Source: Escherichia coli (lineage in GTDB: Bacteria > Pseudomonadota > Gammaproteobacteria > Enterobacterales > Enterobacteriaceae). From it: a DNA stretch of 64,000 bases. The notes under the pieces were generated by a model. The model searched no databases, was not told the DNA's origin, and saw nothing but the letters and a program-made list of their open reading frames with translations. Of the stretch, positions 1 to 64,000 are shown in pieces. The translations under genes and the position numbers were made by a program. The stretch lies in NCBI RefSeq assembly GCF_003334315.1, contig NZ_QOWR01000023.1. One strand, given 5' to 3'. Numbering within the stretch: the first letter of the stretch is position 1; the number at the start of each line of letters is the position of its first letter.

Positions 1-149
1 GGTTGAGAAGCGGTGTAAGTGAACTGCAGTTGCCATGTTTTACGGCAGTGAGAGCAGAGATAGCGCTGATGTCCGGCAGTGCTTTTGCCGTTACGCACCA
101 CCCCGTCAGTAGCTGAACAGGAGGGACAGCTGATAGAAACAGAAGCCAC
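1..149 (-). CDS. insA: insA (IS1 transposition protein InsA), 5' part only, GTG start at 149 reading leftwards
   Basis: Minus-strand translation from GTG at 147-149 gives [23 protein letters not shown]..., the InsA N-terminus; ORF is cut by the window edge. Confidence 0.7.
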
Positions 150-204
150 TGGAGCACCTCAAAAACACCATCATACACTAAATCAGTAAGTTGGCAGCAT
201 CACC
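1..204 (-). mobile_element. IS1 left end (terminal inverted repeat plus 5' part of insA), truncated by the window edge; element continues to the left of coordinate 1
   Basis: Sequence 1-204 is the reverse complement of the canonical IS1 left end; the 23-bp terminal repeat GGTGATGCTGCCAACTTACTGAT (minus strand) ends at 204; one mismatch to the IS1 copy I remember. Confidence 0.85.
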
Positions 205-536
205 CGTTCATTTTCTGAGCCTGTAAAACATGTGGTGATATAGTCTGAGAGCATAAAAGTTGAGATTCTGTGTATCAAGTCCTGTCTTGGCACCGAATGA
301 ATATTGCTTACGAAGCCCCTTCATGCTTTCCTTGAGAACAATAATTTTATCTTTATGTATTTTTTATAATGATGTCAGATGATTGAAATGCTAAATTATA
401 TCTGAATCAACTTTTCCTTTGCTAAAGGTATAGAAATAACTGCAAGGCTGTATTTTGTAATTGCCAATTTAAAAATGTCAATTTGTTTTTAATTATGTTT
501 TTGTAATAAGTTTGAAGACACAAAAAAATAATATAA

Positions 537-570
537 TAACAAAAATCCTCCAGCCTTGTAGGCCAGAGGA
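537..570 (-). terminator. Putative rho-independent terminator downstream of the integrase gene
   Basis: Minus-strand hairpin CCTCTGGCC-tacaa-GGCTGGAGG (two G-U pairs) followed by ATTTTTGTT, 45 bp after the int stop. Confidence 0.4.
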
Positions 571-615
571 TAAAATACTTAATTGAGGAAAACATCAGGG
601 AAAAGTATTTCTGAC

Positions 616-1800
616 TTAACTTTCCCGGCTGGAGAGTGAATCAATGTAATCAGCGTACCATTGCATCATTTCACGGCGGCCATCGAGATACAGGGCATGA
701 TTATAGGTACCCCTGATGGAATTTTTATCCACATGAGCTAACTGCATTTCAATCCAGGCGGAGTTAAAGCCTTGTTCATGCAGAATTGTACTCATGGTGT
801 GTCTGAAACCATGCCCTGTGAGTCTTCCCTTATATCCAAGTAATTCAATTACTTGGTTAATGCTTTCCTTACTAATTGGTTTGCGGGGATCATTTCTACC
901 GATAAAGACTAGGGGATGATGTTTTGAGATTGGTTCAAGCTGCTTAAATAGCATAATAACCTGCTCAGAGAGCGGCACAATATGAGGTCGCTTCATCTTC
1001 ATTACTTCTGCCGGGATCTCCCACAATTTTGTCTCAAAATCGATATCTTCCCAGCGTGCAAAACGCAGTTCTTGTGTTCGTACGCCGGTTAACATAATGA
1101 TCTGAGTAGCTGTCTTAGTGATTATACTTCCGGTATAACCCGCCAGATCGTTGAGGAAGTGGGGAAGTTCATTAGCAGTAAGAAAGGGAAAATGTACTTT
1201 TTTCGGTGTAGCTAAAGCACTGGCAAGATCGGGGGCTGGGTTATAGTCTGCCCGGCCAGTAACAATTGCATAGCGGAACACCTCACCACAGCGCTGGCGT
1301 ACCTTGCGCATTTTCTCCAGAGCTCCACGTTTTTCCATTTTACGCAGTGCTTCCAGTAACTCCATTGGTTTGATTTCGGCAATAGGGCGCTTGCCAATGT
1401 AGGGAAAAATGTCTTTTTCAAAGGTATCAATGATTTCATCACGATAGCGTAATGACCACCGATCGGCTTTTGACTGGTGCCATTCGCGAGCAATAGCCTC
1501 GAACGTATTTTTCAGACTTATTTGCTGCGCGATTTTTTCTTCCTTTTTTGCCTCCCCTGGATCGCCTCCAGCAGCGAGGAGTTTCCTGGCTTCACTGCGT
1601 TTCTCGCGAGCATCGGCTAGCGTTACATCGGGGTATACGCCAATAGAAAGCATCTTTTCTTTACCAGCAAAGCGGTACTTCATGCGCCAGTATTTAGAAC
1701 CATTAGTGTTAATCAGTAGATACATACCGCCGCCATCAGCAAGCTTATAGGGTTTGTCTTTGGGTTTTGCGGTTTTCACTTTGATATCGGTTAATGCCAT
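616..1800 (-). CDS. int: P4-family tyrosine integrase (phage/island integrase), full length 394 aa
   Basis: ORF track 394 aa; N-terminus MALTDIKVKTAKPKDKPYKLADGGGMYL and C-terminal HGFRHT and LAHVDKNSIRGTYNHALY motifs (HxxR and catalytic Tyr) typical of P4-like integrases; sits directly next to the 3' end of a tRNA gene. Confidence 0.95.
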   Translation of the reverse strand: MALTDIKVKTAKPKDKPYKLADGGGMYLLINTNGSKYWRMKYRFAGKEKMLSIGVYPDVTLADAREKRSEARKLLAAGGDPGEAKKEEKIAQQISLKNTFEAIAREWHQSKADRWSLRYRDEIIDTFEKDIFPYIGKRPIAEIKPMELLEALRKMEKRGALEKMRKVRQRCGEVFRYAIVTGRADYNPAPDLASALATPKKVHFPFLTANELPHFLNDLAGYTGSIITKTATQIIMLTGVRTQELRFARWEDIDFETKLWEIPAEVMKMKRPHIVPLSEQVIMLFKQLEPISKHHPLVFIGRNDPRKPISKESINQVIELLGYKGRLTGHGFRHTMSTILHEQGFNSAWIEMQLAHVDKNSIRGTYNHALYLDGRREMMQWYADYIDSLSSRES

Positions 1801-2099
1801 GACATCCTCCGGCTTTTGATGAATTCATGTTCCTGAGGGGGATTTCTGCCAGTAACTAACCTGATACCCCCAATACACCCCTTGTATAACAAAGATGTTG
1901 TTAAAAGCCGTTGTTATGTATCACATTTTTCCTATTATGGGGGTGCTTGTATTTCAATAGGAAATAACACCCCCTAAAGTACCCCCAAAAGAAACTTGAT
2001 ACGGGGTGAAGTAGGTTGACCTCAGGATACAAATAAATACTGATATACAAGGGATTAGAAGAGATTTATTGACATTGGGAGAGTTCAGAAGAGGTAAAC

Positions 2100-2194
2100 T
2101 GGCGGAAGATCACAGGAGTCGAACCTGCCCGGGACCGCTGGCGGCCCCAACTGGATTTGAAGTCCAGCCGCCTCACCGGAGACGACGATCTTCC
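2100..2194 (-). tRNA. selC: tRNA-Sec (selenocysteine tRNA, selC), 95 nt including CCA
   Basis: Minus-strand sequence GGAAGATCGTCGTCTCCGGTGAGGCGGCTGGACTTCAAATCCAGTTGGGGCCGCCAGCGGTCCCGGGCAGGTTCGACTCCTGTGATCTTCCGCCA matches E. coli selC as I remember it; long extra arm and UCA anticodon. Confidence 0.97.
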
Positions 2195-2486
2195 GCGCCT
2201 CGATTGCTACATGGAGGCGGGGCGCATTATAGCTACTTCCTTGAGTTTCTACATCCCCCAGATCAGTTTTTTCCGCCTAATACACGCAGCGTATTATCAC
2301 GAAAGCATTATAGTTCATATAAAACCCATATTTTACAATGATATATGAGCGGAATTAACGCTACCACGATCACATAAAACAAGAATCATAAATTAATAAC
2401 CAGATATCGGAATATTCGCTCTCACAGGGATGGTTTACAAAATGCGTTATCGGTCTCAGCACCCCTATAGCATCAAGGAAAAGCAG

Positions 2487-3869
2487 ATGAAGAGTGAAGT
2501 GTTGTCCGTTAAAGAGAAAATTGGTTATGGCATGGGAGACGCCGCCAGCCACATTATTTTCGATAACGTAATGTTATATATGATGTTCTTTTATACCGAT
2601 ATTTTTGGCATTCCTGCCGGTTTTGTCGGAACCATGTTTTTGGTCGCTCGTGCACTGGATGCGATTTCCGATCCTTGCATGGGGTTGTTGGCCGATCGAA
2701 CGCGCTCTCGCTGGGGTAAATTTCGTCCGTGGGTACTGTTTGGCGCACTGCCATTCGGGATCGTCTGTGTACTGGCCTATAGCACTCCAGATCTCAGTAT
2801 GAACGGCAAAATGATCTATGCAGCAATTACTTACACCCTACTTACCTTACTTTATACCGTCGTCAATATCCCTTACTGCGCATTGGGTGGTGTAATCACC
2901 AATGACCCGACTCAGCGTATCTCGCTGCAATCCTGGCGTTTTGTGCTGGCGACCGCGGGAGGCATGCTTTCTACTGTTCTGATGATGCCACTGGTTAATT
3001 TAATTGGCGGTGATAATAAACCACTCGGTTTCCAGGGCGGTATCGCGGTCCTTTCCGTGGTGGCATTCATGATGCTGGCATTTTGTTTCTTCACCACTAA
3101 AGAACGCGTTGAAGCACCACCTACAACAACGTCTATGCGGGAAGATTTACGTGATATCTGGCAAAACGACCAGTGGCGGATTGTCGGTTTACTAACCATT
3201 TTCAATATCCTGGCGGTGTGCGTACGCGGTGGGGCGATGATGTATTACGTCACATGGATTTTGGGCACGCCGGAAGTGTTTGTCGCTTTTCTCACCACTT
3301 ATTGCGTGGGTAACCTGATTGGTTCCGCACTGGCAAAACCTCTGACCGACTGGAAATGTAAAGTCACTATCTTCTGGTGGACGAACGCCCTGCTGGCAGT
3401 GATTAGCCTCGCGATGTTCTTTGTTCCCATGCAGGCCAGCATCACTATGTTTGTCTTCATCTTCGTGATTGGTGTGTTGCATCAACTGGTGACACCTATC
3501 CAGTGGGTAATGATGTCCGATACCGTCGACTACGGCGAGTGGTGCAATGGTAAACGCCTGACCGGGATCAGTTTTGCTGGCACGCTGTTTGTGCTCAAAC
3601 TGGGGTTGGCCTTCGGCGGCGCTCTTATCGGCTGGATGCTGGCTTATGGCGGATATGATGCGGCAGAAAAAGCGCAGAACAGCGCCACGATTAGCATCAT
3701 TATTGCGCTATTCACGATTGTTCCGGCGATCTGTTATTTGCTGAGCGCGATTATCGCTAAACGCTACTACTCACTCACGACGCACAATCTGAAAACCGTT
3801 ATGGAACAGCTGGCTCAGGGTAAACGCCGTTGCCAGCAACAATTCACCTCTCAAGAAGTGCAGAACTAA
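2487..3869 (+). CDS. yicJ: GPH-family glycoside/xyloside:cation symporter YicJ
   Basis: ORF track (2430-3869); known N-terminus MKSEVLSVKEKIGYGMGD begins at ATG 2487; 12-TM-like hydrophobic profile; synteny with yicI. Confidence 0.9.
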   Translation: MKSEVLSVKEKIGYGMGDAASHIIFDNVMLYMMFFYTDIFGIPAGFVGTMFLVARALDAISDPCMGLLADRTRSRWGKFRPWVLFGALPFGIVCVLAYSTPDLSMNGKMIYAAITYTLLTLLYTVVNIPYCALGGVITNDPTQRISLQSWRFVLATAGGMLSTVLMMPLVNLIGGDNKPLGFQGGIAVLSVVAFMMLAFCFFTTKERVEAPPTTTSMREDLRDIWQNDQWRIVGLLTIFNILAVCVRGGAMMYYVTWILGTPEVFVAFLTTYCVGNLIGSALAKPLTDWKCKVTIFWWTNALLAVISLAMFFVPMQASITMFVFIFVIGVLHQLVTPIQWVMMSDTVDYGEWCNGKRLTGISFAGTLFVLKLGLAFGGALIGWMLAYGGYDAAEKAQNSATISIIIALFTIVPAICYLLSAIIAKRYYSLTTHNLKTVMEQLAQGKRRCQQQFTSQEVQN

Positions 3870-3878
3870 GGAACGGCA

Positions 3879-6197
3879 ATGAAAATTAGCGATGGAAACT
3901 GGTTGATTCAACCTGGCCTCAATTTGATTCACCCGCTTCAGGTGTTCGAGGTTGAACAGCAGGATAATGAAATGGTGGTCTATGCTGCCCCCCGTGATGT
4001 GCGTGAACGTACCTGGCAGCTTGATACGCCTTTATTTACGTTGCGCTTTTTCTCCCCACAGGAAGGTATTGTCGGTGTGCGGATTGAGCATTTTCAGGGG
4101 GCGCTGAATAACGGTCCTCATTATCCGCTCAATATTTTGCAGGACGTGAAGGTCACAATCGAAAACACAGAACGTTATGCTGAGTTTAAAAGTGGCAACT
4201 TAAGCGCGCGTGTCAGCAAAGGTGAGTTCTGGTCACTGGATTTTCTGCGCAACGGCGAACGTATTACCGGTAGTCAGGTGAAAAATAATGGCTACGTGCA
4301 GGACACGAATAATCAACGCAATTATATGTTTGAGCGGCTTGATCTTGGCGTTGGCGAAACAGTTTACGGTCTGGGAGAGCGCTTTACTGCCCTGGTGCGC
4401 AATGGCCAGACGGTAGAGACCTGGAACCGGGACGGCGGCACAAGTACTGAACAGGCGTATAAAAATATCCCGTTCTACATGACTAACCGTGGTTATGGGG
4501 TACTGGTCAATCATCCCCAGTGTGTCTCTTTTGAAGTGGGATCGGAGAAAGTCTCCAAAGTGCAGTTCAGCGTTGAGAGTGAATATCTCGAATACTTTGT
4601 TATCGACGGCCCGACGCCGAAAGCGGTACTTGATCGTTATACCCGCTTTACTGGTCGTCCGGCGCTGCCGCCCGCGTGGTCCTTCGGCCTGTGGCTAACC
4701 ACTTCATTTACCACCAACTACGACGAAGCGACGGTAAACAGCTTTATCGATGGTATGGCGGAACGCAATCTGCCGCTGCATGTTTTCCACTTTGACTGTT
4801 TCTGGATGAAAGCCTTCCAGTGGTGCGATTTTGAGTGGGACCCGCTGACTTTCCCTGACCCGGAAGGGATGATCCGCCGCCTGAAAGCGAAAGGACTGAA
4901 AATCTGCGTCTGGATTAACCCCTATATCGGTCAAAAATCCCCCGTCTTTAAAGAGTTACAAGAGAAAGGCTATTTACTCAAACGCCCGGACGGTTCGCTA
5001 TGGCAGTGGGATAAATGGCAGCCAGGTCTGGCGATTTATGACTTTACCAATCCGGATGCCTGCAAATGGTACGCCGACAAACTGAAAGGTCTGGTCGCGA
5101 TGGGCGTTGATTGCTTTAAGACCGACTTTGGCGAACGTATCCCAACTGATGTTCAGTGGTTTGACGGTTCCGATCCGCAGAAAATGCATAACCATTATGC
5201 GTACATCTACAACGAACTGGTGTGGAACGTGCTCAAGGACACCGTTGGTGAGGAAGAAGCTGTCTTGTTTGCCCGCTCGGCCTCCGTCGGTGCGCAGAAA
5301 TTCCCGGTACACTGGGGTGGCGATTGTTACGCTAACTACGAATCAATGGCGGAAAGCCTGCGCGGTGGTTTGTCTATTGGCCTTTCAGGTTTTGGCTTCT
5401 GGAGCCACGATATCGGCGGCTTTGAAAATACCGCTCCGGCGCACGTTTACAAACGCTGGTGCGCGTTTGGTTTGCTCTCCAGCCATAGCCGTTTACACGG
5501 TAGCAAATCTTATCGTGTGCCGTGGGCCTACGATGATGAGTCCTGTGATGTGGTGCGCTTCTTCACGCAACTGAAATGCCGCATGATGCCGTATCTGTAT
5601 CGTGAAGCTGCGCGTGCGAACGCGCGGGGTACGCCGATGATGCGGGCCATGATGATGGAGTTCCCGGACGATCCGGCTTGTGATTACCTTGACCGTCAAT
5701 ACATGTTAGGCGACAACGTGATGGTTGCGCCGGTGTTCACTGAAGCGGGCGATGTGCAGTTCTACCTGCCGGAAGGTCGCTGGACACACCTGTGGCACAA
5801 CGATGAACTCGACGGTAGTCGCTGGCATAAACAGCAGCACGGCTTCCTGAGTCTGCCCGTTTATGTGCGTGATAACACTCTACTGGCGCTGGGCAACAAC
5901 GATCAACGTCCCGATTACGTGTGGCACGAAGGCACGGCATTCCACCTCTTTAATCTGCAAGACGGGCATGAAGCCGTCTGTGAAGTACCCGCTGCTGACG
6001 GATCGGTGATCTTTACTTTAAAAGCAGCACGTACTGGCAACACGATTACTGTGACTGGTGCGGGCGAGGCGAAGAACTGGACACTGTGCCTGCGCAATGT
6101 TGTGAAAGTAAATGGTCTGCAAGACGGTTCGCAGGCTGAAAGTGAGCAGGGGCTGGTGGTGAAGCCTCAAGGGAATGCGCTGACAATTACGTTGTAA
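3879..6197 (+). CDS. yicI: alpha-xylosidase YicI (GH31 family)
   Basis: ORF track 772 aa, same length as K-12 YicI; GH31 motifs (WIDMNE-like region KTDFGERIP); 10 bp after yicJ. Confidence 0.92.
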
Positions 6198-6249
6198 TCT
6201 ATTGATGGAATGCCGGGTACGTCTGAGTCGTACCCGGCGAGATTGATGT

Positions 6250-7959
6250 TTACCGCACCGGCTCCGTCGATGTAACTTCACCGCTGGAAACGATGCCAGC
6301 ATTCATGGTTTGAGTCACTTGCTGCTTTGCGGCGTTCACGGCATGCAATTGCCCGCTAACCGTAGGTTTCAACGGGACATTGGCCTGAATATCGCCACTG
6401 GCGGTAAGCTGAATATTGCCGTCGCCAGTCAACGGTAATTCAGGCCATCCCCACTGTTGCAAAATATTCACCGGCACACCGCGTCCATTCAGGCTGATAT
6501 GTGTCTGACGTTGTGGCGTTTGTGAAACACTGGCGGTGGCTTCCAGAATGCCTTTTTCAGTAAATGCACTCAGTTCGCTGATATTCACCGTGCTGCTGTT
6601 GGCGGTCAGCGCCAGCGACGGGCGACGAACATCAACACGATTGAATGTCGCGGCGGCGGCATTCAGATTCGCCGAGCCACTCCAGACGCCCCATTTATGA
6701 TCGGTAACCAGCGTCAGGTTGGCACCGTAACCATCGAGCGCGGTGAGCTGCCACGGGAAGTCAGGGTCGATATCAATGATCAGATTGCGGCTGGCGCTAA
6801 ATCTCTTCAGTTGCAGGCTGTTTAACCAACCGGGTGTCGTTTCCATCCACAACTGTTGCCAGTTTTTCGGCAAGGTATATTCCAGCCCGGCAATTGCCGC
6901 ATCATCAAGGATCAACGTTTTCCCGTCACGCAGCCAGTTCCCTGACGTTCTGACCATACCCCCTTCCCAGCGGCTGGTGAACTGGCGCAGCGCTACGCCC
7001 TGCGGGGAAAATTCCGTGTTTATAATCGGGTCAAATAAATGCAGCGAACCATAAATGAACTCGCTAGCGTTCATCGACAGTTTGCCTTCCTGTGTCTGCC
7101 AGTCATCTTTACTGAAGGTCATGTTGCGCAAGCTGAGATCGAGGTCGGTCACCGCCCAGTCCGGACCTTGCAAACGAGCATCGATCACTTCCAGGCGACC
7201 AATCTGCAACGACGGGACAGAGCGTAATGGCGCAAAGAAGTCGGTTAGCGATTTTTCGCTTTGTAGACGTATATCCGCCATGCGCAGGTTTTCCACTTGC
7301 CAGCTGCCGTCGGCGTTACGCTGCGCGTTTCCGGTTAATGTCCCGCGGGCGATGTCGGCACCCAGGTTAGTCAGCGTAACGCGATCGTTATCAATACTGC
7401 CTTCAATCAGTACATTGGTGGCAGGAACATCATTGAGCGAAAGCGATCCGGCACTAAACTGAATCTGCGCCTTCGTACCCAGCACTTTACCGGCTTTTGG
7501 TGACCACGGAACTACGCCGCCATTTACCCGCTGCGCGCTCAGTTTCCATTCGCTATTCGGGCTATTAAACGCCATATCACGCAGTTGCAGACGATCGGCT
7601 TTGAACGGTAGCGGCGCGGTCTGGTCGGTGAGATTCAGCGTCCCGTTTTCCAGCAGGATGGTATCGACATGGCGTGGTTCGGTCAGTTGCCGACTGCTTA
7701 GCGCAATGTCGACACTTTTGGCCACCAGGGTCGCGGGCTGGCCATCACGACCAAACGTGACGTTCTCCAGCACGATATGAGATGGCGCGGAAAAACGGTG
7801 ATCCATCGCCCCGAAGGCCAGATGATAGTCGCTATTCTCGGAAACCCATGCGCTGATATGTTCTGCTCCCCAGCGGGTTTGCAGAAGAAAATAGAGGCCA
7901 GCGATCGCCACTAACAGAGCGATGAGAATGTAGAGAAGCAGCTTCCCAATAAATTTCAT
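6250..7959 (-). CDS. yicH: AsmA-family outer-membrane assembly protein YicH
   Basis: ORF track 577 aa; N-terminal signal/anchor MKFIGKLLLYILIALLVAIAGLYFLL; conserved position. Confidence 0.88.
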   Translation of the reverse strand: MKFIGKLLLYILIALLVAIAGLYFLLQTRWGAEHISAWVSENSDYHLAFGAMDHRFSAPSHIVLENVTFGRDGQPATLVAKSVDIALSSRQLTEPRHVDTILLENGTLNLTDQTAPLPFKADRLQLRDMAFNSPNSEWKLSAQRVNGGVVPWSPKAGKVLGTKAQIQFSAGSLSLNDVPATNVLIEGSIDNDRVTLTNLGADIARGTLTGNAQRNADGSWQVENLRMADIRLQSEKSLTDFFAPLRSVPSLQIGRLEVIDARLQGPDWAVTDLDLSLRNMTFSKDDWQTQEGKLSMNASEFIYGSLHLFDPIINTEFSPQGVALRQFTSRWEGGMVRTSGNWLRDGKTLILDDAAIAGLEYTLPKNWQQLWMETTPGWLNSLQLKRFSASRNLIIDIDPDFPWQLTALDGYGANLTLVTDHKWGVWSGSANLNAAAATFNRVDVRRPSLALTANSSTVNISELSAFTEKGILEATASVSQTPQRQTHISLNGRGVPVNILQQWGWPELPLTGDGNIQLTASGDIQANVPLKPTVSGQLHAVNAAKQQVTQTMNAGIVSSGEVTSTEPVR

Positions 7960-8079
7960 GGTCTTCCATCCCGTGAAATGCACATAAGGGAGTTATGCAC
8001 GATTTACGCGCAATCCTCAAGGCGGGAATGGTTAAAGAGGTGAGACTGCGGCGGTAATTATCTTACCGCCGCCAGTGAA

Positions 8080-9471
8080 TTACTGTTTTTCTGGTGGGAA
8101 AATCAGATTCAGCACGATGGCAGTAATACCGCCCGCGGCGATCCCGGAGGAGAGCAGGTTTTTCAGCCATTCAGGGGCAAACTGCAAAATCAGCGGCTGC
8201 TGAGACACGCCCAGACCAACCGCCAGCGACAGCGCGATAATCAGAATCGCCCGACGGTTCAGCGGCTCACGAGAAACGATACGCACACCGGAGGCGGCGA
8301 TGGTGCCAAACATTACAAGCGTTGCGCCGCCCAGAACCGGTTCTGGAATGTGTTGTACAAAACCGCTCACTGCCGGGAACAGACCCAGCACGATCAACAT
8401 CAGCGCGACGACAAAACCGACATAGCGGCTGGCAACACCAGTCAACTGGATCACTCCGTTGTTTTGCCCGAAGCAGGAGTTCGGGAAGGTGTTAAACACC
8501 GCCGAAACAAACGAGTTCAGGCCGTTTGCCAGCACGCCGCCTTTCAGGCGTTTCATGTACAGCGGACCGGACACTGGCTGTTCGGAAACGTCAGAGGTCG
8601 CCGTGATATCGCCAATGGTTTCCAGCGAAGTGATCATAAAGACCAGCATCAGCGGCAGCAGCAGACTCCATTCAATGCCAAGACCGTAATAGAGCGGCGT
8701 TGGCACCATAATCAGTTCTTGCGTCATAGGTTCGTTGCTTTCTGGCAACATGCCCATAAACCACGCCAGCGCATATCCGGCCGCCATCGCAATTACCAGT
8801 GAGGCCACGCGTAAGTAAGGGTTACGTTGACGGTTAAGCAGGATAATTAAGGCTAAGACCACGCCTGCCAGCAGCAGATTTTTCGGTGCGCCGAAGGTGT
8901 TATCGCTCATGGCTGCGTAACCGCCGCCAATGGACGTTAACCCAACCTGAATTAGCGACAGGCCGATAATCATCACCACAACGCCAGAAACCAGCGGCGT
9001 AATAATGCGGCGCGCCAGATGCAGAACGCGGGAGATCACCATCTCGGTGCAACTTGCCAGCATCAACGTGCCGAACAAAGCCGCCATCATGGTAGGAACA
9101 TCAGCACCACCGGTTTTCAGCGCGGTACCGCCCATAATCAGCGGGGCAACAAAGTTGAAGCTGGTGCCCTGAATAGACAACAGCCCGGAGCCAACCGGAC
9201 CCCAGGCCTTAATTTGAATAATCGATGCCACACCGGAGGCAAACAGCGACATACTAATAATGTGTTGCGTGTCTTGTGCCGGTAAACCCAGCGCCTGGCA
9301 GATTAATAGCGCTGGCGTGATCACCGCAACGAACATCGCCAGCAGATGCTGACAGGCGGCAAACAGGGTTTGAGGAAGCGGCGGACGATCTTCAAGACGG
9401 TAAATCAGTTCGCTGTTTTGAGTCTGCGCAACCGGTTGCGCATTTTCTGACTCGAGGGTGGAAACAGACAT
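8080..9471 (-). CDS. xanP: xanthine permease XanP (NCS2 family; formerly YicE)
   Basis: ORF track 466 aa; N-terminus [35 protein letters not shown]; polytopic membrane protein. Confidence 0.9.
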
Positions 9472-9750
9472 CGAAAACAATCCCGTGGTAGCAAAGCGGG
9501 CATTTTAGCTGACCGAAAGAGAAAAGCAAACGTTTGCCACATCCTCATCTAAATATTTAAATGAGATAAATGCACTTTTTTATATAACTTTTGGTATTTT
9601 TCTGCTTAAAATCCATGCCATTTGTTCATTAACAGCTGAGAATTTGACCCAGGAAAGCATAACTCGATACCCGTCATAGTTCATGAAGTTGCCACTGCGC
9701 GATGAAGTATGACGAGTATGAAAGAGTGATGCGGATACAAAGGAGTAACT

Positions 9751-10956
9751 ATGTTTCATCTCGATACTTTAGCAACGCTTGTTGCCGCAACGCTGACGTT
9801 GCTGCTCGGGCGTAAGTTGGTCCATTCCGTCTCCTTTTTGAAGAAATACACCATACCGGAACCTGTTGCGGGTGGTTTGTTGGTGGCGCTGGCGCTACTA
9901 GTACTGAAAAAAAGCATGGGCTGGGAAGTCAACTTTGATATGTCCCTGCGCGATCCGTTAATGCTGGCTTTCTTCGCCACCATTGGCCTGAACGCCAACA
10001 TTGCCAGTTTGCGTGCCGGTGGGCGTGTGGTTGGCATCTTCTTGATTGTGGTTGTTGGTCTGTTGGTGATGCAAAATGCCATTGGCATTGGTATGGCTAG
10101 CTTGTTAGGGCTTGATCCGCTGATGGGGCTGTTGGCCGGTTCTATTACGCTTTCCGGCGGTCACGGTACGGGCGCTGCGTGGAGTAAATTGTTCATTGAA
10201 CGTTATGGCTTCACCAATGCGACGGAAGTGGCGATGGCCTGTGCAACGTTCGGTCTGGTGCTGGGCGGCTTGATTGGCGGTCCGGTGGCGCGCTATCTGG
10301 TGAAACACTCCACCACGCCGAACGGTATTCCGGATGACCAGGAAGTCCCGACGGCGTTTGAAAAGCCGGATGTGGGACGCATGATCACCTCGTTGGTGCT
10401 GATTGAAACTATCGCGCTGATTGCTATCTGCCTGACGGTGGGGAAAATTGTTGCGCAACTTTTGGCTGGCACTGCTTTTGAACTGCCGACCTTCGTCTGT
10501 GTACTGTTTGTTGGCGTGATTCTGAGCAACGGTCTGTCAATAATGGGCTTTTACCGCGTCTTTGAGCGTGCGGTATCCGTGCTGGGTAACGTAAGCTTGT
10601 CGTTGTTCCTGGCGATGGCGTTGATGGGGCTGAAACTGTGGGAGCTGGCTTCGCTGGCGCTGCCGATGCTGGCGATTCTGGTGGTACAGACCATCTTCAT
10701 GGCGTTGTATGCCATCTTCGTTACCTGGCGCATGATGGGCAAAAACTACGATGCGGCAGTGCTGGCTGCGGGTCACTGTGGTTTTGGCCTCGGTGCAACG
10801 CCAACGGCAATCGCCAACATGCAGGCGATCACTGAACGCTTTGGCCCGTCGCACATGGCGTTTTTGGTGGTGCCGATGGTCGGTGCGTTCTTTATCGATA
10901 TCGTCAATGCGCTGGTAATTAAGTTGTATTTGATGTTGCCGATTTTTGCCGGTTAA
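9751..10956 (+). CDS. gltS: sodium/glutamate symporter GltS
   Basis: ORF track 401 aa; highly hydrophobic; conserved position between xanP and recG. Confidence 0.92.
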   Translation: MFHLDTLATLVAATLTLLLGRKLVHSVSFLKKYTIPEPVAGGLLVALALLVLKKSMGWEVNFDMSLRDPLMLAFFATIGLNANIASLRAGGRVVGIFLIVVVGLLVMQNAIGIGMASLLGLDPLMGLLAGSITLSGGHGTGAAWSKLFIERYGFTNATEVAMACATFGLVLGGLIGGPVARYLVKHSTTPNGIPDDQEVPTAFEKPDVGRMITSLVLIETIALIAICLTVGKIVAQLLAGTAFELPTFVCVLFVGVILSNGLSIMGFYRVFERAVSVLGNVSLSLFLAMALMGLKLWELASLALPMLAILVVQTIFMALYAIFVTWRMMGKNYDAAVLAAGHCGFGLGATPTAIANMQAITERFGPSHMAFLVVPMVGAFFIDIVNALVIKLYLMLPIFAG

Positions 10957-10999
10957 CCGATGAAGCGGCGGTAGAAGTGCCGCCGCAACAAAGACAAAT

Positions 11000-11081
11000 G
11001 CCTGATACGCTTCGCTTATCAAGCCTGCGTATTGATTCATAATTTATTGAATTTGTAGGGTGATGAATCGCATCCGGCAGG
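11000..11081. repeat. REP/BIME-like palindromic units between gltS and recG
   Basis: Two oppositely oriented REP-like motifs (GCCTGATACGCTTCGCTTATCAAGCC and GCCGGATGCGATTCATCACCCTACA on opposite strands). Confidence 0.55.
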
Positions 11082-11124
11082 AAGGTAGGGTAACCTGAAA
11101 TGGCGGTCTTCTCACTGCCGCCTT

Positions 11125-13206
11125 TTACGCATTCGAGTAACGTTCCGTCTCCGGCATCCAGCGTTCTATCAGGGCTTTTGCCTGTTGTGGGTAACGTTCG
11201 TGAATATGGCGTGCCAGGCGCTGAACTTCCGGGATCATCGCCTGATCGCGCAGTAAATCCGCCACTTTAAATTCAGCATTACCCGTCTGACGCGTGCCTA
11301 ACAATTCGCCAGGGCCGCGAATCTCCAGATCTTTTTGCGCAATCACAAAACCGTCGTTACTGTCGCGCAGCACTTGCAGGCGAATTTGCGCCGTTTTAGA
11401 AAGCGGCGTTTTGTAGAGCAGCACGCAGTGAGAAGCCACCGCGCCACGACCTACGCGCCCGCGCAGCTGGTGTAACTGCGCCAGACCCAGACGCTCCGGG
11501 TTTTCGATAATCATCAGACTGGCGTTAGGCACATCAACGCCGACTTCAATAACGGTTGTGGCAACCAGCAGGTGTAGCTCACCTTGTTTAAACGACGCCA
11601 TCACCGCCTGTTTCTCGGCAGGTTTCATCCGCCCGTGTACCAGGCCAACGTTCAACTCTGGTAGCGCCAGTTTCAACTCTTCCCAGGTAGCTTCCGCCGC
11701 CTGCGCTTCCAGCAATTCCGACTCTTCAATCAACGTACAAACCCAGTATGCCTGACGACCTTCAGTTATGCAGGCGTGGTGCACGCGGTCAATGATGTCG
11801 GTACGGCGGGTATCAGGAATAGCGACCGTAGTCACTGGCGTGCGGCCTGGCGGCAGCTCATCTATCACCGAGGTATCGAGATCGGCATACGCAGTCATTG
11901 CCAGCGTGCGGGGGATCGGCGTGGCGGTCATGATCAACTGATGCGGATGGAAGCCCTGCTGCTGGCCTTTCTCCCACAATGCCAGACGCTGATGCACGCC
12001 AAAACGATGCTGTTCGTCGATAATCACCAGCGCCAGGCCGTTAAACTGCACCTGTTCCTGGAAGATGGCGTGTGTACCGACAATCATCTGCACCTGACCG
12101 CTGGCGATGGCTTCCTGCTGTGCCAGCCGTGCTTTACCTTTCTGCTTACCGGCGAGCCAGCCCACTTCGATACCGAGCGGTGCAAACCAGTTGCGGAAGT
12201 TATTGGCGTGCTGCTCGGCGAGTAATTCGGTTGGTGCCATCAATGCTACCTGTTTGCCGTGGGCAATCGCACGCAACGCGGCGAGGGCGGCGACCAGCGT
12301 TTTACCGGAACCTACATCGCCCTGCACCAGACGCATCATCGGCACATCCAGCGCCATATCGCGCTCGATCTCCGCCACTACGCGTGCCTGTGCGCCCGTT
12401 GGCTTGAACGGTAAGGCGGCGAGGAGTTTATTTTTCAGCGTGTCATTGGCGCTCAGCGGCTGGGCATGAAAACGCTGTGCTCCGGCACGTAAGGCTAACA
12501 TGCTGAGGTTGTGCGCCAGCAGTTCTTCCAGAATCAGACGACGTTGCGCCGGATGCTGCCCGGTTTCCAGATCGCTAAGCTGTAGCGTCGGTGGCGGGCG
12601 GTGCAAAGTGCGCAACGCTTCCGGTAGCGTCATCATTCCTTGTGACAGTTCCGGCGGCAGGAGTTCTTCAATGGCGCAGGTGTCGAGCAGATCCAGCGCC
12701 TGGTCGGTTAATTTACGCAGCGTGGCCTGCTTTACGCCTTCCGTTGTTGGATAAACCGGCGTGAGCGTTTCCTGTAATTCTGGCGTGCTGAGATCGCCCT
12801 GCACGCGGTATTCCGGGTGGATCATCTCCGCACCATATTTACCGCGCTTTGCTTCGCCATAAGCCAGTACACGGCGGCCCGCCGCCAGGCTATTTTTCAT
12901 TGCCGCGCTGAAATTGAAAAAGCGCATGGTGAGGATGCCGGAACCGTCGCTGATCTGGCAGGTCATCATCCGCCGACCGCCGAAGGAGATATTGCAGTTC
13001 AGCACTTCGCCTTCCACCGTGGCATAAACGCCCGGCAGTAGTTCTCCGATGGGGTAGAGATGGGTGCGATCTTCGTAGCGCAGGGGAAGGTGTAAGAGTA
13101 GATCCTGCACGGTATGCAGGTTGATTTTCGCCAGTTTGTTACTAAGTGCTGCGCCAACGCCCGTTAGGGAACTGAGTGGGACAGCATCTAACAGGCGACC
13201 TTTCAT
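11125..13206 (-). CDS. recG: ATP-dependent DNA helicase RecG
   Basis: ORF track (704 aa with upstream extension); known N-terminus MKGRLLDAVPLSSLTGVG; helicase motifs GDVGSGKT and DEQHRFG. Confidence 0.95.
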   Translation of the reverse strand: MKGRLLDAVPLSSLTGVGAALSNKLAKINLHTVQDLLLHLPLRYEDRTHLYPIGELLPGVYATVEGEVLNCNISFGGRRMMTCQISDGSGILTMRFFNFSAAMKNSLAAGRRVLAYGEAKRGKYGAEMIHPEYRVQGDLSTPELQETLTPVYPTTEGVKQATLRKLTDQALDLLDTCAIEELLPPELSQGMMTLPEALRTLHRPPPTLQLSDLETGQHPAQRRLILEELLAHNLSMLALRAGAQRFHAQPLSANDTLKNKLLAALPFKPTGAQARVVAEIERDMALDVPMMRLVQGDVGSGKTLVAALAALRAIAHGKQVALMAPTELLAEQHANNFRNWFAPLGIEVGWLAGKQKGKARLAQQEAIASGQVQMIVGTHAIFQEQVQFNGLALVIIDEQHRFGVHQRLALWEKGQQQGFHPHQLIMTATPIPRTLAMTAYADLDTSVIDELPPGRTPVTTVAIPDTRRTDIIDRVHHACITEGRQAYWVCTLIEESELLEAQAAEATWEELKLALPELNVGLVHGRMKPAEKQAVMASFKQGELHLLVATTVIEVGVDVPNASLMIIENPERLGLAQLHQLRGRVGRGAVASHCVLLYKTPLSKTAQIRLQVLRDSNDGFVIAQKDLEIRGPGELLGTRQTGNAEFKVADLLRDQAMIPEVQRLARHIHERYPQQAKALIERWMPETERYSNA

Positions 13207-13211
13207 GGCAC

Positions 13212-13901
13212 TTACCCTGCAGCCTGCATAGTAGCCCACCAGTCGGCATCAGCTTCGATCTCGCCTTGCTGATTGACGTGGGGATAAGGCAGGCCTTTGC
13301 GTTTTGCGACTTTCGCCAGCACCGGATAGCCGCCTTCAAACAACAGGCGTTGTTGCTCTGCTTCCGGCAACATGCTGTTTTCACGCAGGTACATGCCTGC
13401 ATTTTGCCGCTGACGCTGGGCTTCGTAAAGAATGAGGGCTGAGGCAACGGAAACATTCAGCGACTGCACCATGCCGATCATCGGAATGATGATGTCCTGA
13501 TCCGCCAGGGCCAATGCTTCCTGCGTGATGCCCGTTTTCTCCTGTCCCATCAAAATGCAGGTCGGGCGAGTGTAATCAATTTCGCGGAAATCGACAGCGT
13601 TATCAGAAAGATGGGTTGCCAGAATCTGCATGCCCTGGCCTTTGAGATGAGCGACGGCATCGCCAATGGTGCGGTGTGTTTTCACCTGTACCCAGCTGTT
13701 ACTACCCGCCGCTGCCGAAGCCATGGTGCGCATGCGGCTACCAGGCCAGACGGCGTGAACTTCATGTACGCCAACGGCATCTGCGGTACGAATAATCGCA
13801 GAAACGTTATGAGGTTTGTGGACCTGCTCCATGCAGACGGTCAGATCAGGCTGCCGCCTGGCGAGCATTTCGCAGATGCGTGCATAACGTGTTGGGTTCA
13901 T
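13212..13901 (-). CDS. trmH: tRNA (Gm18) 2'-O-methyltransferase TrmH (SpoU)
   Basis: ORF track 229 aa; SpoU-family methyltransferase; last gene of the spoT operon before recG. Confidence 0.93.
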   Translation of the reverse strand: MNPTRYARICEMLARRQPDLTVCMEQVHKPHNVSAIIRTADAVGVHEVHAVWPGSRMRTMASAAAGSNSWVQVKTHRTIGDAVAHLKGQGMQILATHLSDNAVDFREIDYTRPTCILMGQEKTGITQEALALADQDIIIPMIGMVQSLNVSVASALILYEAQRQRQNAGMYLRENSMLPEAEQQRLLFEGGYPVLAKVAKRKGLPYPHVNQQGEIEADADWWATMQAAG

Positions 13902-13907
13902 AAAACA

Positions 13908-16016
13908 TTAATTTCGGTTTCGGGTGACTTTAATCACGTCTGGCATCACGCGGATTTTGCGCATGATATTCGCCAGATGCACACGGTCACGAGCGGTCAG
14001 ACGAATAAAGGCGCTGTAGACGCGACCATCTTTCTCTTCCGTATTCAAACTTTGAATATTCGAAGTCGTGGTGTTAATTGCCGCCGTCAGGTTTGCCAGC
14101 GCACCCTGATGATTGAACATCTCCACCTTGATTTCGGTGATGAACTCCTGCGCCGTCTCTTTATCCCATTCCACAGCCATAAACTTCTCTGGCTCTTTCT
14201 GGTAGCCACGGATATTACGGCAGGATTCATGGTGGATCACCAGACCTTTACCGGGGCTGACGTGGGCGATAATCGGGTCGCCAGGAATAGGGCGGCAGCA
14301 TTTCGCAAAGGTGATCAGCACGCCATCGGCACCTTTAATGGGCAGATGTCCGTGGCTTTGGGTTGCCGGTGGAATGGAGGCGTCCCCATGTTGCAGATTT
14401 TTCGCGACCACCACGCTCATTGCGTTACCAAGTCCGATTTCTGCCAGCAGATCGTCAAGCGTTGCCAGCTTCATGCGATCCAGCTCGCGCTGAATATTTT
14501 CCTGCGGGATTTCATTCAGCTTACGGCTACCACCCAAAGCATGGTTGAGCAGACGACGGCCCAGGCTTACAGAATCATCACGCTTGAGGTTTTTCAGCAA
14601 CTGACGAATTTTGGCGCGCGCTTTCGAGCTAACGACAAAGTTCAGCCAAGCGGCATTCGGGCGAGCGCCCGGAGCGGTAATGATTTCAACGGTTTGACCG
14701 CTGGTAAGCGGCTGCGACAGCGGGTAAGGCTGGCGGTCAACGCGTGCGCCCACGCAGGCATGACCGATATCGGTATGCACTGCATAAGCGAAGTCGACGG
14801 GCGTTGCACCGGCAGGCAGCTCGACAATGCGCCCTTCCGGTGTGAAAACGTAAATCTCATCCGGGAAGAGATCGGATTTAACGCTCTCGATAAATTCAAA
14901 CGAACTACCGGCGCTCTGTTGCAGCTCCAGCAGGCTTTGCATCCAGCGCTGGGCGCGGATTTGTGCGGTAGTACTGGTTTCGCCGTGCTCTTTATAAGCC
15001 CAGTGCGCGGCAACACCCATCTCCGCCATCTGGTCCATATCTTCGGTACGGATCTGGACCTCAACCGGCACACCGTGCGGGCCGATCATCGAGGTGTGCA
15101 AAGACTGATAGCCGTTCGCTTTTGGAATGGCGATATAGTCTTTCACGCGGCCCGGACGCGGCTTGTACAGGCTGTGCATCTGGCCCAGCACGCGATAACA
15201 GGTGTCAGAATCATTGACGATCACGCGGAAAGCGTAGATGTCCATGATCGAGTGAAAACGCTGCTCTTTGAGCACCATTTTGCAGTAAATCGAATAAAGA
15301 TGCTTCTCGCGACCACTGACGCGGCACGGTATTCCCGCTTCCTGCAAACGCCCTTCGATTTCAGAAAGAATCTTCTGGATCATCTCTTTACGGTTGCCGC
15401 GCGCGGCTTTCACCACTTCTTTGATTACGCGATAACGGTTGGGATACAGCGCCTCAAAACCCAGCTCTTCGAGTTCGGTTTTAATGTGGTGGATACCTAA
15501 ACGGTGCGCCAGCGGGCTATAAATTTCGAGAGTTTCACGGGCGATGCGGCGACGTTTGTCCGGGCGAAGTGAGCCCAGCGTGCGCATGTTGTGGGTACGG
15601 TCGGCAAGTTTGATGAGGATGACGCGGATATCCTGCACCATCGCCATAATCATCTTGCGAAAGTTTTCGGCCTGCGCCTCTTTCTTATCGCGGAACTTGA
15701 GTTTATCAAGTTTCGACACCCCCTCTACCAGCTCGGCGACGCTTTTACCAAAAAGCTGTTCCATATCCTGGTAGGTGGCGGGAGTATCTTCAATCACGTC
15801 ATGCAGCAGCGCCGCCATCAGCGTTTCATAGTCGAGTTTCATCTCGGCCAGAATGCAGGCAACCGCTACCGGGTGCGTGATATAGGGTTCACCGCTTGAA
15901 CGTGTTTGCCCCTCGTGAGCATCACGTGCAACGAGATACGCCTGCCGCAGACGCTTGATTTGGTCTTCCGGCAGGTAGGTTTGAATCAGTTGATTCAGGC
16001 TTTCAAACAGATACAA
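13908..16016 (-). CDS. spoT: bifunctional (p)ppGpp synthetase/hydrolase SpoT
   Basis: ORF track 702 aa; HD-domain motif AALLHDVIEDT; TGS/ACT C-terminal region; rpoZ immediately upstream. Confidence 0.97.
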   Translation of the reverse strand: MYLFESLNQLIQTYLPEDQIKRLRQAYLVARDAHEGQTRSSGEPYITHPVAVACILAEMKLDYETLMAALLHDVIEDTPATYQDMEQLFGKSVAELVEGVSKLDKLKFRDKKEAQAENFRKMIMAMVQDIRVILIKLADRTHNMRTLGSLRPDKRRRIARETLEIYSPLAHRLGIHHIKTELEELGFEALYPNRYRVIKEVVKAARGNRKEMIQKILSEIEGRLQEAGIPCRVSGREKHLYSIYCKMVLKEQRFHSIMDIYAFRVIVNDSDTCYRVLGQMHSLYKPRPGRVKDYIAIPKANGYQSLHTSMIGPHGVPVEVQIRTEDMDQMAEMGVAAHWAYKEHGETSTTAQIRAQRWMQSLLELQQSAGSSFEFIESVKSDLFPDEIYVFTPEGRIVELPAGATPVDFAYAVHTDIGHACVGARVDRQPYPLSQPLTSGQTVEIITAPGARPNAAWLNFVVSSKARAKIRQLLKNLKRDDSVSLGRRLLNHALGGSRKLNEIPQENIQRELDRMKLATLDDLLAEIGLGNAMSVVVAKNLQHGDASIPPATQSHGHLPIKGADGVLITFAKCCRPIPGDPIIAHVSPGKGLVIHHESCRNIRGYQKEPEKFMAVEWDKETAQEFITEIKVEMFNHQGALANLTAAINTTTSNIQSLNTEEKDGRVYSAFIRLTARDRVHLANIMRKIRVMPDVIKVTRNRN

Positions 16017-16034
16017 GGGCGACCCGCTTTGTGA

Positions 16035-16310
16035 TTAACGACGACCTTCAGCAATAGCGGTAACGGCTTGTAATTCAGCGGCTTCCTGCTCTTGCTGTTC
16101 CTGGCGTTCGCGAACGTCGAGGATCTGGTTGTTGATCAGACCTTCTTCGATTTCGCGCAGCGCGATTACAGTGGTTTTATCGTTTTCTTCCGGTACCAGC
16201 GGATCCTTTCCGCCTACCTGCATCTGACGAGCGCGACGCGCGGCGACCAGTACCAGGTCAAAACGGTTACCAATTTTCTCTACAGCGTCCTGAACAGTTA
16301 CGCGTGCCAT
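16035..16310 (-). CDS. rpoZ: RNA polymerase omega subunit
   Basis: ORF track 91 aa, [31 protein letters not shown]. Confidence 0.97.
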
Positions 16311-16364
16311 ACTTAAAAAGCTCCACAGGTGAAGAAATGACTGGGCATGATACTGAAATCAGGT

Positions 16365-19542
<3,178 letters not shown>

Positions 19543-19832
19543 GGTTCTCTCCCTAAAAATCTGTCTGGCAGGGTAGCGATTTGTGCGCATTGTCACGATT
19601 GAGATTTTTTAAGGTGAGGGGAAATTGATAACTTGTAGTTATGTGAAATCGCTATTTTCTGTAGCAGAGATGCATTCTTCTGACTTCTTGTCTGAGAAAA
19701 TGCATAAGAAAAAATAGGTTAAAACTGAGGGGGGAAAAGAAAGGTGCAATATTTAGCCATTGTGTTCACTGCACCTGGACCTTGGCTTACGCATCGGGTG
19801 TCTCAATCAACAAAAAGAGTTTTTAGTTTCTG

Positions 19833-20657
19833 CTATTTCTTCTCTGTAATTTTTACACTGTTTTCCAACTGCTTGATGCTGACCTGCGGGGTCGGCAACT
19901 CCTCAGGCATGGTTCCGCCAAGTTCCTGAATGGTTTGCCTCACCTTGCGACCCACGTCAAAGTGTGTGGTGTTTGCTTGCTGTTTTGAATTCACGCCATC
20001 CCGCTTGAGTTTTTCTTCTGTTTGGGTAGCTCGAAAGAGATTAGCCGCCAGTTCTGTTGAACCCATATGATCCAGGATCTTCTGACTCTTTTTCAGCCCC
20101 TTCAGTTGGTGGATGGCTTTCTGATCTAATCCACCATACAGCCCCCGGTAACCATGATTCTGAAATATGGCGAAATCGATAGCTGTCGCTCCCCCAGCTT
20201 GCTGCGCTGCCTCAACCAATTGTTTGTTATGTTCTTTCAATTCATTTCTCAGAAAAAGACGCTTTTCGTCTTCACGAAGTTGCCTGAAAGCTTCATCGTC
20301 AGCCAGCTCCTGCCGTCGGGTCTGGATAGCAAAATAAGTTTGCCCTGCCGCAATAACCGGTTTCGCAGGGTCGCCGTTTTGTACTACCAGGTAACAGGCA
20401 TAGCGGGAGAGATGAACATCTTCAAGTTCTCGTTGAGCCCCTGAACCTAATACAACCATTTTGGTGGTTTCAACGAAATGGTCAGATGCAGCTTGATTGC
20501 TGGCTTCGCACGCTTGAGTCGCGCGGGCCAGTACCTTTTGAAAATTGCGCCAGTCCCGATAATCCAGTAACGGTGCCAATTCTCTAGCTGACCAAAATTC
20601 TTGCCCTTCAGTGCCATAATGCCGTATTTCTTCAAAAGGTTGATGATGTTCGTTCAT
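19833..20657 (-). CDS. dinD: DNA-damage-inducible protein DinD
   Basis: ORF track 278 aa; MNEHHQPFEEIRHYG N-terminus; LexA box upstream. Confidence 0.9.
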   Translation of the reverse strand: MNEHHQPFEEIRHYGTEGQEFWSARELAPLLDYRDWRNFQKVLARATQACEASNQAASDHFVETTKMVVLGSGAQRELEDVHLSRYACYLVVQNGDPAKPVIAAGQTYFAIQTRRQELADDEAFRQLREDEKRLFLRNELKEHNKQLVEAAQQAGGATAIDFAIFQNHGYRGLYGGLDQKAIHQLKGLKKSQKILDHMGSTELAANLFRATQTEEKLKRDGVNSKQQANTTHFDVGRKVRQTIQELGGTMPEELPTPQVSIKQLENSVKITEKK

Positions 20658-20700
20658 TGCCCACTCCATGTGATATCGATTGCAAAGAAAGTAAATCTGT

Positions 20701-20720
20701 AACTGTATTTATATACAGTT
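20701..20720 (-). promoter_or_regulatory. LexA (SOS) box upstream of dinD
   Basis: AACTGTATTTATATACAGTT: perfect CTGT-N8-ACAG palindrome about 45 bp upstream of the dinD start. Confidence 0.75.
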
Positions 20721-20877
20721 GTGAGTATCTCACGTTCTCAGTGTGCTGGGCAAAAAAACATCGCAAAATCTGGAGCAGGCACGCAAAACAGAATTGAAGT
20801 TGCGGGGAAGAAAAATGCCGCTCTGTTTGAGTGGGCGGCATTTGTGAAGGCTGAAAAGTAAGAATTAGTGTTACGAG

Positions 20878-21741
20878 TTACTCAATATTCTGAATCTGCT
20901 CGCGCATCTGCTCAATCAACACTTTCAGCTCGATGGCGGAGTTTGTCACTTCGGCATTGATAGATTTCGACGCAAGAGTGTTCGACTCGCGGTTGAATTC
21001 CTGCATCATAAAGTCCAGACGACGACCAACGGCTTCTTTTTTCTTCAGAATGTTGTAGGTCTCTTTGACATGCGCTTCCAGGCGGTCCAGTTCTTCGGCA
21101 ACGTCAATTCGTTGTGCCAGCAGAACCAACTCCTGCTCCAGACGGTTGTTTTCCAACTGAACCTGAGCATCTTCCAGCTTCGCGACCAGACGCTCACGCT
21201 GCCATTGCAGGATTTCCGGCATATGGGCGCGGACTTTGACCACTTCGGCGGTGACGCCTTCCAGACGCTGCTCGATCAATGCTTTCAGTGCCTGACCTTC
21301 GGTTTCGCGCGCGACAATAAAGTCGTCCAGCGTACCATCCAGCGCCGCGAGAATTTCAGCGGCAATGGCGTCGAGATCCTGCTCCTGGGCTGCCATCACG
21401 CCCGGCCAGCGCAGAATATCAACCGGGTTGATTTCCCCTTCGTCACTCTGCATTTTTACCCAGTTCGCGGCAGTTACCAGCTGTTTAGCCAGTTTTTCAT
21501 TGAGGATCAGCTCACCTTGTGCGCTAACATCTGGCTCATAGCGCAGGGTACATTCCACTTTACCGCGCGTCAGGCGAGAACGAATACGCTCGCGAACGAC
21601 AGGTTCAAGGCTACGGAACTGCTCCGGCAGACGAAAGTAAGTTTCCAGATAACGCTGGTTTACCGAGCGCATTTCCCAGGTTGCGCTCCCCCATTCACCC
21701 TTGATTTCACGCCGGGCGTAGGCGGTCATACTGCGGATCAT
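20878..21741 (-). CDS. yicC: YicC-family protein (stress-induced; YicC endoribonuclease)
   Basis: ORF track 287 aa, same length as K-12 YicC; conserved position divergent from rph. Confidence 0.9.
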   Translation of the reverse strand: MIRSMTAYARREIKGEWGSATWEMRSVNQRYLETYFRLPEQFRSLEPVVRERIRSRLTRGKVECTLRYEPDVSAQGELILNEKLAKQLVTAANWVKMQSDEGEINPVDILRWPGVMAAQEQDLDAIAAEILAALDGTLDDFIVARETEGQALKALIEQRLEGVTAEVVKVRAHMPEILQWQRERLVAKLEDAQVQLENNRLEQELVLLAQRIDVAEELDRLEAHVKETYNILKKKEAVGRRLDFMMQEFNRESNTLASKSINAEVTNSAIELKVLIEQMREQIQNIE

Positions 21742-21867
21742 AGACGTTCCTGTTTATAAAAGGAGAGGTGGAAGGATTATAGCCATCGATGCCTTGTCAG
21801 GATAGGAATAACCGCCGGAAGTCCGTATAATGCGCAGCCACATTTGTTTCAAGCCGGAGATTTCAAT

Positions 21868-22584
21868 ATGCGTCCAGCAGGCCGTAGCAATAATCAGGTG
21901 CGTCCCGTTACCCTGACTCGTAACTATACAAAACATGCAGAAGGCTCGGTGCTGGTCGAATTTGGCGATACCAAAGTGTTGTGTACCGCCTCTATTGAAG
22001 AAGGCGTGCCGCGCTTCCTGAAAGGTCAGGGCCAGGGCTGGATCACCGCAGAGTACGGCATGCTGCCACGTTCTACCCACACCCGTAACGCTCGTGAAGC
22101 GGCGAAAGGTAAGCAGAGTGGACGCACAATGGAAATCCAGCGTCTGATCGCCCGTGCTCTTCGCGCGGCAGTAGATTTGAAAGCGCTGGGTGAGTTCACC
22201 ATTACGCTGGACTGCGACGTGCTTCAGGCTGATGGTGGCACGCGTACCGCGTCGATTACGGGTGCCTGCGTGGCGCTGGCAGATGCGCTACAGAAGCTGG
22301 TGGAAAACGGCAAGCTGAAAACCAACCCGATGAAAGGGATGGTAGCCGCAGTTTCTGTCGGTATTGTAAACGGTGAAGCAATTTGCGATCTGGAATACGT
22401 TGAAGACTCAGCCGCAGAGACCGACATGAACGTAGTGATGACCGAAGACGGGCGCATCATTGAAGTGCAGGGGACGGCAGAAGGCGAGCCGTTCACCCAT
22501 GAAGAGCTACTCACCTTGTTGGCGCTGGCCCGAGGGGGAATCGAATCCATTGTAGCGACGCAGAAGGCGGCGCTGGCAAACTGA
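21868..22584 (+). CDS. rph: ribonuclease PH, full length (no K-12-type frameshift)
   Basis: ORF track; [41 protein letters not shown]; reading frame runs uninterrupted to a stop 6 bp before the pyrE attenuator hairpin. Confidence 0.95.
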
Positions 22585-22589
22585 TTTTT

Positions 22590-22618
22590 AAGGCGACTGA
22601 TGAGTCGCCTTTTTTTTG
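22590..22618 (+). terminator. pyrE attenuator (rho-independent terminator between rph and pyrE)
   Basis: Hairpin AAGGCGACTGATGAGTCGCCTT followed by a run of T, directly after the rph stop. Confidence 0.85.
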
Positions 22619-22649
22619 TCTGTAGAAAAGTAAGATGAGGAGCGAAGGC

Positions 22650-23291
22650 ATGAAACCATATCAGCGCCAGTTTATTGAATTTGCGCTTAGCAAGCAGGTG
22701 TTAAAGTTTGGCGAGTTTACGCTGAAATCCGGGCGCAAAAGCCCCTATTTCTTCAACGCCGGGCTGTTTAATACCGGGCGCGATCTGGCACTGTTAGGCC
22801 GTTTTTACGCTGAAGCGTTGGTGGATTCCGGCATTGAGTTCGATCTGCTGTTTGGCCCTGCTTACAAAGGGATCCCGATTGCCACCACAACCGCCGTGGC
22901 GTTGGCGGAGCATCATGACTTGGACCTGCCGTACTGCTTTAACCGCAAAGAGGCAAAAGACCACGGTGAAGGCGGCAATCTGGTTGGTAGCGCGTTACAA
23001 GGACGCGTAATGCTGGTAGATGATGTGATCACCGCCGGAACGGCGATTCGCGAATCGATGGAGATTATTCAGGCTAATGGCGCGACGCTTGCTGGCGTAT
23101 TGATTTCGCTTGATCGTCAGGAACGGGGGCGCGGCGAGATTTCGGCGATTCAGGAAGTTGAGCGTGATTACAACTGCAAAGTGATCTCTATCATCACCCT
23201 GAAAGATCTGATTGCCTATCTGGAAGAGAAGCCGGAAATGGCGGAACATCTGGCGGCGGTTAAGGCCTATCGCGAAGAGTTTGGCGTTTAA
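22650..23291 (+). CDS. pyrE: orotate phosphoribosyltransferase
   Basis: ORF track; [36 protein letters not shown]. Confidence 0.96.
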
Positions 23292-23327
23292 AGAAACTCG
23301 CCGGATGAAAAGTCATCCGGCGTCATA

Positions 23328-23924
23328 TTACTGCAACTGCGCGGCAATTAGCGGCCAGCGGGCGTCAAAATCATCCGTCGGGCGGTATTTAAATTCGCTG
23401 CGGACAAAACGTGACAGCATACCTTCACAGAAGGCCAGGATCTGGCTTGCCAGCAGGGTTTCATCGGTGGTGTAACCTTCACCCTCACGCATTCTCTTTT
23501 CACGCAATACCTGACGCAGCTGCGCTTCAATACGCTCGAACAGCTGGTTGATACGCCCTTGCAGGCGATCCTGTTCAAACATCAGCGCATGACCAGTGAG
23601 GATGCGGGTCAGGCCAGGATTACGCTCACCAAAACCGAGAAGCAGCAACACAATCAGACGCAGGCGCGCTGTGGTGTCTTTCTCATCTTTCAGAATCAGG
23701 TTGATGCGAGTAATCAGGCTATCTTCGATAAACTCAATCAGGCTATCGAACATGCGGGTCTTACTGGGGAAGTGGCGATACAGTGCCGCTTCGGAAACGC
23801 CGACAGAGGCGGCCAGTTTTGCCGTCGTGATACGTTGGCTTCCATCGCTGGATTCCAGCATCAGCGCCAGAGACTGAAGTATTTCCTCGCGACGGTTCCT
23901 TTTCGCAGTTTGTTTTTCTGCCAT
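23328..23924 (-). CDS. slmA: nucleoid occlusion factor SlmA (TetR family)
   Basis: ORF track; [24 protein letters not shown] start at 23924; TetR-type HTH. Confidence 0.93.
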
Positions 23925-24030
23925 GTTACAAAATACCCCTGAAAATAAGCACTTGCCAGGCGGCACCCACGCTATGACCGCAAACGAAATGTTTGCGGCT
24001 ATGTTATGACGTTATTCGGATGCGTATGTG

Positions 24031-24489
24031 TTACTGACGACCAGAGTGACCAAAGCCGCCTTCACCGCGGTCGGTGGCGTCGAAATCTTCCACCAGATTA
24101 AATTCAGCCTGTACTACCGGAACAAAAATCATCTGGGCGATGCGTTCGCCAGGTTGAATGGTGAAGCTGTCCTGACCACGGTTCCAAACGGAAATCATCA
24201 ACTGGCCCTGATAGTCAGAATCGATCAATCCTACCAGGTTACCAAGCACGATACCGTGCTTATGTCCCAATCCGGAGCGCGGCAGCATCATTGCCGCCAG
24301 TGAAGGATCGGCAATATGAATCGCCAGCCCGGTCGGAACCAGCGTAGTGTCACCCGGAGCCAGTTCTACGGCGTCGTCGAGACAGGCACGCAGGTCAAGT
24401 CCGGCAGAGCCAGAGGTGGCATAAGTCGGGAGCGGAAATTCCTTCCCAACGCGCGGGTCCAGAATCTTAACGTCGATTTTTTTCATCAT
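24031..24489 (-). CDS. dut: dUTP pyrophosphatase
   Basis: ORF track 152 aa; [35 protein letters not shown]. Confidence 0.96.
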
Positions 24490-25687
24490 AACGGGTCACG
24501 ATCTCGTCGAGTAATAATTGGCCAAGGAGCTCTTTGCGCTCAAGCGGTAAGACTTTATCTCCGTCCTGCCAGAAAAGGTGTAATGCGTTGTTGTCGCTGT
24601 TAAATCCTTGAGTTGGCTGGGAAACATCGTTCGCGCAGATCAGATCAAGGTTTTTACGGATACGTTTTTGCCGGGCGTATTCTTCCACATTATTTGTTTC
24701 GGCGGCAAATCCAACGACGTAGGGTCGATGGTCTTTTAGTGCGGCAACGCCTGCGACGATATCGGGGTTTTTAACCATTTTTATTGTTAATTCATCACCC
24801 TGCGTGGCCTGCTTTTTGATTTTTTCTGGGGCCACGGTAGCTGCGCGATAATCCGCCACGGCGGCGCAACCGATAAAAATATTTTGCTGCTGTACAGAAG
24901 CATTCACGGCGGCTTCCATTTCCAGCGCGGTCATCACATCAACACGTTTAACAAACGGTGGCGTCGGTAGTGAAACCGGACCTGATACCAGCGTGACGTT
25001 CGCGCCACGACGGGCAGCGGCGGCGGCGATAGCAAAACCCATCTTGCCGGAGCTGTGATTAGAGATATAACGCACCGGATCGAGCGGTTCACGCGTCGGG
25101 CCGGTGGTAATCATAATGTTCAGATGTTTCAGGTCGTTGACGGGCGAAAAATGCGCTACCGCCATATCCACAATGGTTAATGGATCGAGCATTCGCCCTG
25201 GGCCGATATCACCACAAGCCTGACTGCCACTGTCTGGCCCCCAGATCAGCAAACCACGGGAAGCAAGCACCTCTAAATTATGCTGCGTGGCAGCGGCACG
25301 GTACATCTGCTGGTTCATGGCGGGGAGCACGGCTACAGGCGCAGGTGTAGCCAGACAAATCGTCGATACCAGGTCATTCGCCATTCCGGCAGCAACACGG
25401 GCAATCAAATCTGCCGTGGCAGGGGCGAGAATCACTAAATCAGCCCATTTACCCAGCTCAATATGGCCCATAGCGGCTTCGGCTGCCGGGTCCAGCAGAC
25501 TGTCGGAAACGGGATAACCAGAAACCGCCTGCAAGCTAAGTGGGGTGATAAAGGCTTTTGCCGCTTCGGTCATGGCTACGCGGACGTCGGCCCCGCGATC
25601 GCGCAAACGACGCACCAGTTCAGGGGTTTTATAGGCAGCAATACCGCCGCTAACGCCGAGAACGATTTTTTTACCGGCCAGGCTCAT
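24467..25687 (-). CDS. coaBC: bifunctional phosphopantothenoylcysteine decarboxylase / synthetase (Dfp)
   Basis: ORF track; known start [20 protein letters not shown] at ATG 25687; overlaps dut start region. Confidence 0.95.
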
Positions 25688-25852
25688 GATGATTTTTCCT
25701 GTTGGGTGACACCAGAAGTTGGCGATTTTATCACAATACTTTTGTTGTCGTGCCTTCACCTGAGATTCACTTTGCGAGGCTCTTTCCAGGATTGAAAACT
25801 GGCCGTCGATTTAACGGAACGACTATGACAGGATGCGAGCACCACAAAGGAG

Positions 25853-26527
25853 GTGAAGGTGAAAAACAATGCACAGCTGTTGATGCCGCGCGAAAAAATG
25901 CTGAAGTTTGGTATTAGCGCCTTAACGGATGTCGAGCTGCTGGCGCTATTTCTGCGTACCGGAACGCGCGGTAAAGATGTATTAACCCTGGCAAAAGAGA
26001 TGCTGGAGAATTTCGGCTCTCTTTATGGCTTGTTAACCTCTGAATATGAACAATTTAGTGGTGTTCATGGAATTGGCGTAGCGAAATTTGCCCAGTTAAA
26101 GGGGATTGCTGAACTGGCGCGACGTTACTACAACGTGCGGATGCGTGAAGAAAGCCCTTTACTCAGCCCGGAGATGACGCGGGAATTTTTACAAAGCCAG
26201 CTCACGGGTGAGGAGCGGGAGATCTTTATGGTGATCTTTCTCGACTCCCAACACCGGGTTATAACGCATAGCCGTCTTTTTTCCGGCACGCTAAACCATG
26301 TTGAAGTCCATCCTCGGGAAATTATCCGCGAAGCGATAAAAATAAACGCCTCGGCGCTGATCCTTGCACATAATCATCCTTCGGGTTGTGCTGAACCCAG
26401 TAAAGCGGATAAACTCATTACTGAACGGATAATAAAGAGTTGTCAGTTCATGGATTTACGCGTGCTCGACCATATCGTGATTGGGCGTGGAGAGTATGTT
26501 TCTTTTGCCGAACGCGGCTGGATTTAA
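25853..26527 (+). CDS. radC: RadC-like JAB-domain protein (YicR)
   Basis: ORF track 224 aa; JAMM-like motif HNHPSG; conserved position before rpmBG. Confidence 0.9.
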
Positions 26528-26722
26528 CCCGCTATGCGCGATCCTTCGGGATCTTTGTCTGTTCGGGACTTGAGCACATCGCTGAGTCAGCGTATACTAC
26601 GCCACCTTTGAGAATCTCGGGTTTGGCATTTGGGCCTGGCAATCGAGAGTTCACATAGAACTGCGATGACCGGGCTGTAAAGCCTGACGAGGCGCCAATA
26701 CCCCATACGAAGCTCGAGCTAA

Positions 26723-26980
<258 letters not shown>

Positions 26981-26997
26981 GTACTTAGAGGAAATAA

Positions 26998-27168
<171 letters not shown>

Positions 27169-27188
27169 TTCTCGCTTTGATGTAACGA

Positions 27189-27216
27189 AAAACCTCGCTC
27201 CGGCGGGGTTTTTTGT
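27189..27216 (+). terminator. rho-independent terminator after rpmBG
   Basis: Hairpin CCTCGC-TCCG-GCGGGG followed by TTTTTTGTT. Confidence 0.7.
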
Positions 27217-27265
27217 TATCTGCTTACCCCCATATTGATTGCATCTGTTCATTCCTGGAGATGCT

Positions 27266-28075
27266 ATGCCTGAATTACCCGAAGTTGAAACCAGCCGCCG
27301 CGGCATAGAACCGCATCTCGTTGGTGCAACCATTCTTCATGCAGTGGTGCGCAACGGACGCTTGCGCTGGCCGGTTTCAGAAGAGATCTACCGTTTAAGC
27401 GACCAACCAGTGCTTAGCGTGCAGCGGCGGGCTAAATATCTGCTGCTGGAGCTGCCTGAGGGCTGGATTATCATTCATTTAGGGATGTCTGGCAGCCTGC
27501 GCATCCTTCCAGAAGAACTTCCCCCTGAAAAGCATGACCATGTGGATTTGGTGATGAGCAACGGCAAAGTGCTGCGCTACACCGATCCGCGCCGCTTTGG
27601 TGCCTGGCTGTGGACCAAAGAGCTGGAAGGGCATAATGTGCTGACCCATCTTGGACCGGAGCCGCTTAGCGACGATTTCAATGGTGAGTATCTGCATCAG
27701 AAGTGCGCGAAGAAAAAAACGGCGATTAAACCGTGGCTGATGGATAACAAGCTGGTGGTAGGGGTAGGGAATATCTATGCCAGCGAATCACTGTTTGCGG
27801 CGGGGATCCATCCGGATCGGCTGGCGTCATCACTGTCGCTGGCAGAGTGTGAATTGTTAGCTCGGGTGATTAAAGCGGTGTTGCTGCGTTCGATTGAGCA
27901 GGGTGGTACAACGCTGAAAGATTTTCTGCAAAGTGATGGTAAACCGGGCTATTTCGCTCAGGAATTGCAGGTTTACGGGCGAAAAGGTGAGCCGTGTCGG
28001 GTGTGCGGTACGCCGATTGTGGCGACTAAACATGCGCAGCGGGCAACGTTTTATTGTCGGCAGTGCCAGAAGTAA
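27266..28075 (+). CDS. mutM: formamidopyrimidine-DNA glycosylase (Fpg/MutM)
   Basis: ORF track; [21 protein letters not shown]-terminus; C-terminal zinc finger [26 protein letters not shown]. Confidence 0.96.
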
Positions 28076-28113
28076 TTCATGCGCGCCGGATGGCATACCA
28101 TCCGGCATAAACG

Positions 28114-29878
<1,765 letters not shown>

Positions 29879-30204
29879 AGTAAATAGCTGACTTATGGAT
29901 GTGCTGGGGATTCTATGTATTTAGCTGTGGCTTTACCATTACTTTTCCCGTTTTTGACTTAAATAGCAATTTACCCGCCAATTCTTGCTGAACATCTATA
30001 CTTTTTTTGTATTTTTATGCGATTCATTGATTTCTGCTGTACGTGCAGGAAGGAATCGCAGAGCAACAGTGAAAGAATATGGTTGCTAATGATTTTATTT
30101 GATTGATTTCTTTATTGAAAATCAACAATGTGCTTAAAAATCATTCGGGTCGGATTGCCGCGAAAGAAGTGATACACTAGCGCGTCAATATCAGTGCGGT
30201 ATCA

Positions 30205-30245
30205 GTATTCAGGTAGCTGTTGAGCCTGGGGCGGTAGCGTGCTTT
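30205..30245 (+). promoter_or_regulatory. JUMPstart element with ops site (GGCGGTAGCGTG at about 30229-30240) in the waaQ operon leader; RfaH-dependent antitermination
   Basis: Exact ops consensus GGCGGTAGCGTG about 50 bp upstream of waaQ. Confidence 0.8.
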
Positions 30246-30290
30246 TTCTGCTTCACCTTAATCGGATAATCTCAACAAAAAGAGTTACTT

Positions 30291-31349
30291 GTGGATAAGC
30301 CATTTCGAAGAATTTTGCTCATTAAGATGCGTTTTCATGGGGATATGTTATTAACTACTCCCGTCATTAGTTCGCTGAAAAAAAATTACCCTGACGCAAA
30401 AATCGATGTGCTGCTTTATCAGGACACCATCCCGATCCTGTCTGAAAATCCAGAGATTAACGCGCTCTACGGCATAAAAAATAAAAAAGCAAAAGCCTCA
30501 GAAAAAATTGCCAACTTTTTTCATCTCATCAAGGTATTACGTGCCAATAAGTATGACCTTATCGTCAATCTCACCGATCAATGGATGGTTGCTATACTGG
30601 TTCGCTTATTAAATGCCCGTGTGAAAATTTCCCAGGATTATCATCATCGGCAGTCTGCTTTTTGGCGTAAAAGTTTCACCCATTTGGTGCCGTTGCAGGG
30701 TGGAAATGTGGTGGAAAGTAACTTATCCGTGCTGACCCCATTGGGAGTTGATTCGTTGGTGAAGCAGACAACCATGAGTTACCCGCCTGCAAGCTGGAAA
30801 CGTATGCGTCGCGAACTTGATCACGCTGGTGTTGGACAAAATTATGTGGTTATCCAACCTACGGCGCGGCAAATCTTCAAATGCTGGGACAACGCCAAGT
30901 TTTCCGCTGTGATTGATGCCTTACATGCTCGTGGTTATGAAGTTGTTCTGACGTCCGGCCCAGATAAAGACGATCTGGCCTGCGTCAATGAAATTGCGCA
31001 GGGATGCCAGACGCCACCAGTAACGGCGCTGGCTGGAAAGGTGACCTTCCCGGAACTTGGTGCGTTAATCGATCATGCGCAGCTGTTTATTGGCGTTGAT
31101 TCCGCACCGGCGCATATTGCCGCTGCAGTTAATACGCCGCTGATATCGCTGTTTGGTGCGACAGACCATATTTTCTGGCGTCCCTGGTCAAATAACATGA
31201 TTCAATTCTGGGCGGGAGATTACCGGGAAATGCCAACGCGCGATCAGCGTGACCGAAATGAGATGTATCTTTCGGTTATTCCGGCGGCAGATGTCATTGC
31301 TGCTGTCGATAAATTACTGCCCTCCTCCACGACAGGTACGTCGTTATGA
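30291..31349 (+). CDS. waaQ: LPS heptosyltransferase III WaaQ (GT9); the true start is probably the ATG at 30327 (MRFHGDMLL)
   Basis: ORF track; GT9 heptosyltransferase; first gene after the JUMPstart; stop overlaps the waaG start (ATGA). Confidence 0.9.
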   Translation: MDKPFRRILLIKMRFHGDMLLTTPVISSLKKNYPDAKIDVLLYQDTIPILSENPEINALYGIKNKKAKASEKIANFFHLIKVLRANKYDLIVNLTDQWMVAILVRLLNARVKISQDYHHRQSAFWRKSFTHLVPLQGGNVVESNLSVLTPLGVDSLVKQTTMSYPPASWKRMRRELDHAGVGQNYVVIQPTARQIFKCWDNAKFSAVIDALHARGYEVVLTSGPDKDDLACVNEIAQGCQTPPVTALAGKVTFPELGALIDHAQLFIGVDSAPAHIAAAVNTPLISLFGATDHIFWRPWSNNMIQFWAGDYREMPTRDQRDRNEMYLSVIPAADVIAAVDKLLPSSTTGTSL

Positions 31350-32470
31350 TCGTTGCTTTTTGTTTATATAAATATTTTCCCTTTGGCGGTTTGCAGCGTG
31401 ATTTTATGCGTATTGCTCAGACAGTCGCCGCCCGAGGTCATCATGTTCGGGTTTATACCCAGTCGTGGGAAGGCGAATGCCCTGATGTATTTGAACTGAT
31501 CAAAGTGCCGGTTAAATCGCATACCAATCACGGGCGCAATGCGGAGTATTTTGCCTGGGTGCAAAAACATTTACGCGAACATCCCGTCGATAAAGTCGTT
31601 GGATTCAACAAAATGCCGGGGCTGGACGTTTATTATGCCGCTGATGTTTGTTATGCCGAGAAAGTAGCGCAGGAAAAAGGCTTTTTCTATCGCCTGACGT
31701 CACGTTATCGCCATTATGCCGCCTTTGAGCGGGCAACCTTCGAACAGGGCAAGCCGACACAGCTGCTGATGCTGACAGATAAGCAAATCGCCGATTTCCA
31801 GAAACATTATCAGACTGAAGCGGAGCGTTTTCATATTCTGCCACCGGGGATTTATCCTGATCGTAAATATAGCCAGCAGCCAGCCAATAGCCGTGAAATC
31901 TTCCGTAAGAAGAATGGAATAACCGAACAACAATATTTATTGTTGCAGGTCGGTTCAGACTTCACGCGTAAAGGTGTCGATCGTTCCATTGAAGCACTTG
32001 CTTCGTTACCGGATTCGCTGCGCCACAACACATTGCTATATGTTGTTGGGCAGGATAAACCGCGAAAATTTGAGGCACTGGCAGAAAAACGCGGCGTGCG
32101 CAGTAATGTTCACTTCTTCTCGGGGCGCAACGATGTCTCGGAATTAATGGCGGCGGCGGATTTATTACTGCATCCTGCCTACCAGGAAGCGGCGGGAATT
32201 GTGCTGCTGGAAGCGATTACTGCAGGATTACCGGTACTAACAACTGCCGTTTGTGGCTATGCGCATTATATTGTCGACGCTAATTGCGGCGAGGCTATTG
32301 CTGAGCCATTCCGCCAGGAAACATTGAATGAGATTTTACGCAAAGCGTTAACGCAATCTTCATTGCGCCAGGCTTGGGCGGAAAATGCGCGACATTATGC
32401 TGATACACAAGATTTACACAGTCTGCCAGAGAAAGCGGCGGATATCATAACGGGTGGTCTGGATGGTTGA
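31346..32470 (+). CDS. waaG: LPS core glucosyltransferase I WaaG (GT4)
   Basis: ORF track 374 aa, same length as K-12 WaaG. Confidence 0.93.
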
Positions 32471-33260
32471 ACTTAAAGAGCCGTTTGCCACGTTATGGCG
32501 CGGCAAAGATCCTTTTGAGGAAGTTAAAACCTTGCAGGGTGAGGTATTTCGTGAACTGGAAACTCGCCGTACTCTGCGCTTTGAAATGGCGGGCAAAAGC
32601 TATTTTCTCAAATGGCATCGCGGCACGACCCTGAAAGAGGTAATCAAAAATTTACTCTCATTGCGGATGCCAGTATTAGGCGCTGACCGCGAATGGAATG
32701 CGATTCATCGACTGCGGGATGTCGGCGTTGATACTATGTATGGGGTGGCATTCGGCGAAAAAGGCATGAATCCGCTGACCAGAACCTCGTTTATTATTAC
32801 CGAAGATCTGACACCAACCATAAGTCTGGAAGATTACTGTGCTGACTGGGCGACCAACCCACCAGATGTTCGCGTAAAGCGTATGCTTATTAAGCGTGTC
32901 GCGACGATGGTGCGCGATATGCATGCTGCGGGCATTAATCACCGTGACTGTTATATCTGTCATTTCCTGCTGCACTTGCCTTTTTCCGGTAAGGAAGAGG
33001 AGTTAAAAATTTCGGTAATTGACCTGCACCGGGCGCAGCTTCGCACGCGCGTTCCACGTCGTTGGCGCGATAAAGATCTTATTGGACTTTATTTTTCTTC
33101 GATGAATATTGGCCTGACTCAGCGGGATATCTGGCGGTTTATGAAGGTGTATTTTGCCGCTCCGCTTAAAGACATTCTCAAGCAGGAACAAGGACTGCTG
33201 TTGCAAGCAGAAGCAAAAGCCACAAAAATCAGGGAAAGAACGATTCGAAAATCGTTGTAA
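32463..33260 (+). CDS. waaP: LPS core heptose(I) kinase WaaP
   Basis: ORF track; [21 protein letters not shown]; kinase motif [10 protein letters not shown]. Confidence 0.93.
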
Positions 33261-33302
33261 CCCGTAACTTATTTTTGCCAAAATTTTGGATACAGAATAA
33301 AT

Positions 33303-34310
33303 ATGTCTCAACTCAATGATAGTGACATCATCCTTTTTGAGTATAATTTTCATTATCAAAATATAAGATCTAAAAATACTCTTGATATAGCATTTGGTAT
33401 TGACAGAAATTTTCTTTTTGGATGTGGTGTAGCCATCGCATCTATTCTATTAAACAATAGAGAAATCTCTTGTGAATTTCATGTTTTCACAGATTATATC
33501 AGTGATAAAGACAAATTATATTTTTCTGATTTAGCAAAACAATATAATTCAAGAATTAATATTTATGTTATCAATTGTGATAAGCTGAAGTCATTACCAA
33601 GCACGAAAAACTGGACTTACGCAACATATTTTCGATTTATAATTGCAGATTATTTCTATCATAAACATGAAAAAATACTATATCTTGATGCAGATATTGC
33701 TTGCAAGGGTAGTATTAAAGAACTCTTAGATTATCAATTTTCTACTAATGAAATTGCCGCAGTTGTAGCTGAAAGAGATGTTGAATGGTGGCAAAATCGA
33801 GCCTCGGTATTAACTACACCACAGTTAGCTTCTGGATATTTCAATGCTGGTTTTTTACTGATAAATATTGATGAGTGGAATCTAAATAACATTTCGTCAA
33901 AAGCTATTGAAATGTTGCGTGACCCAGATTGGGTAAGTAAAATCACCCACCTTGATCAAGATGTACTGAATGTATTATTGAATGGTAAAGTGAAGTTTAT
34001 TTCGGAGAAATATAATACCCGATATAGTATTAACTATGAATTAAAAGACAAAGTTGATAATCCAGTCAATGATGACACCGTGTTTATACACTATGTGGGA
34101 CCTACAAAACCCTGGCATGAGTGGGCTGACTATCCGGTGTCACGTAGTTTTTTGATCGCCAAAGCAGCTTCTCCGTGGAGTAAAGAAGATTTACTTAAAC
34201 CTGTAAATAGCAATCAGTATCGGTATTGTGCAAAACATAAATTTAAACAAAAGCATTATATGGCAGGCATTTTTAATTATTTAAAGTATTATAAAGAAAA
34301 ATGCTTCTAA
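33303..34310 (+). CDS. waaI: outer-core GT8 glycosyltransferase, R3-type WaaI (UDP-galactose:(glucosyl)LPS alpha-1,3-galactosyltransferase)
   Basis: ORF track 335 aa; GT8 DxD motif LYLDADIA; AT-rich; position after waaP as in the R3 locus. Confidence 0.75.
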   Translation: MSQLNDSDIILFEYNFHYQNIRSKNTLDIAFGIDRNFLFGCGVAIASILLNNREISCEFHVFTDYISDKDKLYFSDLAKQYNSRINIYVINCDKLKSLPSTKNWTYATYFRFIIADYFYHKHEKILYLDADIACKGSIKELLDYQFSTNEIAAVVAERDVEWWQNRASVLTTPQLASGYFNAGFLLINIDEWNLNNISSKAIEMLRDPDWVSKITHLDQDVLNVLLNGKVKFISEKYNTRYSINYELKDKVDNPVNDDTVFIHYVGPTKPWHEWADYPVSRSFLIAKAASPWSKEDLLKPVNSNQYRYCAKHKFKQKHYMAGIFNYLKYYKEKCF

Positions 34311-34335
34311 AGATTTAAGGTTAAAATAATTCATT

Positions 34336-35043
34336 ATGATATATAATAAAACGATAAATGGGTTGAAAGTTTTCATAAAAGATAATGATCCCTTTTATGA
34401 GCAAGTTCTAAATGACTTTTTAACTTGCAGGGTTAAAACATTAAAAGTTTTTCGTTCTATTGATGATACTAAAGTCATTCTTATTGACACTGCTCGTGGA
34501 CCTCTTGTACTTAAAGTTTATGCGCCAAAGCATAAAATGACCGAACGTTTCTTAAAATCTTGCATAAAAAAAGATTATTATGAAAATTTAATTTATCAAA
34601 CCGATCGGGTACGTGGTGAAGGCATCCAATCAATTAATGACTATTTTTTGCTAGCTGAACGTAAAACATTAAATTTCGCTCATTATTATATTATGCTCAT
34701 TGAGTATATTGAAGGTGTCGGGTTAAATGAGTATTTGGAAATTTCTGAAGATCTGAAGGATCAATTATCAGAATCGATAAAAGAGTTGCATCAGCATGGA
34801 ATGGTGTCTGGCGATCCTCATAAAGGAAATTTTATAGTATCCGAAAAAGGTTTAAGACTAATTGACCTTTCAGGTAAAAAAACAACCGCTGTTTTAAAAG
34901 CAAAAGATCGCATTGATCTTGAACGGCACTATAATATAAAAAATGAATTGAAAGACTTTGGCTATACATATCTTATATTCAAAAAGAAAATTAAAAAAGT
35001 AATCAGGGATGTAAAAGTCAAACTAGGATTGAAGAGCAAATAA
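34336..35043 (+). CDS. waaY: LPS core heptose(II) kinase WaaY
   Basis: ORF track 235 aa; Kdo/WaaP-family kinase fold (GDPHKGNF); AT-rich. Confidence 0.8.
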   Translation: MIYNKTINGLKVFIKDNDPFYEQVLNDFLTCRVKTLKVFRSIDDTKVILIDTARGPLVLKVYAPKHKMTERFLKSCIKKDYYENLIYQTDRVRGEGIQSINDYFLLAERKTLNFAHYYIMLIEYIEGVGLNEYLEISEDLKDQLSESIKELHQHGMVSGDPHKGNFIVSEKGLRLIDLSGKKTTAVLKAKDRIDLERHYNIKNELKDFGYTYLIFKKKIKKVIRDVKVKLGLKSK

Positions 35044-35067
35044 TGATTATGATGAAGGGTAATTAAA

Positions 35068-36081
35068 TTGGATTTTAAACATCTTACTCAATTTAAAGAT
35101 ATAATTGAACTGGACAAGCGCCCCGTTAAACTTGATGAACGGGAAACGTTTAATGTCTCATGGGGTATTGATGAGAACTACCAGGTTGGGGCTGCGATTT
35201 CAATTGCTTCAATTCTTGAAAATAATAAACAAAACAAATTTACCTTTCACATAATCGCTGATTACTTAGACAAAGAGTATATTGAATTATTATCACAATT
35301 AGCAACGAAGTATCAAACAGTAATTAAATTATATCATATTGATTCTGAGCCATTGAAGGCGCTACCTCAATCAAATATCTGGCCAGTATCTATTTATTAT
35401 CGTTTGCTTTCATTTGATTATTTTTCTGCGCGATTGGATTCATTATTATATCTTGATGCTGATATCGTCTGTAAGGGTTCATTGAACGAGTTAATAGCAT
35501 TAGAGTTTAAAGATGAATATGGGGCAGTGGTAATTGATGTAGATGCTATGCAAAGTAAAAGCGCTGAGCGTTTGTGTAATGAGGATTTTAACGGTAGCTA
35601 TTTTAACTCTGGTGTAATGTATATTAATTTACGGGAATGGTTAAAACAAAGACTAACGGAAAAATTCTTTGATCTATTATCAGATGAGTCAATTATAAAA
35701 AAATTAAAGTACCCGGATCAAGATATTTTAAACTTAATGTTTCTACATCATGCTAAAATATTACCGAGAAAATATAATTGTATTTATACTATAAAGTCAG
35801 AATTTGAAGAAAAAAATAGTGAATATTACACCCGGTTTATTAATGATGACACTGTCTTCATACATTATACTGGTATAACTAAGCCATGGCATGATTGGGC
35901 GAACTACGCCTCTGCAGATTATTTTCGTAATATTTATAATATATCACCATGGAGAAATATACCTTATAAAAAAGCTGTTAAAAAACATGAGTACAAAGAA
36001 AAATATAAACACTTGCTTTACCAGAAAAAATTTCTCGATGGTGTTTTTACAGCAATTAAATATAATGTTATGAAAGGTTAA
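35068..36081 (+). CDS. waaJ: outer-core GT8 glycosyltransferase, R3-type WaaJ (alpha-1,2-glucosyltransferase); TTG start
   Basis: ORF track 337 aa; GT8 motif LLYLDADIVCKG; paralogous to the preceding GT8 gene. Confidence 0.72.
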   Translation: MDFKHLTQFKDIIELDKRPVKLDERETFNVSWGIDENYQVGAAISIASILENNKQNKFTFHIIADYLDKEYIELLSQLATKYQTVIKLYHIDSEPLKALPQSNIWPVSIYYRLLSFDYFSARLDSLLYLDADIVCKGSLNELIALEFKDEYGAVVIDVDAMQSKSAERLCNEDFNGSYFNSGVMYINLREWLKQRLTEKFFDLLSDESIIKKLKYPDQDILNLMFLHHAKILPRKYNCIYTIKSEFEEKNSEYYTRFINDDTVFIHYTGITKPWHDWANYASADYFRNIYNISPWRNIPYKKAVKKHEYKEKYKHLLYQKKFLDGVFTAIKYNVMKG

Positions 36082-36089
36082 TATACGAG

Positions 36090-37232
36090 ATGGTTGATAA
36101 AATAATATTTACGGTTACTCCTATTTTTTCAATTCCTCCTCGCGGAGCGGCTGCTGTTGAAACGTGGATGTATCAGGTTGCTCAGCGTACCAATTTTCCA
36201 AATCGTATTGTTTGTATCAAAAATCCAGGATACTCAAATTACACCTTTGTTAATGATAATTGTAGTATTCATAGGGTTGGATTCAGTCGCATATATAAGC
36301 GGTTATTTCAAAAATGGACAAGACTTGATCCTCTTCCATATTCACAGAGAATATTGAATATTGCACATGATTTTCCTATAACGAAAGAAAGTGTTATTGT
36401 AGTTCATAATAGCATGAAGCTATACACTCAAATTCGTAAGCGAGCTCCTCAGGCAAGAGTGGTTATACATATGCATAATGCATTTGAACCAAAATTGCTT
36501 GAGCAAAATGTTAAAATGATAGTGCCTAGTTTATACTTGAAAAAGTATTACCAATCTTATTTAGCAAATGCAGATATTGAGATTGTACCAAATGGAATTG
36601 ATTTAGAAACCTATCAATCTAATTTTCAGCCGATCACTAGAAGCGAACTTAATATCTCCCCTGAAGAGAAAATTATTTTTTATGCTGGGCGTATCGTCCC
36701 TGACAAAGGCATATTGCTGTTGATGCAATCATTCGAAAAATTGGCCGCTGCTCACAAAAATTTAAAATTAGTTGTGATTGGTGATTATACAGAAATGAGT
36801 AAAAGTGACAAAGGTACATATCAACGCAATGTCAGGGAAATTGCAAAACGTTTGAAGGATCGTTGCATTATGTTAGGAAGCATACCGCCTGAAAAGATGC
36901 ATTGTTATTACCCACTGGCAGATTTAGTCGTCATTCCTTCCCAGTTCCAGGAACCATTTTGCATGGTGGCAATTGAAGCTATGGGTGCTGGTAAGCCTGT
37001 TTTAGTGAGTACGCGTGGGGGGATGACGGAATTTGTCAAAGAAAATACAACGGGATTCCATTTAAAAGAACCTATGACTGCAGACTCCATAAGCAGCGAT
37101 ATTTTAAAAACGTTAGCGAATCCTGAATTAACAGCAGTTGCAAAGCAAGGTCAGGACTTTGTGTTTGATCACTACAGTTGGGATGGCGTAACTCAAAGAT
37201 TCGAAGAGGTTATTCATAATTGGTTTGAATAA
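36090..37232 (+). CDS. waaD: GT4 glycosyltransferase, R3-type WaaD (terminal outer-core hexosyltransferase)
   Basis: ORF track 380 aa; GT4 EX7E motif EPFCMVAIEAMGAGKP; last gene of the waaQ operon, convergent with waaL. Confidence 0.7.
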   Translation: MVDKIIFTVTPIFSIPPRGAAAVETWMYQVAQRTNFPNRIVCIKNPGYSNYTFVNDNCSIHRVGFSRIYKRLFQKWTRLDPLPYSQRILNIAHDFPITKESVIVVHNSMKLYTQIRKRAPQARVVIHMHNAFEPKLLEQNVKMIVPSLYLKKYYQSYLANADIEIVPNGIDLETYQSNFQPITRSELNISPEEKIIFYAGRIVPDKGILLLMQSFEKLAAAHKNLKLVVIGDYTEMSKSDKGTYQRNVREIAKRLKDRCIMLGSIPPEKMHCYYPLADLVVIPSQFQEPFCMVAIEAMGAGKPVLVSTRGGMTEFVKENTTGFHLKEPMTADSISSDILKTLANPELTAVAKQGQDFVFDHYSWDGVTQRFEEVIHNWFE

Positions 37233-37234
37233 AT

Positions 37235-37264
37235 AAAAAGGCCGCATTATGCAGCCTTTTTTAT
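37235..37264. terminator. bidirectional rho-independent terminator between convergent waaD and waaL
   Basis: AAAAAGGCCGCATTATGCAGCCTTTTTT: imperfect hairpin flanked by A-run and T-run. Confidence 0.6.
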
Positions 37265-37267
37265 TTT

Positions 37268-38476
37268 TTACTTGTTTTTCATCGCTAATAATAAGCCGGC
37301 GTAAACGCCTAATAAATTTGGTTCAATTTGTTCTACGTTTCCACGGATAACAAAATAACCTATAAAAGATAGTAAGATTATATAATATGCATTATATGGT
37401 GAGCGATATTTATTCTTGACGCCATTTTTTATACACTCTTTCAATATTGCACAGTATAGCATCATAAGACTTACCAGCCCTAATAAACCAGTGCCAAACC
37501 AGATGAATAGCGCAAAATTATGTGGCCCTATTGATTGTCTAAAGGTCCATTCTGGATAATCAATGACACGTTTATTATAGACATCTTTATATGCAACGTT
37601 ACCGTAACCATAACCAATAACAGGATTTTCTAATATTAGATCGAGTGCGCTGCCTTGAGTACCATTTGCATAGCGATAAGAACTATTAGTTTGTTGAAGT
37701 TTATACGTTAGCTTTGCGGTCATCTCCTTATGTGTGAAAATAACCGACAATGCAATGATGGCAACCATTACTCCTACTAATAGTAACTTCCATTGTTTAA
37801 ACATCAGAATCCATATTAATCCAATGACTAACACGGAAAGCCAGGCCCCTCTGGATAAAGTTCCTAATATCAGAAAAATAAAAATAACGCTTAGAACCAC
37901 AAAAGAAATGCGGTATTTTGCTGATTTGATAAGCCAGAGATTTAACAATGCAGGGAATAAAAAGACCATCGAGTCAGAAATGCTACGGTGTCTATAATCT
38001 GCGAATGGCATTATCCCTTGTTGATAGTCCTTATAATAGGTAATCAATTCAGAAAAACAGCGTAAGCCCAACGCACTAATAAATGAGAAGAAAACGATTT
38101 TTTCGACATCTTCTCTTTTCTCGTCTCTCAATATGATCGGTATTGCTATTGTGCATAGTAAAGTATTCTCAATAATAGCTTTGAAAATTTCCTTCATGCT
38201 AGCACCTGCATCAGGGGATTGAAGAAGTGACAGCAATGCAGCAATAGTTAATATGGCAACACTACCAAAAAGAAATGTTTTAAATAGTGAGAGATAGTGT
38301 TTTGGCCGTTTGCAGAGATAGACGATTGTCGTTATTGTCATAAGAATAACAATAAGATGTTTATACCTTGTAATCCCACCCAAAAAATAGGTGGTAATGA
38401 ATAAGAATACGAGAGCTCTGTTCCAGTACGCTATCCAGTTTTTTTTCTCGAGAGAGAAAAATAATGTTGAGGTCAT
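37268..38476 (-). CDS. waaL: O-antigen ligase WaaL
   Basis: ORF track 402 aa; polytopic membrane protein, very AT-rich; convergent with the waaQ operon, upstream of waaC. Confidence 0.85.
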   Translation of the reverse strand: MTSTLFFSLEKKNWIAYWNRALVFLFITTYFLGGITRYKHLIVILMTITTIVYLCKRPKHYLSLFKTFLFGSVAILTIAALLSLLQSPDAGASMKEIFKAIIENTLLCTIAIPIILRDEKREDVEKIVFFSFISALGLRCFSELITYYKDYQQGIMPFADYRHRSISDSMVFLFPALLNLWLIKSAKYRISFVVLSVIFIFLILGTLSRGAWLSVLVIGLIWILMFKQWKLLLVGVMVAIIALSVIFTHKEMTAKLTYKLQQTNSSYRYANGTQGSALDLILENPVIGYGYGNVAYKDVYNKRVIDYPEWTFRQSIGPHNFALFIWFGTGLLGLVSLMMLYCAILKECIKNGVKNKYRSPYNAYYIILLSFIGYFVIRGNVEQIEPNLLGVYAGLLLAMKNK

Positions 38477-39465
38477 CTTATCTCCGATGTCAACTTATTG
38501 GTTATTATTTCAAGATTTAAATTTTGAAAAACGGTTTGAGCTGGCAAATCTGCAAGAGACATACTTGTAGAACGACACTCTACTTGATTCTTCCCATACC
38601 CACCAATTAATCCCGGATCGGTTGGTCCATAAACCGTGATATTGGGTCTATCCAGTGCCGCCGTTAAATGGCTTAACCCCGTATCCACCGACACTACAAA
38701 TTTAGCCCCGGCCAGCACGCGGGCAACGCCTTCCAGACTCATCTTCGGCAATACTTCAACATAAGCAAATCCTTCCGCCAGTCGTTTCGCCCGTTCTTCC
38801 TCATGCGGCGCGCCCCACGGAAGTTTAATCCGTATTCCTGAATCAGCCAGTAAACCAATCAATTCTCGCCAGTGTTCTTCCGGCCAGTGTTTATCATCAC
38901 GGGTCGTCGCATGAAGAAATACGGCATATTCGCCAGCATCTGTAGGCAGGTTCGTCAGAAAATGCTGTGCGATAGCATAATCGCCCTGGGTTTGCGGTTT
39001 GCTATAGCCCAAACTTTTGGCAAACAGTTCGCGGGTGCGTTCTACGGCGTGCTGCTGTTTTGCAATATGATGCTTACAATTGTAAAACAGGCTGGCTAAA
39101 GGTTCGCGAGCGGTTTGCCAGTCCAATCCATGCTTTACGCCATGCGCCAGACGTGTCACCAGTGCCGCGCTTTTTACCAGCCCCTGAGCGTCGATAACTG
39201 CGTCATAGTTCTCTGCTTGTAGCGCTTCACGAAACGCTTTGCGTTCAGCTTTTATGGGGGCCGAGAACCAGGCTTTACGCCAGCGACGTATTGCCACAGG
39301 AATAACTCGCTCAACGGCAGCGTGCCAGGAAGGAATCTGTGCGAACCCTTCTTCCACCACCCAGTCAAACTTAATCCCTGGGATTGCCTGCTGGGCATCA
39401 GTGAGTGCGGGCAACGTATGGAGAACATCGCCCATCGACGATGTTTTAACGATCAAAACCCGCAT
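38473..39465 (-). CDS. waaC: LPS heptosyltransferase I WaaC
   Basis: ORF track 330 aa; MRVLIVKTSSMGDVLHTLPALTDA; 4-bp overlap with waaL. Confidence 0.92.
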   Translation of the reverse strand: MRVLIVKTSSMGDVLHTLPALTDAQQAIPGIKFDWVVEEGFAQIPSWHAAVERVIPVAIRRWRKAWFSAPIKAERKAFREALQAENYDAVIDAQGLVKSAALVTRLAHGVKHGLDWQTAREPLASLFYNCKHHIAKQQHAVERTRELFAKSLGYSKPQTQGDYAIAQHFLTNLPTDAGEYAVFLHATTRDDKHWPEEHWRELIGLLADSGIRIKLPWGAPHEEERAKRLAEGFAYVEVLPKMSLEGVARVLAGAKFVVSVDTGLSHLTAALDRPNITVYGPTDPGLIGGYGKNQVECRSTSMSLADLPAQTVFQNLNLEIITNKLTSEIR

Positions 39466-39468
39466 CCG

Positions 39469-40515
39469 TCAGGCTTCCTCTTGTAACAATAGCGCGTTGA
39501 GTTCTTCCAGTACGCGCTGGGGAGTAATGTCGATCAAGCTCTGGTGATAACCCTCCGCAGCGTCACCTTTACGCACTTTGTGATAGCCGGTAATCAGACG
39601 GATCACGCGCGCTTTATGGGATAGCGGCGGTGTGAAGTCCGGGCTACTTGGACCATACAGGGCAACCAGCGGACGATTGAGCGCCGCCGCAACGTGCATC
39701 AGGCCAGAATCGTTAGTGACAATGGCTTTACAGGCTGCAATCAGGATAACCGCTTGATCAAGCTGTGTTTCCCCCGCCAGGTTCCGACACCATGCCTGCT
39801 GCTCGGTATTCAAAGCGGCAAGAATCTCATTGCCCGCTTCATGATCTTTCGCAGAGCCAAACAGAACCACCTGATAACCTTCATCAATCAGCTGCTTTGC
39901 CAGTTCCGCATAGTGGTAGTGTGGCCAGCGTTTTGCCGGACCAAACTCCGCACCCGGGCAAAAGCCAATCATCGGACGTTCTGATGAAAGCGAAAATTGA
40001 TTACAGGTATATGATTTTTCACCTTCGCTCACCTGCAACTGCGGCCATAACAATGGCTGCGGCAGATCTTGTGCTGTGCGCATAATGCCTTTGTCATAGG
40101 CCAGCGCTATATAGCGTTCCACCATTAGCGGCCAGGCTTCTTTATCGAGCACGCGTACATCGTTGAGTAAACCGTAGCGCATCTCGCCGCGCCAGCCGGT
40201 GCGATGAGGAATACCCGCGAAGAAAGGCACTAATGCGGATTTGAAGGAGTTAGGTAAGACGTAGGCGCGGTCGTAGCGCTTTTCACGCAGGCTATGACCC
40301 AGTTTGCGGCGTTCGCCGATTTCCAGCGCTCCGTGACCGAGAGGCATAGGGATAGCTTCGTTAACTTCCGGCATCCGCGATAATAATGGACGGCACCATG
40401 CCGGTGCCATCACATCGATTATCGCCTGGGGATAGCGCGCCTGGAGCGTGCGATAGAGACTTTGCGACATCATCATGTCGCCAACCCAAGACGGGCCGAT
40501 CACCAGTATTTTCAT
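39469..40515 (-). CDS. waaF: LPS heptosyltransferase II WaaF
   Basis: ORF track 348 aa; MKILVIGPSWVGDMMMSQSLYRTL. Confidence 0.94.
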   Translation of the reverse strand: MKILVIGPSWVGDMMMSQSLYRTLQARYPQAIIDVMAPAWCRPLLSRMPEVNEAIPMPLGHGALEIGERRKLGHSLREKRYDRAYVLPNSFKSALVPFFAGIPHRTGWRGEMRYGLLNDVRVLDKEAWPLMVERYIALAYDKGIMRTAQDLPQPLLWPQLQVSEGEKSYTCNQFSLSSERPMIGFCPGAEFGPAKRWPHYHYAELAKQLIDEGYQVVLFGSAKDHEAGNEILAALNTEQQAWCRNLAGETQLDQAVILIAACKAIVTNDSGLMHVAAALNRPLVALYGPSSPDFTPPLSHKARVIRLITGYHKVRKGDAAEGYHQSLIDITPQRVLEELNALLLQEEA

Positions 40516-40524
40516 GCAGAGCTC

Positions 40525-41457
40525 TTATGCGTCGCGATTCAGCCAGGCCATGTATTCCGTTACACCTTCAGCAACGGTTTTGAACGGTTTGTCGTAACCC
40601 GCCGCGCGCAGATTTGTCAGATCTGCCTGAGTGAACGCCTGATAGCGGCCTTTCAGTTTATCCGGGAACGGAATGTATTCGATCTGGCCTTTCTTGTGAT
40701 AAGCCAGCGTAGCATCTGCTACTGCCTGGAAGGATTCTGCACGACCGGTGCCGAGGTTGAAGATACCGGAAACGCCATTTTCCAGGAACCACAGGTTTAC
40801 ATCTGCCACGTCGCCCACATAGACGAAGTCACGTTTGAAGTTCTCGCTACCTTCGAACAGCTTCGGTGATTCACCGTTATTAAGCTGGGTGTTGAGATGG
40901 AAAGCGACGCTCGCCATGCTGCCTTTATGGCCTTCACGCGGTCCATAAACGTTGAAATAGCGGAAGCCAACAATCTGCGAGTTAGCTTCAGGCAGGATTT
41001 GGCGAACATATTCATCAAACAGGAATTTTGAGTAACCGTAGACGTTCAACGGTTTTTCGTACTCGCGGGATTCAATAAAGTCGGAGGTGCGTCCGCCGTA
41101 GGTGGCTGCGGAAGAGGCATACAGGAACGGGATTTTGCGCTCCAGGCAGTAGTGCAGCAGCTCCTTGGAGTATTGATAGTTGTTATCCATCATATACTTG
41201 CCGTCCCACTCGGTGGTGGAAGAGCACGCGCCTTCGTGGAAAATCGCTTCGACATCGCCGAACTCTTCGCCAGCCATAATCTGGATCAGGAAGTCTTCCT
41301 TATCCATATAGTCTGCGATATTCAGATCCACCAGGTTCACAAACTTGGTGCCGTCTTTCAGGTTGTCCACCACCAGAATATCGGTGATGCCTTTATCATT
41401 CAGGGCTTTAACGATGTTGCTGCCGATAAAGCCCGCGCCGCCGGTAACGATGATCAT
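40525..41457 (-). CDS. hldD: ADP-L-glycero-D-manno-heptose 6-epimerase HldD (RfaD)
   Basis: ORF track 310 aa; [23 protein letters not shown] Rossmann N-terminus. Confidence 0.96.
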
Positions 41458-41760
41458 AACTGTAACCTTCGAATTATGGAGTCAGAGACAATCTCAGACA
41501 CGAATGTCTGTAATCATACCATCACATCCGAATCCCTTCAGCCCTTTACATAGAGGTGCAAGGATGCTAATTGCAACAAACTAGTTTGGGTTTTAGCTAG
41601 TCCTTCATGGCGGATGTTGGTTTTGCATGTGAATAGTGCTTTAGTATCAATATTCCGATGTATGATAAATAACGGAAGCATTTGAATGGATAATATACAG
41701 TATACATTCTATTAATATTTATGATATAATTCTTTTTTTATATTAATGGTCTTATTAGTA

Positions 41761-42618
41761 ATGAAATCATCCACCACAATTATCACTGCATATTTTGACA
41801 TTGGTAGAGGGGATTGGACTGCTAATAAAGGGTTCCGTGAAAAACTAGCTCGTTCAGTTGATGTTTATTTTAGTTACTTTGAGCGTCTGGCCGCACTTGA
41901 AAATGAGATGATTATTTTCACTTCTCCCGATTTGAAACCAAGGGTTGAAGCGATTCGCAACGGAAAACCAACAACGGTTATCGTTATCGATATAAAAAAG
42001 AAATTTAGATATATCAGAAGTCGTATCGAAAAAATTCAAAAAGATGAGTCGTTTACAAATAGACTTGAGCCTCGACAATTAAAAAACCCAGAGTACTGGT
42101 CACCAGAGTATGTTTTGGTATGTAACCTTAAGGCCTATTTTGTAAATAAAGCTATCAACATGGGTTTAGTGAAAACGCCTCTTGTTGCGTGGATAGATTT
42201 TGGCTATTGCCGTAAGCCAAATGTAACTCGAGGATTGAAAATTTGGGATTTCCCATTTGATGAAAATAAGATGCATCTTTTCACTATAAAAAAAGGGCTT
42301 ACTGTTACATCTCAACAACAGGCTTTTGATTTCATGATTGGCAATCATGTATATATTATTGGGGGCGCAATTGTTGGTTCACAGCATAAATGGAAAGAAT
42401 TCTATAAATTAGTTCTGGAAAGTCAAAAAATAACACTAAACAATAACATTGTGGACGATGACCAGGGCATTTTTGTCATGTGCTATTACAAACGCCCCGA
42501 TCTCTTCAACCTAAACTATCTGGGGAGAGGAAAATGGTTCGATTTGTTTCGCTGCTTCAGGAGTAACACTTTAGGGGCAAAAATGCAGGCGCTGAGAATT
42601 TTCCTTTCAAGAAAATAG
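41761..42618 (+). CDS. htrL: HtrL (YibB) protein, LPS-associated
   Basis: ORF track; MKSSTTIITAYFDIGRGDW start at ATG 41761; AT-rich; divergent from hldD. Confidence 0.85.
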   Translation: MKSSTTIITAYFDIGRGDWTANKGFREKLARSVDVYFSYFERLAALENEMIIFTSPDLKPRVEAIRNGKPTTVIVIDIKKKFRYIRSRIEKIQKDESFTNRLEPRQLKNPEYWSPEYVLVCNLKAYFVNKAINMGLVKTPLVAWIDFGYCRKPNVTRGLKIWDFPFDENKMHLFTIKKGLTVTSQQQAFDFMIGNHVYIIGGAIVGSQHKWKEFYKLVLESQKITLNNNIVDDDQGIFVMCYYKRPDLFNLNYLGRGKWFDLFRCFRSNTLGAKMQALRIFLSRK

Positions 42619-42663
42619 GTTTCCCTCCATTAGTGGGTAGCGTTTTGATACCAACTGAGATAG

Positions 42664-42696
42664 GAAAAATGATGCTTTGGCATCATTTTTTCTTTT
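42664..42696 (+). terminator. rho-independent terminator after htrL
   Basis: Perfect 7-bp stem ATGATGC-tttg-GCATCAT followed by TTTTTTCTTTTT. Confidence 0.75.
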
Positions 42697-42892
42697 TATA
42701 TCAATGCAGTAAAATCAATCATCATTATGCCCAGCCAAAACTGTACAGTTTTTCTACTATCTGTAGGTGTTGAGAGACATCAAGTTACACGTTATTTATC
42801 CTGAATTTTGCAGAAGTGTTAACGCGTTATCTCGTCGCGACCTATAAGTTTGGGTAATATGTGCTGGAATTTGCCCTGTCTGGAGAATCGCA

Positions 42893-44089
42893 ATGCGTGG
42901 AGAATTTTATCAGCAGTTAACCAACGATCTGGAAACCGCACGGGCGGAAGGGTTGTTTAAAGAAGAGCGCATTATTACGTCTGCGCAGCAAGCAGATATC
43001 ACTGTGGCTGATGGAAGCCACGTCATTAACTTTTGTGCCAACAACTATCTCGGGCTGGCGAATCATCCTGATCTGATTGCGGCGGCAAAGGCGGGAATGG
43101 ATTCTCACGGTTTCGGCATGGCTTCGGTGCGTTTTATTTGCGGCACTCAGGACAGCCATAAAGAGCTTGAACAAAAACTGGCGGCCTTCCTGGGGATGGA
43201 AGATGCGATTCTCTACTCTTCCTGCTTTGATGCTAACGGTGGCCTGTTTGAAACGCTTCTGGGTGCGGAAGACGCCATTATCTCCGACGCACTGAACCAC
43301 GCGTCTATTATTGATGGTGTGCGTCTGTGCAAAGCTAAACGCTATCGCTATGCCAACAACGATATGCAGGAGCTGGAAGCACGTCTGAAAGAAGCGCGTG
43401 AAGCCGGTGCGCGTCATGTGCTGATTGCCACCGATGGTGTGTTCTCAATGGACGGCGTGATTGCCAACCTGAAGGGCGTTTGCGATCTGGCAGATAAATA
43501 TGATGCCCTGGTGATGGTAGACGACTCCCACGCGGTCGGTTTTGTCGGTGAAAATGGTCGTGGTTCCCATGAATACTGCGATGTGATGGGCCGGGTCGAT
43601 ATTATCACCGGTACGCTTGGTAAAGCGCTGGGCGGGGCTTCTGGTGGTTATACTGCGGCGCGCAAAGAAGTGGTTGAGTGGCTGCGCCAGCGTTCTCGTC
43701 CGTATCTGTTCTCCAACTCGCTGGCACCGGCCATTGTTGCCGCATCCATCAAAGTACTGGAGATGGTCGAAGCGGGCAGCGAACTGCGTGACCGTCTGTG
43801 GGCGAACGCGCGTCAGTTCCGTGAGCAAATGTCGGCGGCGGGCTTTACCCTGGCGGGAGCCGATCACGCCATTATTCCGGTCATGCTTGGTGATGCGGTA
43901 GTGGCGCAGAAATTTGCCCGTGAGCTGCAAAAAGAGGGCATTTACGTTACCGGTTTCTTCTATCCGGTCGTTCCGAAAGGTCAGGCGCGTATTCGTACCC
44001 AGATGTCTGCGGCGCATACCCCTGAGCAAATTACGCGTGCAGTAGAAGCATTTACGCGTATTGGTAAACAACTGGGCGTTATCGCCTGA
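42893..44089 (+). CDS. kbl: 2-amino-3-ketobutyrate CoA ligase (glycine C-acetyltransferase)
   Basis: ORF track 398 aa; [28 protein letters not shown]. Confidence 0.96.
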
Positions 44090-44098
44090 GGATGTGAG

Positions 44099-45124
44099 AT
44101 GAAAGCGTTATCCAAACTGAAAGCGGAAGAGGGCATCTGGATGACCGACGTTCCTGTACCGGAACTCGGGCATAACGATCTGCTGATTAAAATCCGTAAA
44201 ACAGCCATCTGCGGGACTGACGTTCACATCTATAACTGGGATGAGTGGTCGCAAAAAACCATCCCGGTGCCGATGGTCGTGGGCCATGAATATGTCGGTG
44301 AAGTGGTAGGTATTGGTCAGGAAGTGAAAGGCTTCAAGATCGGCGATCGCGTTTCTGGCGAAGGCCATATCACCTGTGGTCATTGCCGCAACTGTCGTGG
44401 TGGTCGTACCCATTTGTGCCGCAACACGATAGGCGTTGGTGTTAATCGCCCGGGCTGCTTTGCCGAATATCTGGTGATCCCGGCATTCAACGCCTTCAAA
44501 ATCCCCGACAATATTTCCGATGACTTAGCCGCAATTTTTGATCCCTTCGGTAACGCCGTGCATACCGCGCTGTCGTTTGATCTGGTGGGCGAAGATGTGC
44601 TGGTTTCTGGTGCAGGCCCGATTGGTATTATGGCAGCGGCGGTGGCGAAACACGTTGGTGCACGCAATGTGGTGATCACTGATGTTAACGAATACCGCCT
44701 TGAGCTGGCGCGCAAAATGGGTATCACCCGTGCGGTTAACGTCGCGAAAGAAAACCTTAATGATGTGATGGCTGAACTGGGCATGACCGAAGGCTTTGAT
44801 GTCGGTCTGGAAATGTCCGGCGCGCCGCCAGCGTTTCGTACCATGCTCGATACCATGAACCACGGCGGTCGTATTGCGATGCTGGGTATTCCACCGTCTG
44901 ACATGTCTATCGACTGGACCAAAGTGATCTTTAAAGGCTTGTTCATTAAAGGCATTTACGGTCGTGAGATGTTTGAAACCTGGTACAAGATGGCGGCGCT
45001 GATTCAGTCTGGCCTCGATCTCTCGCCGATCATTACCCATCGTTTCTCTATCGATGATTTCCAGAAGGGCTTTGACGCCATGCGTTCGGGCCAGTCCGGG
45101 AAAGTTATTCTGAGCTGGGATTAA
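44099..45124 (+). CDS. tdh: L-threonine 3-dehydrogenase
   Basis: ORF track 341 aa; [32 protein letters not shown]; zinc-ADH motifs. Confidence 0.96.
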
Positions 45125-45127
45125 CAC

Positions 45128-45156
45128 GAAAAAGGGCTGGTATTCCAGCCCTTTTG
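45128..45156 (+). terminator. rho-independent terminator after tdh
   Basis: Hairpin GGGCTGG-tatt-CCAGCCC followed by TTTTG. Confidence 0.75.
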
Positions 45157-45362
45157 CCTGAGGATAATCCGTTAAATATGTAAAATCCTGTCAGTGTAAT
45201 AAAGATATCGTAATTGCGCTGATCTCTTATATAGCTGCTCTCATTATCTCTCTACCCTGAAGTGACTCTCTCACCTGTAAAAATAATATCTCACAGGCTT
45301 AATAGTTTCTTAATACAAAGCCTGTAAAACGTCAGGATAACTTCAGAGGTCGTCGGTAATTT

Positions 45363-46397
45363 ATGATGAACAGCACCAATAAACTTAGTGTTATTATTCC
45401 GTTATATAATGCGGGCGATGATTTCCGCACTTGTATGGAATCTTTAATTACGCAAACCTGGACTGCTCTGGAAATCATTATTATTAACGATGGTTCAACG
45501 GATAATTCTGTTGAAATAGCAAAGCATTACGCAGAAAACTATCCGCACGTTCGTTTGTTGCATCAGGCGAATGCTGGCGCATCGGTGGCGCGTAATCGTG
45601 GGATCGAGGTGGCAACGGGCAAATATGTCGCTTTTGTCGATGCTGACGATGAAGTCTATCCCACCATGTACGAAACGCTGATGACCATGGCGTTAGAGGA
45701 CGACCTCGATGTAGCGCAGTGCAACGCTGACTGGTGTTTTCGTGAAACGGGAGAAACCTGGCAATCCATCCCCAGCGATCGCCTTCGCTCAACCGGCGTA
45801 TTAACCGGCCCGGACTGGCTGCGGATGGGGCTTTCTTCGCGCCGTTGGACTCACGTTGTCTGGATGGGGGTTTATCGCCGCGATGTTATTGTTAAAAATA
45901 ACATTAAATTTATTGCCGGATTACATCATCAGGATATTGTCTGGACAACAGAATTCATGTTTAACGCTTTGCGTGCGCGATATACCGAGCAATCGTTATA
46001 TAAATATTATCTGCATAATACGTCAGTGAGTCGGTTGCATAGACAAGGGAATAAAAACCTTAATTATCAACGTCACTATATTAAGATTACCCGCCTGCTG
46101 GAGAAATTAAATCGAAATTATGCCGACAAAATTACGATTTATCCGGAATTTCATCAGCAAATAACTTACGAAGCATTGCGTGTTTGCCATGCGGTGCGCA
46201 AAGAGCCGGATATTCTTACCCGCCAACGGATGATTGCCGAGATATTTACTTCCGGTATGTATAAGCGCCTGATTACCAATGTGCGCAGCGTGAAGGTGGG
46301 TTACCAGGCGTTACTGTGGTCTTTCCGCTTATGGCAATGGCGCGACAAAACGCGGTCGCACCATCGCATTACGCGTAGCGCCTTTAATTTGCACTAG
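45363..46397 (+). CDS. waaH: GT2-family glycosyltransferase YibD (WaaH)
   Basis: ORF track 344 aa; GT2 N-terminus LSVIIPLYNAGDDF and DAD motif (VDADDEV). Confidence 0.88.
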   Translation: MMNSTNKLSVIIPLYNAGDDFRTCMESLITQTWTALEIIIINDGSTDNSVEIAKHYAENYPHVRLLHQANAGASVARNRGIEVATGKYVAFVDADDEVYPTMYETLMTMALEDDLDVAQCNADWCFRETGETWQSIPSDRLRSTGVLTGPDWLRMGLSSRRWTHVVWMGVYRRDVIVKNNIKFIAGLHHQDIVWTTEFMFNALRARYTEQSLYKYYLHNTSVSRLHRQGNKNLNYQRHYIKITRLLEKLNRNYADKITIYPEFHQQITYEALRVCHAVRKEPDILTRQRMIAEIFTSGMYKRLITNVRSVKVGYQALLWSFRLWQWRDKTRSHHRITRSAFNLH

Positions 46398-47343
46398 CGT
46401 TAAGTTTTGCCGCTTCGGGCTGCTTGCCCCAGCCTTGCCACTGATGCTGGAAGTAAACGATCAGCGTGCTCTGGCTGATGCTTTCGCTTAATACTTCAAA
46501 GAAGCGATTAGCATAAACAGGTTCTATCGGTTTCTTCGGTTTGCACAGCTTCACGCCACGGAACGGATTACGCGGTGCATCAGGCACAGCGTTTTTCGGC
46601 GGTGTAGAAGTATCAACCTGCGGTTCATTCAGCAAGCTGCTGGCTTTCACCAGCGTAATGTCTGGCGGCAGGTTATAAACCATCTGTTGCAACACGCGTA
46701 CCGTTGCAGGGTGAGGATGCCCAATGGCAATGGTCGAACCGTTGCGACGCGCCAGGTCAATTGCGCGATTAAATTGCACACGGATGTCCGCTTCATTTTG
46801 CGAATCGTCGAGGAATACCTTCCGTTTGATCACCTTCACGCCAGTGCCTTGCGCGGCGCGCATCGCCTGGGTATTACCGATGGTTACGCTGTCGAGGAAG
46901 TAAAGATTGTAACGCTCCAGCGCCTGCATCACTTTCTGCATACCAAACAGGTTAGAGGTCATCTTGCTGCCCATGTGGTTGTTGATCCCCACGGCATAGG
47001 GCACGTTATTGACCGCACTACGAATAATGCGCTCAATTTCGTCGCTGCTCATCTCCGGGCGTAGCGTATTTTTCTCCAGCGGCTGTTTACTCAACGGTGC
47101 CATCGGGAGATGAATCAACACTTCGTGCCCGCTGTTATGCGCTTTGGTCGCCATCTCTCTGGCGTGCGGTGAATCGGGTAATACAGCGACGGAGATAGCG
47201 GAAGGCATCGCCAGCACCTGGTTTTCGTTGTGCGGGCGATACCCAAAATCATCAATGACGATGGCAAGTTTGCCAGCAAGTACGGGGGAGGAGAGCGCCA
47301 ACAGAGCGGCAAATGCAAGAACGTTACGACGAAATGGAAACAA
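46384..47343 (-). CDS. yibQ: divergent polysaccharide deacetylase family protein YibQ
   Basis: ORF track 319 aa; signal peptide MFPFRRNVLAFAALLALSSPVLA; downstream of envC. Confidence 0.85.
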   Translation of the reverse strand: MFPFRRNVLAFAALLALSSPVLAGKLAIVIDDFGYRPHNENQVLAMPSAISVAVLPDSPHAREMATKAHNSGHEVLIHLPMAPLSKQPLEKNTLRPEMSSDEIERIIRSAVNNVPYAVGINNHMGSKMTSNLFGMQKVMQALERYNLYFLDSVTIGNTQAMRAAQGTGVKVIKRKVFLDDSQNEADIRVQFNRAIDLARRNGSTIAIGHPHPATVRVLQQMVYNLPPDITLVKASSLLNEPQVDTSTPPKNAVPDAPRNPFRGVKLCKPKKPIEPVYANRFFEVLSESISQSTLIVYFQHQWQGWGKQPEAAKLNASAN

Positions 47344-47346
47344 AAC

Positions 47347-48606
47347 TTATCTTCCCAACCACGGCTGTGGATTGACCGCCTGACCCTGGCGGCGAATTTC
47401 GAAATAGAGTGAAGGCCGACCCTGACCGCCACTGCTGCCCACCAGTGCAATCGGCTGGCCCGCGCGAACCTGCGAACCAACGCTCACCAGTGCGCTCTGA
47501 TTATAGCCGTAAAGACTCATGTCGCCTTTACCATGCTCAACCACCACCACCAGACCGTAGCCTTGCAGCCAGTCAGCCAGAATCACCCGACCGTCGGCAA
47601 TCGCTTTAACTTCAGTACCTTCAGAAGCACCGATAACCATACCTTTCCAGCGTAATTCACCCTGTAGCTGTTCGCCATAGCGATGCAGCGTCGGCCCGCG
47701 AACCGGCCAGAATGCCTGACCACGCGGCGCGCCCAGACCACCGGTACGGGACATCAGCGATTTTTCGCTTTCGGTCGGTTTGTAGGTGGTGCCTTTGCGC
47801 GTCGCTTCTTTCTGGCGGTCGCGAACCGCCTGGGCCTCACGTGCTTCTCGTTCTGCACGCGCTTTCGCCGCGGCTTCCGCACGGGCAATGCTGTTACGCA
47901 GACGGGATTCGTTGGCGCGCAGCTCGCTCAACTGTTGCTGACCTTGCTGGATGGAAGACTCCAGCCCTGCCAGCGTCTTTTTACGCTCGTTCAGCGCCTG
48001 AGTCAGTTTCGCCTGTTGGGCGCGCTGCTCATATAACAGCGTTTGTTGCTCGCTCTGTTTCTCTTCCAGTTCAGCACGCTGCATGGCGACTTCTTCACGC
48101 GTTTGCTTCAACTGGGCAATGGTTTCTTGTCGCGCCTGGTTGAGATAGCCGAAATAAGCCTGTAAACGCTGTCCACGCTGGCTTTCTTCACCGCTGAGAA
48201 TCAGCTGAATACCGGTATGCTCGCCCTGACGGAATGCGGCATCCAGTTGTGCGGCGAGGCTGCGCTCCTGGGCGGCTTTTTGCTGCTCCAGTTTGGCAAT
48301 CGACGCGTTCATCTCATCAATCTGTTTATTGAGTTGATTGAGCGTGTTTTGCGTTTCGCGCAGCTTACGGGTGGCTTCAGAGATCGCTTCTTCCTGCTTT
48401 TTCAATTGTGCGAGCAGGCTTGCGCGTTGTTGTTGCTTTTGGCGTACCGCGCGCTCTTTTGCGGCGATGTCAGCCTGAATAGATTTGAGTTGGTCACGCT
48501 CATCCGCGTGGGCGGAAAAGGCGCACAACAATACGCCAGCGCTAAGAACGCTGGCGTAGATGATGGGCCTGATTGCAAACCTGCGCGGTTTCACGGCCCG
48601 TGTCAT
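47347..48606 (-). CDS. envC: murein hydrolase activator EnvC (LytM/M23 domain, coiled coil)
   Basis: ORF track; N-terminus MTRAVKPRRFAIRP; long coiled-coil region, C-terminal M23 domain. Confidence 0.92.
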   Translation of the reverse strand: MTRAVKPRRFAIRPIIYASVLSAGVLLCAFSAHADERDQLKSIQADIAAKERAVRQKQQQRASLLAQLKKQEEAISEATRKLRETQNTLNQLNKQIDEMNASIAKLEQQKAAQERSLAAQLDAAFRQGEHTGIQLILSGEESQRGQRLQAYFGYLNQARQETIAQLKQTREEVAMQRAELEEKQSEQQTLLYEQRAQQAKLTQALNERKKTLAGLESSIQQGQQQLSELRANESRLRNSIARAEAAAKARAEREAREAQAVRDRQKEATRKGTTYKPTESEKSLMSRTGGLGAPRGQAFWPVRGPTLHRYGEQLQGELRWKGMVIGASEGTEVKAIADGRVILADWLQGYGLVVVVEHGKGDMSLYGYNQSALVSVGSQVRAGQPIALVGSSGGQGRPSLYFEIRRQGQAVNPQPWLGR

Positions 48607-48639
48607 GGTATTAATCGCCTTTCCCCTCATGGGGAGGGA

Positions 48640-50184
48640 TTATTCCACGATGAACAGCGGCTTACCAGTCATCTCTTGCGGGATTTCCATACCCATCAGC
48701 GACAACATGGTCGGCGCGATGTCAGAAAGTTTGCCGCCTTCAACCGCTTTCACGTTCTTATCACCAACGTAAATCAGCGGAACTGGCAGGTTGGTGTGTG
48801 CCGTGTGTGCCTGACCCGTTGCCGGATCGCGCATCTGCTCAGCGTTACCGTGGTCAGCGGTGATCAGCAGTTGTCCACCCACGGACTCAACCGCTTTCGC
48901 GACTTCTTCCACGCAGTGATCCAGCGCTTCAACTGCTTTAACCGCCGCTTCCATCACCCCGGTGTGACCTACCATGTCGCCGTTCGGATAGTTACAGATA
49001 ATGGTGTCGTATTTGCCGCTCTTGATTGCCGCAACCAGTTTTTCGGTCAGCTCTGCGGAGCTCATTTCCGGTTGCAGATCGTAGGTAGCCACTTTCGGTG
49101 AGTTGATCAGAATGCGATCTTCGCCTTTGAACGACTCTTCTACGCCACCGTTGAAGAAGAAAGTAACGTGGGCATATTTTTCGGTTTCGGAAATACGCAA
49201 CTGAGTTTTGTCGTTTTTCGCCATCCACTCGCCGAAGGTGTTAACCAGGGAAGCGGGTGGGTAAGCAACCGCAGTTTTGATGTCAGCGGCGTATTCGGTC
49301 AGCATCACGAAATCGACGTTAACCACTTTCTTACGCGCGAAGCCGTCGAAATCTGCGTTTACGAATGCACGAGTGATTTCGCGCGCGCGGTCAGCACGGA
49401 AGTTCATGAAAATCAGCGCATCGCCGTCTTCCATTGCCGCATCTGGCTGACCTTCTGCACGAATAACGGTCGCTTTCACGAACTCGTCGTTTTCGTCGCG
49501 AGCATAAGCTGCCTGCAAACCAGCAACGGCAGTATCGGCCTGGAACTCACCCTGCGCCAGAGTCAGCAGGTCATAGGCTTTTTCAACGCGATCCCAACGG
49601 TTATCGCGGTCCATCGCGTAGTAACGACCAATGATGGACGCTACGCGGCCTTTACCCAGCGCAGCAAATTTCTCTTCAAATTTTTTCAGCGAGGATTCAG
49701 CACTGCGCGGCGGGGTGTCGCGACCGTCAAGGAATGCGTGCAGGTAGATTTTTTCTGCGCCGCGTTCAGCTGCCAGTTCTACCATCGCCATGATGTGATC
49801 TTCGTGGCTGTGTACGCCGCCTGCGGAGAGCAGACCCATAATGTGTACCGCTTTGCCTGCGTTTTTCGCTTTATCTACCGCGCCAGTCAGCACCGGATTA
49901 GCAAAGAAAGCGCGATCTTTGATTTCAACGTCCAGACGAGTCAGGTCCTGATACACGATGCGGCCGGCACCCAGGTTAACGTGGCCTACTTCGGAGTTAC
50001 CCATCTGACGGTCAGGCAGACCGACTTCCAGACCGGAAGCGTCGATTAGGGTATGCGGACGATTGGCCCACAGTGCATCCATTACCGGGGTTTTAGCACT
50101 AAAAATGGCGTTATCCTGCTGTTCTTCGCGATAGCCATAGCCATCCAGAATCACCAGTACCATAGGTTTTTTAGAAACCAACAT
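48640..50184 (-). CDS. gpmM: 2,3-bisphosphoglycerate-independent phosphoglycerate mutase
   Basis: ORF track (562 aa with a long upstream extension); known start [20 protein letters not shown] at 50184. Confidence 0.95.
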
Positions 50185-50428
50185 TGCGACAACCTCATAC
50201 TCAAGAGTCAAAATTTGCGTAATTTTACTACAGCTGAATCGATAAAATAGCCTCTGAAGATCAAAATATACGACCGCTCGCGGCAAGCCGATGCCAGATT
50301 TACGCTTTTTTTTCGTCGCGCCCCGCAAAATTGCATTCCAGTTAACGCGCTGGCTGTATTTGCCGCACCGCGCAGGTATACTCCTTTCCTGGTTTTTTTA
50401 ATCACTACGTCGGGAGTTGTTACCCCCC

Positions 50429-50860
50429 ATGCAAGAAATTATGCAATTTGTTGGCCGTCATCCCATACTGAGTATCGCCTGGATCGCGTTACTGGTGGCG
50501 GTTCTTGTGACTACGTTTAAGAGCCTGACCTCGAAAGTGAAGGTGATTACTCGTGGTGAAGCTACGCGTCTGATCAACAAAGAAGACGCTGTGGTTGTGG
50601 ATTTACGTCAGCGTGATGACTTCCGTAAAGGCCATATCGCAGGTTCTATTAATCTGTTGCCGAGCGAAATCAAAGCCAACAATGTTGGTGAGCTTGAGAA
50701 GCACAAAGACAAACCGGTTATCGTGGTAGACGGTTCTGGCATGCAGTGCCAGGAGCCTGCAAACGCACTGACGAAAGCTGGTTTTGCGCAAGTATTCGTG
50801 CTGAAAGAAGGCGTCGCTGGCTGGGCTGGCGAAAACTTGCCTTTGGTGCGCGGCAAATAA
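50429..50860 (+). CDS. yibN: rhodanese-domain inner-membrane protein YibN
   Basis: ORF track; [23 protein letters not shown]; rhodanese region. Confidence 0.9.
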
Positions 50861-51001
50861 TTTACCTGTCGTCTTTCATGATGCAGGCCGTTAGCTGCAA
50901 TTAGGCCCCCAGCGACTTATTGTTATAAGCTTCTGGGGACACTCCATTTTGCTGCCGCCCTGCAACATGAAATTTCAGGGTAAAAAAACAGGAGCTAATT
51001 T

Positions 51002-51253
51002 ATGGCCAATGTTGAAATCTATACCAAAGAAACCTGCCCGTATTGCCATCGTGCAAAAGCACTGCTGAGCAGCAAGGGCGTGAGTTTCCAGGAGCTGCCG
51101 ATCGATGGCAACGCCGCCAAGCGTGAAGAGATGATCAAACGCAGCGGTCGCACCACGGTTCCCCAGATTTTTATTGACGCACAGCACATTGGCGGCTGTG
51201 ATGACTTGTATGCATTGGATGCACGTGGTGGACTGGATCCCCTGCTGAAATAA
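51002..51253 (+). CDS. grxC: glutaredoxin 3
   Basis: ORF track 83 aa; CPYC active site ([22 protein letters not shown]). Confidence 0.96.
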
Positions 51254-51315
51254 CGTGTGAACGTTGGCATTACATTGCGCAGTATTTAAGGACAACACTT
51301 AAGGGTTTTCTACAC

Positions 51316-51783
51316 ATGTCAGAACAAAACAACACTGAAATGACTTTCCAGATCCAACGTATTTATACCAAGGATATCTCTTTCGAAGCGCCGAACGCGC
51401 CGCACGTTTTCCAGAAAGATTGGCAACCAGAAGTTAAACTTGATCTGGATACGGCATCTTCCCAACTGGCAGATGACGTATACGAAGTGGTACTGCGTGT
51501 TACCGTAACGGCCTCTTTGGGCGAAGAAACCGCGTTCCTGTGTGAAGTTCAGCAGGGCGGTATTTTCTCCATCGCGGGTATCGAAGGCACCCAGATGGCG
51601 CATTGCCTGGGAGCATACTGCCCGAACATTCTGTTCCCGTATGCTCGTGAGTGCATCACCAGCATGGTATCCCGCGGTACATTCCCGCAACTGAACCTTG
51701 CGCCGGTTAACTTCGATGCGCTGTTCATGAACTATTTGCAGCAGCAGGCTGGCGAAGGTACTGAAGAACATCAGGATGCCTGA
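51316..51783 (+). CDS. secB: protein-export chaperone SecB
   Basis: ORF track 155 aa; [29 protein letters not shown]. Confidence 0.97.
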
Positions 51784-52802
51784 TGAACCAACGTAATGCT
51801 TCAATGACTGTGATCGGTGCCGGCTCGTACGGCACCGCTCTTGCCATCACCCTGGCAAGAAATGGCCACGAGGTTGTCCTCTGGGGCCATGACCCTGAAC
51901 ATATCGCAACGCTTGAACGCGACCGCTGTAACGCCGCGTTTCTCCCCGATGTGCCTTTTCCCGATACGCTCCATCTTGAAAGCGATCTCGCCACTGCGCT
52001 GGCAGCCAGCCGTAATATTCTCGTCGTCGTACCCAGCCATGTCTTTGGTGAAGTGCTGCGCCAGATTAAACCACTGATGCGTCCTGATGCGCGTCTGGTG
52101 TGGGCGACCAAAGGGCTGGAAGCGGAAACCGGACGTCTGTTACAGGACGTGGCGCGTGAGGCCTTAGGCGATCAAATTCCGCTGGCGGTTATCTCTGGCC
52201 CAACGTTTGCGAAAGAACTGGCGGCAGGTTTACCGACAGCTATTTCGCTGGCCTCGACCGATCAGACCTTTGCCGATGATCTCCAGCAGCTGCTGCACTG
52301 CGGCAAAAGTTTCCGCGTTTACAGCAATCCGGATTTCATTGGCGTGCAGCTTGGCGGCGCGGTGAAAAACGTTATTGCCATTGGTGCGGGGATGTCCGAC
52401 GGTATCGGTTTTGGTGCGAATGCGCGTACGGCGCTGATCACCCGTGGGCTGGCTGAAATGTCGCGTCTTGGTGCGGCGCTGGGTGCCGACCCTGCCACCT
52501 TTATGGGCATGGCGGGGCTTGGCGATCTGGTGCTTACCTGTACCGACAACCAGTCGCGTAACCGCCGTTTTGGCATGATGCTCGGTCAGGGCATGGATGT
52601 ACAAAGCGCGCAGGAGAAGATTGGTCAGGTGGTGGAAGGCTACCGCAATACGAAAGAAGTCCGCGAACTGGCGCATCGCTTCGGCGTTGAAATGCCAATA
52701 ACCGAGGAAATTTATCAAGTATTATATTGCGGAAAAAACGCGCGCGAGGCAGCATTGACTTTACTAGGTCGTGCACGCAAGGACGAGCGCAGCAGCCACT
52801 AA
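51783..52802 (+). CDS. gpsA: NAD(P)H-dependent glycerol-3-phosphate dehydrogenase
   Basis: ORF track 339 aa; Rossmann motif [12 protein letters not shown]; overlaps the secB stop. Confidence 0.96.
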
Positions 52803-52881
52803 CCCCAGGGAACCTTTGTTACCGCTATGACCCGGCCCGCGCAGAACGGGCCGGTCATTATCTCATCGTGTGGAGTAAGCA

Positions 52882-53703
52882 ATGTCGTGTGAAGAACTGG
52901 AAATTGTCTGGAACAATATTAAAGCCGAAGCCAGAACGCTGGCGGACTGTGAGCCAATGCTGGCCAGTTTTTACCACGCGACGCTACTCAAGCACGAAAA
53001 CCTTGGCAGTGCACTGAGCTACATGCTGGCGAACAAGCTGTCATCGCCAATTATGCCTGCTATTGCTATCCGTGAAGTGGTGGAAGAAGCCTACGCCGCT
53101 GACCCGGAAATGATCGCCTCTGCGGCCTGTGATATTCAGGCGGTGCGTACCCGCGACCCGGCAGTCGATAAATACTCAACCCCGTTGTTATACCTGAAGG
53201 GTTTTCATGCCTTGCAGGCCTATCGCATCGGTCACTGGTTGTGGAATCAGGGGCGTCGCGCACTGGCAATCTTTCTGCAAAACCAGGTTTCTGTGACGTT
53301 CCAGGTCGATATTCACCCGGCAGCAAAAATTGGTCGCGGTATCATGCTTGACCACGCGACAGGCATCGTCGTTGGTGAAACGGCGGTGATTGAAAACGAC
53401 GTATCGATTCTGCAATCTGTGACGCTTGGCGGTACGGGTAAATCTGGTGGTGACCGTCACCCGAAAATTCGTGAAGGTGTGATGATTGGCGCGGGCGCGA
53501 AAATCCTCGGCAATATTGAAGTTGGGCGCGGCGCGAAGATTGGCGCAGGTTCCGTGGTGCTGCAACCGGTGCCGCCGCATACCACCGCCGCTGGCGTTCC
53601 GGCTCGTATTGTCGGTAAACCAGACAGCGATAAGCCATCAATGGATATGGACCAGCATTTCAACGGTATTAACCATACATTTGAGTATGGGGATGGGATC
53701 TAA
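52882..53703 (+). CDS. cysE: serine O-acetyltransferase
   Basis: ORF track 273 aa; MSCEELEIVWNNIKAEARTLADCEPMLASF; hexapeptide repeats. Confidence 0.96.
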   Translation: MSCEELEIVWNNIKAEARTLADCEPMLASFYHATLLKHENLGSALSYMLANKLSSPIMPAIAIREVVEEAYAADPEMIASAACDIQAVRTRDPAVDKYSTPLLYLKGFHALQAYRIGHWLWNQGRRALAIFLQNQVSVTFQVDIHPAAKIGRGIMLDHATGIVVGETAVIENDVSILQSVTLGGTGKSGGDRHPKIREGVMIGAGAKILGNIEVGRGAKIGAGSVVLQPVPPHTTAAGVPARIVGKPDSDKPSMDMDQHFNGINHTFEYGDGI

Positions 53704-53717
53704 TGTCCTGTGATCGT

Positions 53718-53750
53718 GCCGGATGCGATGTAATCATCTATCCGGCCTAC
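53718..53750. repeat. REP element after cysE
   Basis: GCCGGATGCGATGTAATCATCTATCCGGCCTAC, canonical REP-type palindrome. Confidence 0.7.
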
Positions 53751-53755
53751 AGTAA

Positions 53756-54229
53756 CTAATCTCTCAATACCGCTCCCGGATACCCCAACTGCCGCCAGGC
53801 TTCATACACCACTACCGACACCGCATTGGACAGATTCATGCTGCGGCTGTCCGGCACCATCGGAATGCGAATTTTTTGTTCAGCGGGCAGGGCATCAAGA
53901 ATGCTCGCTGGCAGGCCGCGTGTTTCCGGGCCGAACATCAGATAATCGCCATCCTGATAGCTTACGGCGCTGTGAGCAGGTGTACCTTTCGTGGTGAGGG
54001 CGAACAGGCGCTGGGGATTTTCTGCTTCGAGGAACGCGCGATAGTCATGATGACGCGTAACGGCGGTAAACTCGTGATAGTCCAGCCCCGCGCGGCGCAG
54101 GCGCTTATCGTCCCAGGCAAATCCCATCGGTTCGATGATATGCAGACGAAAGCCGGTATTAGCGCAAAGACGGATGATGTTGCCAGTATTTGGCGGAATT
54201 TCTGGTTCGTAAAGTACGATGTTTAGCAT
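53756..54229 (-). CDS. trmL: tRNA (cytidine/uridine-2'-O)-methyltransferase TrmL (YibK)
   Basis: ORF track 157 aa; SpoU-TrmH fold ([26 protein letters not shown]). Confidence 0.94.
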
Positions 54230-54235
54230 ACTGCC

Positions 54236-54420
54236 CCCTTAGTGCGGGGGCAGGATAGCAGAAAATTGGTGAGCAGTGCGGCCTTTTCCCCTCACCCCGG
54301 CCCTCTCCCCGGAGGGGCGAGGGAGAAAAAAAGAGTGCGGTGTCGTTTCAGAGTGAGGGAGTACATACAGCGCCGAACGGTCCCCTCTCCCTGAGGGAGA
54401 GGGTTAGGGTGAGGGGGCGC
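54236..54420. repeat. GC-rich interspersed palindromic repeat cluster (motif CCCTCACCC-N3-CCCTCTCC and its inverse) between trmL and lldD
   Basis: Inverted copies GGGGCAGGATAGC..CCCCTCACCCCGGCCCTCTCCCCGGAGGGGCGAGGG and CCCCTCTCCCTGAGGGAGAGGGTTAGGGTGAGGGGG; the same motif recurs at 61040-61100. Confidence 0.55.
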
Positions 54421-54426
54421 AAACGA

Positions 54427-55617
54427 CTATGCCGCATTCCCTTTCGCCATGGGAGCCAGTGCCGCAGGCAACTCTTTACCCAGCCCCTGCACCAGCGAAT
54501 CTTGCGTAATTTCGCTGATCGATTTCGCGCCAGTCAGCGTCATCGCCACTTTCATCTCTTTTTCGATCAGATTTAGCAGGTTAGCTACACCCGCCTGGCC
54601 CGCTGTTGCCAGCGCATACAAGAAAGCACGACCCAGCAGTACGGTGTCGGCACCGAGCGCAATCATACGCACGACATCAAGCCCGTTACGAATTCCGCTA
54701 TCCGCCAGAATGGCTATATCACCTTTCACCGCATCTGCAATAGCAGGCAGTGCACGGGCGGAAGAGAGTACACCGTCCAGCTGGCGGCCACCGTGGTTAG
54801 AAACCACAATTCCATCAGCACCAAAACGTACTGCATCGCGCGCATCTTCCGGATCGAGGATCCCTTTGATCACCATCGGGCCATCCCAGAAATCGCGGAT
54901 CCATTCAAGGTCTTTCCATGAGATGGACGGATCGAAGTTATTCCCCAGCCAGCCGATGTAATCTTCCAGTCCGGTCGGTTTGCCGAGATAAGCTGAGATA
55001 TTACCTAAATCATGTGGACGACCGTTCAGGCCCACATCCCACGCCCATTGCGGATGTGTCACCGCTTGCAAGTAGCGGCGCATTGCCGCGTTCGGGCCGC
55101 TCATACCTGAATGCGCATCACGGTAGCGTGCGCCCGGTGTCGGCATATCCACGGTGAAAACCAGCGTCGAACAACCCGCTGCTTTTGCTCGCTCCAGCGC
55201 GTTACGCATAAAGCCGCGATCGCGCAGTACATAAAGCTGGAACCACATTGGGCGCTTGATGGCTGGCGCGACTTCTTCAATCGGGCAAACGGAAACCGTC
55301 GAGAGAGTAAACGGAATACCATGCGCGTCCGCCGCTTTGGCTGCCTGAACTTCGCCACGACGCGCATACATGCCACACAAACCCACCGGAGCCAGTGCCA
55401 CCGGCATCGACAATTTCTCATTAAACAGCGTCGTTTCCAGGCTTAAGTCGGACATGTTTTTCAGAATACGCTGGCGCAGCGCCACTTCTGACAAATCTTC
55501 CACGTTGCGGCGCAGCGTGTATTCAGAATATGCACCACCATCCATATAGTGGAACAGGAACGGCGGCAGAATGCGTTGCGCTGCGGCGCGATAATCGCTG
55601 GCTGCGGAAATAATCAT
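54427..55617 (-). CDS. lldD: L-lactate dehydrogenase (FMN-dependent)
   Basis: ORF track 396 aa; [30 protein letters not shown]. Confidence 0.96.
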
Positions 55618-56390
55618 GCGTTTTTCTCCCTCGAATGCTCATTATGCTCACCGGGCAGGCGGGTAATCCGTGCGTGGCGAGCCTGATCTTCATCGAATCG
55701 TTTCATGGTGGTGTGAACAAAACTAAGGTGCGCCATCATTGCTTTACGCGCCCCGTCAGCATCACCGGCAAAAATGGCGTCAATGACAGCCTGATGTTGT
55801 TCGGTCAGTTGTGAAAAAACCGGTGGCACCAGATACATCCGCTGACGGCTATGCTTCACTGAGGATTGCAGGACATCGAAGAAACCGCGCATGGTTTGCA
55901 GCAGCACGATGTTATGTGAGGCTTCGGCAATCGCCAGATGAAAACGAACGTCCGCTTGTGAGGCGATATCCGGGTCTTCACTTAGCGTTGCTTCAAAGCA
56001 AAGCTGAATCTTTTCTTTGTCGCCAGGTGTGGCGCGCATTGCCGCATGCCATGCGGTGCTGGCTTCAATGGCGTAGCGGGCTTCCAGAATATCGAAACTG
56101 TAATCCGGATCATCGGCCATCAGTGTTTTTAGCGGCTGGACGATGTTTTGCTCCGACCATGTGTCATGACGCCAGCGAATAAACGTCCCGCCGCCGCGTC
56201 GACTGAGCAGCACGCCTTCACTCACCAGTTTTGCCAGCGCCTCGCGCAGTGAATTACGTGATACGCCGAGTTGCATCGCCAGTTGGCGCTCAGCGGGCAA
56301 CTTCATGCCCGCTTCCAGGTTTTTTTCATCAATCAGCGCCCGCACACGATCGGCAACCTCGTCTGACAGGCGTCTGGGTAAAACAATCAT
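55614..56390 (-). CDS. lldR: L-lactate operon regulator LldR (GntR/FadR family)
   Basis: ORF track; [23 protein letters not shown]; 4-bp overlap with lldD. Confidence 0.94.
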
Positions 56391-58045
56391 TAAGGAATCA
56401 TCCACGTTAAGACATAAGCCTGAAGCGTGGTGATCACGCCCACTATACAGGTGAAGATCAGGCTGTGTTTGACAGTAAAGCGGAACAAATCAGACTCTTT
56501 GCCCACCAGGCCTACCGCCGCACAGGCGATAGCGATAGATTGCGGGGAGATCATCTTACCGGTGACGCCACCGGTGGTATTGGCGGCAACCAGCAACAGA
56601 TCAGAGACGCCAATTTGTTGTGCTGCGGTGGCTTGCAGCGCGGCGAACAGGGCGTTAGATGAGGTATCCGACCCGGTCAGGAATACCCCCAGCCAGCCGA
56701 GGAACGGCGAGAAGAAGGTGAATGCATGACCGGTGTGCGCCAGTGCCAGCGCCAGTGTTGATGACAGTCCGGAATAGTTCGAAATAAAGGCGAATGCCAG
56801 CACCATACCGATGGAGTAGATGGGCAGAGCCAGTTCTTTCAGCGTGCTGCCGAAGGTGCTGATAGCGTCAGACGGTTTCATCTTCAGCCAGACAATCGAG
56901 AGCAGTGCAGCAAACAGAATGGCGGTGCCGGTGGCAGAGAACCAGTCAAACTTAAACACGGCGGCATAGGCTGTAGCCTCGCTGACCACTGGCGGCATAC
57001 GGGCAACCAGTTTATCGAGGTACGGCACCGGAATATTGATCACCCACTCATACAGCGCGCCACCCGATGCGAACAGGGCTTTAAACGGCGGGATACTCCA
57101 CAGTGTTACGGTAGCTGTCAGGAACAGGAACGGTGTCCAGGCACGTAACACCTGACCCGCAGTGTAACCGGTGTGGGCCAGCGTCATATCAACCTGTGAC
57201 GCCCCCAAATCACCAAAACGGAATACACGCACTGGCTGCCAGCGTTTGAGGAACAGCGTCAGGCAGAGCAGTGATACCAGCGAAGAGATAATGTCCGGCA
57301 GCTCCGGCCCAATGAAGTTAGAGCTAAGGTACTGAGCGATGGCAAACGAGCCGCCCGCAACCACGACCGCAGGCCACGTCTCTTTGATACCGCGCCAGCC
57401 GTCCATAATCGCCATGATCCAGAACAGCACGATAATGGTCATAAACGGTAGCTGCCGCCCCACCATCTGACCAATCTCAAAGCTGTCGATACCTGTTACC
57501 TGTCCGGCAACCAGGATTGGAATGCCCATCGCACCAAATGCCACTGGCGCGGTGTTAACAATCAGGCACAGCCCGGCGGCGTACAGCGGTTTAAAACCCA
57601 GGCCGACCAGCAATGCGGCGGTAATTGCTACCGGTGCGCCAAAGCCTGCGGCTCCTTCAAGGAACGCGCCGAAACAGAAACCGACGATCAGCATTTGCAG
57701 ACGCTGGTCAGGGGTTATCGAAAGAATAGACGAGCGAATGATGTCAAACTGCCCGGTTTTCACCGAGATCTTATAGACGAACACCGCTGCAATAATGATC
57801 CACGCGATGGGCCACAACCCGTAGAAGAAACCATAAACCACCGAGGCCAGCGCGTTAGCGACCGGCATTTTATAGAACAGCAAAGCCACGGCAAGGGCGA
57901 TTGCCACCGTCCACGAGGCGGCGACGTATCCTTTCAGTTTGAGCTTAATCAGCGCAAAGAAGAAAAACAGGATGGGAAGCGATGCTATCAGACTGGAAAG
58001 CCAGATATTCCCGGCGGGATCGTAGTTTTGTTGCCAGAGATTCAT
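56390..58045 (-). CDS. lldP: L-lactate permease
   Basis: ORF track; [29 protein letters not shown]. Confidence 0.95.
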
Positions 58046-58334
58046 TGCAGGTCTCCTGGAGTCCACGCACATCGTGTAATGAGTCTGTTGCTCATCTCCT
58101 TGTCACACGTTGTGTAAAAGTGGCACTGCCAATTGTGTTGTGTAGGGATAATGACAATGAATGGTTAACTAAATGTTATGTATTGGCAACATTGATGTGA
58201 GTTTTAATTGGGAAATTGTGAACCAGAGGTCAGATAAGCGAAGAATTGGTAGGGCCAATTCTTGTGGGGGGAGATGTCTGGTAAAGAAAAGGGCAATCCT
58301 CATCAGAGAATTGCCCTTAGGTTGTTGATCCAGA

Positions 58335-58385
58335 GCGCCTTATCTTGCCGGATGCGGCGTGAACACCTTACTCGGCCTATAGGAA
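58335..58385. repeat. REP element upstream of lldP / downstream of yibL
   Basis: GCCGGATGCGGCGTGAACACCTTACTCGGCCTATAGG. Confidence 0.65.
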
Positions 58386-58416
58386 TGTGCAGAATCACCC
58401 TGTAGATACTGTGTTC

Positions 58417-58779
58417 TTAAAACGCGGTCTTTGAAAACCCAGTCATCTCCTGCAGGCCCATTTCGCGGCCCAGTGCGGTCATTGGGTGCACAACGACCAG
58501 TCCGCGAACACTTTTCTTCAGCTTGCCCATATCAGCCTGCTCTTTTTTGGTAATTGCGCGCTGGAATGGCATCTTCATCAGCTTCTGTGCTTCTTTACTC
58601 AGTTTTTGGCTATGAACTTCACGCAGGCGAGCAATTTCTGCTTCCAGCGTGGCTTTCTCTTTTTCCAGCTCGGCATATTTGTCTGCGGCTTCAACCAGCG
58701 AAAGATCGGCCTGCTGGTGGCGGATGGCGTCCAGGCGATCGCTGAGACGTTTGATTTCGTTTTTTTCGACTTCTTTCAT
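58417..58779 (-). CDS. yibL: ribosome-associated protein YibL
   Basis: ORF track 120 aa; [31 protein letters not shown]. Confidence 0.88.
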
Positions 58780-59063
58780 GTGATGGCTTCTGATAAAGAT
58801 AAATTTATAGCCCCTAGTATGCGCGACCAGGTGCTTTGTTCACAACTAATGACATTGTAATAGTTCTGTAACGTAATCATTAACATGCTCAAAAACTACG
58901 CAATTCGTTGATTAATTAAGAAATCTATAGAAAAAAGATAATAAACAGCAGCGGATGATTATTGAGGATTCAGCACGTTTTCCTTAATGTCATCTTTACC
59001 GGGAACCTAAACTAAAATTGGCGGCCGCGCATTCCCGGCGCGGGGTAATACGGAGATATCATC

Positions 59064-59273
59064 ATGGGCAAATTAGGTGAAAACGTTCCGCTTCTTATCG
59101 ATAAAGCCGTAGATTTCATGGCATCAAGCCAGGCGTTCCGGGAGTATCTGAAAAAACTTCCTCCCCGTAACGCGATTCCGTCCGGAATACCCGATGAAAG
59201 CGTGCCGTTATATCTACAACGTCTGGAGTATTATCGTCGGCTTTATCGGCCGAAGCAGGTAGAGGGGCAGTAA
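59064..59273 (+). CDS. yibT: small protein YibT (69 aa)
   Basis: ORF track 69 aa [34 protein letters not shown]; conserved position between yibL and mtlR. Confidence 0.6.
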
Positions 59274-59284
59274 GCAGACGTTGC

Positions 59285-59872
59285 TTACTTTTGAAAGGCT
59301 TTTTTTAAGCTGATTTTGGAAATCAGCTCAGTCAGTGAAAGGACCATTGTTGATCGCACAGCCTGTTGATAGCGCTGAATTTGCATTGCATACAAACTGG
59401 AGTCTGCTGGTTCAAACTGTGGCGGCGGTGGTAACGCCGCCACGCAGTGCAGTTCACCAAAGGGTCCAAGGATTTCGTCGTCGGTAAAGGCGTACTCGTT
59501 GCCGTCGTGATTTAGCTCTTCACGCAATGCCATCAGCAGTTCCGCATCTTCGTATTCCTGGCGGTTAATGACGCCCAACCCGTAAATGAGTTTTAAACGC
59601 ACAGAAAGATCGCCCAGCGGACCATCGCCGTCGAGTAACGGTTCTACAGCATACTTCACCGCGTAATCGTCTTTGCGGAATACCTGAAGCACCAGAAGAT
59701 TTACCGCCTCGGTCAGGAGCTCGACGGCGGTGATCAGAAAGCTTCGCACGGTTTTGCCAGCATTCAGACGCTCAAGCACACGGTTTTCAAAGGCCTGGGT
59801 TTGTTCCATTGTTGCCTGCATATCTGACAATCTGTTATTCGGGCGCAGGGTGTCCTGCGCCTGGTCCACCAT
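59285..59872 (-). CDS. mtlR: mannitol operon repressor MtlR
   Basis: ORF track 195 aa; immediately downstream of mtlD. Confidence 0.92.
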   Translation of the reverse strand: MVDQAQDTLRPNNRLSDMQATMEQTQAFENRVLERLNAGKTVRSFLITAVELLTEAVNLLVLQVFRKDDYAVKYAVEPLLDGDGPLGDLSVRLKLIYGLGVINRQEYEDAELLMALREELNHDGNEYAFTDDEILGPFGELHCVAALPPPPQFEPADSSLYAMQIQRYQQAVRSTMVLSLTELISKISLKKAFQK

Positions 59873-61020
59873 TATTGCATTGCTTTATAAGCGGTTACCG
59901 CCTCGGATACAACCTCGCTGTTGGCATCAAGACCGGAAATCTGTGCCAGCGCCGCCTGCGGACCTTTGTCAGCGATCAGTGCTGCCAGTTCCTGAGCCTG
60001 CGGATCATCTTCACTGCGGAAGTGCATTGCAGCGGCAATACCTTCAATCAGGTTTTTATGTGGCAGACCATATTCCAGCGTACCGAGCAGTGGCTTGATC
60101 AGACGGTCGCCAGCACTCAGTTTACGCAGTGGCTGACGGCCTACGCGCTCTACATCATCTTTCAGATACGGGTTCTCAAAACGGCCGAGAATTTTCTGGA
60201 TGTACGCCGCATGCTTGTCAGCGTCAAAGCCGTAGCGCTTGATCAATACTGCACCACTTTCTTCCATCGCACCTTTTACCACCGCGCGGATTTTCTCGTC
60301 GAGAATCGCGTCACGAATGGTCTGATGACCGGCCAGTTTTCCGAGGTACGCGGTTATAGCATGACCCGTGTTCAGGGTGAAGAGTTTACGTTCGACAAAT
60401 GCCATCAGGTTGTCGGTTAACTCCATGCCTGGGATGTTCGGCAGTGCGCCTTTGAACTGCGTTTTATCGACAATCCATTCGCTGAAGGTTTCTACCGTCA
60501 CTTCCAGCGGATCGTTAGTTGCCGAAGCCGAAGGCGGTACGATGCGGTCAACGGCGGAATCGACAAAGCCAACGTGTTCTTCTACCCACGCTTTGGCGTC
60601 TTCCGGCAGGGCGTTCATCACATGGCCTTTCAGCTGCGTGGTACCGCGTACCATGTTTTCACAGGCGATGATGTTCAGCGGGGATTCATTACCTTGTTCT
60701 TTACGTTTCACCAGCCCTTTGGCGATTGCCGGAGCAATACGTTCCAGCACAACCGGGCCAACGGCGGTAGTGACTAAATCAACCTGAGCAATCAGATCAA
60801 CGACATCATCACCAATGCTGCTGACAGCATTGACGCCGGAAACGGTATCTACCTGCTCGGTTTCACCAACCACATGTACCTGATAGCTATGACGGGCATT
60901 CAGGGCATCAAGTACCACCTGATTGACATCGGCAAACGTCAGTTGGATACCCGCGTCTGCCAGCAGTTTACCGATAAAGCCACGACCGATATTACCTGCG
61001 CCAAAATGTAATGCTTTCAT
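59872..61020 (-). CDS. mtlD: mannitol-1-phosphate 5-dehydrogenase
   Basis: ORF track (488 aa with a long upstream extension); known start [20 protein letters not shown] at 61020. Confidence 0.95.
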
Positions 61021-61039
61021 AGTATTAACCTTCATCAAT

Positions 61040-61215
61040 GTTTTTACCCGAGAGGGCTGGGGTGAGGCTTTTCCCTCACCCAAACCCTCTCCGTGAGGAG
61101 AGGGGCAGCGCCGGATGCGGCGTAAGCGCCTTATCCGGCCTACAAGAACGTGCAAATTCAACAAATTGTGATGCATCCTGTAGGCCTGATAAGCGTAGCG
61201 CATCAGGCAATTAAC
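61040..61215. repeat. intergenic repeat cluster between mtlA and mtlD: GC-rich CCCTCACCC/CCCTCTCC-type unit plus a REP pair
   Basis: GGGTGAGGCTTTTCCCTCACCCAAACCCTCTCCGTGAGGAGAGGGG followed by GCGCCGGATGCGGCGTAAGCGCCTTATCCGGCCTACA and the inverted copy TGTAGGCCTGATAAGCGTAGCGCATCAGGC. Confidence 0.7.
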
Positions 61216-61249
61216 CCCACCTTCTCCATGTGGAGAGGGTGGGATTGGA

Positions 61250-63163
61250 TTACTTACGACCTGCCAGCAGTTCCAGCACTTCATCCACGCTGGTGGTGTG
61301 TGCCAGACGCTCGATGACGGACTCATCATCCAGTGCATTGGTCAGGCTGGTGATAACCTGAATGTGCTCGTTGTTACGGGCAGCAATACCAATCACCAGA
61401 CGGGCAATGTCATCTTCTTCTTCACCGAAGCGCACGCCTTCCGGGTACTGGCAGAACACGACGCCCGTTTTCAGTACGCGATCTTTCGCTTCAACCGTAC
61501 CGTGTGGCACCGCGATAGACTCACCCAGATAAGTCGGGGTCAGTTTTTCACGATCCAGCATCGCCTGAACGTATTCCGGCTCAACGTAACCGCCTTTCAC
61601 CAGCTGCTCGCCAGCAAAACGAATCGCTTCTTCTTTGGTTGCCGCTTTGCGACCGAGGAAGATGTTCTCCGCGCCTAGCTTGAACAGGTTAGCACTGGAA
61701 TCGTCAAAGCTGTCTTTCAGGCTGTCTTTTACTTTCTCTTCGTTTGCCGTGTGGCGTTGGGCAGCAACCAGACGTTCGGTCAGGCTGGTGTACAGGCCGC
61801 TGTCGAGGAAGTTGGTCAGCGAAATATGCTGTGCCTGCGGAACCTGGCGCATAGCGCGTTCGGTCAGGTCACGGTGAGTGATGACGAGGTCCACATCTGG
61901 CGGCAGGTTGTTGATCGCGCTGTTAGTAACAGAAATCTGCGACAGACCTGCATCCTGAATTTTCTTACGCAGAACGCCTGCGCCCATCGCACTGGAACCC
62001 ATACCGGCGTCACAGGCAACGATGATTTTACGTACGTGGCTCAGGTCGTTAGTCACATCGCCAGCAGACAGCGGAGATGCGCCTTTAGACTCAGCTTTCA
62101 TGTCCTGCATACGACGAGTTGCTGCTTCAATATCATCTTCTTCTTTCACTTTGCTGGTTTTCAGCAAAATAGCAGAGACAACGAAGGAGACAGCCATCGC
62201 CGCACACACACCCGCGATGTTAGCGAAGTAAGCACCTTTTGGTGTCATCGCCAGTACAGCAAGGATAGAACCCGGAGATGCCGGAGAAACCAGACCACCG
62301 CCCAGGATAGTCAGCGTGAACACGCCAGTCATACCGCCGAGGATGACTGCGAGGATCAGACGCGGATTCATCAGCACATACGGGAAGTAGATTTCGTGGA
62401 TACCCCCCAGGAAGTGGATGATTGCCGCACCGCCCGCAGACTGTTTAGCGCTACCACGACCAAAGAACATGTACGCCAGCAGCACGCCCATACCTGGACC
62501 TGGGTTAGCTTCAATCAGGAAGAAGATTGATTTACCCAGTTCATGGGACTGCTGAATACCCAGCGGCGAGAAGATACCGTGGTTAATGGCGTTGTTGAGG
62601 AACAGGATTTTCGCCGGTTCAACAAAGATAGACGCCAGCGGCAGCATGTCATGGACAACCATGAAGTTAACGCCCGCAGCCAGCATTTTGGACAGGGCTT
62701 CAACAATCGGGCCAATGCCGAGGAATGCCAGAATAGCGAGGATCATCCCGATGATGCCTGCGGAGAAGTTATTCACCAGCATCTCAAAACCGGATTTGAT
62801 CTTACCGTCTACCCAGCGGTCGAAGTGCTTAATGCACCAGCCGCCCAGCGGACCTGCAATCATAGAACCGAGGAACATCGGCATGTCTGCGCCGACGATA
62901 ACGCCCATGGTGGTGATGGCACCGACTACGCCGCCACGTTCGCCGCCTACCAGCTTACCACCGGTATAACCGATCAGCAGCGGCAGGAGATAAGTGATCA
63001 TCGGCCCGACCAGCTTCGCCAGCGTCTCGTTCGGTAACCACCCTGTTGGAATAAATAACGCGGTGATGATACCCCACGCGATAAACGCGCCGATATTTGG
63101 CATCACCATGTTGCTGAGGAAACGACCAAAGCTTTGCACTTTGATCTTAATATCGGATGACAT
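61250..63163 (-). CDS. mtlA: PTS mannitol-specific EIICBA component
   Basis: ORF track 637 aa; [32 protein letters not shown]. Confidence 0.96.
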
Positions 63164-63299
63164 AAAAACACCCCTTCTTATGTTTGCTGTCGCGCAGGCT
63201 GGAAGCCCGAGGTTTTTTGTTAATGTGGCGGCAGAGGTAGCCGGACCTTGTAGATACTGCGAAATCTGGCACTGAATCGGTTAACTGTCCAGTCGACGG

Positions 63300-63530
63300 C
63301 CTTTTGTGTGATATCAATCACATAAATATAGGGGGTAGAGAGGTAATTGACGTGACGTTCATCACAAAACGCTTGTGTAAAAAAGCAACAAGGCGGCGAT
63401 TTTCGCTAAAAATGGCATTTAAATGTGAGTAGTGTCACATTTTTGTTTTGATGGTTTGTTGAATCTTTGTGATCTGAATCACAAGATATTTTCTTACGGC
63501 GTTCACCTGATGTGATCTACAGCATGTTAT
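63300..63530 (-). promoter_or_regulatory. mtlA promoter/operator region with a cluster of CRP-type TGTGA-N6-TCACA palindromes
   Basis: TGTGATATCAATCACA (63307-63322), TGTGAGTAGTGTCACA (63424-63439), TGTGATCTGAATCACA (63468-63483), and the inverted-order TCACAAAACGCTTGTG plus a half-site TGTGATCTACAG. Confidence 0.7.
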
Positions 63531-63699
63531 GCCTTCGTCATACAATCGTTATGTAACTAAGCAACTCATCACCTCTAAAAATTATTCTTTGGTGTTATGG
63601 CGAGAATCGCGAACCCGGATTATTGTCAAAATATCAGCCTGACTCCCTTCTGGCTGCCAGCCCAAAAACAACACTGATAAACGTGAATCCGAGGCAGAT

Positions 63700-64000
63700 A
63701 TGTTTCTAAACTATTTCGCGTTGGGAGTGCTGATCTTCGTCTTTCTGGTGATTTTTTATGGAATCATCGCGATACATGACATCCCTTATCTGATTGCCAA
63801 AAAGCGCAACCATCCCCATGCCGACGCTATTCATACGGCGGGCTGGGTGAGCCTGTTTACTCTGCATGTTATCTGGCCGTTTCTGTGGATCTGGGCGACG
63901 CTCTATCAACCGGAGCGTGGCTGGGGTATGCAGTCACATGTTGCGTCGCAGGAGAAAGCGACTGACCCGGAAATCGCCTCACTTTCTGACCGAATTTCCC
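63700..64000 (+). CDS. yibI: inner-membrane protein YibI, 5' part (runs off the window end)
   Basis: ATG at 63700; translation MFLNYFALGVLIFVFLVIFYGIIAIHDIPYLIAKKRNHPHADAIHTAGWVSLF... has no stop before the window end, so it is missing from the ORF track. Confidence 0.8.
   Translation, partial: MFLNYFALGVLIFVFLVIFYGIIAIHDIPYLIAKKRNHPHADAIHTAGWVSLFTLHVIWPFLWIWATLYQPERGWGMQSHVASQEKATDPEIASLSDRIS

Follow-up and report, generated by a model that had tools for sequence, protein, structure and literature searches.

An intact P4/CP4-type integrase in what is probably the eroded tRNA-proximal end of a SHI-2-type island at selC of Escherichia coli

A stretch of 64,000 nt of Escherichia coli DNA (contig NZ_QOWR01000023.1; referred to below as the window) begins with the remains of a genomic island next to the tRNA-Sec gene selC. 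Positions 1 to 2123 very likely represent the attL, or tRNA-proximal, end of a CP4/P4-type island of the SHI-2/GIselC17584/1/E. coli B 'Selc*B' kind. The integrase encoded in the window is intact but probably stranded; to judge by its nearest relatives, the element would lack its distal att repeat, and site-specific excision is not expected. Each component of this element has already been described, as have its attachment site and likely cargo.

Composition of the island end

Positions 1 to 204 (minus strand) comprise the left end of an IS1 element. Both features that define IS1 were found, namely the terminal inverted repeat (at about 182 to 204) and the insA frame, which starts with a GTG at position 149 (minus strand) and runs leftwards past the window edge. 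Translation of positions 1 to 149 on the minus strand gave the N-terminus of InsA (49 aa, the first 49 codons). The segment was identical at 203 of 204 positions to the full 768-bp IS1 copies of the relatives, and IS1 lies at the identical site in the loci L001-L005, L008, L009, L013 and L016-L018. It interrupts a shiA-like TPR gene, of which the first 7 nt (ATGAACG; positions 205 to 211, minus strand) remain in the window. At the same junction, the loci without IS1 (L006, L007, L010 and L011) read on as ATGAACGATAGATTATGC..., the start of a 327- or 347-aa protein named 'ShiA-like protein' by the sources.

The AT-rich intergenic spacer between int and shiA (positions 212 to 615) is collinear with the heads of SHI-2-type and GIselC17584/1-like islands. 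The GC content was 30.9% for positions 205 to 615, 45.1% for int and 50.1% for the core, and that of the island part as a whole (205 to 2099) was 41.2%, compared with 50.1% for the core (2195 to 64,000). A 7-bp deletion (GAATCTC) between positions 358 and 359 of the spacer is private to the window: it was absent from all compared genomes, and an exact junction search of JGI metagenome contigs returned no match. Among the complete RefSeq E. coli genomes (5426 genomes), no exact match to window positions 1 to 2400 was found, and the best (99.7%) differed by this deletion. A terminator-like hairpin, with a 12-bp stem followed by TTTTTGTTATT, is located at 545 to 571 (minus strand), 45 nt past the int stop codon; it was taken from a consensus scan on the strength of its position, the promoter and terminator sites of the region being no more numerous than expected from shuffled sequence.

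The island end is bordered by a complete selC gene (positions 2100 to 2194, minus strand; anticodon UCA), which was identified as tRNA-Sec by ARAGORN and by Rfam RF01852 (83.8 bits, E 7e-17) and is identical across all compared loci. Apart from tRNA-Sec, the Rfam search of positions 1 to 2500 at E <= 1 revealed no ncRNA. The four elements named in the sequence-only reading (IS1 end, AT-rich spacer, full-length integrase and selC) were all in place at the coordinates given, and none of them was a chance match.

Attachment site, arm region and integrase

Comparison of three junctions placed the island boundary exactly at the 3' end of the tRNA gene, between positions 2099 and 2100. The empty site of K-12 reads as the core followed by AAATGCCTCTCC..., the window junction as the core followed by island DNA, and the distal end of intact islands as island DNA followed by the core (minus one nt) and AAATGCCTCTCC... 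(L016). Together, the three sequences place the crossover within the 24-nt core, which is formed by the last 24 nt of selC (TTCGACTCCTGTGATCTTCCGCCA; positions 2100 to 2123, minus strand) and includes an exact 16-bp repeat (2108 to 2123). The 16-bp and 24-bp repeats match those published for selC islands (PMC6174562). A K-12 homology reaching 15 nt beyond the tRNA in BLAST was rejected, because inspection showed it to be partial similarity and the boundary to be the tRNA 3' end. Among the marks of a tRNA-associated island, insertion at the tRNA 3' end, a complete tRNA-Sec, an empty site in K-12 and a base composition unlike that of the core were present; a second direct repeat would lie beyond the window edge. 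The proposal that a selC-integrated island has its tRNA-proximal junction here was borne out, as was the statement that K-12 has no insertion at selC: past the 24-bp core, K-12 reads the same as the distal flank does in intact islands.

Between the att core and int lies the arm region (positions 1801 to 2099), with five G5 motifs, at 1837, 1866, 1939, 1969 and 1981, including the sequence TTTGGGGGTACTTTAGGGGGT at 1969 to 1989 (reverse complement). The 64-kb window has 12 GGGGGT/ACCCCC hexamers, four of which are found in this 300-bp region, and the annotated attP arm repeats of P4 read T(T/C)GGGGGCA(T/C). The distance of 134 nt between the 21-nt repeat and the core equals that reported for GIselC17584/1, which has a second, distal copy (PMC6174562); a second distal copy was confirmed in L015 and L016. 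The G5 motifs are presumed to be arm-type binding sites of the integrase, and the int promoter presumably lies within the same region.

The gene at positions 616 to 1800 (minus strand) encodes an intact P4/CP4-type tyrosine integrase of 394 aa. Three Pfam domains were detected: Arm-DNA-bind_3 (PF13356; residues 3 to 88, E 5.9e-30), Phage_int_M (PF22022; residues 100 to 194, E 8.4e-36) and Phage_integrase (PF00589; residues 206 to 370, E 1.1e-27). The protein aligned end to end and without gaps over its 394 aa with a 404-aa Citrobacter homologue (87% identity), and over residues 1 to 387 with phage P4 Int (45% identity, E 2e-115). The catalytic residues R241, H330, R333, H356 and Y366 aligned with those of P4 Int, and K270 may, from its position, be the beta-hairpin Lys. 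A full-length integrase with Arg, HxxR and Tyr motifs had been predicted, with truncation or a frameshift against P4-family proteins named as what would speak against it; the Pfam domains and both alignments agree on a full-length protein, and no frameshift was found. A protein search, which had been recommended for finding the island family, gave a P4/CP4-type assignment, the integrase being identical to that of the E. coli B selC element at 392 of 394 residues. Matches in the PDB were to CP4-like and CPS-53 integrase domains, those of the N-terminal domain being the CP4-like 3ju0 and 3jtz. The exact protein was found in 15,225 blocks of a public collection.

Known islands and genomes sharing the IS1 junction

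Up to the IS1 junction at nt 7 of shiA, the window was collinear with and 99.2-99.4% identical to IS1-free GIselC17584/1-like islands, which in turn fit the published map of GIselC17584/1. The first 2.9 kb of GIselC17584/1, including shiA, is 99% identical to SHI-2 (PMC6174562). The SHI-2-type islands (SHI-2 of S. flexneri, GIselC17584/1 of STEC O91:H21 and EPI-I of APEC BEN2908) share with the window the insertion at the selC 3' end with its 16-bp (24-bp) repeat, the distance of 134 nt between core and 21-nt G5 repeat, and a collinear head (int, spacer and shiA start), the SHI-2 identity being taken from PMC6174562. In the window, however, shiA is cut to 7 nt by IS1; the relatives sharing the junction are without the aerobactin, restriction-modification, sulfatase and Tia-like genes, and the nearest relatives have lost the distal end. 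No iuc/iut genes were found in any relative read with the shared junction. On these sequence comparisons, the window element is to be regarded as a relative of the SHI-2 head module and not as SHI-2 itself.

The selC element of E. coli B (REL606/BL21), listed as 'Selc*B (CP4)' by Archer et al. 2011 (PMC3032704), occupies the same attachment site as the window element and looks like a less-eroded form of the same island. It is about 20.9 kb long, retains both repeats and an intact setC, and contains an intact shiA, a LacI/MFS/GH31 sugar module, ssb and a CbtA module; unlike the window, it has no IS1 at the shiA start. Its int-spacer-shiA head and that of the window are about 99% identical. AatA of E. 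coli B and AatA of the window's relatives agree at 1161 of 1165 residues. Phage P4 resembles the window in its module of a three-domain Int, an int gene adjoining att and G5 arm repeats between core and int, and likewise targets a tRNA gene 3' end that is regenerated on integration. The target of P4 is leuX (tRNA-Leu), whereas that of the window is selC, the arm motif is GGGGGCA in P4 and GGGGGT in the window, and none of the relatives carries P4 genes for replication, immunity, Vis or capsid size. The selC hotspot is also used, with P4-like integrases and the 16-bp repeat, by the LEE of O157:H7, PAI I536, the Tia-PAI of ETEC H10407 and the LPA of STEC 4797/97 (PMC7545054, PMC6174562), whose cargo, known here from reviews, is unrelated to that of the window's relatives.

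Of 5426 complete E. coli genomes, at least 157 share the IS1 junction, a junction-specific count that is a lower bound on account of the IS1-rich genomes. At least 80% of window positions 1 to 2400 is present at >=99% identity in 651 of the 5426 genomes, a figure that covers int and spacer at selC with or without IS1, since IS1 makes up only 8.5% of the query. In all 10 loci read with the shared junction, the next gene after IS1 was aatA, published as an autotransporter adhesin gene of APEC (PMC2944236).

Positions 2200 to 27,000 and 39,001 to 64,000 matched TOE3, BL12, 13C1065T, HS30-1 and others at 100.0% as reported. TOE3, BL12 and HS30-1, essentially the same as the window across the 50 kb of core DNA searched on its flank, contain no more of the island than int-IS1-aatA-IS1 (about 7.6 kb). 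They lack 214 nt of setC as well as the distal 24-bp direct repeat, so that integrase-mediated excision is unlikely in these genomes. In 13C1065T, just int and one IS1 remain: IS1 abuts int at window position 630/631, aatA and the last codons of the integrase are lost, and the distal repeat and 214 nt of setC are deleted here too.

IS1 is a recombination hotspot. The two IS1 copies around aatA in the nearest relatives are inverted, with their left ends outward, and the orientation of the aatA segment is flipped in BL12 compared with TOE3 and HS30-1. Two setC breakpoints were obtained by BLAST: nt 215 was found in L001, L005, L013, L018 and L019, and the two-IS1 form L002 differs in being cut at nt 298. 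No second copy of the core (TTCGACTCCTGTGATC(T)TCCGCCA) was found in these six loci; the distal direct repeat is kept in L015, L016 and L017. A minority form (64EVA, 23CRST024; L016 and L017) has the same junction with a single IS1 and the distal repeat, and a long form with this junction runs on into IS3 and IS66 (L003, L004, L008 and L009). The window shares an A at position 78 with the two single-IS1 genomes (L016 and L017) and not with BL12 or HS30-1. No 9-bp target duplication was found around the junction IS1 (IS1A/IS1B), the flanks in L002 being AAATGAACG and GACACATCA. Such an absence is expected after IS1-mediated adjacent deletion or inversion; it is a sign that IS1 rearranged the site at a later stage and leaves the identification as IS1 unaffected.

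Cargo, mobility and origin of the element

The sequence-only reading had expected novel or virulence-rich cargo to the left of the window and an island that might still be excisable. Neither expectation gained support: the frequency of the junction and the recurrence of aatA make novel cargo there seem unlikely, and the closest genomes hold a 7.6-kb remnant or less, with the distal repeat deleted and no excisionase annotated. Excisability in the window's own genome appears unlikely as well, although the distal repeat survives in the minority form that shares the junction. It is improbable that the window shows the edge of a sizeable, still mobile island with an intact distal repeat, virulence or novel cargo and integrase-mediated excision. 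The intact integrase, the preserved attL core and arm repeats, the occurrence of the identical junction in repeat-keeping (L016, L017) or longer islands (L003, L004, L008, L009) and the IS1 base at position 78 are consistent with such an island, but the gene adjoining IS1 in the loci read is the already described aatA, the genomes nearly identical in the flanking core searched carry the two-IS1 remnant or less, no excisionase gene was annotated in any form of the element read, and even the repeat-keeping forms amount to just 8-10 kb, made up of IS debris, aatA and what is left of a CbtA/YeeU toxin-antitoxin system.

The inverted IS1 copies around aatA in the nearest relatives could also be taken as the arms of a composite transposon, IS1-aatA-IS1, that had transposed into the selC island and would be the relevant mobile unit, with the window IS1 as one arm. 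The aatA segment clearly moves, as it was found at 258 plasmid and 487 chromosomal places. Nevertheless, this explanation is very unlikely and was rejected: a 9-bp target duplication is lacking, the plasmid copies of aatA are flanked by IS1414, IS91 and IS3 and not by IS1, E. coli B holds aatA in the same island without IS1, and single-IS1 forms exist. Moreover, shiA nt 7 and setC nt 215, which flank the structure on the outside, adjoin each other in no empty site, which indicates that the structure arose by deletion and not by insertion. There is hardly any likelihood that the int-spacer segment is ancestral E. coli DNA lost by K-12. Its presence in 651 of the complete genomes shows that it is common, but the K-12 junction lies precisely in the 24-nt core and continues into the sequence found past the distal repeat of intact islands, the GC content is 41% against 50% for the core, integrases 84-90% identical were found in Salmonella, Citrobacter, Klebsiella, Serratia and Yersinia, and the same integrase heads islands with differing cargo.

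The eroded island end, as the preferred explanation, would have arisen in several steps. As the geometry of the att sites and the example of P4 suggest, the integrase would have recombined attP with the last 24 nt of selC, an entry that would have regenerated the tRNA and placed int beside it, behind the arm region with its G5 repeats. IS1 then inserted into shiA, the gene at the front of the cargo, 7 nt from its start, as seen directly in the sequence. Subsequently, IS1-driven deletions and inversions, seen in the relatives, may have stripped most of the island. The window ends inside IS1, and its left side is known through relatives; going by the nearest relatives, one would expect to the left of coordinate 1 the remainder of IS1, a 4.2-kb aatA segment and a second, inverted IS1, followed by setC minus its first 214 nt.

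The private 7-bp deletion, together with the absence of the window genome from the 5426 complete genomes searched, leaves a small chance that it is an unsampled variant in which IS1 joins the intact integrase module to unseen cargo or the distal repeat survives. If the repeat survives, the integrase could mobilise a small aatA element or capture incoming selC-targeting elements at the regenerated core.

In summary, a degraded SHI-2/CP4-type selC island, seen at its attL end, would be the fitting annotation for the region: the integrase gene is intact, IS1 has truncated shiA, and the cargo left is likely to be aatA. It would serve as an example of the stepwise erosion of a tRNA island in IS1-rich commensal and animal E. 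coli lineages, in which the integrase gene persists.

Anatomy of the selC junction

The island end at selC occupies window positions 1-2194. ARAGORN and Rfam identified a complete tRNA-Sec gene (selC) at 2100-2194 on the minus strand, and the sole long ORF between this gene and the window edge (616-1800, minus strand) encodes a P4/CP4-type integrase of 394 aa with the Pfam domains Arm-DNA-bind_3, Phage_int_M, and Phage_integrase. The left end of IS1, in reverse complement, was located at 1-204 (minus strand); its translation gives the InsA N-terminus, and it agreed at 203 of 204 positions with the full-length IS1 copies (768 bp) that relatives carry at this site. The spacer between IS1 and the integrase gene (205-615) is AT-rich, with a GC content of 30.9%, compared with 45.1% for int and 50.1% for the core chromosome. 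The order proposed in the sequence-only reading (IS1 end, AT-rich spacer, P4-type integrase, tRNA-Sec) was thus confirmed.

The attachment boundary was set by comparing three junctions, namely the empty site of K-12, the window, and the distal end of intact islands (locus L016). The K-12 junction reads ...TTCGACTCCTGTGATCTTCCGCCA|AAATGCCTCTCC..., in agreement with the earlier claim that K-12 has no insertion at selC. In the window, the 24 nt of K-12 (TTCGACTCCTGTGATCTTCCGCCA) are followed by island DNA (GTTTACCTCTTC...), and at the distal end of L016, island DNA passes into TTCGACTCCTGTGATC-TCCGCCA and then AAATGCCTCTCC... as in K-12. The att core, the 24-nt 3' end of selC, is therefore positioned at window 2100-2123, with island DNA from 2099, which agrees with the published 16-bp (24-bp) selC repeat (PMC6174562, PMC7545054).

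Five G5 motifs were found between the att core and int, and of the 12 GGGGGT hexamers that the 64-kb window contains, 4 lie in this 300-bp interval. The motifs resemble the annotated attP arm repeats of phage P4, T(T/C)GGGGGCA(T/C). The G5 pair TTTGGGGGTACTTTAGGGGGT is located 134 nt from the att core; in the published island GIselC17584/1, this repeat is also exactly 134 nt from the core, with a second copy at the far end (PMC6174562), and the second copy was confirmed in L015 and L016. By analogy, the G5 motifs of the window are putative integrase-binding arm sites.

Alignment of the integrase to phage P4 Int covered residues 1-387 at 45% identity (E 2e-115), with the catalytic R241, H330/R333 (His-x-x-Arg), second His H356, and Tyr Y366 all matched. 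A gapless alignment with a 404-aa Citrobacter protein (87% identical) showed that only the non-conserved 10-residue tail of the latter is missing. These two alignments uphold the earlier view of an intact enzyme with its Arg, HxxR, and Tyr motifs, and the protein search together with Pfam placed it in the P4/CP4-type family. Homologues of 84-90% identity occur in Salmonella, Klebsiella, Citrobacter, Serratia, Yersinia, and others. The public collection lists the exact protein in 15,225 blocks, an identical integrase stands at the head of several islands, and that of the E. coli B selC element is identical at 392 of 394 residues. Judged from these comparisons, the integrase is neither truncated nor rare. 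In summary, window 1-2194 is an attL junction at which the tRNA is regenerated, the P4-type integrase is intact and accompanied by its arm region, and the first cargo gene is cut short by IS1.

Island family and cargo

Four island loci lacking IS1 (L006, L007, L010, and L011) were collinear with the window as far as the IS1 junction (99.2-99.4%), past which they read ATGAACGATAGA..., where a gene for a TPR protein begins that the sources call 'ShiA-like'; IS1 in the window lies 7 nt into shiA. Their genes encode, in order, a sulfatase-family enzyme, a Tia-like outer membrane protein, and a restriction-modification system, and their coordinates agree with the map published for GIselC17584/1, an island whose first 2.9 kb matches SHI-2 (shiA included) at 99% and EPI-I at 96.8% (PMC6174562). 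The E. coli B member of the family, named 'Selc*B (CP4)' in the literature (Archer et al. 2011, PMC3032704), spans 20.9 kb with both repeats present, in the order selC, int, shiA-like, LacI/MFS/GH31 module, ssb, IS debris, aatA, IS30, CbtA module, repeat, rhuM fragment, and intact setC.

The exact IS1-shiA junction was detected in at least 157 of 5426 complete genomes, and no 9-bp target duplication was found around this IS1 copy in the relatives checked. The next gene after the junction was a 3,498-bp autotransporter gene in 10 of 10 loci read, and its protein was identical to that of E. coli B at 1161 of 1165 residues. By this match the gene is the published aatA (APEC autotransporter adhesin A). 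The expectation of novel cargo to the left was not supported by the relatives. Dai et al. 2010 named the AatA homologues of REL606 and BL21 and noted IS-rich flanks (PMC2944236). The aatA segment was also found in 258 places on plasmids, where its neighbours are IS1414, IS91, and IS3 and not IS1. The gene is common on large plasmids of poultry and human isolates, for example pTB-nb2 (5133-8630). All of these elements are already known from earlier descriptions: the insertion site and its repeat, the family of the integrase, the int-shiA head, aatA, and the selC element of E. coli B.

Core chromosome and flanks

Comparison with the BL12 annotation showed that the remainder of the window, from yicJ to mtlA, is ordinary core and includes the waa cluster. 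Window yicJ (2487-3869) is intact; strain HS30-1 (L001 22494-24652) carries an extra IS1 inside this gene. In the waa (LPS core) cluster (30291-38476), rfaQ, waaG, rfaP, waaO, rfaY, a GT8 gene, and a GlcNAc transferase gene are followed by rfaL according to the BL12 annotation, which places no waaS, waaB, or waaZ there; the core type is therefore other than that of K-12, perhaps R3-like. For rph (21868-22584), the annotation of the essentially identical BL12 sequence gives a full-length RNase PH of 238 aa; the K-12 MG1655 gene has the rph-1 frameshift. A 629-aa ORF (13611-15500, plus strand) runs antisense to spoT (13908-16016, minus strand) and most likely represents a shadow ORF, not a gene.

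Just past the empty selC att site of K-12 lies the pseudogene yicT (L012 6426-6557), which corresponds to a RefSeq RhuM-family fragment elsewhere (L015 9383-9544 and L016 2662-2823, outside the window). The rhuM gene belongs to the Salmonella selC island SPI-3, and the yicT/RhuM fragment may have been left behind by an older island at selC.

Arrangement and mobility of the island

Four forms share the junction. Form (i) has a single IS1, keeps the distal repeat, and measures about 8-10 kb (L016 and L017). In form (ii), two inverted IS1 copies surround a 4,182-bp aatA segment and the distal repeat is gone, with the distal flank gene setC cut at nt 215 (L001, L005, L013, and L018) or nt 298 (L002). 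Form (iii) is longer and runs into IS3 and IS66. In form (iv), represented by 13C1065T, a single IS1 is all that separates setC nt 215 from int, which it meets at window 630/631; aatA and the spacer are lost together with the final codons of the integrase gene, and int is annotated there (L019 10562-12499) as a 416-aa integrase variant with its end running into IS1. The aatA segment of BL12 (L013 9255-13436) is in the opposite orientation to that of HS30-1 (L001 15255-19436) and TOE3 (L018), which looks like a flip via recombination between the IS1 copies.

The window edge falls inside IS1, and the arrangement to its left is outside the window. Window 2200-27000 and 39001-64000 showed 100.0% identity, as reported, to TOE3, BL12, GS04, 13C1065T, HS30-1, and others, a lineage that is well sampled, and all its inspected members have form (ii) or (iv). 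Position 78, within IS1, speaks weakly against these forms: it is A in the window and G in HS30-1 and BL12, and among the genomes compared A otherwise occurred only in the form (i) strains 64EVA and 23CRST024, a weak indication because the IS is multicopy and only one base is concerned. On these sequence comparisons, form (ii) is the probable arrangement of the window. The window also lacks 7 bp (GAATCTC) at 358/359 in the int-shiA spacer, which is present in every compared genome, IS1-free islands included. No exact match to the deleted version was found in JGI metagenome contigs or the 5426 complete E. coli genomes. The deletion, located upstream of the destroyed shiA, is probably neutral.

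The suggestion that the island may still be excisable was not supported by the relatives: the distal repeat is gone in form (ii), and none of the four forms has an annotated excisionase gene. Site-specific integration would have brought the island to selC, followed by its stepwise erosion by IS1. The distal att site would now be missing in the lineage of the window, which would leave the integrase stranded.

Follow-up and report, generated by a model that had tools for sequence, protein, structure and literature searches.

The 411-bp spacer at positions 205 to 615 of the E. coli window (the whole 64-kb stretch of DNA that was analyzed) is bounded by the left inverted repeat of an IS1 element at 182 to 204 and by the stop codon of the integrase gene (int) of an island at selC. 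Its organization is very probably explained by a conserved module of int, spacer and a TPR gene that was cut by IS1 and then suffered IS1-mediated loss. The features of this end of the window are as follows.

1 to 204, minus strand: left end of IS1, truncated where the window begins (exact inverted-repeat match, InsA translation, NCBIfam IS1 models)
205 to 211, minus strand: remnant of the TPR gene, ATG (211 to 209) plus 4 nt, fused to IS1 (alignment with BL21)
212 to 249, minus strand: putative leader (5' UTR) of the lost TPR gene (six-variant alignment, column counts)
250 to 278, minus strand: sigma-70 promoter-like site of the lost TPR gene (consensus scan; presumptive function)
279 to 534, no strand: AT-rich, poorly conserved middle of the spacer (identity profile of 0.4 to 0.6)
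535 to 571, minus strand: predicted intrinsic terminator of int, hairpin at 571 to 545 plus T-tract (terminator scan, RNA fold)
572 to 615, minus strand: 3' untranslated tail from the int stop codon (618 to 616) to the terminator (sequence and ORF list)
616 to 1800, minus strand: P4-type tyrosine integrase gene of the selC island (ORF and integrase-domain model)
2100 to 2194, minus strand: selC (tRNA-Sec), the integration site of the island (ARAGORN and Rfam RF01852)

The left inverted repeat, GGTGATGCTGCCAACTTACTGAT (∼23 bp), was matched exactly on the minus strand, with zero matches expected by chance, and was the sole IS1 end in the window. The insA start codon (GTG) is located at 149 and reads leftwards, ∼55 nt inside the left end of IS1. 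Translation of positions 3 to 149 (minus strand) yielded the InsA N-terminus, which passed the cutoff of the IS1/IS1595 zinc-binding domain model NF050000 (42.8 bits), and the IS1 part of the window was 99% identical to annotated IS1A and IS1B copies. On the other side of the spacer, the int ORF (394 amino acids) strongly matched the integrase-domain model NF007246. As in a tRNA-linked island, this tyrosine integrase gene (616 to 1800) adjoins the 3' side of a tRNA gene, selC (2100 to 2194), on the same strand; yicJ and then yicI follow beyond selC.

With 30.9% G+C, the spacer was far more AT-rich than the whole window (49.8%) and int (45.1%), and its segment from 300 to 545 fell to 24.4%. Just 2% of all 411-bp segments were equally AT-rich, and all of these except the spacer itself were found at 33 to 36 kb. 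The longest ORF inside the spacer starting with ATG, GTG or TTG comprised 57 amino acids, and the longest stop-free run 63 codons. The initial annotation, which had described an AT-rich noncoding stretch extending from the end of IS1 to the stop codon of int and devoid of ORFs of 60 amino acids or more, was thus accurate, and none of the small ORFs is conserved (see below). We consider it highly probable that the spacer is ordinary intergenic DNA which led from the island integrase gene to the next island gene and was cut by IS1. The sole other region of the window as AT-rich as the spacer (33100 to 36000, with a minimum of 25.8% G+C over 411 bp) lies within ORFs downstream of a JUMPstart element at 30203 to 30241 (plus strand; Rfam RF01707, 55 bits), where a run of ORFs on the same strand begins at 30291, and probably consists of LPS core glycosyltransferase genes. 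The placement of this JUMPstart element looks ordinary, being as expected ahead of an LPS core (waa) operon.

In the intact form of the locus, represented by BL21, CFT073, EC50 and ECCNB12-2, the spacer is followed on the int strand by a 1,044-bp gene coding for a TPR protein of 347 amino acids. This intact junction of int, spacer and TPR gene was present in ∼500 complete E. coli genomes, BL21 and CFT073 among them. Alignment with BL21 placed the ATG of the TPR gene at 211 to 209 of the window, where ATGAACG is retained at 211 to 205 with IS1 directly abutting. IS1 is therefore positioned 7 nt into the gene, and the fusion reads ATG AAC GGG TGA (Met-Asn-Gly-stop). The 5' sequence of the TPR gene was absent genome-wide from the sampled genomes with the IS1 junction, in which a BL21 probe matched the spacer alone. 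The initial annotation had suspected that IS1 truncated or removed a gene that once followed int, and had proposed an alignment against other islands to see what was interrupted; both the remnant and the intact gene in relatives bore this out, and the alignment identified the interrupted gene as that of the 347-amino-acid TPR protein. This protein showed weak Pfam matches to TPR/ANAPC3, NCBIfam matches that were all far below their cutoffs, and no match in PADLOC, on which grounds a functional assignment was dropped. The module of int, spacer and TPR gene was also observed at a tRNA-Phe gene beside yqgA and speC (loci L012 and L014), with a different integrase allele, which indicates that the TPR gene is a conserved companion of the integrase family and not the cargo of one island.

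The anatomy of the spacer was derived from six spacer/island variants aligned on the transcribed (minus) strand. Two conserved blocks, with pairwise identities of 0.79 to 0.84 (572 to 533) and 0.74 to 1.0 (285 to 207), enclosed a variable middle (∼280 to 535) with pairwise identities of 0.4 to 0.6, which was largely deleted in one pheV variant. Within the block next to int, a candidate int terminator is formed by a 12-bp GC-rich hairpin at 571 to 545 with six G-C pairs, followed by TTTTTGTTATT and located 44 nt past the int stop codon. Its predicted fold reached −18.4 kcal/mol (z = −2.66) on the minus strand, compared to −14.5 kcal/mol on the plus strand; the hairpin is more stable on the minus strand because two of its pairs are G·U on that strand only. 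All six variants retained it, and 89% of the cells were paired versus 29 to 67% when the partner was slid. The changes within the hairpin, U·G/G·U to C-G/G-C, one compensatory and three one-sided, were not above those in column shuffles of these six sequences. We read the hairpin and the T-tract as the putative int terminator. With Rho-independent terminators it shares the GC-rich hairpin, the T-tract and the greater stability on the int strand; it differs from them in that its T-tract is interrupted.

The block next to IS1 contains a promoter-like site at 278 to 250 (TTGATA, 17 nt, TATGCT) that matches the consensus at 9 of 12 positions and is located 38 nt upstream of the TPR ATG; the scan that detected it returned 5 sites, compared to 5.4 in shuffled sequence. 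Hexamers and 17-nt spacing were maintained in six of six variants with a single T>C change, an excess of conservation over the 17 nt separating the hexamers that was not significant (Fisher P = 0.23). The 17 nt directly upstream of the TPR ATG (TTTTACAGGCTCAGAAA) were invariant in the six island variants, and the bin from 226 to 207 showed 100% pairwise identity, while the leader fold was no better than shuffles (z = +0.55). From the aligned sequences, we read the block from 285 to 207 as the presumptive promoter and leader of the lost TPR gene, now aimed into insA. The spacer would accordingly be more than mere leftover DNA, in that it appears to hold the int terminator as well as an orphaned promoter-like site and leader.

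Since the window begins inside IS1 and the far IS1 end is located outside it, the test for a target duplication was carried out on relatives, and the DNA beyond IS1 in the source genome was likewise deduced from relatives with 99.9% identity. In these, the layout was truncated setC, IS1, a 3,498-bp autotransporter gene, IS1, spacer, int and selC. The far IS1 end adjoined the adhesin gene aatA or its flank in every junction relative examined, and the last ∼400 bp of the autotransporter gene together with 133 bp of 3' flank were 99.8% identical to the copy of BL21(DE3). The aatA gene, encoding an autotransporter adhesin of APEC, has been described as a 3,498-bp ORF that is flanked by IS elements, including IS1, and whose homologues in BL21 and REL606 are 99% identical (PMC2944236). 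The gene in the relatives resembles it as a 3,498-bp autotransporter ORF adjoining the far IS1 end, but is located outside the window; in the B-type island, aatA lies ∼10 kb beyond the TPR gene and is oriented the other way.

The right flank of IS1 in the relatives was cgttcattt. The left flank was caaaatctg, 133 bp after the aatA stop codon, in the HS30-1/L015 type (51 genomes) and tgatgtgtc, 6 bp after that stop codon, in the 64EVA type. A 9-bp target duplication, which the initial annotation had proposed to look for at the other end of the element, was thus absent from the examined relatives with the identical junction, the closest ones among them, and in L015, whose two IS1 copies provide four flanks, no match among these was seen in either orientation. 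Differing flanks argue against a simple insertion, but not against the element being IS1. Together, the missing target duplication, the presence of aatA at the far end and the absence of the TPR gene indicate deletion or rearrangement and not simple insertion. Two further constellations were considered and rejected. Insertion of IS1-aatA-IS1 as a composite transposon was not supported, as cggagtgcc and cgttcattt, which bound it on the outside, do not repeat each other and the DNA on its two sides is noncontiguous. A duplication in inverted orientation, as from one-step inversion-type intramolecular transposition, was dismissed because the four L015 flanks do not match as reverse complements; a later deletion would erase such a duplication.

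The aatA gene resides in an IS1-flanked invertible segment that was observed in both orientations (L015, 6566 to 12283, versus L017), with setC truncated by the second IS1. ET76 and 2017.04.03CC each matched the window at 99.9% identity but carried the aatA segment, enclosed by its pair of inverted IS1 copies, in opposite orientations, in line with the earlier statement that IS1 can remodel the island by deletions or inversions. In these respects the locus resembles the adjacent deletions and inversions that IS1 causes on islands of E. coli and Shigella: the position of one IS1 end is constant while the other side is variable, the 9-bp duplication is lacking, and a segment between inverted IS1 copies occurs in both orientations. 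There was no difference in kind from IS1-mediated deletions and inversions by intramolecular transposition or IS1-IS1 recombination, the pathway followed here being deduced. In the closest relatives of the window, IS1 matched at least 40 places per chromosome. The aatA 3' end plus flank matched 247 places on plasmids and chromosomes, and HS30-1 carried one chromosomal and one plasmid copy. Because aatA occurs on both, IS1-mediated exchange between plasmid and chromosome is a possible route to the junction.

The selC site is also occupied by other islands, such as LEE and SHI-2. Islands with a P4-type integrase (tia/leo type, espI) have the same insertion site as the present one (selC, adjoining yicJ) and an int of the same family, and int plus ∼100 bp including the terminator is common to islands with other cargo. 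The island of the window lineage differs from these other selC islands in that, in relatives, it is reduced to int, spacer, IS1, aatA, IS1 and truncated setC (∼7 kb); the body of the island lies outside the window. The second copy of the tRNA 3' end, expected as a direct repeat at the opposite island border, has probably been lost, since the far side in relatives is IS1 in truncated setC.

The spacer was detected in 877 of 5,426 complete E. coli genomes, in every case on the chromosome, and 158 of the 5,426 carried the identical window-type IS1 junction. The closest relatives were 99.9% identical to the window over 11.85 kb, with no mismatch over 2 kb besides a 7-bp gap; where 205 to 2200 was free of mismatches apart from this gap, the int product was WP_001218900.1. 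The same Int is encoded by the TPR-intact strain ECCNB12-2, which differed from the window by 5 mismatches and the 7-bp gap over 2 kb. Aligned spacers with the IS1 junction (HS30-1, L015) equaled that of the window save for the 7-bp gap, with 98.3% identity throughout among the top matches listed. Diverged copies of int, spacer and TPR gene (83 to 92% identity) were present in selC islands of the tia/leo type and also at the tRNA-Phe site adjoining yqgA, which implies that the module predates the IS1 event. These comparisons indicate that the IS1-junction form is derived from the intact form.

The gap corresponds to a 7-bp deletion in the window between 358 and 359 (GAATCTC, plus strand) relative to all 877 spacer-bearing complete E. 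coli genomes. Located ∼150 nt upstream of the lost TPR ATG, beside a locally conserved ATAAAGATAAA block, it was the sole feature private to the window, the best full-length matches being otherwise identical, and may reflect either a genuine mutation of this genome or an error of assembly. At its yicI-yicH junction (6198 to 6250), the window lacked the ∼7-kb PTS-fructose/aldolase block of CFT073, strain 104 and 14EC020. These three strains carry the same selC int as the window, two of them also with the IS1 junction. The sharing of this int by strains with and without the PTS block indicates that one island form is present in different chromosomal backgrounds.

The spacer was also interrupted at other points, giving the following junctions.

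Between 204 and 205: window-type IS1, left repeat toward the spacer, 158 complete E. coli genomes
Between 513 and 514: IS1 in the opposite orientation, 230 complete E. coli genomes, including O104:H4
At ∼326: IS3-family element, espI island, 16 complete E. coli genomes
At ∼395: IS3-family element, 1 complete E. coli genome
At ∼560: break in NCTC9064, partial spacer match

IS elements have thus struck the spacer on at least four separate occasions in E. coli. All of the other junction types kept int and the terminator, except for the break at ∼560. The insertions at ∼326, ∼395 and between 513 and 514 fall into the poorly conserved middle of the spacer. In WCHEC020031 (L009), which represents the junction between 513 and 514, IS1 is located 102 bp past the int stop codon and is followed by unrelated cargo; the junction recurs in O104:H4 and 228 others.

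Taken together, we propose the following scenario. The core of the island would originally have consisted of a conserved module on the minus strand beside the tRNA gene, comprising the P4-type int, the spacer and the TPR gene. In the order of transcription, the spacer would include the 3' tail of int with its Rho-independent terminator, ∼250 bp of fast-evolving AT-rich DNA, and the promoter-like site and leader of the TPR gene, followed by the ATG and 4 nt. IS1 would then have transposed such that its left inverted repeat landed 7 nt into the TPR gene, and the remainder of this gene together with the cargo behind it would subsequently have been lost through adjacent deletion, inversion and/or IS1-IS1 recombination, leaving IS1 joined to aatA in relatives. 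At present, the spacer would serve to end int transcription, and its orphaned promoter-like site, if active, would read into insA. The comparisons directly show where the junction lies, that a remnant of the TPR gene persists while the rest is gone, that relatives lack a target duplication, and how the junction is distributed; it is the activities of terminator and promoter and the sequence of IS1 events that we infer in this scenario. Among the relatives examined, no intermediate with a target duplication was found that would fix the order and type of these events.

Could the TPR gene simply continue past IS1, flanked by a 9-bp duplication and with nothing else lost? The far IS1 end lies beyond the window and leaves room for such an insertion. 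However, all examined genomes with the identical junction, including relatives with no mismatch over 2 kb (7-bp gap aside), carried aatA or its flank at the far side without a matching 9-mer, and the TPR 5' sequence was missing from the sampled junction genomes, which makes a simple insertion highly improbable. That the arrangement of int, spacer and IS1 is ancestral, with the TPR gene as a later addition in other lineages, is in our view extremely improbable. By its own terms, the initial annotation would be contradicted if the int-to-IS1 arrangement were both ancestral and widespread and lacked no gene. The form is indeed widespread (158 genomes, in backgrounds that carry or lack the PTS block at the yicI-yicH junction), but it represents a derived state that has lost a gene: the TPR start codon, 4 nt more and the invariant leader are still found at the junction, and the copies of the module at selC and tRNA-Phe have diverged to 83 to 92% identity, whereas the aligned IS1-junction spacers are near identical. 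An unannotated small protein or small RNA encoded by the spacer itself is very unlikely. The ORFs of 57, 40 and 38 amino acids, a second, weaker promoter-like site from the consensus scan (481 to 452, minus strand) and the locally conserved block ATAAAGATAAA near 340 to 358 could be taken as hints of such a gene. Yet the frames of all three ORFs, the longest in the spacer, are broken by stop codons or frameshifts in related spacers, and RefSeq lists no separate coding sequence between int and the TPR gene in BL21, CFT073 and EC50. Moreover, an Rfam search (E ≤ 1) returned no family match for the spacer, with tRNA-Sec as the sole match, the fold of the leader did not exceed shuffles, and the middle is the least conserved part and the one largely deleted in the pheV variant.

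A further reading concerns why the spacer was hit repeatedly. Possibly, though we regard it with some doubt, the AT-rich spacer is a preferred site of IS landing and exchange, at which cargo is swapped onto a constant anchor of int and terminator, and does not merely tolerate insertions. At least five break points within 411 bp, with different cargo behind each, would fit such a preference, as would the general preference of IS1 for AT-rich targets. On the other hand, insertions into int or selC would be selected against, and survivorship alone could yield the cluster. Each junction type may also represent one old event spread by descent or island transfer. An extension of this idea, in which the orphaned TPR promoter-like site raises transposase expression from this IS1 copy and thereby contributes to the expansion of IS1 in the closest relatives while the spacer acts as a preferred docking and exchange site that keeps int and terminator, seems unlikely to us.

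The reading of a module cut by IS1, with subsequent IS1-mediated loss, explains the decapitated look of this selC island and names the missing gene. The case is one of ordinary IS1-mediated island decay and has little import beyond annotation. The IS1 left repeat followed by CGTTCATTT is a possible marker for the lineage or the island type, and the spacer provides a small, concrete case of IS elements reshuffling cargo beside a conserved integrase anchor.

Follow-up and report, generated by a model that had tools for sequence, protein, structure and literature searches.

The rph-pyrE locus of an Escherichia coli strain without the rph-1 frameshift of K-12 MG1655 and W3110

Is the rph gene of this Escherichia coli strain translated right up to the attenuator that precedes pyrE, or does it stop short of it as in K-12 MG1655 and W3110, and what does the answer say about the control of pyrE and the origin of the strain? 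In the stretch of 64,000 nucleotides analysed here (the window), the locus is almost certainly that of a natural E. coli strain whose rph-pyrE operon is of the ordinary wild type, with a full-length RNase PH and a UTP-sensitive attenuator. This intact arrangement is already known, being the classic wild-type form of a much-studied operon.

The rph gene occupies positions 21868..22584 of the plus strand, its frame being open from the ATG at 21868 to the native TGA stop codon at 22582-22584, which corresponds to 238 amino acids. Gene order at the locus is yicC / rph-pyrE / slmA, with yicC (20878-21741) upstream of rph and on the opposite strand. The protein matches TIGR01966, the NCBIfam equivalog profile for RNase PH, with 381.1 bits against a curated cut-off of 141.5 bits, and its residues 2-236 cover profile positions 1-235 of 236. 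Among solved RNase PH structures, 1R6L aligns with residues 2-237 (E = 3e-103), across the C-terminal segment that is absent in rph-1, and alignments were also obtained with 1OYP, 3B4T, 3DD6 and 1UDN. In CP53, a near-identical genome that is collinear with the window and gap-free over 1542-40000, the PGAP annotation calls rph at identical coordinates. These data point to a full-length RNase PH, for which phosphorolytic 3′-5′ exoribonuclease activity is predicted. The range assigned to rph in the preliminary description begins at the rph ATG and includes one base of pyrE, its end coordinate, 22650, being the A of the pyrE ATG.

The one-base deletion known as rph-1 affects a run of G close to the 3′ end of rph. 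The single length difference in the alignment lies at this site, where the window has five G (22534..22538, plus strand) and MG1655 and W3110 only four. The gene is annotated in MG1655 as ‘truncated RNase PH’ (687 nt) and in W3110 as a frameshifted pseudogene. In silico removal of one G from the window yields a 228-amino-acid product with the tail ...ARGESNPL, as in the MG1655 translation; it ends at a TAG (22553..22555, plus strand) that is out of frame and silent in the window. Neither the four-G run nor the 228-amino-acid product of the rph-1 lesion was found in the window when it was aligned with the two K-12 genomes. The preliminary description had claimed that the MG1655-type frameshift is missing here and had proposed an alignment of the rph 3′ end with MG1655 and W3110 as the check; that alignment bears the claim out, since the single-base deletion of MG1655 is not shared by the window.

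The same description had rph reading through to a stop just in front of the attenuator hairpin, and the coordinates agree with this. The pyrE attenuator is an intrinsic terminator at 22590..22617 on the plus strand, recognized by terminator scan, by folding and by identity to K-12. Its hairpin, AAGGCGACT-GATG-AGTCGCCTT (22590-22611), has a stem of 9 bp (22590-22598 / 22603-22611) with a G+C core at 22592-22598 / 22603-22609 and a GATG loop. A T8 tract (22610-22617) adjoins the hairpin and overlaps it by two T, which double as stem-closing bases. Five T (22585-22589) form the 5-nt gap between the native TGA and the stem. The predicted folding energy is -15.8 to -17.3 kcal/mol (z = -6.0 and -4.0 against shuffled sequences). 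With its CC and T8, the element has the canonical K-12-type form; the stretch 22539-22665 is identical to MG1655, W3110 and JM109 in the alignment, and the rph-pyrE spacer (22585-22649) has no difference from MG1655. A permissive Rfam scan of 21600-23400 matched no family to the pyrE attenuator. RyhB scored 24.5 bits on the hairpin (E = 0.097) against a gathering score of 55; this was attributed to chance similarity with a terminator stem-loop.

On the promoter side, the yicC-rph intergenic region (21742..21867, plus strand), which should hold the rph-pyrE promoter or promoters, is 100% identical to MG1655 (no differences), to O157:H7 F8797 and to CD306. It contains a perfect TATAAT at 21826-21831 without a good -35 hexamer at 16-18 nt, and for this reason no promoter was assigned upstream of rph: no site there passed a simple sigma-70 scan, the -35 element failing in each case. 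Downstream of the attenuator, GAGGAG (22637..22642, plus strand), 7 nt before the ATG and conserved in all aligned lineages, is the likely Shine-Dalgarno sequence of pyrE. The pyrE gene (22650..23291, plus strand) encodes an orotate phosphoribosyltransferase of 213 amino acids (TIGR00336, 240.6 bits); its 14 nucleotide differences from MG1655 (2.2%) are all synonymous and the protein is identical. Between the convergent pyrE and slmA genes, a strong, G+C-rich hairpin of 10 bp at 23299-23322, scored by the terminator scan on the minus strand, is likely to be a 3′ end structure common to the transcripts of both genes.

The way in which such an operon responds to pyrimidines has been worked out in E. 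coli K-12. According to passages of PMC11148124, PMC2784333, PMC5933015 and PMC9997739 that cite Bonekamp 1984, Andersen 1992 and Jensen 1993, read-through past the intercistronic terminator needs a ribosome at the end of rph close behind RNA polymerase at the time when low UTP slows the polymerase; for the published mechanism and phenotype, passages of the same four sources go back to Jensen 1993 and Bonekamp 1984. Applied to the window, this scheme would make translation of rph double as ‘leader’ translation for the UTP-sensitive attenuator before pyrE. When UTP is scarce, RNA polymerase would slow down and the ribosome on the end of rph would trail it closely; on reaching the TGA at 22582-22584 it would cover the 5′ arm of the hairpin (22590-22598), no terminator would form and transcription would proceed into pyrE. 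When UTP is plentiful, the polymerase would run ahead, the hairpin and U-tract would form and transcription would stop. In MG1655 and W3110, where one G is lost, translation would end 29 nt earlier and never reach the hairpin, giving constitutively high termination and low PyrE.

The geometry of the locus fits this scheme. A ribosome is known to cover about 12-15 nt beyond its A-site codon in the downstream direction. On this basis, a ribosome at the native TGA would extend to ~22594-22596, where it would overlap the 5′ arm of the stem and block the hairpin; one at the TAG of rph-1 would extend only to ~22566 and leave more than 20 nt between itself and the stem. Since the promoter-side intergenic region and the rph-pyrE spacer are identical to the experimentally studied K-12 sequence and the stop codon is 5 nt from the hairpin, it is reasonable to infer that pyrE attenuation would work normally in this strain.

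One alternative to the ordinary wild-type operon accepts an intact rph but supposes that attenuation or RNase PH function is nonetheless altered, either by an amino acid replacement or by synonymous changes at the 3′ end of the gene that affect ribosome pacing; it is judged very unlikely. The replacement in question is Gly84Ser in RNase PH, due to an A in place of G at position 22117 (plus strand) and private to the window in comparison with CP53, MRE162, O157, CD306 and K-12. The 80-mer of the window around this position, and with it Gly84Ser, has no exact match in any of the 5,407 complete E. coli genomes searched, the best of which have one mismatch, and the rph-pyrE stretch as a whole has no 100% match in the database, 99.9% being the highest identity. 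The altered residue also sits two positions before a conserved GRT segment. Against a functional effect stands the fact that the equivalent residue is Ser in the solved enzymes of B. subtilis (1OYP) and M. tuberculosis (3B4T) and Thr in the protein of 3DD6, on account of which Gly84Ser is probably neutral; alternatively, it may be a base-call error. Moreover, the attenuator senses translation through to the stop codon, which a missense change leaves intact, and Gly84Ser touches neither the reading frame nor the attenuator.

As for ribosome pacing, two of the rph differences between the window and K-12 (ACC/ATC and GCG/GCT) fall within 30 nt upstream of the G-run. Codon changes near the 3′ end of rph could in principle alter the speed of the ribosome by the attenuator, but synonymous alleles in this part of the gene occur in other wild lineages too, and in the alignment the ACC/ATC and GCG/GCT alleles are common to other natural lineages. 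The narrower proposal that Gly84Ser lowers RNase PH activity, and thereby naturally separates loss of the nuclease from loss of pyrE read-through, is improbable. If it were true, the strain would split two effects that are confounded in rph-1. Because Ser is native in the RNase PH of Bacillus and Mycobacterium, a neutral replacement or a base-call error is much more likely than reduced activity.

The comparison with CP53 places this replacement among few others. Over 38 kb, the two sequences differ at six single bases (6018, 22117, 22920, 25105, 32640 and 36816). All of them are transitions, and five have A or T in the window and G or C in CP53. A mutator, mutagenesis or sequencing error are candidate causes. 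Several of the six may be private to this strain, since more than a dozen genomes tie in their match to the window over 15000-39900.

Elsewhere in the window, two regions deserve description before the origin of the strain is considered. The gene for tRNA-Sec (selC, 2100-2194, minus strand) is flanked by an intact tyrosine integrase of 394 amino acids (616-1800, minus strand; domain match to NF007246 with 317 bits, below the cut-off of that profile) and the end of an IS1 element (1-204). This integrase and IS1 arrangement occurs in 648 genomes; at the selC flank, MG1655 has a different sequence and the integrase of CP53 is truncated by IS1. The second region is the operon for the lipopolysaccharide core (30291-38476), in which rfaQ-waaG-rfaP-waaO-rfaY are followed by one gene for a glucosyltransferase and one for a GlcNAc-transferase; rfaL is encoded on the opposite strand. 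The gene set is a candidate for the R3 core type. At 30203-30241, ahead of rfaQ, there is a JUMPstart RNA element (RF01707, 55.2 bits), as expected for the leader of the waaQ operon. Further along, CP53 carries an IS5 between rfaD and yibB (window ~41597-41600) that is absent from the window and from MG1655.

From the intact rph, the preliminary description had concluded that this DNA does not come from a K-12 laboratory derivative. The conclusion stands, but the step that led to it does not: an rph+ gene alone does not exclude K-12, because the K-12 strains JM109 and GM4792 and the ‘K-12 MG1655’ genome CP010445 have an intact rph of 717 nt encoding WP_001247096.1. In the literature, rph+ is likewise listed for JM83, JM109 and XL1-Blue, and WG1 is reported to be without the mutation (PMC11148124, PMC9997739). 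The window could accordingly be imagined to derive from an rph+ K-12 laboratory strain, that is, from a lineage in which rph-1 never arose, JM109 and WG1 being examples, or from an MG1655 with the lesion repaired. Besides the existence of such strains, this origin is favored by the flanks of the window, which at 2-18 kb and 50-64 kb diverge from MG1655 by only 0.02-0.08%.

The rest of the comparison with K-12 contradicts it. Within rph itself, the window differs from the K-12 gene by 11 substitutions and the indel (12 differences, 1.7%), and its protein differs from the K-12 rph+ protein at four residues (84, 138, 172 and 216). Identity to MG1655 is 97.2% over 2085-32412. Across 2085-63444 the divergence forms a strong mosaic, rising from the low values of the flanks to 0.4-2% over most of 19-50 kb. 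It peaks in dinD (19833-20669), at 13.8% against the K-12 allele and mainly within 20000-20750, and in rfaQ and waaG, at 20-31%. In the outer-core segment at 32.4-38.6 kb, the match to K-12 is 64-77% or lacking; the K-12-type outer-core genes waaS, waaB, waaO, waaJ, waaY, waaZ and waaU were not found in the comparison of the window with MG1655. The outer-core waa genes that the window does have (33.3-37.25 kb) are without K-12 counterpart; their identity to the genes of O157:H7 strains is 99.8%, and 25% of complete genomes (1,364 of 5,426) have them. The selC flank, with its intact integrase and IS1, is not K-12 sequence either. For dinD, it may be added that in the list of open reading frames, another ATG in the same frame precedes the annotated start by 12 nt.

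Even the K-12-like flanks carry too many differences for a laboratory derivative, the left flank having 13 over 16 kb and the right flank 3 over 13.4 kb. These 16 differences in ~30 kb exceed the ~2 per 30 kb that would be expected of XL1-Blue, which, with 345 substitutions per genome, is the K-12 strain with the heaviest mutagenesis on record. Finally, the 25 kb at 15000-39900 match many isolates from pig, chicken, human and frog with only about six mismatches, more than a dozen database genomes being tied at the same score. An rph+ K-12 origin was therefore rejected on the waa, dinD, selC and single-nucleotide evidence, and its probability is judged to be minimal. The differences in rph, the divergence of dinD, the O157-type core, the selC flank and the isolate matches together argue that the DNA is not that of a K-12 laboratory derivative. 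Given flanks almost identical to MG1655, the strain appears to be a natural E. coli closely related to K-12 in which a recombined block at ~19-50 kb, centred on the waa locus, is diverged.

How exceptional an intact rph is can be judged from the complete E. coli genomes, 5,425 of 5,426 of which have the rph-pyrE locus. The MG1655 80-mer across the G-run matches 5,357 genomes, and the exact rph-1 form is found in 167 of these (3.1%). In an evenly spaced sample of 60, the other 58 genomes all span one base more than rph-1. Five G and the same stop position were seen by alignment in O157:H7 F8797, NCTC86, CD306, PM06121, C289, MRE162 and CT01, as well as in the rph+ K-12 strains. Intact rph is thus the common state, present in ~97% of sequenced E. 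coli, and MG1655 and W3110 are the exception. That the extra G is a homopolymer error of sequencing or assembly in a strain truly frameshifted in rph has next to no probability, even though such runs are error-prone on some technologies and the lengths of the C and T runs in the neighbouring attenuator vary between assemblies, because five G is the state of the great majority of genomes, obtained in many laboratories and on many platforms, of every natural lineage aligned and of the more than a dozen independent genomes that match the window over 25 kb, G-run included, with about six mismatches.

Over the part corresponding to window 22603-22640, the attenuator varies naturally in length among other E. 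coli. Spacers 1 nt shorter, with one C or T missing at the junction of the hairpin and the T-tract, occur in ~8 of 60 genomes in a sample. A four-G run was at first suspected in the non-K-12 genomes with spans of 1001 bases and was rejected, as their rph is intact and it is the spacer that is 1 nt shorter. The attenuators of C289 and MRE162 are without one C, with a predicted stem of -13.8 versus -15.8 kcal/mol; that of CT01 has seven T, that of NCTC86 has one C fewer and seven T, and PM06121 is missing 5 nt downstream of the terminator. These variants may change the basal expression of pyrE or may be homopolymer errors.

Two practical consequences follow for the use of this strain and of rph as a marker. 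Since the rph-pyrE arrangement of this natural E. coli is standard, the strain is not expected to show the pyrimidine-limitation artefact of MG1655 and W3110. Because rph+ is found in several K-12 lineages, the status of rph alone is no guide to whether a sequence is K-12.

Compared with known systems, the locus is closest to the rph-pyrE operon of wild-type E. coli, in which a UTP-sensitive attenuator lies between the two genes, as presented in passages of PMC5933015, PMC10087573 and PMC11148124 that cite Bonekamp et al. 1984, Andersen et al. 1992 and Jensen 1993: gene order, the 238-amino-acid RNase PH, the stop codon 5 nt before the hairpin, the spacer and the upstream intergenic region are the same. 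Relative to the wild-type operon of K-12, the differences are allelic only, namely the 11 substitutions in rph (4 amino acids against the rph+ protein) and the 14 synonymous ones in pyrE. The rph-1 form of K-12 MG1655, W3110 and EMG2 shares the locus, the attenuator and the pyrE protein with the window, but it has four G, a 228-amino-acid inactive product and a stop codon 34 nt from the hairpin, whereas the window has five G and a stop codon 5 nt away. The leader attenuator of pyrBI in E. coli works on the same principle, a ribosome behind a UTP-starved polymerase preventing an intrinsic terminator upstream of a pyrimidine gene. The pyrBI operon uses a short dedicated leader peptide for this purpose, while the ‘leader’ of pyrE is the 3′ end of rph, a complete enzyme gene.

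Follow-up and report, generated by a model that had tools for sequence, protein, structure and literature searches.

That the waaQ operon has a JUMPstart/ops element and is controlled by RfaH has been on record for decades. In K-12, RfaH control of waaQ has been published, as has RirA, a leader RNA that contains ops (PMC6358824; PMC5736990; PMC5449661). According to work on K-12 and CFT073, RfaH loads at the polymerase paused at ops and remains bound to the end of the operon, excluding NusG, inhibiting Rho and coupling translation, and waaQ heads an operon that RfaH regulates (PMC6358824, PMC5736990, PMC9765446, PMC5449661). Published work describes AT-rich DNA that Rho and H-NS silence and that RfaH rescues (PMC9765446; PMC5449661). 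The 12-mer GGCGGTAGCGTG is the ops12 oligonucleotide used in structural work on RfaH bound to ops, where substitutions of C3 and T6 lowered RfaH recruitment, those of G4, G5, A7 and G8 abolished it, and T11-G12 is the pause dinucleotide (PMC5995543).

Here, we compare with these systems a waaQ leader found in a 64-kb stretch of DNA, hereafter the window. We consider, with a probability of roughly 0.93, that the element in this leader is the JUMPstart/ops belonging to the LPS-core operon waaQ (rfaQ) of an R3-type E. coli, and that it loads RfaH.

The JUMPstart/ops element in the waaQ leader

The 12-mer GGCGGTAGCGTG is present on the plus strand (Table 1) and has no second match in the 64 kb, on either strand, when up to one mismatch is allowed. 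The ops consensus GGCGGTAGnnTG likewise has a single match in the window, at the waaQ-leader site. The functional consensus GGCGGTAGNNTG matches exactly once, compared to 0.13 matches expected by chance, and 13 out of 100 shuffles of the window contain at least one match. Taken alone, the ops 12-mer is therefore only moderately improbable, so that context and conservation have to decide its identity.

The 12-mer forms the 3' end of a full 39-nt JUMPstart (30203-30241, plus strand), which reads CAGTATTCAGGTAGCTGTTGAGCCTGGGGCGGTAGCGTG. The Rfam covariance model RF01707 scores 55.2 bits at exactly this interval (gathering score 35), with an alignment that covers model positions 1-38 of 38 and an E-value of 2.5e-11 in a 2.5-kb search or 6.4e-10 over the whole window. 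The match is full-length and includes the 5-bp stem of the consensus; one inserted loop base is the only notable departure from it. A scan of the whole window against Rfam returned JUMPstart once, and the only other family was tRNA-Sec. The sequence-only reading had reported an exact ops sequence in the waaQ leader and had placed it at 30205-30245. Both statements are borne out; the interval is essentially right and includes ops in full and 37 of the 39 bases of the JUMPstart.

The window ops carries C3, G4, G5, T6, A7 and G8 as well as T11-G12, all on the coding strand of waaQ; judged by its sequence, the element has all that is described as needed in cis for RfaH to be recruited. It is located in a 412-bp gap between the divergent waaA and waaQ genes. 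The coding strand of waaQ is the non-template strand, and the orientation is thus as ops function requires.

The 8-base core of ops, GGCGGTAG, has five further copies in the window, at 10967, 19330 and 60763 (plus strand) and at 25163 and 56519 (minus strand). The total of six compares with 1.13 expected and is reached in none of 100 shuffles, a surplus that may be caused by codon composition, which shuffling ignores. T11-G12 is absent beside all five of these copies, and we set them aside as RfaH sites.

The JUMPstart ends 49 nt upstream of a GTG that is the waaQ start in the PGAP annotation of O157:H7. An alternative ATG at 30327, the counterpart of the MG1655 waaQ start, lies 85 nt past the end of the JUMPstart. 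By eye, the Shine-Dalgarno sequence is poor at both starts (AAGAG, 6 nt, GTG; TAAG, ATG), in agreement with published work in which the leaders of waaQ and rfb are said to have no ribosome-binding site (PMC6358824).

RirA is reported to have its 5' end in common with waaQ mRNA and to include both ops and JUMPstart (PMC5736990). The MG1655 RefSeq ncRNA rirA (b4760, 3808166-3808238) maps without gaps onto 30185-30257 of the window. As 30185 is homologous to the 5' end of MG1655 rirA, transcription is predicted to start there, which would put ops at +46 to +57. A candidate extended -10 ends 7 nt before this position (Table 1), and other genera retain its motif, TGnTACA(C/A)T, in their waaQ leaders. 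A generic sigma-70 scan of the leader did not call this candidate. The sole call of that scan in the leader was a weak TTGAAA-18-AATCAT at 30115-30144, and we considered the scan uninformative as a guide to the start site since it missed the extended -10 implied by rirA. A terminator scan of the leader found none. For annotation, the element marks the 5' UTR and the RirA homologue of the operon.

Table 1. Features of the waaQ locus and of the selC end of the window (positions in the 64-kb window)
Feature	Position	Strand	Basis and remarks
tRNA-Sec (selC)	2104-2194	-	Rfam scan
waaA (Kdo transferase)	28601-29878	-	NCBIfam NF004385 equivalog, 905.7 bits; divergent from waaQ
Candidate extended -10 (TGaTACACT) for the waaQ/RirA transcript	30170-30178	+	ends 7 nt before the inferred start
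RirA homologue, 73 nt, 5' end of waaQ mRNA	30185-30257	+	gap-free alignment to MG1655
JUMPstart stem-loop	30210-30228	+	arms CAGGT (30210-30214) and GCCTG (30224-30228); loop AGCTGTTGA; stem of the Rfam consensus structure
ops element GGCGGTAGCGTG	30230-30241	+	non-template strand; predicted RfaH recruitment and pause site
U-rich tract CTTTTTCTGCTT	30242-30253	+	directly 3' of ops; terminator-like tail, putative function
waaQ (heptosyltransferase III)	30291-31349	+	NCBIfam NF007742 (RfaQ) equivalog, 713 bits
waaG (31346-32470) and waaP (to 33260)	31346-33260	+	inner-core part; 98.5% shared with R1; NCBIfam and O157:H7 annotation
R3-specific outer-core block waaI(O)-waaY-waaJ-waaD	33303-37232	+	AT-rich
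waaI(O), 3-alpha-galactosyltransferase family	33303-34310	+	NCBIfam, O157:H7 annotation
waaY	34336-35043	+	NCBIfam, O157:H7 annotation
waaJ, second GT8 gene	35068-36081	+	NCBIfam, O157:H7 annotation
waaD, GlcNAc transferase	36090-37232	+	NCBIfam, O157:H7 annotation
Hairpin with T-runs on both sides	37235-37261		between convergent waaD and waaL; terminator scan match on the minus strand
waaL (O-antigen ligase), R3 type	37268-38476	-	NCBIfam NF012031, 692.7 bits; convergent with the waaQ operon

Core type and mosaic structure of the locus

A published R3 primer pair in waaJ and waaD yields a product of 1,021 bp (PMC13293308). Both primers match the window exactly, at 35152-35174 (plus) and 36153-36172 (minus), to give 1,021 bp in silico; the R1, R2, R4 and K-12 typing primers have no match in the window with up to 2 mismatches. 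The genes run in the order waaQ-G-P-I(O)-Y-J-D, and waaL, adjacent to waaC, is on the other strand; this is the order annotated in O157:H7, and the waa region is 99.3% identical to that of O157:H7 PV15-279. Gene order, in silico amplicon and identity to O157:H7 all agree with the R3 core type that the sequence-only reading had proposed, so that by sequence the assignment is supported.

Like waaL, the waaC, waaF and gmhD genes are opposite in strand to the waaQ operon. The hairpin between waaD and waaL has a 12-bp stem and is probably a bidirectional intrinsic terminator that closes the waaQ operon.

The R3-specific waaJ-waaD-waaL block is present in 1,364 of 5,426 complete E. coli genomes. The R3 outer-core cassette is typical of EHEC. 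Several commensal or livestock E. coli genomes (4.6-4.8 Mb) match the region 20000-44900 of the window at 100% identity, and an R3 cassette in such a commensal/livestock-type backbone would, as the site predicts, use the same anti-termination route. An intact yicG-like ORF is found at 18925-19596, at which place (1177-3489 of its locus) O157:H7 PV15-279 has an ISEc8 (IS66-family) insertion. Taken with the 100% matches to commensal or livestock genomes, this difference shows that the window does not come from O157:H7, its R3 core notwithstanding.

At the left end of the window, a tyrosine recombinase/integrase ORF of 394 aa (616-1800, minus strand) adjoins selC, and a partial IS1 element is present too; genes resembling yicJ and yicI flank selC on its other side. 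This arrangement (window 1-2194) is found with at least 80% of the query covered in 648 genomes, and it points to a genomic island that integrated at selC and extends leftward beyond the window.

The extent of horizontal exchange depends on the locus with which the window is compared. Relative to R1, identity is 98.5% from waaA to the end of waaP (33260), and beyond this point homology is 66-68% or absent until 38585. The GC content is 31-36% in 33261-38584 and approximately 50% in waaA, waaQGP and waaC/F. Compared to R1, then, only the AT-rich outer-core block 33261-38584 appears to have been replaced, with the leader being the same.

Relative to K-12-type sequence, identity is 100% from approximately 26379 to 29967, i.e., to 89 nt beyond the waaA start codon. 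Divergence from K-12/R2 sets in sharply at 29968: identity to K-12 falls to 52-85% per 100 nt in the leader and to approximately 60-85% in waaQGP. Within this divergent leader, about 30133-30246 forms a conserved island in which the JUMPstart is identical to K-12 at 39 of 39 positions. Identity with both K-12 and R1 resumes at 38585, at the waaL/waaC boundary. The mosaic junctions at 29967/29968, 33260/33261 and 38584/38585 are all sharp. A 452-bp intergenic query gave a bimodal result: 4,408 genomes match it at 99% identity or more, and 935 at 60-80%.

Because divergence begins upstream of the element, at 29968, the exchanged unit in the K-12 comparison includes the JUMPstart. The cassette swapped relative to K-12/R2 therefore carries its own promoter, leader, waaQGP and JUMPstart, and the JUMPstart is kept by selection, not by a position outside the exchanged segment; in this comparison, it is no resident site behind which new genes were placed. 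The sequence-only reading had pictured horizontally replaced outer-core genes that stay under the conserved RfaH antitermination system. The replacement of the outer-core genes finds support in the break from R1 at the end of waaP and in their GC content of 31-36% versus approximately 50%. A leader kept while genes were swapped describes the comparison with R1 and does not hold against K-12/R2, where the swapped block starting at 29968 includes the leader. The locus offers a clean example of purifying selection, in that a 39-nt island is invariant and the leader and first three genes have diverged or recombined.

In E. coli strain E2 (R2), an IS4-like ISVsa5 (8696-9904 of that locus) is located in the waaA-waaQ gap, upstream of the JUMPstart, and may have displaced the native waaQ promoter.

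Conservation, predicted RfaH control and alternative explanations

The 39-mer occurs exactly in 4,908 of 5,426 complete E. coli genomes and with one mismatch in 496; in 23 of the 5,426, no match was found at the search sensitivity used. We also searched one genome per species with a pattern in which only the loop AGCTG and GGGCGGTAGCGTG were fixed and the stem columns were left free, which yielded at least 120 stretches. Those from Enterobacterales, Aeromonadales, Alteromonadales and Vibrionales were kept, the selection being made by taxon name and not by structure. The 15 excluded stretches come from Longimicrobiaceae, Prevotella, Gemmatimonadetes and other non-Proteobacteria, from an alphaproteobacterial MAG, and from the gammaproteobacteria Pseudomonas, Halopseudomonas, Billgrantia and Modicisalibacter; we treated these stretches from outside the four orders as chance matches. 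Short, low-coverage contigs labelled Arthrobacter, Erysipelotrichia and Thomasclavelia contain rfb-type enterobacterial JUMPstarts, and these contigs are most likely contamination or mis-binned.

The resulting alignment contains 88 distinct sequences among the matches listed, i.e., the window and 87 others. In the 5-bp stem, 93.2% of cells pair, compared to 77.2% in shuffles. Changes on both sides are seen in 4 of the 5 stem pairs, with 56 such cells versus 17 expected, and the covariation score is 0.443 versus 0.166. None of 500 shuffles reaches the observed values, and slid controls are all far lower. The JUMPstart stem is kept by compensatory change, a result that reproduces what Rfam already encodes. 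At the loop-closing position, 61 of the 88 sequences have U.G, a pair that is compatible with the sense strand only and would fit an RNA structure or possibly one formed by the non-template strand.

A WaaQ homologue lies downstream of the JUMPstart in at least 17 loci among the matches listed, usually with waaA divergent upstream. The genera and species concerned include E. albertii, Citrobacter, Kluyvera, Pluralibacter, Shimwellia, Cedecea, Kosakonia, Silvania and Pectobacterium; the order waaA, extended -10, JUMPstart, waaQ is seen in the first eight of these.

Based on the described systems, control of the operon would proceed as follows. Transcription would start near 30185, approximately 45 nt upstream of ops, and RNA polymerase would pause at U11 (30240) within ops. 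The non-template GGCGGTAGCGTG, exposed on the surface of the elongation complex, would fold into a small hairpin that is recognised by RfaH. Upon binding, the C-terminal domain of RfaH would refold from an alpha-hairpin to a beta-barrel, and the protein would stay on the polymerase, where it would exclude NusG and suppress pausing and Rho-dependent termination. RfaH would also bring a ribosome to this leader, whose Shine-Dalgarno sequence is poor, and would carry transcription through the operon of approximately 7 kb, with its AT-rich waaI-Y-J-D genes, to the putative terminator at about 37235-37261. At 31-36% GC, the outer-core genes are the kind of DNA described as being rescued by RfaH, which counts in favour of this reading. 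We also folded the ops 12-mer as single-stranded DNA, which gave -0.9 kcal/mol and a register unlike that in the published crystal structure; nearest-neighbour folding cannot test the RfaH-bound hairpin, and we discarded this calculation.

The rfaH gene was sought in the 64-kb window and is absent from it. All 5,426 complete E. coli genomes carry it; one of them is NZ_OY757949.1, the waa region of which is 100% identical to the window. A literature search found no RfaH experiment for this strain or for any R3 strain, and RfaH action here is extrapolated from the identical K-12 element and from CFT073. The sequence-only reading had taken the element to confirm RfaH-dependent control of the operon, which goes too far: the cis site is perfect and rfaH is universal in the genomes searched, but a site predicts control and does not demonstrate it.

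Might the element act mainly as RNA instead, as an attenuator whose terminated product, RirA, is a decoy for RfaH, with RfaH loading on DNA being secondary or a mere switch? Such a role would be in keeping with the published 73-nt RirA, which originates from the waaQ leader and binds RfaH in an ops-dependent manner (PMC6358824; PMC5736990), and with the G.U pairs in the JUMPstart stem, which fit an RNA or at least a sense-strand structure. Both the minimum free energy fold and the centroid fold of 30185-30330 join +9 to +22 to the ops RNA (+46 to +59) and place the JUMPstart stem on top; CUUUUUCUGCUU is 3' of this predicted hairpin. With RNAalifold, 13 waaQ leaders of several genera yield the same hairpin, in which one-sided changes (UG to CG three times, GU to AU three times) preserve the pairing with the invariant ops. 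In about 10 of 17 waaQ-linked JUMPstarts among the matches listed, ops has a T-run after it. However, the leader fold is no more stable than that of shuffled sequence (z = +1.74), so that we dropped thermodynamic stability as an argument, and the covariation term is small (-1.16 kcal/mol): across the 13 sequences, which are related, just 3 pairs have changes on both sides. The annotated 3' end of RirA (+73) lies approximately 14 nt past the hairpin, outside the U-tract. Moreover, rfb and plasmid JUMPstarts are without such a tail, yet rfb is described as an RfaH target, and the structural work has RfaH reading non-template DNA (PMC5995543). An attenuator would in any case add to the DNA-level mechanism and not exclude it, and we regard a mainly RNA-based role as very improbable.

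A related proposal, which we put forward tentatively and think unlikely, is that waaQ-type JUMPstarts are embedded in a conserved terminator-like hairpin that serves as an RfaH-gated attenuator. If true, RfaH-loaded polymerases would read through and others would terminate and release RirA, which would titrate RfaH; this would constitute a self-limiting feedback loop confined to the LPS-core operon, with no counterpart at JUMPstarts of the rfb type. The terminator-like hairpin could be the source of RirA.

A chance match, or a decayed relic without a regulatory role in this strain, deserves next to no credence: the GGCGGTAGNNTG matches in shuffled windows and the five other GGCGGTAG copies without evident role are outweighed by the whole-window E-value of the full 39-nt model, by a position and strand exactly those of the K-12 element, by the 4,908 exact 39-mers within an otherwise divergent leader and by compensatory stem variation across genera, and these conservation data effectively refute it. 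We therefore return to the JUMPstart/ops as the predicted loading site for RfaH and compare it with its known counterparts.

Comparison with other JUMPstart and ops sites

We aligned the element with the JUMPstarts of other waa, rfb and hly operons; a mismatch in the ops core, which the sequence-only reading had named as the observation that would tell against it, was not found.

The alpha-hemolysin operon hlyCABD, chromosomal or on plasmids, has the GGCGGTAG core and T11-G12 on the sense strand upstream of hlyC, in the form GGCGGTAGCATG (A at position 10), approximately 634 nt from hlyC. The upstream half of the JUMPstart is degenerate at this site, such that only the ops 12-mer aligns, and an Rfam scan of two alpha-hemolysin loci gave no JUMPstart match even at E-values up to 0.1. 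We had also considered the EHEC ehxCABD operon on pO157 Sakai as an hly comparator, but no ops or JUMPstart is present within 1.1 kb upstream of its hlyC, and the alpha-hemolysin loci were used instead.

In K-12 (galF-rfbB intergenic region) and in O75, the JUMPstart of the rfb operon has the ops GGCGGTAGCGTG, the loop AGCTG and the layout in common with the window, and scores 60 to 61 bits with RF01707. The K-12 rfb JUMPstart differs from the waaQ element at 6 of 39 positions and has no T-run after ops. Of three plasmid polysaccharide clusters, one has ops and the AGCTG loop identical to the waaQ element, and the two others each differ at one ops base. All rfb and plasmid JUMPstarts are above the Rfam threshold (52.7-61.1 bits), and their stems compensate: CAGGT/GCCTG in waaQ, CTGGT/GCCAG in rfb, and TTGGT/GCCAA and ATGGT/GCCAT in the plasmids.

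Among waaQ loci, the 39-mer is identical in R3 (the window and O157), R1 (ATCC 25922) and K-12. One R2 locus has a single difference, A9 to G, which turns an A-U pair of the stem into G.U and keeps the pairing. The closest described counterpart is the K-12 waaQ (rfaQ)/RirA leader (b4760), in which the JUMPstart is the same at 39 of 39 positions, occupies the same place relative to waaA and waaQ and has the same inferred start; the identical stretch reaches from the extended -10 region past ops (30140-30246). Differences are seen in the rest of the leader and in waaQGP, in the T-run after ops, which has six T in K-12 and five in the window, and in the downstream genes, which are waaI-Y-J-D (R3) in the window and waaS-B-O-J-Y-Z-U in K-12. 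The waaQ JUMPstart/ops and its control by RfaH are already well known, and the element in the window is, base for base, that of K-12.

Follow-up and report, generated by a model that had tools for sequence, protein, structure and literature searches.

Organisation of the waa locus

Positions 30291–38476 of the window (the whole 64,000-nucleotide stretch of Escherichia coli DNA analysed here) hold eight open reading frames, all of them intact and full length in the ORF listing of the window. The genes waaQ-G-P-I-Y-J-D follow one another on the plus strand and face waaL, which is convergent with them and ends the hldD-waaF-waaC-waaL operon that hldD (rfaD) opens (Table 1). Gene content, order and intactness were read directly from the ORFs. 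The conserved left flank is waaA, divergent from waaQ, and waaP is the final gene common to all core types. For the genes beyond waaP the original prediction gave the order GT8, kinase, GT8, GT4 and a convergent waaL, which is correct by Pfam and NCBIfam assignment and by the ORF coordinates. In strain CP53 the stretch is 100% identical and the PGAP annotation gives the same genes; the one difference is an IS5 copy that separates hldD from yibB in CP53 and is absent from the window, the locus being otherwise identical. No IS element was found in 28000–44000, either among the ORFs or in the alignment to O157:H7 Sakai, and the ORFs of the window include no mobility genes at the locus.

Table 1. 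Coordinates of genes and other features at the waa locus, with the evidence for each.
Feature	Position	Strand	Evidence
waaA (Kdo transferase)	28601..29878	-	ORF; PGAP name; protein 100% identical to WaaA of MG1655 and of Sakai
JUMPstart element in waaQ leader	30203..30241	+	Rfam RF01707, 55.2 bits vs gathering score 35
ops motif GGCGGTAGCGTG	30230-30241	+	within JUMPstart
waaQ (heptosyltransferase III)	30291..31349	+	NF007742 (RfaQ), 713 bits; 99.4% identical to Sakai
waaG (GT4 glucosyltransferase I)	31346..32470	+	PGAP name; 99.5% identical to Sakai, 90% to MG1655 WaaG
waaP (heptose I kinase)	32463..33260 (alternative start 32454)	+	NF011703 (RfaP), 479 bits
R3-specific cassette (waaI to waaL plus 3' ~110 bp of waaC)	33261..38584		33.1% GC; breakpoints by blastn
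waaI (GT8 UDP-Gal:(glucosyl)LPS alpha-1,3-galactosyltransferase)	33303..34310	+	NF011718, 619.6 bits vs cutoff 461
waaY (heptose II kinase)	34336..35043	+	NF007684 (RfaY), 390.5 bits; 99.6% identical to Sakai
waaJ (GT8)	35068..36081	+	PF01501 and PF08437; PGAP product name
waaD (GT4)	36090..37232	+	PF00534; NF012028 (WaaK/WaaD subfamily), 769.7 bits
Likely terminator: A-run/hairpin/T-run between convergent waaD and waaL	37235..37261		terminator scan: AAAAAGGCTGCATAATGCGGCCTTTTT, 12 pairs
waaL (R3-type O-antigen ligase)	37268..38476	-	NF012031 (RfaL), 692.7 bits; PF04932 (Wzy_C)
waaC (heptosyltransferase I)	38473..39465	-	NF008204; 3' end inside type-specific block
waaF (heptosyltransferase II)	39469..40515	-	NF008162, 751.8 bits
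hldD/rfaD (ADP-heptose 6-epimerase)	40525..41457	-	PGAP name; 99.7% identical to MG1655 and Sakai
yibB/htrL	41746..42618	+	low-GC accessory gene, predicted GT-A glycosyltransferase fold

WaaI, which carries the Pfam domains PF01501 and PF08437, is 100% identical to its Sakai counterpart. WaaJ, the second GT8 paralogue, scores below the NCBIfam cutoff of the LPS 3-alpha-galactosyltransferase model and equals the Sakai copy except for a TTG start. WaaY shares 51–57% identity with the proteins of other core types. WaaD and WaaL share 99.7% and 100% identity, respectively, with the Sakai proteins; comparison of WaaL with the K-12, R1 and R4 ligases gave no match.

The ops match in the waaQ leader is the only one in the window. 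JUMPstart and ops together form the site for RfaH-dependent antitermination, and the element in its 5' leader suggests that the waaQ operon belongs to the RfaH-dependent (JUMPstart/ops) class of long operons. At the other end, the 35-bp gap between waaD and waaL contains what is, by consensus match only, a likely bidirectional intrinsic terminator. A promoter scan of the locus returned 33 matches against 32.3 in shuffled sequence; there is no excess, and no promoter is claimed.

Assignment to the R3 core type

Core-typing primers taken from PMC13293308 were run on the window as in-silico PCR. The R3 primers match exactly, R3-R at 35152–35174 in waaJ and R3-F at 36153–36172 in waaD, and the R3 product, the only one obtained, runs from waaJ to waaD with a length of 1021 bp, the same as that published. 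No R1, R2, R4 or K-12 primer site is present in the window at three or fewer mismatches. The primers were validated on reference genomes, assigning Sakai to R3, MG1655 to K-12, BCE049 to R1, WCHEC005237 to R2 and UMNK88 to R4. The R4 reference was located by its partial similarity to the waaW-waaV-waaL segment of R1; several other candidate loci for it proved to be R1.

Protein alignment to typed references leads to the same assignment. WaaI, WaaY, WaaJ, WaaD and WaaL are 99.6–100% identical to those of Sakai, whereas the same five proteins show 23–58% identity, or no match, to those of the K-12, R1, R2 and R4 loci. An alignment of 16 kb to Sakai is gapless at 99.2%, and from waaL to yibB the window is likewise 99.2% identical to EDL933, an O157:H7 strain whose core is R3 by mass spectrometry (10.1101/536201). 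The window also contains waaD, a gene described as confined to R3 strains (PMC3899070). The R3 locus of O157:H7 (Sakai ECs_4497–4508; EDL933) has the same genes, order, orientation and lengths, and in both that locus and the window yibB stands beside hldD.

Each of the other core types can be ruled out. The K-12 type is excluded by the lack of K-12 primer sites in the window, by outer-core proteins at most 57% identical to those of MG1655 and by the lack of a WaaL match. MG1655 shares the frame of the locus, namely waaA, waaQ-G-P, waaL-waaC-waaF-hldD, yibB and the JUMPstart leader, with WaaQ, WaaG and WaaP at 73%, 90% and 84% identity; its outer core is nevertheless encoded by waaS-B-O-J-Y-Z-U, an order that the original prediction had named and that MG1655 confirms, with 23–57% identity to the window proteins and an unrelated ligase. 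The R1 and R4 types are excluded by the lack of primer sites, by identities of at most 55% and by the lack of a WaaL match to the typed loci. R1 and R4 loci consist of waaO-T-Y-W plus waaV (R1) or waaX (R4), with waaL on the same strand. The R2 and Salmonella enterica waa locus is more alike, in that a GT4 gene (waaK; here waaD) likewise directly precedes a convergent waaL, and the NCBIfam WaaK-type and RfaL models both score above cutoff on the window proteins. The R2 locus differs in carrying waaS-like, waaB, waaO, waaJ, waaY, waaZ and waaK genes, and the R2 type is excluded by the lack of R2 primer sites (expected amplicon 610 bp), by the lack of waaZ and by a WaaD that is 57% identical to R2 WaaK.

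We conclude that 30291–38476 almost certainly belongs to a chromosomal waa (rfa) locus that is intact and of R3 core type, the E. coli background being commensal-like. The original prediction of an R3 rather than a K-12 locus is borne out by gene order and lengths, which are identical to Sakai with no point of conflict, by best GT8, GT4 and WaaL matches to R3, and by the R3 amplicon. The locus was thus correctly identified but is already known, and its copy here is essentially that of O157:H7. The background differs from O157:H7: the closest whole-window matches are commensal or animal isolates of 4.4–4.9 Mb, not EHEC, the flanking core genes are ∼1.1% divergent, and, at least in the nearest relative, the nearby selC carries no LEE. 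The R3 core type is also that of the prototype F653 and of Shigella flexneri 2a.

Of 5426 complete E. coli genomes, 1364 (25.1%) carry the R3 cassette at ≥95% identity over its full length, in agreement with a published R3 prevalence of 25.79%. It forms a discrete class, the remaining genomes all showing 60–80% identity with partial coverage, and only one E. coli core type is commoner than R3.

The type-specific cassette

The limits of the cassette were set by blastn against R1, R2, R4 and K-12 loci, in which similarity stops at 33156–33260 and resumes at 38585. The block had originally been described as strongly AT-rich relative to the flanking core, and per-gene GC shows this to be real: waaI to waaL range over 0.31–0.37, the flanks over 0.47–0.54, and the window as a whole has 0.498. 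Divergence from Sakai is 0.11% in the cassette, with 6 substitutions over its 5.3 kb, against 1.11% in the flanks (Fisher p = 1.5e-14), and the drop coincides with the type-specific breakpoints. The breakpoints and this pattern of divergence are direct observations. Horizontal replacement, as first proposed from composition, therefore gains support from a second source, and recombinational exchange of the cassette fits because its divergence from Sakai is tenfold lower than that of the flanks. The 5.3-kb low-GC block at 33261–38584 is one of the five cassettes that can occupy this site, and it probably passes between lineages through homologous recombination in the conserved flanks.

Low GC could instead be a long-standing property of the outer core, with ancient alleles held under diversifying selection and no recent replacement in this lineage. 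The central regions are low in GC in all five core types (PMC8715443), and mobility genes at the locus are absent both in that study and in the window. Vertical descent of cassette and flanks together would, however, predict similar divergence in the two, and the cassette is tenfold closer to the O157:H7 copy than the adjoining core genes are; we regard descent without recent replacement as unlikely. Great age and recent exchange are compatible, since old alleles can still be recombined recently. A hybrid or degraded R3-like locus, such as an R3/R2 mosaic or one with pseudogenes, would give a truncated or different core. Such loci exist in E. coli, in the form of hybrid R2/K-12 and IS-disrupted loci (PMC13293308); SCU-308 has frameshifted R1 genes, the R1 locus of LB19b is disrupted by IS1, and R2 is the nearest of the non-R3 types for WaaD (57%) and WaaL (51.5%). 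The eight full-length ORFs and the gapless alignment to Sakai, whose O157:H7 locus is functional, contradict this reading, as do the few substitutions in the cassette, the lack of an R2 primer site and the lack of IS elements in 28000–44000, and it is extremely improbable. The preferred reading remains an intact R3 cassette that has been exchanged by recombination.

Core assembly and the outer-core GlcNAc

The R3 core is Glc-(α1,2)-Glc-(α1,2)-Gal-(α1,3)-Glc with a GlcNAc branch, built on a phosphorylated tri-heptose inner core. The O157:H7 literature and the near-identity of the proteins point to enzyme activities, an RfaH dependence and a sugar structure that would be shared by the locus described here. 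The waaQ operon would be read from a promoter upstream of the JUMPstart/ops leader, RfaH being expected to suppress termination. WaaQ, WaaP and WaaY would finish and phosphorylate the heptose region, after which WaaG would add Glc I, WaaI the α-1,3-Gal, WaaJ the α-1,2-Glc II, a residue reported as the attachment point of the O antigen, and WaaD the terminal α-1,2-Glc III. WaaL would then join the undecaprenyl-PP-linked O antigen to the completed core.

These enzyme specificities rest on passages in papers that cite Kaniuk et al. 2004, and for WaaD two of the sources disagree. A passage of PMC3899070 that cites Kaniuk et al. 2004 reports WaaD as a glucosyltransferase, in contrast to R2 WaaK, a GlcNAc transferase. 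PMC3184986 instead depicts WaaD as the enzyme that attaches GlcNAc. PGAP names WaaD an N-acetylglucosaminyltransferase and WaaI 'waaO'; neither label matches the activity reported for R3, which makes this a practical correction to annotation.

The genes of the R3 locus alone leave the outer-core GlcNAc of the published structure (10.1101/536201) unaccounted for, and a passage of the same source reports the responsible enzyme as unidentified. The original prediction had noted that, for R3, a complete outer core in O157:H7 is reported to need an additional plasmid-encoded transferase, wabB, implying that the core would be incomplete here unless such a plasmid were present. The title of Kaniuk et al. 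counts in favour of that dependence. It is not upheld, as the passages available from papers citing Kaniuk et al. have WabB act on heptose III, an inner-core residue, to which it adds an α-1,7-linked GlcN(Ac) according to 10.1101/536201, and most R3 genomes lack the gene. Because WabB acts on heptose III, it is dispensable for completing the outer core. wabB, known from pO157p80 (NC_002128.1, 87659–88765), occurs in 548 of the 5426 genomes, so that at most 40% of the 1364 R3 strains carry it and at least 60% do not. Plasmids, mostly those of EHEC, account for 547 of the 550 sites at which it lies, whereas the genomes nearest the window are small commensal-type strains. It was not found in the part scanned, the first 50 kb, of one plasmid of the near relative TOE3. 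Incompleteness of the outer core for want of wabB is thus very unlikely; wabB is an inner-core decoration carried on EHEC-type plasmids and no requirement for the R3 outer core.

Next to hldD lies the low-GC gene yibB/htrL. YibB is predicted with high confidence to adopt a GT-A fold, for which fold comparison gives retaining GT6 and GT8 enzymes as the nearest structural matches; comparison with the sequences of solved structures gave no significant match. Among complete genomes yibB adjoins all 1364 of 1364 R3 loci, against 14.6% of non-R3 loci. A copy 99% identical is present in K-12, and yibB adjoins at least one R1 locus; as an R3-specific marker it was rejected, since it also stands beside K-12-type loci and one R1 locus. 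Its divergence from Sakai suggests that it is not merely carried along with the cassette in a single recombination tract, although its constant company with R3 might also come from chromosomal linkage and a clonal population structure. That YibB/HtrL takes part in R3 core assembly, possibly as the transferase that puts α-linked GlcNAc on the outer-core galactose, is a long shot.

As a candidate for GlcNAc transfer to the R3 outer core, yibB/htrL is the only item here that might repay further work. The phages and antibodies relevant to a strain, and the chemistry by which its O antigen is ligated, depend in part on the core type, and a correct call of R3 is for this reason a useful annotation.

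Core type and gene content

The original prediction described a waaQ-G-P-I-Y-J-D operon with a convergent waaL, and this description is accurate as judged by the ORF list, NCBIfam, Pfam and PGAP; its gene list for K-12 is also right for the MG1655 locus. PGAP calls the same genes in strain CP53, in a stretch 100% identical to the window. The waaL and waaC ORFs, both on the minus strand, overlap by 4 bp. GC content is 0.31–0.37 across waaI to waaL, compared with 0.47–0.54 in the flanks.

Features of the waa region and of the selC end of the window
Feature	Position	Strand	Assignment
IS1, end	about 1–149		
Tyrosine integrase	616–1800	-	
tRNA-Sec (selC)	2104–2194	-	
JUMPstart element and ops motif	30203–30241		Rfam RF01707, 55.2 bits
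waaQ	30291–31349	+	NCBIfam RfaQ
waaG	31346–32470	+	GT4, lacking a specific NCBIfam model; PGAP name waaG
waaP	32454–33260	+	NCBIfam RfaP
waaI	33303–34310	+	NCBIfam LPS 3-alpha-galactosyltransferase, above cutoff; Pfam GT8 PF01501 + PF08437
waaY	34336–35043	+	NCBIfam RfaY
waaJ	35068–36081	+	GT8 PF01501 + PF08437; LPS 3-alpha-galactosyltransferase model, below cutoff
waaD	36090–37232	+	GT4 PF00534; NCBIfam WaaK-type 'LPS N-acetylglucosaminyltransferase' subfamily
A-run/hairpin/T-run	37235–37261		Consensus match only
waaL	37268–38476	-	NCBIfam RfaL; Pfam Wzy_C; convergent to waaD
waaC	38473–39465	-	NCBIfam RfaC
waaF	39469–40515	-	NCBIfam RfaF
hldD	40525–41457	-	ORF in the same series as waaC and waaF
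Low-GC segment	41506–42788		1.28 kb
yibB/htrL	41746–42618	+	PF09612; GC 0.37; within the low-GC segment
waaH	45363–46397	+	UDP-glucuronate:LPS(HepIII) glycosyltransferase (NF007482, 635 bits)

The window was searched in silico with the nine LPSTyper typing primers (PMC13293308, Table 2). Both R3 primers match exactly, at 35152–35174 (+) and 36153–36172 (-), with a product of the published size, 1021 bp; the non-R3 core-typing primers have no site in the window at up to 3 mismatches. For comparison we used the waa loci of five genomes typed with the same primers, O157:H7 Sakai (R3), MG1655 (K-12), BCE049 (R1), WCHEC005237 (R2) and UMNK88 (R4). WaaI, WaaY, WaaJ, WaaD and WaaL are 100, 99.6, 99.7, 99.7 and 100% identical to their Sakai counterparts, the difference in WaaJ and WaaD being due solely to Met put for a TTG or GTG start, whereas their highest identities to the K-12, R1, R2 and R4 proteins are 58, 57, 44, 57 and 51.5% respectively. 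No match to WaaL was detectable in the K-12, R1 and R4 reference loci. Positions 28000–44000 (16 kb) align with Sakai without gaps at 99.2% identity. Primers, protein identities and alignment thus agree on an R3 rather than a K-12 type, as first proposed, and neither a best match to another core type nor a conflicting gene order was found.

Chemical characterisation of R3 comes from O157:H7. The core of its strain EDL933 is R3 by mass spectrometry (10.1101/536201), and an EDL933 genome is among the full-length matches to a query running from R3 waaL through yibB. The gene waaD has been described from R3 strains only (PMC3899070). We conclude that the locus is correctly identified as R3, a well known and common type.

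Since the proteins are nearly identical to those of O157:H7, published assignments would have WaaI adding Gal and WaaJ adding Glc II (PMC3184986), with WaaL ligating the O antigen. Publications differ over the sugar that WaaD transfers, Glc or GlcNAc: it is given as a glucosyltransferase, with primary biochemistry cited (PMC3899070), or is pictured as an N-acetylglucosaminyltransferase, in a Shigella paper (PMC3184986). PGAP names the WaaI gene waaO, and PGAP and NCBIfam label WaaD 'lipopolysaccharide N-acetylglucosaminyltransferase' through a WaaK-like subfamily model; these automated names are at odds with reported R3 biochemistry.

Together with its ops motif, the JUMPstart element 50 bp upstream of waaQ is a recognised mark of long polysaccharide operons that depend on RfaH; the RirA sRNA is annotated at the corresponding position in MG1655. 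The symmetric A-run/hairpin/T-run occupies the space between the converging genes waaD and waaL and could plausibly terminate transcription in both directions.

Boundaries and history of the cassette

Similarity to R1, R2, R4 and K-12-type loci ends at 33156–33260, the end of waaP, and similarity to non-R3 loci restarts at 38582–38585, ∼110 bp within the 3' end of waaC. These breaks define a type-specific cassette at 33261–38584, of 5.3 kb and 33.1% GC compared with 49.8% for the window. It differs from Sakai by 6 substitutions in 5324 bp (0.11%), against 119 in 10677 bp (1.11%) for the flanks (Fisher p = 1.5e-14), and the shift in divergence coincides with the cassette edges. This pattern is what would be expected if the cassette crossed between the window and Sakai lineages by homologous recombination after their split, without indicating which was the recipient. 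Horizontal replacement, originally proposed from the AT-rich composition, is thus supported, and by the low divergence better than by the low GC. Low GC is common to all five core types (PMC8715443), so the cassette alleles may be old.

The supposedly conserved waaQ-G-P segment (30291–33260) falls into two deep allele classes. WaaQ, WaaG and WaaP of MG1655 and the R2 strain are 73%, 88–90% and 84% identical to those of the window, and the proteins of the R1, R4, Sakai and K-12-type Ec55 loci are 92–99.7% identical; recombination breakpoints therefore differ among loci of one outer-core type.

WabB, WaaH and YibB

According to the original prediction, plasmid-encoded WabB is reported to be needed for a complete outer core in O157:H7. 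This does not hold, to judge from published papers, 10.1101/536201 among them, in which WabB (formerly RfbU-like; pO157p80) adds alpha-1,7 GlcN to the inner-core heptose III of the R3 core. Among 5426 complete E. coli genomes, wabB occurs in 548 (550 places, 547 on plasmids), which is at most 40% of R3 genomes even were all carriers R3; carriers among the matches listed are O157, O26, O111, O121 and O145 strains. The literature describes O157 R3 cores without GlcUA on HepIII, that heptose being occupied by WabB (10.1101/536201). R3 strains lacking wabB, possibly including the strain studied here, might carry the GlcUA modification.

The protein that adds the outer-core GlcNAc to galactose in R3 is reported as unknown (10.1101/536201), which makes YibB a candidate. 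The window shares the low-GC segment containing yibB with Sakai, CP53 and MG1655; the R1, R2, R4 and Ec55 loci compared lack it. Matches to the waaL–yibB query at ≥80% coverage, which requires both genes, number 1364 genomes, equal to the number with the R3 cassette, so that apparently all R3 loci have yibB; it is found in 595 of 4062 non-R3 genomes (14.6%; raw counts, clonal structure ignored) and in 1959 of the 5426 overall, always on the chromosome. PF09612 members are found repeatedly in core loci for LOS and LPS, in Salmonella, Campylobacter and Acinetobacter, and NCBI names some 'WlaTC/HtrL family glycosyltransferase', the family being still among proteins of unknown function in a 2023 paper on the A. 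baumannii outer-core locus. Divergence from Sakai is 1.7% for hldD and 0.8% for yibB, in contrast to the cassette, so in this pair yibB did not simply ride in the same tract. Against this role, however, yibB is 99% identical in K-12, adjoins K-12-type loci and one R1 locus too, and lies only 3 kb from the cassette. We consider it improbable that YibB is the R3 GlcNAc transferase.

A predicted-structure search with YibB (AFDB50) gave close structural relatives at 24–27% sequence identity, some annotated HtrL, from nematodes, molluscs, many bacteria and one viral metagenome. In CP53 an IS5 lies between hldD and yibB (17457–18437 of the CP53 stretch compared; window ∼41458–41745); the window has none there.

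Distribution of R3 and linkage to selC

The outer-core segment 33303–37232 is present at full length and ≥95% identity in 1364 of the 5426 genomes (25.1%), and essentially all the others have a partial match at 60–80% identity, which makes R3 a discrete class. Of 4505 typed genomes in a published survey, 25.79% were R3. The cassette has a minor sequence variant, with 1118 genomes at ≥99% and 246 at 95–99%, and in some of the latter WaaJ loses its specific PGAP name. R3 is overrepresented among EHEC and among strains of phylogroups B1, D and E, and is found in phylogroup A too (PMC8715443); the top whole-flank matches of the window are to non-EHEC isolates of 4.4–4.9 Mb, of human, pig, duck and frog origin.

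An island inserted at selC has its edge in the first 2194 nucleotides of the window and continues beyond it. In the near relative TOE3 the selC island spans about 7 kb, carries an integrase, an IS1, an autotransporter and a second IS1, and has no LEE. Only about 28 kb separate selC from the waa locus, and this linkage might contribute to the published association between LEE and R3 (PMC8715443), at least for selC-borne LEE.

Follow-up and report, generated by a model that had tools for sequence, protein, structure and literature searches.

The three CTGT(C/A)A words upstream of waaH (yibD) in Escherichia coli are not a set of Pho boxes. They lie in the control region of this gene, an already known and previously characterised promoter, whose dominant and clearest regulatory element is a BasR/PmrA box. 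A preliminary description of the same DNA had read the words as possible Pho boxes and had overlooked this perfect box between the second and the third of them. Taken together, the evidence makes it reasonably probable that waaH is transcribed from an activator-dependent promoter with the BasR box in the proximal position and PhoB at the distal pair or tract (45276-45315). Good evidence stands behind the architecture and behind BasR as the factor at this box; the transcription start and the placement of PhoB at 45276-45315 are inferred. Coordinates refer throughout to the window, that is, the whole stretch of 64,000 nucleotides that was analysed.

WaaH transfers glucuronic acid onto the inner core of the lipopolysaccharide (LPS) when phosphate is scarce, and bioprocess strains make wide use of the waaH promoter as a switch that responds to low phosphate. 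To engineer this switch, the bases that carry the phosphate signal need to be told apart from those that carry the iron/BasR signal. The assignment of these bases also bears on a live dispute, namely whether waaH belongs to the Pho regulon directly or not. We describe no new kind of element; the value of the analysis lies in a corrected motif annotation and in a geometry by which the contested PhoB site can be tested.

The region corresponds to the E. coli kbl-tdh-waaH locus, with all three genes on the + strand of the window. The intergenic region (45125-45362, 238 bp) is flanked upstream by tdh (44099-45124) and downstream by an open reading frame of 344 codons, and the preliminary description's naming of this frame as yibD (waaH) agrees with the RefSeq annotation. 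A 301-bp query spanning the intergenic region found a match in all but 2 of 5426 complete E. coli genomes (5424), and the genes there carry the RefSeq labels tdh and waaH. In K-12, the intergenic region is of equal length, the counterpart of the gene is b3615, and coordinates are obtained by subtracting the window coordinate from 3,835,444. The region is AT-rich, as had been stated, with a G+C content of 36% vs 50% for the whole window. Its upstream boundary as a control region is the tdh terminator, which a strict terminator scan left uncalled because its T-run is only 4 long; at the other end, a GGTAA ahead of the waaH ATG is invariant across the alignment. The scan for consensus sigma-70 promoters and terminators made no calls in 45000-45500, a result that is uninformative for an activator-dependent promoter. 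Likewise, Rfam gave no match at E <= 1 for the region, and a full-text literature search with the motif strings returned no matches. The features discussed below are listed in Table 1.

Table 1. Features of the tdh-waaH intergenic region and of waaH, in window coordinates
Feature	Position	Strand	Basis and remarks
tdh intrinsic terminator, GGGCTGG-TATT-CCAGCCC then TTTTG	45131-45156	+	sequence; inverted repeat
Conserved block A	45179-45230	+	cross-genus alignment; TGTAAAA 45179, CTGTCAG 45188-45194, TGTAAT 45195, CGTAATTGCGC, TCTTAT
PhoB-matrix match TGTAATAAAGATATCGTA	45195	+	9.3 bits
PhoB-matrix match TGTAAAAATAATATCTCA	45276	+	7.1 bits
Distal PhoB-like 18-mer TGTAAAAATAATATCTCA (the match of the preceding row), holds repeat 2	45276-45293	+	7.1 bits; about -61 to -44
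Inverted repeat ACAGGCTT (45293-45300) / AAGCCTGT (45318-45325)	45293-45325		8/8 complementary; brackets BasR box
BasR/PmrA box CTTAAT-AGTTT-CTTAAT, direct hexamer repeat, 11-bp period	45298-45314	+	exact consensus match; about -39 to -23
PhoB-matrix match CTTAATAGTTTCTTAATA	45298	+	6.8 bits
Predicted -10 hexamer TAAAAC	45325-45330	+	invariant 10-bp spacing from BasR box
Predicted transcription start, +/- 2 nt	45337	+	7 nt downstream of -10 hexamer; K-12 ~3,790,107
Shine-Dalgarno-like AGAGG (45345-45349), conserved GGTAA, waaH ATG (45363)	45345-45365	+	sequence
waaH (yibD) CDS, UDP-glucuronate:LPS(HepIII) glycosyltransferase, 344 aa	45363-46397	+	ORF list, RefSeq annotation, K-12 b3615

The words themselves exist as described: CTGTCAG at 45188-45194 (repeat 1) and CTGTAAA at 45275-45281 (repeat 2) and 45322-45328 (repeat 3), all on the + strand. 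The + strand of the 64 kb has just 10 occurrences of the pattern CTGT(C/A)A(G/A), and no other 151-bp stretch holds three copies. In dinucleotide shuffles of the intergenic region, three copies were reached in 0.02% of trials, a figure that overstates the significance because the pattern was defined after the sequence had been seen. A repeat finder returned as exact repeated words TGTAAAA, present three times (45179, 45276 and 45323), and CCTGTAAAA, present twice (45274 and 45321). The latter is a 9-nt direct repeat (45274-45282 and 45321-45329) with an offset of 47 bp, one copy of which lies at the distal half-site and the other at the -10 region; it is conserved only within E. coli.

It is highly improbable that the three words together constitute a PhoB-binding array of yibD, as had been proposed, and this reading is already largely refuted by geometry. 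The words are statistically unusual and all lie on the coding strand, but they are spaced 87 and 47 bp apart, which is not even approximately the 11 bp that separates the half-sites of a Pho box, and no word has a good partner half-site at this distance. CTGTCA is the classic Pho half-site and waaH is inducible by phosphate starvation; yet the TGTCAG of repeat 1 is penalised for its G, a base found there in only 2% of bound half-sites, the 18-mer of repeat 1 scores 3.0 bits, and repeat 1 is missing from a truncated promoter whose regulation by phosphate is still tight. Repeat 3, in turn, overlaps the conserved -10 hexamer. Nor do the words sit in a leader, where they had been placed, but in the promoter, at about -149, -62 and -15 relative to the predicted start (~45337). 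One element of the proposal stands: repeat 2 starts the top PhoB-matrix match of the region in K-12, although there is no canonical Pho box and the matrix scores are marginal.

These scores were obtained with an 18-bp PhoB matrix derived from 59 motif-bearing PhoB ChIP-seq sites (Fitzgerald et al., 2023), with which the whole window was scanned. As a positive control, the top match in 64 kb, TGTAATAGTTCTGTAACG at 58856-58873 (+), scored 17.4 bits (16.7 in a leave-one-out setting). It coincides with the yibT/yibL intergenic site reported from PhoB ChIP-seq (K-12 3,776,578), lies ~13.5 kb from waaH and is a genuine Pho box within the window. The second-best match, TGTAATCATACCATCACA at 41509-41526 (+), scores 14.1 bits and lies in the divergent hldD(rfaD)/htrL intergenic region (K-12 ~3,793,935); it does not appear in the list of 65 PhoB ChIP-seq regions.

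Upstream of waaH, the matrix scoring that the preliminary description had suggested as a check yielded weak matches only (Table 1), the best single one of which is equalled by 8.7% of shuffles (P = 0.087). For comparison, the leave-one-out scores of the 59 ChIP sites have a 10th percentile of 9.3 and a median of 14.0 bits, and PhoB-regulated promoters all score at least 10.1 with the same matrix (range 10-23). The three matches thus fall within the lowest 3-8% of ChIP-bound sites, those of 7.1 and 6.8 bits below 97% of them. In K-12, the match at 45195 drops to 6.0 bits, which leaves the 7.1 bits at 45276 as the intergenic maximum. The matches are less ordinary as a group: three of at least 6.5 bits have a P of 0.011 in shuffles of the region, and those at 45276 and 45298, with an offset of exactly 22 bp, give the best in-phase tandem sum in 64 kb (shuffle P = 0.002). 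A scan for half-sites highlighted 45179 (6.0), 45195 (8.9), 45209 (4.2), 45276 (6.0), 45298 and 45309 (3.9 each) and 45323 (6.0). With the pooled half-site matrix, no good half-site had a good partner 11 bp off, the only halves at this distance being two weak CTTAAT motifs, and no 18-mer in 45125-45362 contains two TGTCA-type halves as a direct repeat at 11 bp. A score of 7 bits would be compatible with a site of low affinity that goes undetected in ChIP.

The BasR/PmrA box presents itself very differently. Its full sequence, CTTAATAGTTTCTTAAT, has 0 mismatches to the consensus YTTAAK-N5-YTTAAK, and an exact match to this consensus occurs only once in the 64 kb when both strands (128 kb) are searched. 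It is a direct repeat of hexamers, it occupies the -35 position at a fixed distance from the -10 hexamer, and it is conserved upstream of orthologues. A scan of one genome per species yielded 54 waaH-related loci; the box is found in 20 of 49-54 of these, where it lies 64-71 bp ahead of the ATG. Among orthologues with 73% identity or more, nearly all carry it. The box-bearing loci come from at least 10 genera (Escherichia, Citrobacter, Leclercia, Salmonella, Cedecea, Enterobacter, Pseudocitrobacter, Superficieibacter, Siccibacter and Kosakonia), and in 20/20 of them a spacer of exactly 10 bp separates the box from a TAnAAn hexamer. Within E. coli, the core of the promoter (45274-45331) is identical in 4637 of 5426 complete genomes, and the core promoter of O157:H7 is identical to that of the window.

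The literature is consistent with this assignment. The consensus has been described as CTTAA-N5-CTTAA, and yibD was among the genes on which the PmrA motif was founded. Phosphorylated PmrA and QseB both shift a 105-bp yibD promoter fragment of UPEC in electrophoretic mobility shift assays (EMSA), and the surge in expression upon Fe3+ addition is lost in ΔpmrA. In Salmonella, yibD is regulated by PmrA, and PreA/QseB activates it 69-fold. Furthermore, expression of waaH in Fe(III) co-varies with that of eptA, arn, ugd and pmrR.

The invariant spacing also points to the -10 hexamer and, with it, to a start near 45337, both of which are predicted from the sequence. With TAAAAC at this position, the third CTGTAAA word is accounted for as the -10 region. 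The same succession of box, 10 bp and -10-like hexamer is seen in K-12 at arnB (TAAAAT), pmrR (CATACT) and eptA (GAGCAT), where the -10 elements were likewise assigned by sequence.

The box is bracketed by an inverted repeat (Table 1), which folds as RNA with -10 kcal/mol (z = -2.4). The bracket is kept with other sequences in some Citrobacter (CAGCCTT/AAGGCTG) and in S. diarizonae (GTGGCT/AGCCAC), and is broken in one divergent Escherichia and in S. arizonae. We considered an RNA leader or riboswitch and rejected it: there is no Rfam match, the hairpin energy is modest and the pairing inconsistently conserved, and the position of the hairpin, upstream of the predicted start, speaks against a role in the RNA.

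The distal PhoB-like element lies exactly 22 bp, or two helical turns, upstream of the BasR box and in phase with it. Its first half-site, TGTAAA, is good; an A/T tract follows, and the second half-site, TATCTC, is poor. In the half-site scan, TGTAAAA scores 6.0 and the second half yields nothing. The nGTAAA of repeat 2 is kept in Escherichia, in one C. amalonaticus and in Silvania, and beyond these only the A-tract is conserved. This tract (45278-45289) matches the UP-element consensus at about 9 of 14 specified positions, a resemblance that enters only into the indirect reading of PhoB control considered below. In Silvania, the promoter looks rewired: the PmrA box has the degenerate form CATAAT-N5-GTTCAT, a deletion has taken the usual -10 region, with TACAAT following in its stead, and the distal CGTAAAAATAGTAT element is kept.

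Phosphate-starvation induction of yibD, which the preliminary description had mentioned, is confirmed by published data. Expression of waaH is 46- to 80-fold higher in pst mutants or at low Pi (APEC, O157:H7), and it depends on PhoB, with 13872/11547 reads in the wild type vs 3032/2925 in ΔphoB (4.3-fold). Published studies concur in making waaH dependent on both PhoB and BasR/QseB, and are at odds over direct binding of PhoB.

If the effect of PhoB were indirect, the BasR/QseB box would be the sole response-regulator site, and a PhoB-dependent factor or physiological change would raise transcription; the CTGTAAA words would be incidental, one lying in a UP-element-like A/T tract (about -60 to -48) and the other being the -10. 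Such control is rather unlikely in our judgement, but it has arguments of its own. ChIP-seq and an earlier ChIP-chip study both found no PhoB signal upstream of waaH, and the authors of the former call the regulation indirect; however, the FLAG-tagged PhoB of that study is ~8-fold impaired at pstS, and the same authors concede that weak sites could be missed. The ~3000 normalised reads that persist in ΔphoB reveal a strong PhoB-independent component; on the other hand, eptA and basR reads are unchanged in this mutant, and the effect of PhoB on waaH is therefore not mediated by a general activation of BasR. The marginal matrix scores are in line with indirect control, as is the conservation of the distal element across genera, where the A-tract and not the TGT is kept, and an earlier in silico screen by pattern and matrix flagged no Pho box for yibD. 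Against this stand two reports of PhoB binding to the waaH promoter in vitro, one by EMSA and one, as cited in later work, by DNase I footprinting (Yoshida, 2011). Tight phosphate control is, moreover, retained by a plasmid-borne fragment of only 139 bp. Finally, no intermediary factor between PhoB and waaH is known.

This fragment, the 'modified yibDp' of the Lynch laboratory, runs from GTGCGTAATTG (window ~45207) to ...GGATAACTTC (~45345). On a plasmid, it is tightly off in the presence of phosphate and strongly on after its depletion, and it ranks among the tightest phosphate-controlled promoters tested. Mapped onto the window, it lacks the sequence upstream of ~45207 and, with it, repeat 1. 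According to the literature, an NsrR site in this upstream part was the reason for its removal. In the full-length yibDp, the upstream stretch lowers expression in minimal medium. The part of block A upstream of ~45207, including repeat 1, is dispensable for phosphate control.

Block A is nonetheless the longest stretch conserved across genera, and one may ask whether it (45179-45214) holds a functional PhoB site that acts from a distance or via a second promoter, TATATA/TCTTAT at 45225-45233. It is conserved in about 7-8 genera, namely in Escherichia, Citrobacter, Leclercia, Salmonella, Pseudocitrobacter and Kosakonia by alignment and in Siccibacter by reading of the raw sequences. In other genera, it has the form TGTAAA-N4-TGTCAT-TGTCATAAAT-N4-CGTAATTGCGC-N5-TCTTAT, with perfect TGTCAT half-sites; in E. 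coli, it is degenerate and contains repeat 1 and the 9.3-bit 18-mer (45195-45212). A weak match is conserved at this position in Citrobacter, Pseudocitrobacter, Kosakonia and Siccibacter (7.6-9.6 bits), but its K-12 counterpart reaches only 6.0 bits, and the half-sites of block A are spaced 10, 6 and 14 bp apart, never 11. Block A is also polymorphic within E. coli, being identical in only 1520 of 5426 genomes, and TGTAAT is lost in an APEC strain. Given, furthermore, that the promoter without 45150-45206 is still controlled by phosphate, that in minimal medium the full-length promoter is, if it differs at all, the weaker one and that the removed stretch is described as carrying an NsrR repressor site, we attach very little credence to a PhoB site in this block.

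Block A could instead, though we hold this to be improbable, be the operator of a further regulator. Compared by eye with consensus sequences, it gave no convincing match to CpxR (GTAAA-N5-GTAAA, 8/10), ArcA, TorR or H-NS motifs or to a TTGTCA-N17 promoter, and the resemblance to an NsrR half-site, of about 6-7/11 by the same means, is equally unconvincing. The window further shows an imperfect palindrome at 45191-45222, centred on GATATC. The corresponding centre in K-12 is GAGTTC, and the palindrome is therefore strain-specific; the GATATC centre lifts the PhoB score at 45195 from 6.0 to 9.3 bits.

Returning to the activator-dependent promoter that we favour, its parts can be put together as follows. 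A sigma-70 promoter with TAAAAC as its -10 element and no -35 element would initiate the waaH transcript about 26 nt ahead of the ATG. As it lacks a -35 element, it would need an activator of the OmpR/PhoB family, presumably bound head-to-tail on direct repeats that are phased at 11 bp and end 10 bp upstream of the -10. The 45298-45314 pair does end exactly 10 bp before TAAAAC, with the distal pair in phase, but this proximal pair is the BasR box and the -10 is a prediction. The proximal pair would serve Fe3+/BasSR induction as the BasR/PmrA box, and QseB also binds the promoter in vitro. The two distal helical turns (45276-45292) appear to hold the only credible PhoB-type half-site in register and would be the likeliest seat of the reported PhoB binding. 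Low-affinity binding of PhoB and induction by phosphate starvation would accordingly act at the 40-bp tract of four repeats (45276-45314), while repeat 3 would be the -10 region and repeat 1 part of a separate block further upstream, dispensable for phosphate control.

PhoB, BasR and QseB may even share this tract as one composite array of four repeats (45276-45314), although we deem this improbable. PhoB would then contact both the weak half-site of the distal pair and the BasR box itself, whose score as a Pho box is 6.8 bits; alternatively, it would bind cooperatively beside BasR. If so, a transient or BasR-dependent occupancy would explain how waaH can be PhoB-dependent and bound in vitro, and still be negative in ChIP.

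The scan for relatives also revealed waaH-like genes of 64-67% identity directly after tdh in the Citrobacter freundii complex and in Kluyvera. They have neither block A nor a PmrA box, and differ in terminator and leader; they probably represent a differently regulated paralogue or replacement. Another hit, on a 412-nt contig labelled Alicyclobacillaceae, is a fragment 99% identical to E. coli WaaH and almost certainly an E. coli contamination of that assembly.

Among known systems, ytfK offers a parallel for the conflicting evidence on PhoB: it is PhoB-dependent (~4-fold) and ChIP-seq-negative, its best match, at 10.9 bits, is sub-canonical, and the footprinting study that covers waaH also reports PhoB binding to it in vitro. 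Unlike waaH, it has other regulators (CRP; a reported sigma-S promoter) and no BasR box. The promoters of the PmrA/BasR regulon (arnB/pmrH, eptA/pmrC, pmrR and ugd, as well as Salmonella yibD) share with waaH the YTTAAK-N5-YTTAAK element 10 bp from a weak -10 and the lack of a -35; they are Fe3+/PmrA-dependent, and their products modify LPS. The waaH promoter differs from them in being also PhoB-dependent and bound by QseB, and in having two extra in-phase repeats upstream, with one PhoB-like half-site. By comparison with the Pho promoters (pstS, phoA, phoB, phoE and ugpB), it is without a TGTCA-type pair, scores 7-9 rather than 10-23 bits, has a BasR box in the proximal position and has shown no detectable PhoB occupancy in vivo. 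Yet it would have in common with them the absence of a -35 and repeats phased at 11 bp that end 10 bp before the -10, here a predicted one; like them, it is strongly induced by phosphate starvation, and its layout resembles the two-box (four-repeat) arrangement of pstS.

Follow-up and report, generated by a model that had tools for sequence, protein, structure and literature searches.

The genes waaH (yibD) and yibQ (sddA) form a convergent overlapping gene pair in the analyzed window, a 64-kb stretch of the E. coli chromosome: the two coding sequences lie on opposite strands and have their 3' ends in common, sharing the 14 nt TTAATTTGCACTAG at positions 46384-46397. The overlap is real and already known, as it has long been part of the reference annotation and the RNA ends at this locus are contained in published maps. 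We consider it probable that this is a plain convergent overlap which arose by drift of the yibQ stop codon, and not a dedicated regulatory device. Most likely, the overlap itself has no function beyond compactness.

According to the ORF list and RefSeq, the waaH CDS extends from 45363 to 46397 on the + strand (344 aa) and terminates with a TAG at 46395-46397, while the yibQ CDS extends over 46384-47343 on the - strand (319 aa) and terminates with a TAA, the complement of 46384-46386. The shared stretch is read on both strands, as WaaH ..(F)NLH* on the + strand and as YibQ ..(A)SAN* on the - strand. The waaH 3' end is ...GCC TTT AAT TTG CAC TAG, that of yibQ, on the reverse complement, ...GCT AGT GCA AAT TAA, and the codon phase within the overlap is 1:1 / 2:3 / 3:2. 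Within waaH, only three sense codons of yibQ remain until its frame is closed. A convergent overlap of 14 bp between a yibD stop at 46397 and a yibQ end at 46384 had been proposed in the first-pass annotation of this DNA, and it agrees to the base with the sequence, the ORF list and RefSeq. The names yibD and yibQ, given there to the two genes, are borne out by Pfam, NCBIfam and RefSeq.

Both genes are genuine protein-coding genes, as established by their family matches, by yibQ orthologs in 80 loci and by the biochemistry of SddA. RefSeq annotates the waaH product as a UDP-glucuronate:LPS(HepIII) glycosyltransferase of the GT2 family; residues 9-137 of WaaH match Pfam PF00535, and residues 1-334 match the NCBIfam equivalog NF007482 with 635 bits. 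yibQ, the last gene on the - strand after gpmM and envC, is annotated in RefSeq as a member of the divergent polysaccharide deacetylase family, and residues 28-238 of its product match Pfam PF04748 (E = 5.5e-76). YibQ has been renamed SddA and described as a periplasmic deacetylase of denuded septal peptidoglycan strands, whose C-terminal residues 239-319 (81 residues) are disordered and not needed for activity (bioRxiv 10.1101/2025.02.18.638797).

Within E. coli the junction is nearly ubiquitous. With a 2.1-kb query (bases 45300-47400), identity is 100% in strain HS30-1 and 97-99% in almost all other complete E. coli genomes; the 221-bp junction was found in 5,423 of 5,426 complete E. coli genomes. 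The identical 14-nt overlap is annotated by RefSeq/PGAP in HS30-1, K-12 C3026, 2017C-4173W12, and K-12 MG1655, where yibQ and waaH occupy positions 3788101-3789060 and 3789047-3790081, respectively (b3614/b3615). The shared nucleotides are polymorphic among E. coli strains (GCAC / GCGC / ACGC) with both stops kept, and the variants give rise to WaaH H344R or YibQ A317V, substitutions which are tolerated. Strain G5 carries an IS1A-associated deletion in waaH, of which the last 114 nt remain, and the yibQ end is intact. In the O157:H7 strain NE 1092-2, a one-base insertion together with a substitution shifts the WaaH frame and results in a 338-aa product; its stop lies 5 nt short of that of yibQ, and the overlap is absent in this strain.

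At higher taxonomic levels, we scanned for YibQ orthologs in one genome per species and retained 80 loci. A waaH homolog converging on yibQ is present in about 26 of these, and most sampled Enterobacteriaceae have no waaH beside yibQ. The 26 waaH-carrying species reveal a 14-nt overlap in eleven cases, a 4-nt overlap in five, directly abutting stops in five and a gap in the remaining five (6-14 nt in three species, 72-113 nt in two). The 14-nt group is composed of E. coli, E. albertii, three or four Citrobacter species, Salmonella enterica subsp. diarizonae, and one species each of Leclercia, Enterobacter, Silvania, and Cedecea. Overlaps of 4 nt (CTAG, TTAA or similar) include Kluyvera and Pseudescherichia; in these genera, the modal CTAG/TTAA type of overlap occurs at this very junction. 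Abutting stops are found in the C. freundii group and in other Kluyvera, whose WaaH is only 64-71% identical. The short gaps of 6-14 nt belong to Kosakonia and Superficieibacter, and the spacers of 72-113 nt in Pseudocitrobacter are filled with REP-like palindromes.

The two proteins differ strongly in the conservation of their ends. In 18 orthologs of the E. coli type, the C-terminus of WaaH is conserved up to the stop (..A-(L/F/V)-N-L-x*). YibQ contains an invariant QWQGW motif, beyond which the tail comprises 0-14 aa and is devoid of sequence conservation. In all eleven species of the 14-nt group the yibQ stop is located at the same site, as the antisense of the WaaH codons xTT-AAy or xTC-AAy (Leu/Phe/Ile-Asn), where TTA gives TAA and TCA gives TGA. 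Thus, it is the conserved WaaH end that determines the site of the YibQ stop; consequently, the overlap amounts to exactly 14 nt wherever the yibQ frame reaches it. The third position of the Leu/Phe/Ile codon opposite the yibQ stop is T or C in 11/11 species; the usual Leu codon is CTG. No overlap longer than 14 nt was found among the sampled species, and in E. coli the next in-frame yibQ stop would come five codons further. Judging from these sequences, the T or C at the third position together with the lack of longer overlaps could mean mild selection on the end point of YibQ. As a counterpoint, genera vary freely in their terminal residues, and the species cannot be counted as independent samples. 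Two Citrobacter genomes have lost waaH with a breakpoint 3 nt beyond the yibQ stop and an intact yibQ end; here, the last waaH bases remain only as the final yibQ codons, and the tdh terminator follows next.

Overlaps of this kind are ordinary. An annotation matching the 64-kb window contains ten convergent gene pairs, two of which overlap, namely waaH/yibQ by 14 nt and ligB/yicG by 4 nt at 18925-18928; the remaining eight pairs are separated by spacers of 11-168 nt. For E. coli, 58 (PMC2174442) or 75 (PMC4161906) convergent overlaps were reported, and the phase 1:1 / 2:3 / 3:2 is the commonest one (49%) among convergent overlaps of at least 5 nt (PMC2174442). With three sense codons before the stop, two overlaps among ten pairs in the window and 58-75 published cases, the waaH/yibQ overlap is no more than chance would give.

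In K-12, the steady-state yibQ mRNA ends inside waaH. Published 3' end maps, the kind of data which the first-pass annotation had proposed for a check, list a 'primary' yibQ mRNA terminus on the - strand at 46322-46331 (K-12 + 3789113-3789122, peak 3789114; PMC10687069, Supplementary Data 3 and 4). Mapped through K-12 sequence and annotation, the peak corresponds to window position 46330, which places it 54 nt beyond the stop of yibQ and 4 nt beyond the stem of a 13-bp hairpin (GCGAUGGUGCGAC-CGCGUUUU-GUCGCGCCAUUGC) at 46334-46367. The yibQ mRNA hence extends at least 54 nt into waaH, and its 3' UTR of about 54 nt (46330-46383) is located wholly within the waaH CDS. The hairpin lies in this 3' UTR, on the - strand, begins 17 nt past the yibQ stop and carries no U-tract; the + strand of the same bases encodes WaaH ..QWRDKTRSHHR... 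Its folding energy is -28.1 kcal/mol compared to -20.9 +/- 2.9 for shuffled sequences (z = -2.5), and 2 of 200 shuffles were as stable. The TRS dataset contains the same hairpin just upstream of the yibQ 3' terminus and gives a 3' UTR of 55 nt (PMC10687069). A stable stem-loop without U-tract is thus found immediately upstream of the mapped steady-state 3' end.

Sequence comparison leads us to reject this hairpin as a conserved RNA element. No consensus structure emerged from RNAalifold for the region in an alignment of 18 species, and covariation in the same species was absent, with 63.7% of cells paired vs 62.5% in shuffles and a score below the shuffle mean; an Rfam match was likewise absent at E <= 1. 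The hairpin is strong in E. coli and E. albertii only, and it is specific to these two and partly carried by the amino-acid conservation of WaaH. A longer-range structure was also rejected: the inverted repeat 46342-46351 / 46404-46413 and 191-nt folds of both strands (z = -1.0 and -1.4) do not go beyond shuffles.

An intrinsic terminator at or near the junction was not found in a consensus scan, which yielded four weak sites vs 2.9 expected from shuffles and just a weak 6-bp stem at 46460-46479 that is no better than shuffles. The first 96 nt past the waaH stop (46395-46490) fold no better than shuffles either. We therefore reject a junction terminator of the intrinsic or bidirectional type; the strong hairpin at 46334-46367 lacks both a U-tract and an A-tract. 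The first-pass annotation had concluded that the shared ends leave no room for separate terminators. This holds insofar as the scan reveals none between the genes. The yibQ terminator, however, is not missing, but appears to be embedded in the waaH CDS.

Antisense to waaH, a bicyclomycin-sensitive (Rho) region peaks at about 46060 on the - strand (PMC7815308, Supplementary file 2), which is about 270 nt beyond the mapped yibQ 3' end. The peak corresponds to K-12 + 3789384 with a Rho score of 5.55 (p = 1.8e-15) and upstream/downstream reads of 106/28 without BCM and 187/274 with BCM (PMC7815308), values obtained in 800-nt windows of coarse resolution, whose reads could have an origin other than yibQ. 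As a side remark, the signal could reflect antisense promoters inside the low-GC waaH gene, and not read-through from yibQ. In the - strand RNA, C outnumbers G between 46333 and about 46225. Immediately past the hairpin, C amounts to 23 and G to 14-16 per 78 nt, and parity is reached by about 46270, so that the bias is modest. Discrete Term-seq 3' ends are absent from K-12 3788600-3789799 in Supplementary file 1 of Adams et al. 2021 (PMC7815308); entries for this region are confined to the Rho table of that study and the TRS dataset.

On the + strand, the waaH unit is bounded upstream by the intrinsic terminator of tdh (AAAAAGGGCUGG-UAUU-CCAGCCCUUUU) at 45130-45160, with a 3' end mapped at K-12 - 3790284 (PMC10687069). 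The 5' UTR of waaH contains a hairpin (CAGGCUU..AAGCCUG) at 45294-45331, and an RNA 3' end is mapped at about 45331 (K-12 - 3790113; PMC10687069, Supplementary Data 3). A further Rho region in sense direction peaks at 45402, 39 nt into waaH (K-12 - 3790042; PMC7815308, Supplementary file 2), with a Rho score of 5.77 (p = 7e-13) and upstream/downstream reads of 95/20 without and 154/187 with BCM. For the 3' end of the waaH mRNA, there is no entry in the data examined from PMC7815308 and PMC10687069.

These observations can be combined into the following scenario. In E. coli and the ten other species of the 14-nt group, the yibQ frame traverses the would-be spacer, crosses the waaH stop and terminates at the first in-frame stop (TAA/TGA). 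Because there is no spacer, the message of the yibQ operon (gpmM-envC-yibQ) would end inside waaH. Rho probably releases RNA polymerase farther downstream, and the RNA may then be trimmed back to the hairpin. We infer release and trimming since the pattern matches the transcripts of Dar & Sorek, which have a precise steady-state end after a uridine-free stable stem-loop and rut sites downstream (PMC6061677). The waaH message would end inside yibQ, presumably also in a factor-dependent or diffuse manner. Drift of the yibQ stop is in good agreement with the variable YibQ tail, the conserved WaaH end, the substitutions tolerated in E. coli and the dispensable SddA C-terminus, and furthermore with the lack of a junction terminator, the mapped yibQ 3' end, the Rho region and the commonness of convergent overlaps. 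On the other side, the invariable T or C in 11/11 species and the limit of 14 nt hint at selection on the yibQ stop, and an AlphaFold3 model that puts the SddA end into the active site of Prc leaves room for a role in turnover. The explanation as a whole is further weakened by the coarse 800-nt Rho signal and by a hairpin whose strength is confined to E. coli and E. albertii and for which covariation is absent.

Three other readings of the junction have to be weighed against stop-codon drift. An annotation artefact, in which one frame ends earlier and no true coding overlap exists, might draw on the last 11-14 residues of YibQ, which are unconserved, and on the curated NCBIfam model of WaaH, which ends at residue 334/344. 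However, both stops are unambiguous in the sequence, and the first in-frame stop is what closes a reading frame. WaaH is conserved to the stop in the 18 orthologs of the E. coli type and the yibQ stop recurs at the same site in eleven species; moreover, full-length mature SddA and a version with a C-terminal FLAG on the 319-codon frame had the expected size (bioRxiv 10.1101/2025.02.18.638797). The ortholog comparison thus refutes an artefact for practical purposes and leaves it a negligible probability: neither frame ends earlier, and both stop positions of the first-pass annotation are genuine. A second reading is that the overlap was selected for a double role, as the WaaH C-terminus and as an SddA degron recognized by the protease Prc. 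In favor of it, SddA levels are raised in a prc mutant, and the last SddA residues, KFNASAN, are placed in the active site of this tail-specific protease by an AlphaFold3 model (bioRxiv 10.1101/2025.02.18.638797). The yibQ stop site is kept in eleven species via rare Leu codons, and the waaH deletions in E. coli G5 and in the two Citrobacter species spare the yibQ end. Yet any functional gene would be expected to keep its ORF intact after such a deletion, and genera with the same overlap differ widely in their terminal residues (SAN, NAD, TPG, SEG, KTD, NPG, NTD), while YibQ elsewhere ends 0-5 residues after QWQGW. The authors of the SddA paper themselves state that the Prc cleavage site is unknown. 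Selection for such a double role therefore appears unlikely.

The third reading concerns regulation. Regarding INTERFERENCE, the transcriptional interference raised in the first-pass annotation is possible in principle, since the transcripts would be expected to overlap. An excludon-like arrangement would go further: induction of waaH by phosphate starvation would lower yibQ/sddA and perhaps envC, either by convergent transcription or by complementary 3' ends serving as an RNase III substrate, and would link the LPS core to septal peptidoglycan. The locus offers some of the ingredients, as the yibQ 3' UTR is fully antisense to waaH and no waaH terminator precedes yibQ. In O157:H7, waaH is induced 46- to 80-fold by low Pi or by a pst mutation, and in K-12 at low Pi it reaches read counts of about 12,700 compared to about 2,260 for envC. 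Convergent excludons with short spacers number 165 in E. coli (ExcludonFinder, PMC12288877), but the waaH/yibQ pair is absent from the main text of that study. In wild type relative to the phoB mutant, envC shifts by -0.4 log2, a direction that agrees with an excludon; this shift is not significant (p = 0.19), while PhoB raises waaH about 4-fold at low phosphate. Most waaH-sense transcription in LB is already halted at the 5' end of the gene (RNA 3' end at about 45331, Rho region at about 45402), and thus few polymerases converge on the overlap. The scarcity of waaH beside yibQ in the sampled Enterobacteriaceae also argues against the coupling as a general feature of yibQ. A lowering of yibQ/sddA by waaH induction is, on balance, improbable, and we regard it as highly improbable that the overlap acts as a phosphate-starvation excludon in which RNA polymerase and antisense RNA enter the 3' end of the gpmM-envC-sddA operon. 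If it did, the septal deacetylase, and perhaps EnvC, would be lowered exactly during remodeling of the LPS core, and the hairpin at 46334-46367 would be both a part of WaaH and a stability element of the opposing mRNA.

For biology at large, a plain overlap by stop-codon drift is of little importance, being one among several dozen convergent overlaps in E. coli. It is of practical relevance for genetic work at this locus. A deletion or tag at the 3' end of waaH takes away the hairpin in the 3' UTR of yibQ/sddA as well, and possibly the last codons of that gene, and changes to the sddA C-terminus alter the stop region of WaaH. Standard designs for in-frame deletions of waaH in which only the last few codons are kept would leave the yibQ stop in place, but would remove the hairpin of the yibQ 3' UTR. 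Due to the shared 3' ends, phenotypes of waaH and sddA alleles need to be checked for effects on the partner gene. Furthermore, the pair provides a small example of how the conserved C-terminus of one protein can determine where the gene on the opposite strand stops, and of a Rho-type 3' end hairpin that can sit within coding sequence.

Compared with known systems, bidirectional intrinsic terminators solve the same problem, the ending of two converging transcripts in one place. In waaH-less Citrobacter, yibQ precedes such a bidirectional-looking element, the tdh terminator AAAAAAGGGCUGG..CCAGCCCUUUU, whereas the E. coli junction is devoid of it and the hairpin at 46334-46367 has neither tract. 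Excludons (ExcludonFinder, PMC12288877) are likewise convergent, without spacer and with at least one mRNA reaching into the partner gene; they are, however, defined by mutually exclusive expression or by RNase III processing of a dsRNA duplex, which would be hypothetical for the present pair. There is also a resemblance to the Rho-dependent transcripts of Dar & Sorek 2018 (PMC6061677), which likewise have a 3' end a few nucleotides after a stem-loop without U-tract; downstream of it, our case shows a modest excess of C over G and a bicyclomycin-sensitive region of 800-nt resolution. In contrast to their transcripts, the stem-loop and the presumed rut site are located inside a converging CDS and not in an intergenic region. 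Finally, the pair shows no essential difference to the tail-to-tail overlaps of prokaryotes in phase (123:132), which also consist of two real genes on opposite strands with a short 3' overlap, although its 14 nt exceed the length of the modal 4-nt CTAG/TTAA type. Its origin fits the stop-codon-mutation model favored in PMC2174442 and PMC4161906.

In every independent loss or truncation of waaH (45363-46397, + strand), the reading frame of the convergent yibQ (46384-47343, - strand) is unbroken. These cases comprise E. coli G5 (locus L002, 3248-4114 in its own coordinates), E. coli O111:H2 12A (L005, 1691-2512) and two Citrobacter species (L012 and L014, both 3440-3580). In the two Citrobacter loci, the waaH breakpoint lies 3 nt beyond the yibQ stop, so that a waaH fragment of approximately 17 nt remains solely as the end of yibQ; next after this end and the breakpoint follows the tdh terminator, which is bidirectional in appearance.

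O157:H7 NE 1092-2 carries an inserted A and a C-to-A change in the loop (GCGCGAAAAAAACGCGG; L004 1265-1300, corresponding to about 46345 in the window) of the hairpin that the yibQ 3' UTR forms within the waaH coding sequence (46334-46367, - strand). These changes shift the waaH frame and give a product of 338 aa, whose stop is located 5 nt short of the yibQ stop, and thus the 14-nt overlap of both genes (46384-46397) is abolished. PGAP annotates the frameshifted gene as a pseudogene. In a different O157:H7 strain, EDL933, deletion of waaH caused a complementable biofilm phenotype (10.1101/536201).

Among the sampled genomes, a sizeable spacer between waaH and yibQ was identified only in the two Pseudocitrobacter loci, L061 (3434-3546) and L079 (3383-3454), where it spans 72-113 nt and is filled by REP-like palindromes, e.g., GCCGGATGCGGCTACGCCTTATCCGGCCTAC. 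On the protein level, the curated NCBIfam equivalog model NF007482 (334 positions) covers WaaH residues 1-334 and leaves out the C-terminal 10 residues, including those encoded by the overlap.

With an overall GC content of 46%, below both yibQ (52.6%) and the window (49.8%), waaH is AT-rich; its middle part (45900-46150) drops to 32-40%, and its 3'-terminal 135 nt (46262-46397) reach 54%. The majority of sampled Enterobacteriaceae have no waaH beside yibQ. Both its AT-richness and its frequent absence from this position are consistent with an LPS gene that was gained horizontally and is patchily distributed.

At its other end, waaH is preceded by a 5' UTR hairpin (45294-45331) with a published RNA 3' end directly downstream, and a Rho-dependent region lies at about 45402, 39 nt inside the ORF. 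Taken together, these features look like premature termination holding waaH off in LB. In K-12, the region upstream of waaH showed no PhoB binding in one ChIP-seq study (10.1101/2023.02.07.527549).

On the opposite side of yibQ, its TTG start is located 3 nt past the envC stop. The mechanically called envC ORF (47347-48630) begins at an upstream in-frame ATG and encodes 427 aa, compared to 419 aa (1260 nt) in RefSeq. Elsewhere in the window, ligB (+ strand, ORF end 18928) and yicG (- strand, ORF end 18925) form a second convergent overlap, with 4 nt in common (18925-18928).

Differences between the window and the near-identical E. coli strain HS30-1 are confined to the first ~2.65 kb, and in the matching region HS30-1 carries an IS1 within yicJ. 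At 616-2194, the tRNA-Sec gene (2100-2194, - strand) adjoins a 394-aa ORF (616-1800, - strand), a tyrosine recombinase/integrase according to the annotation in close relatives; the location is the usual selC island insertion site.
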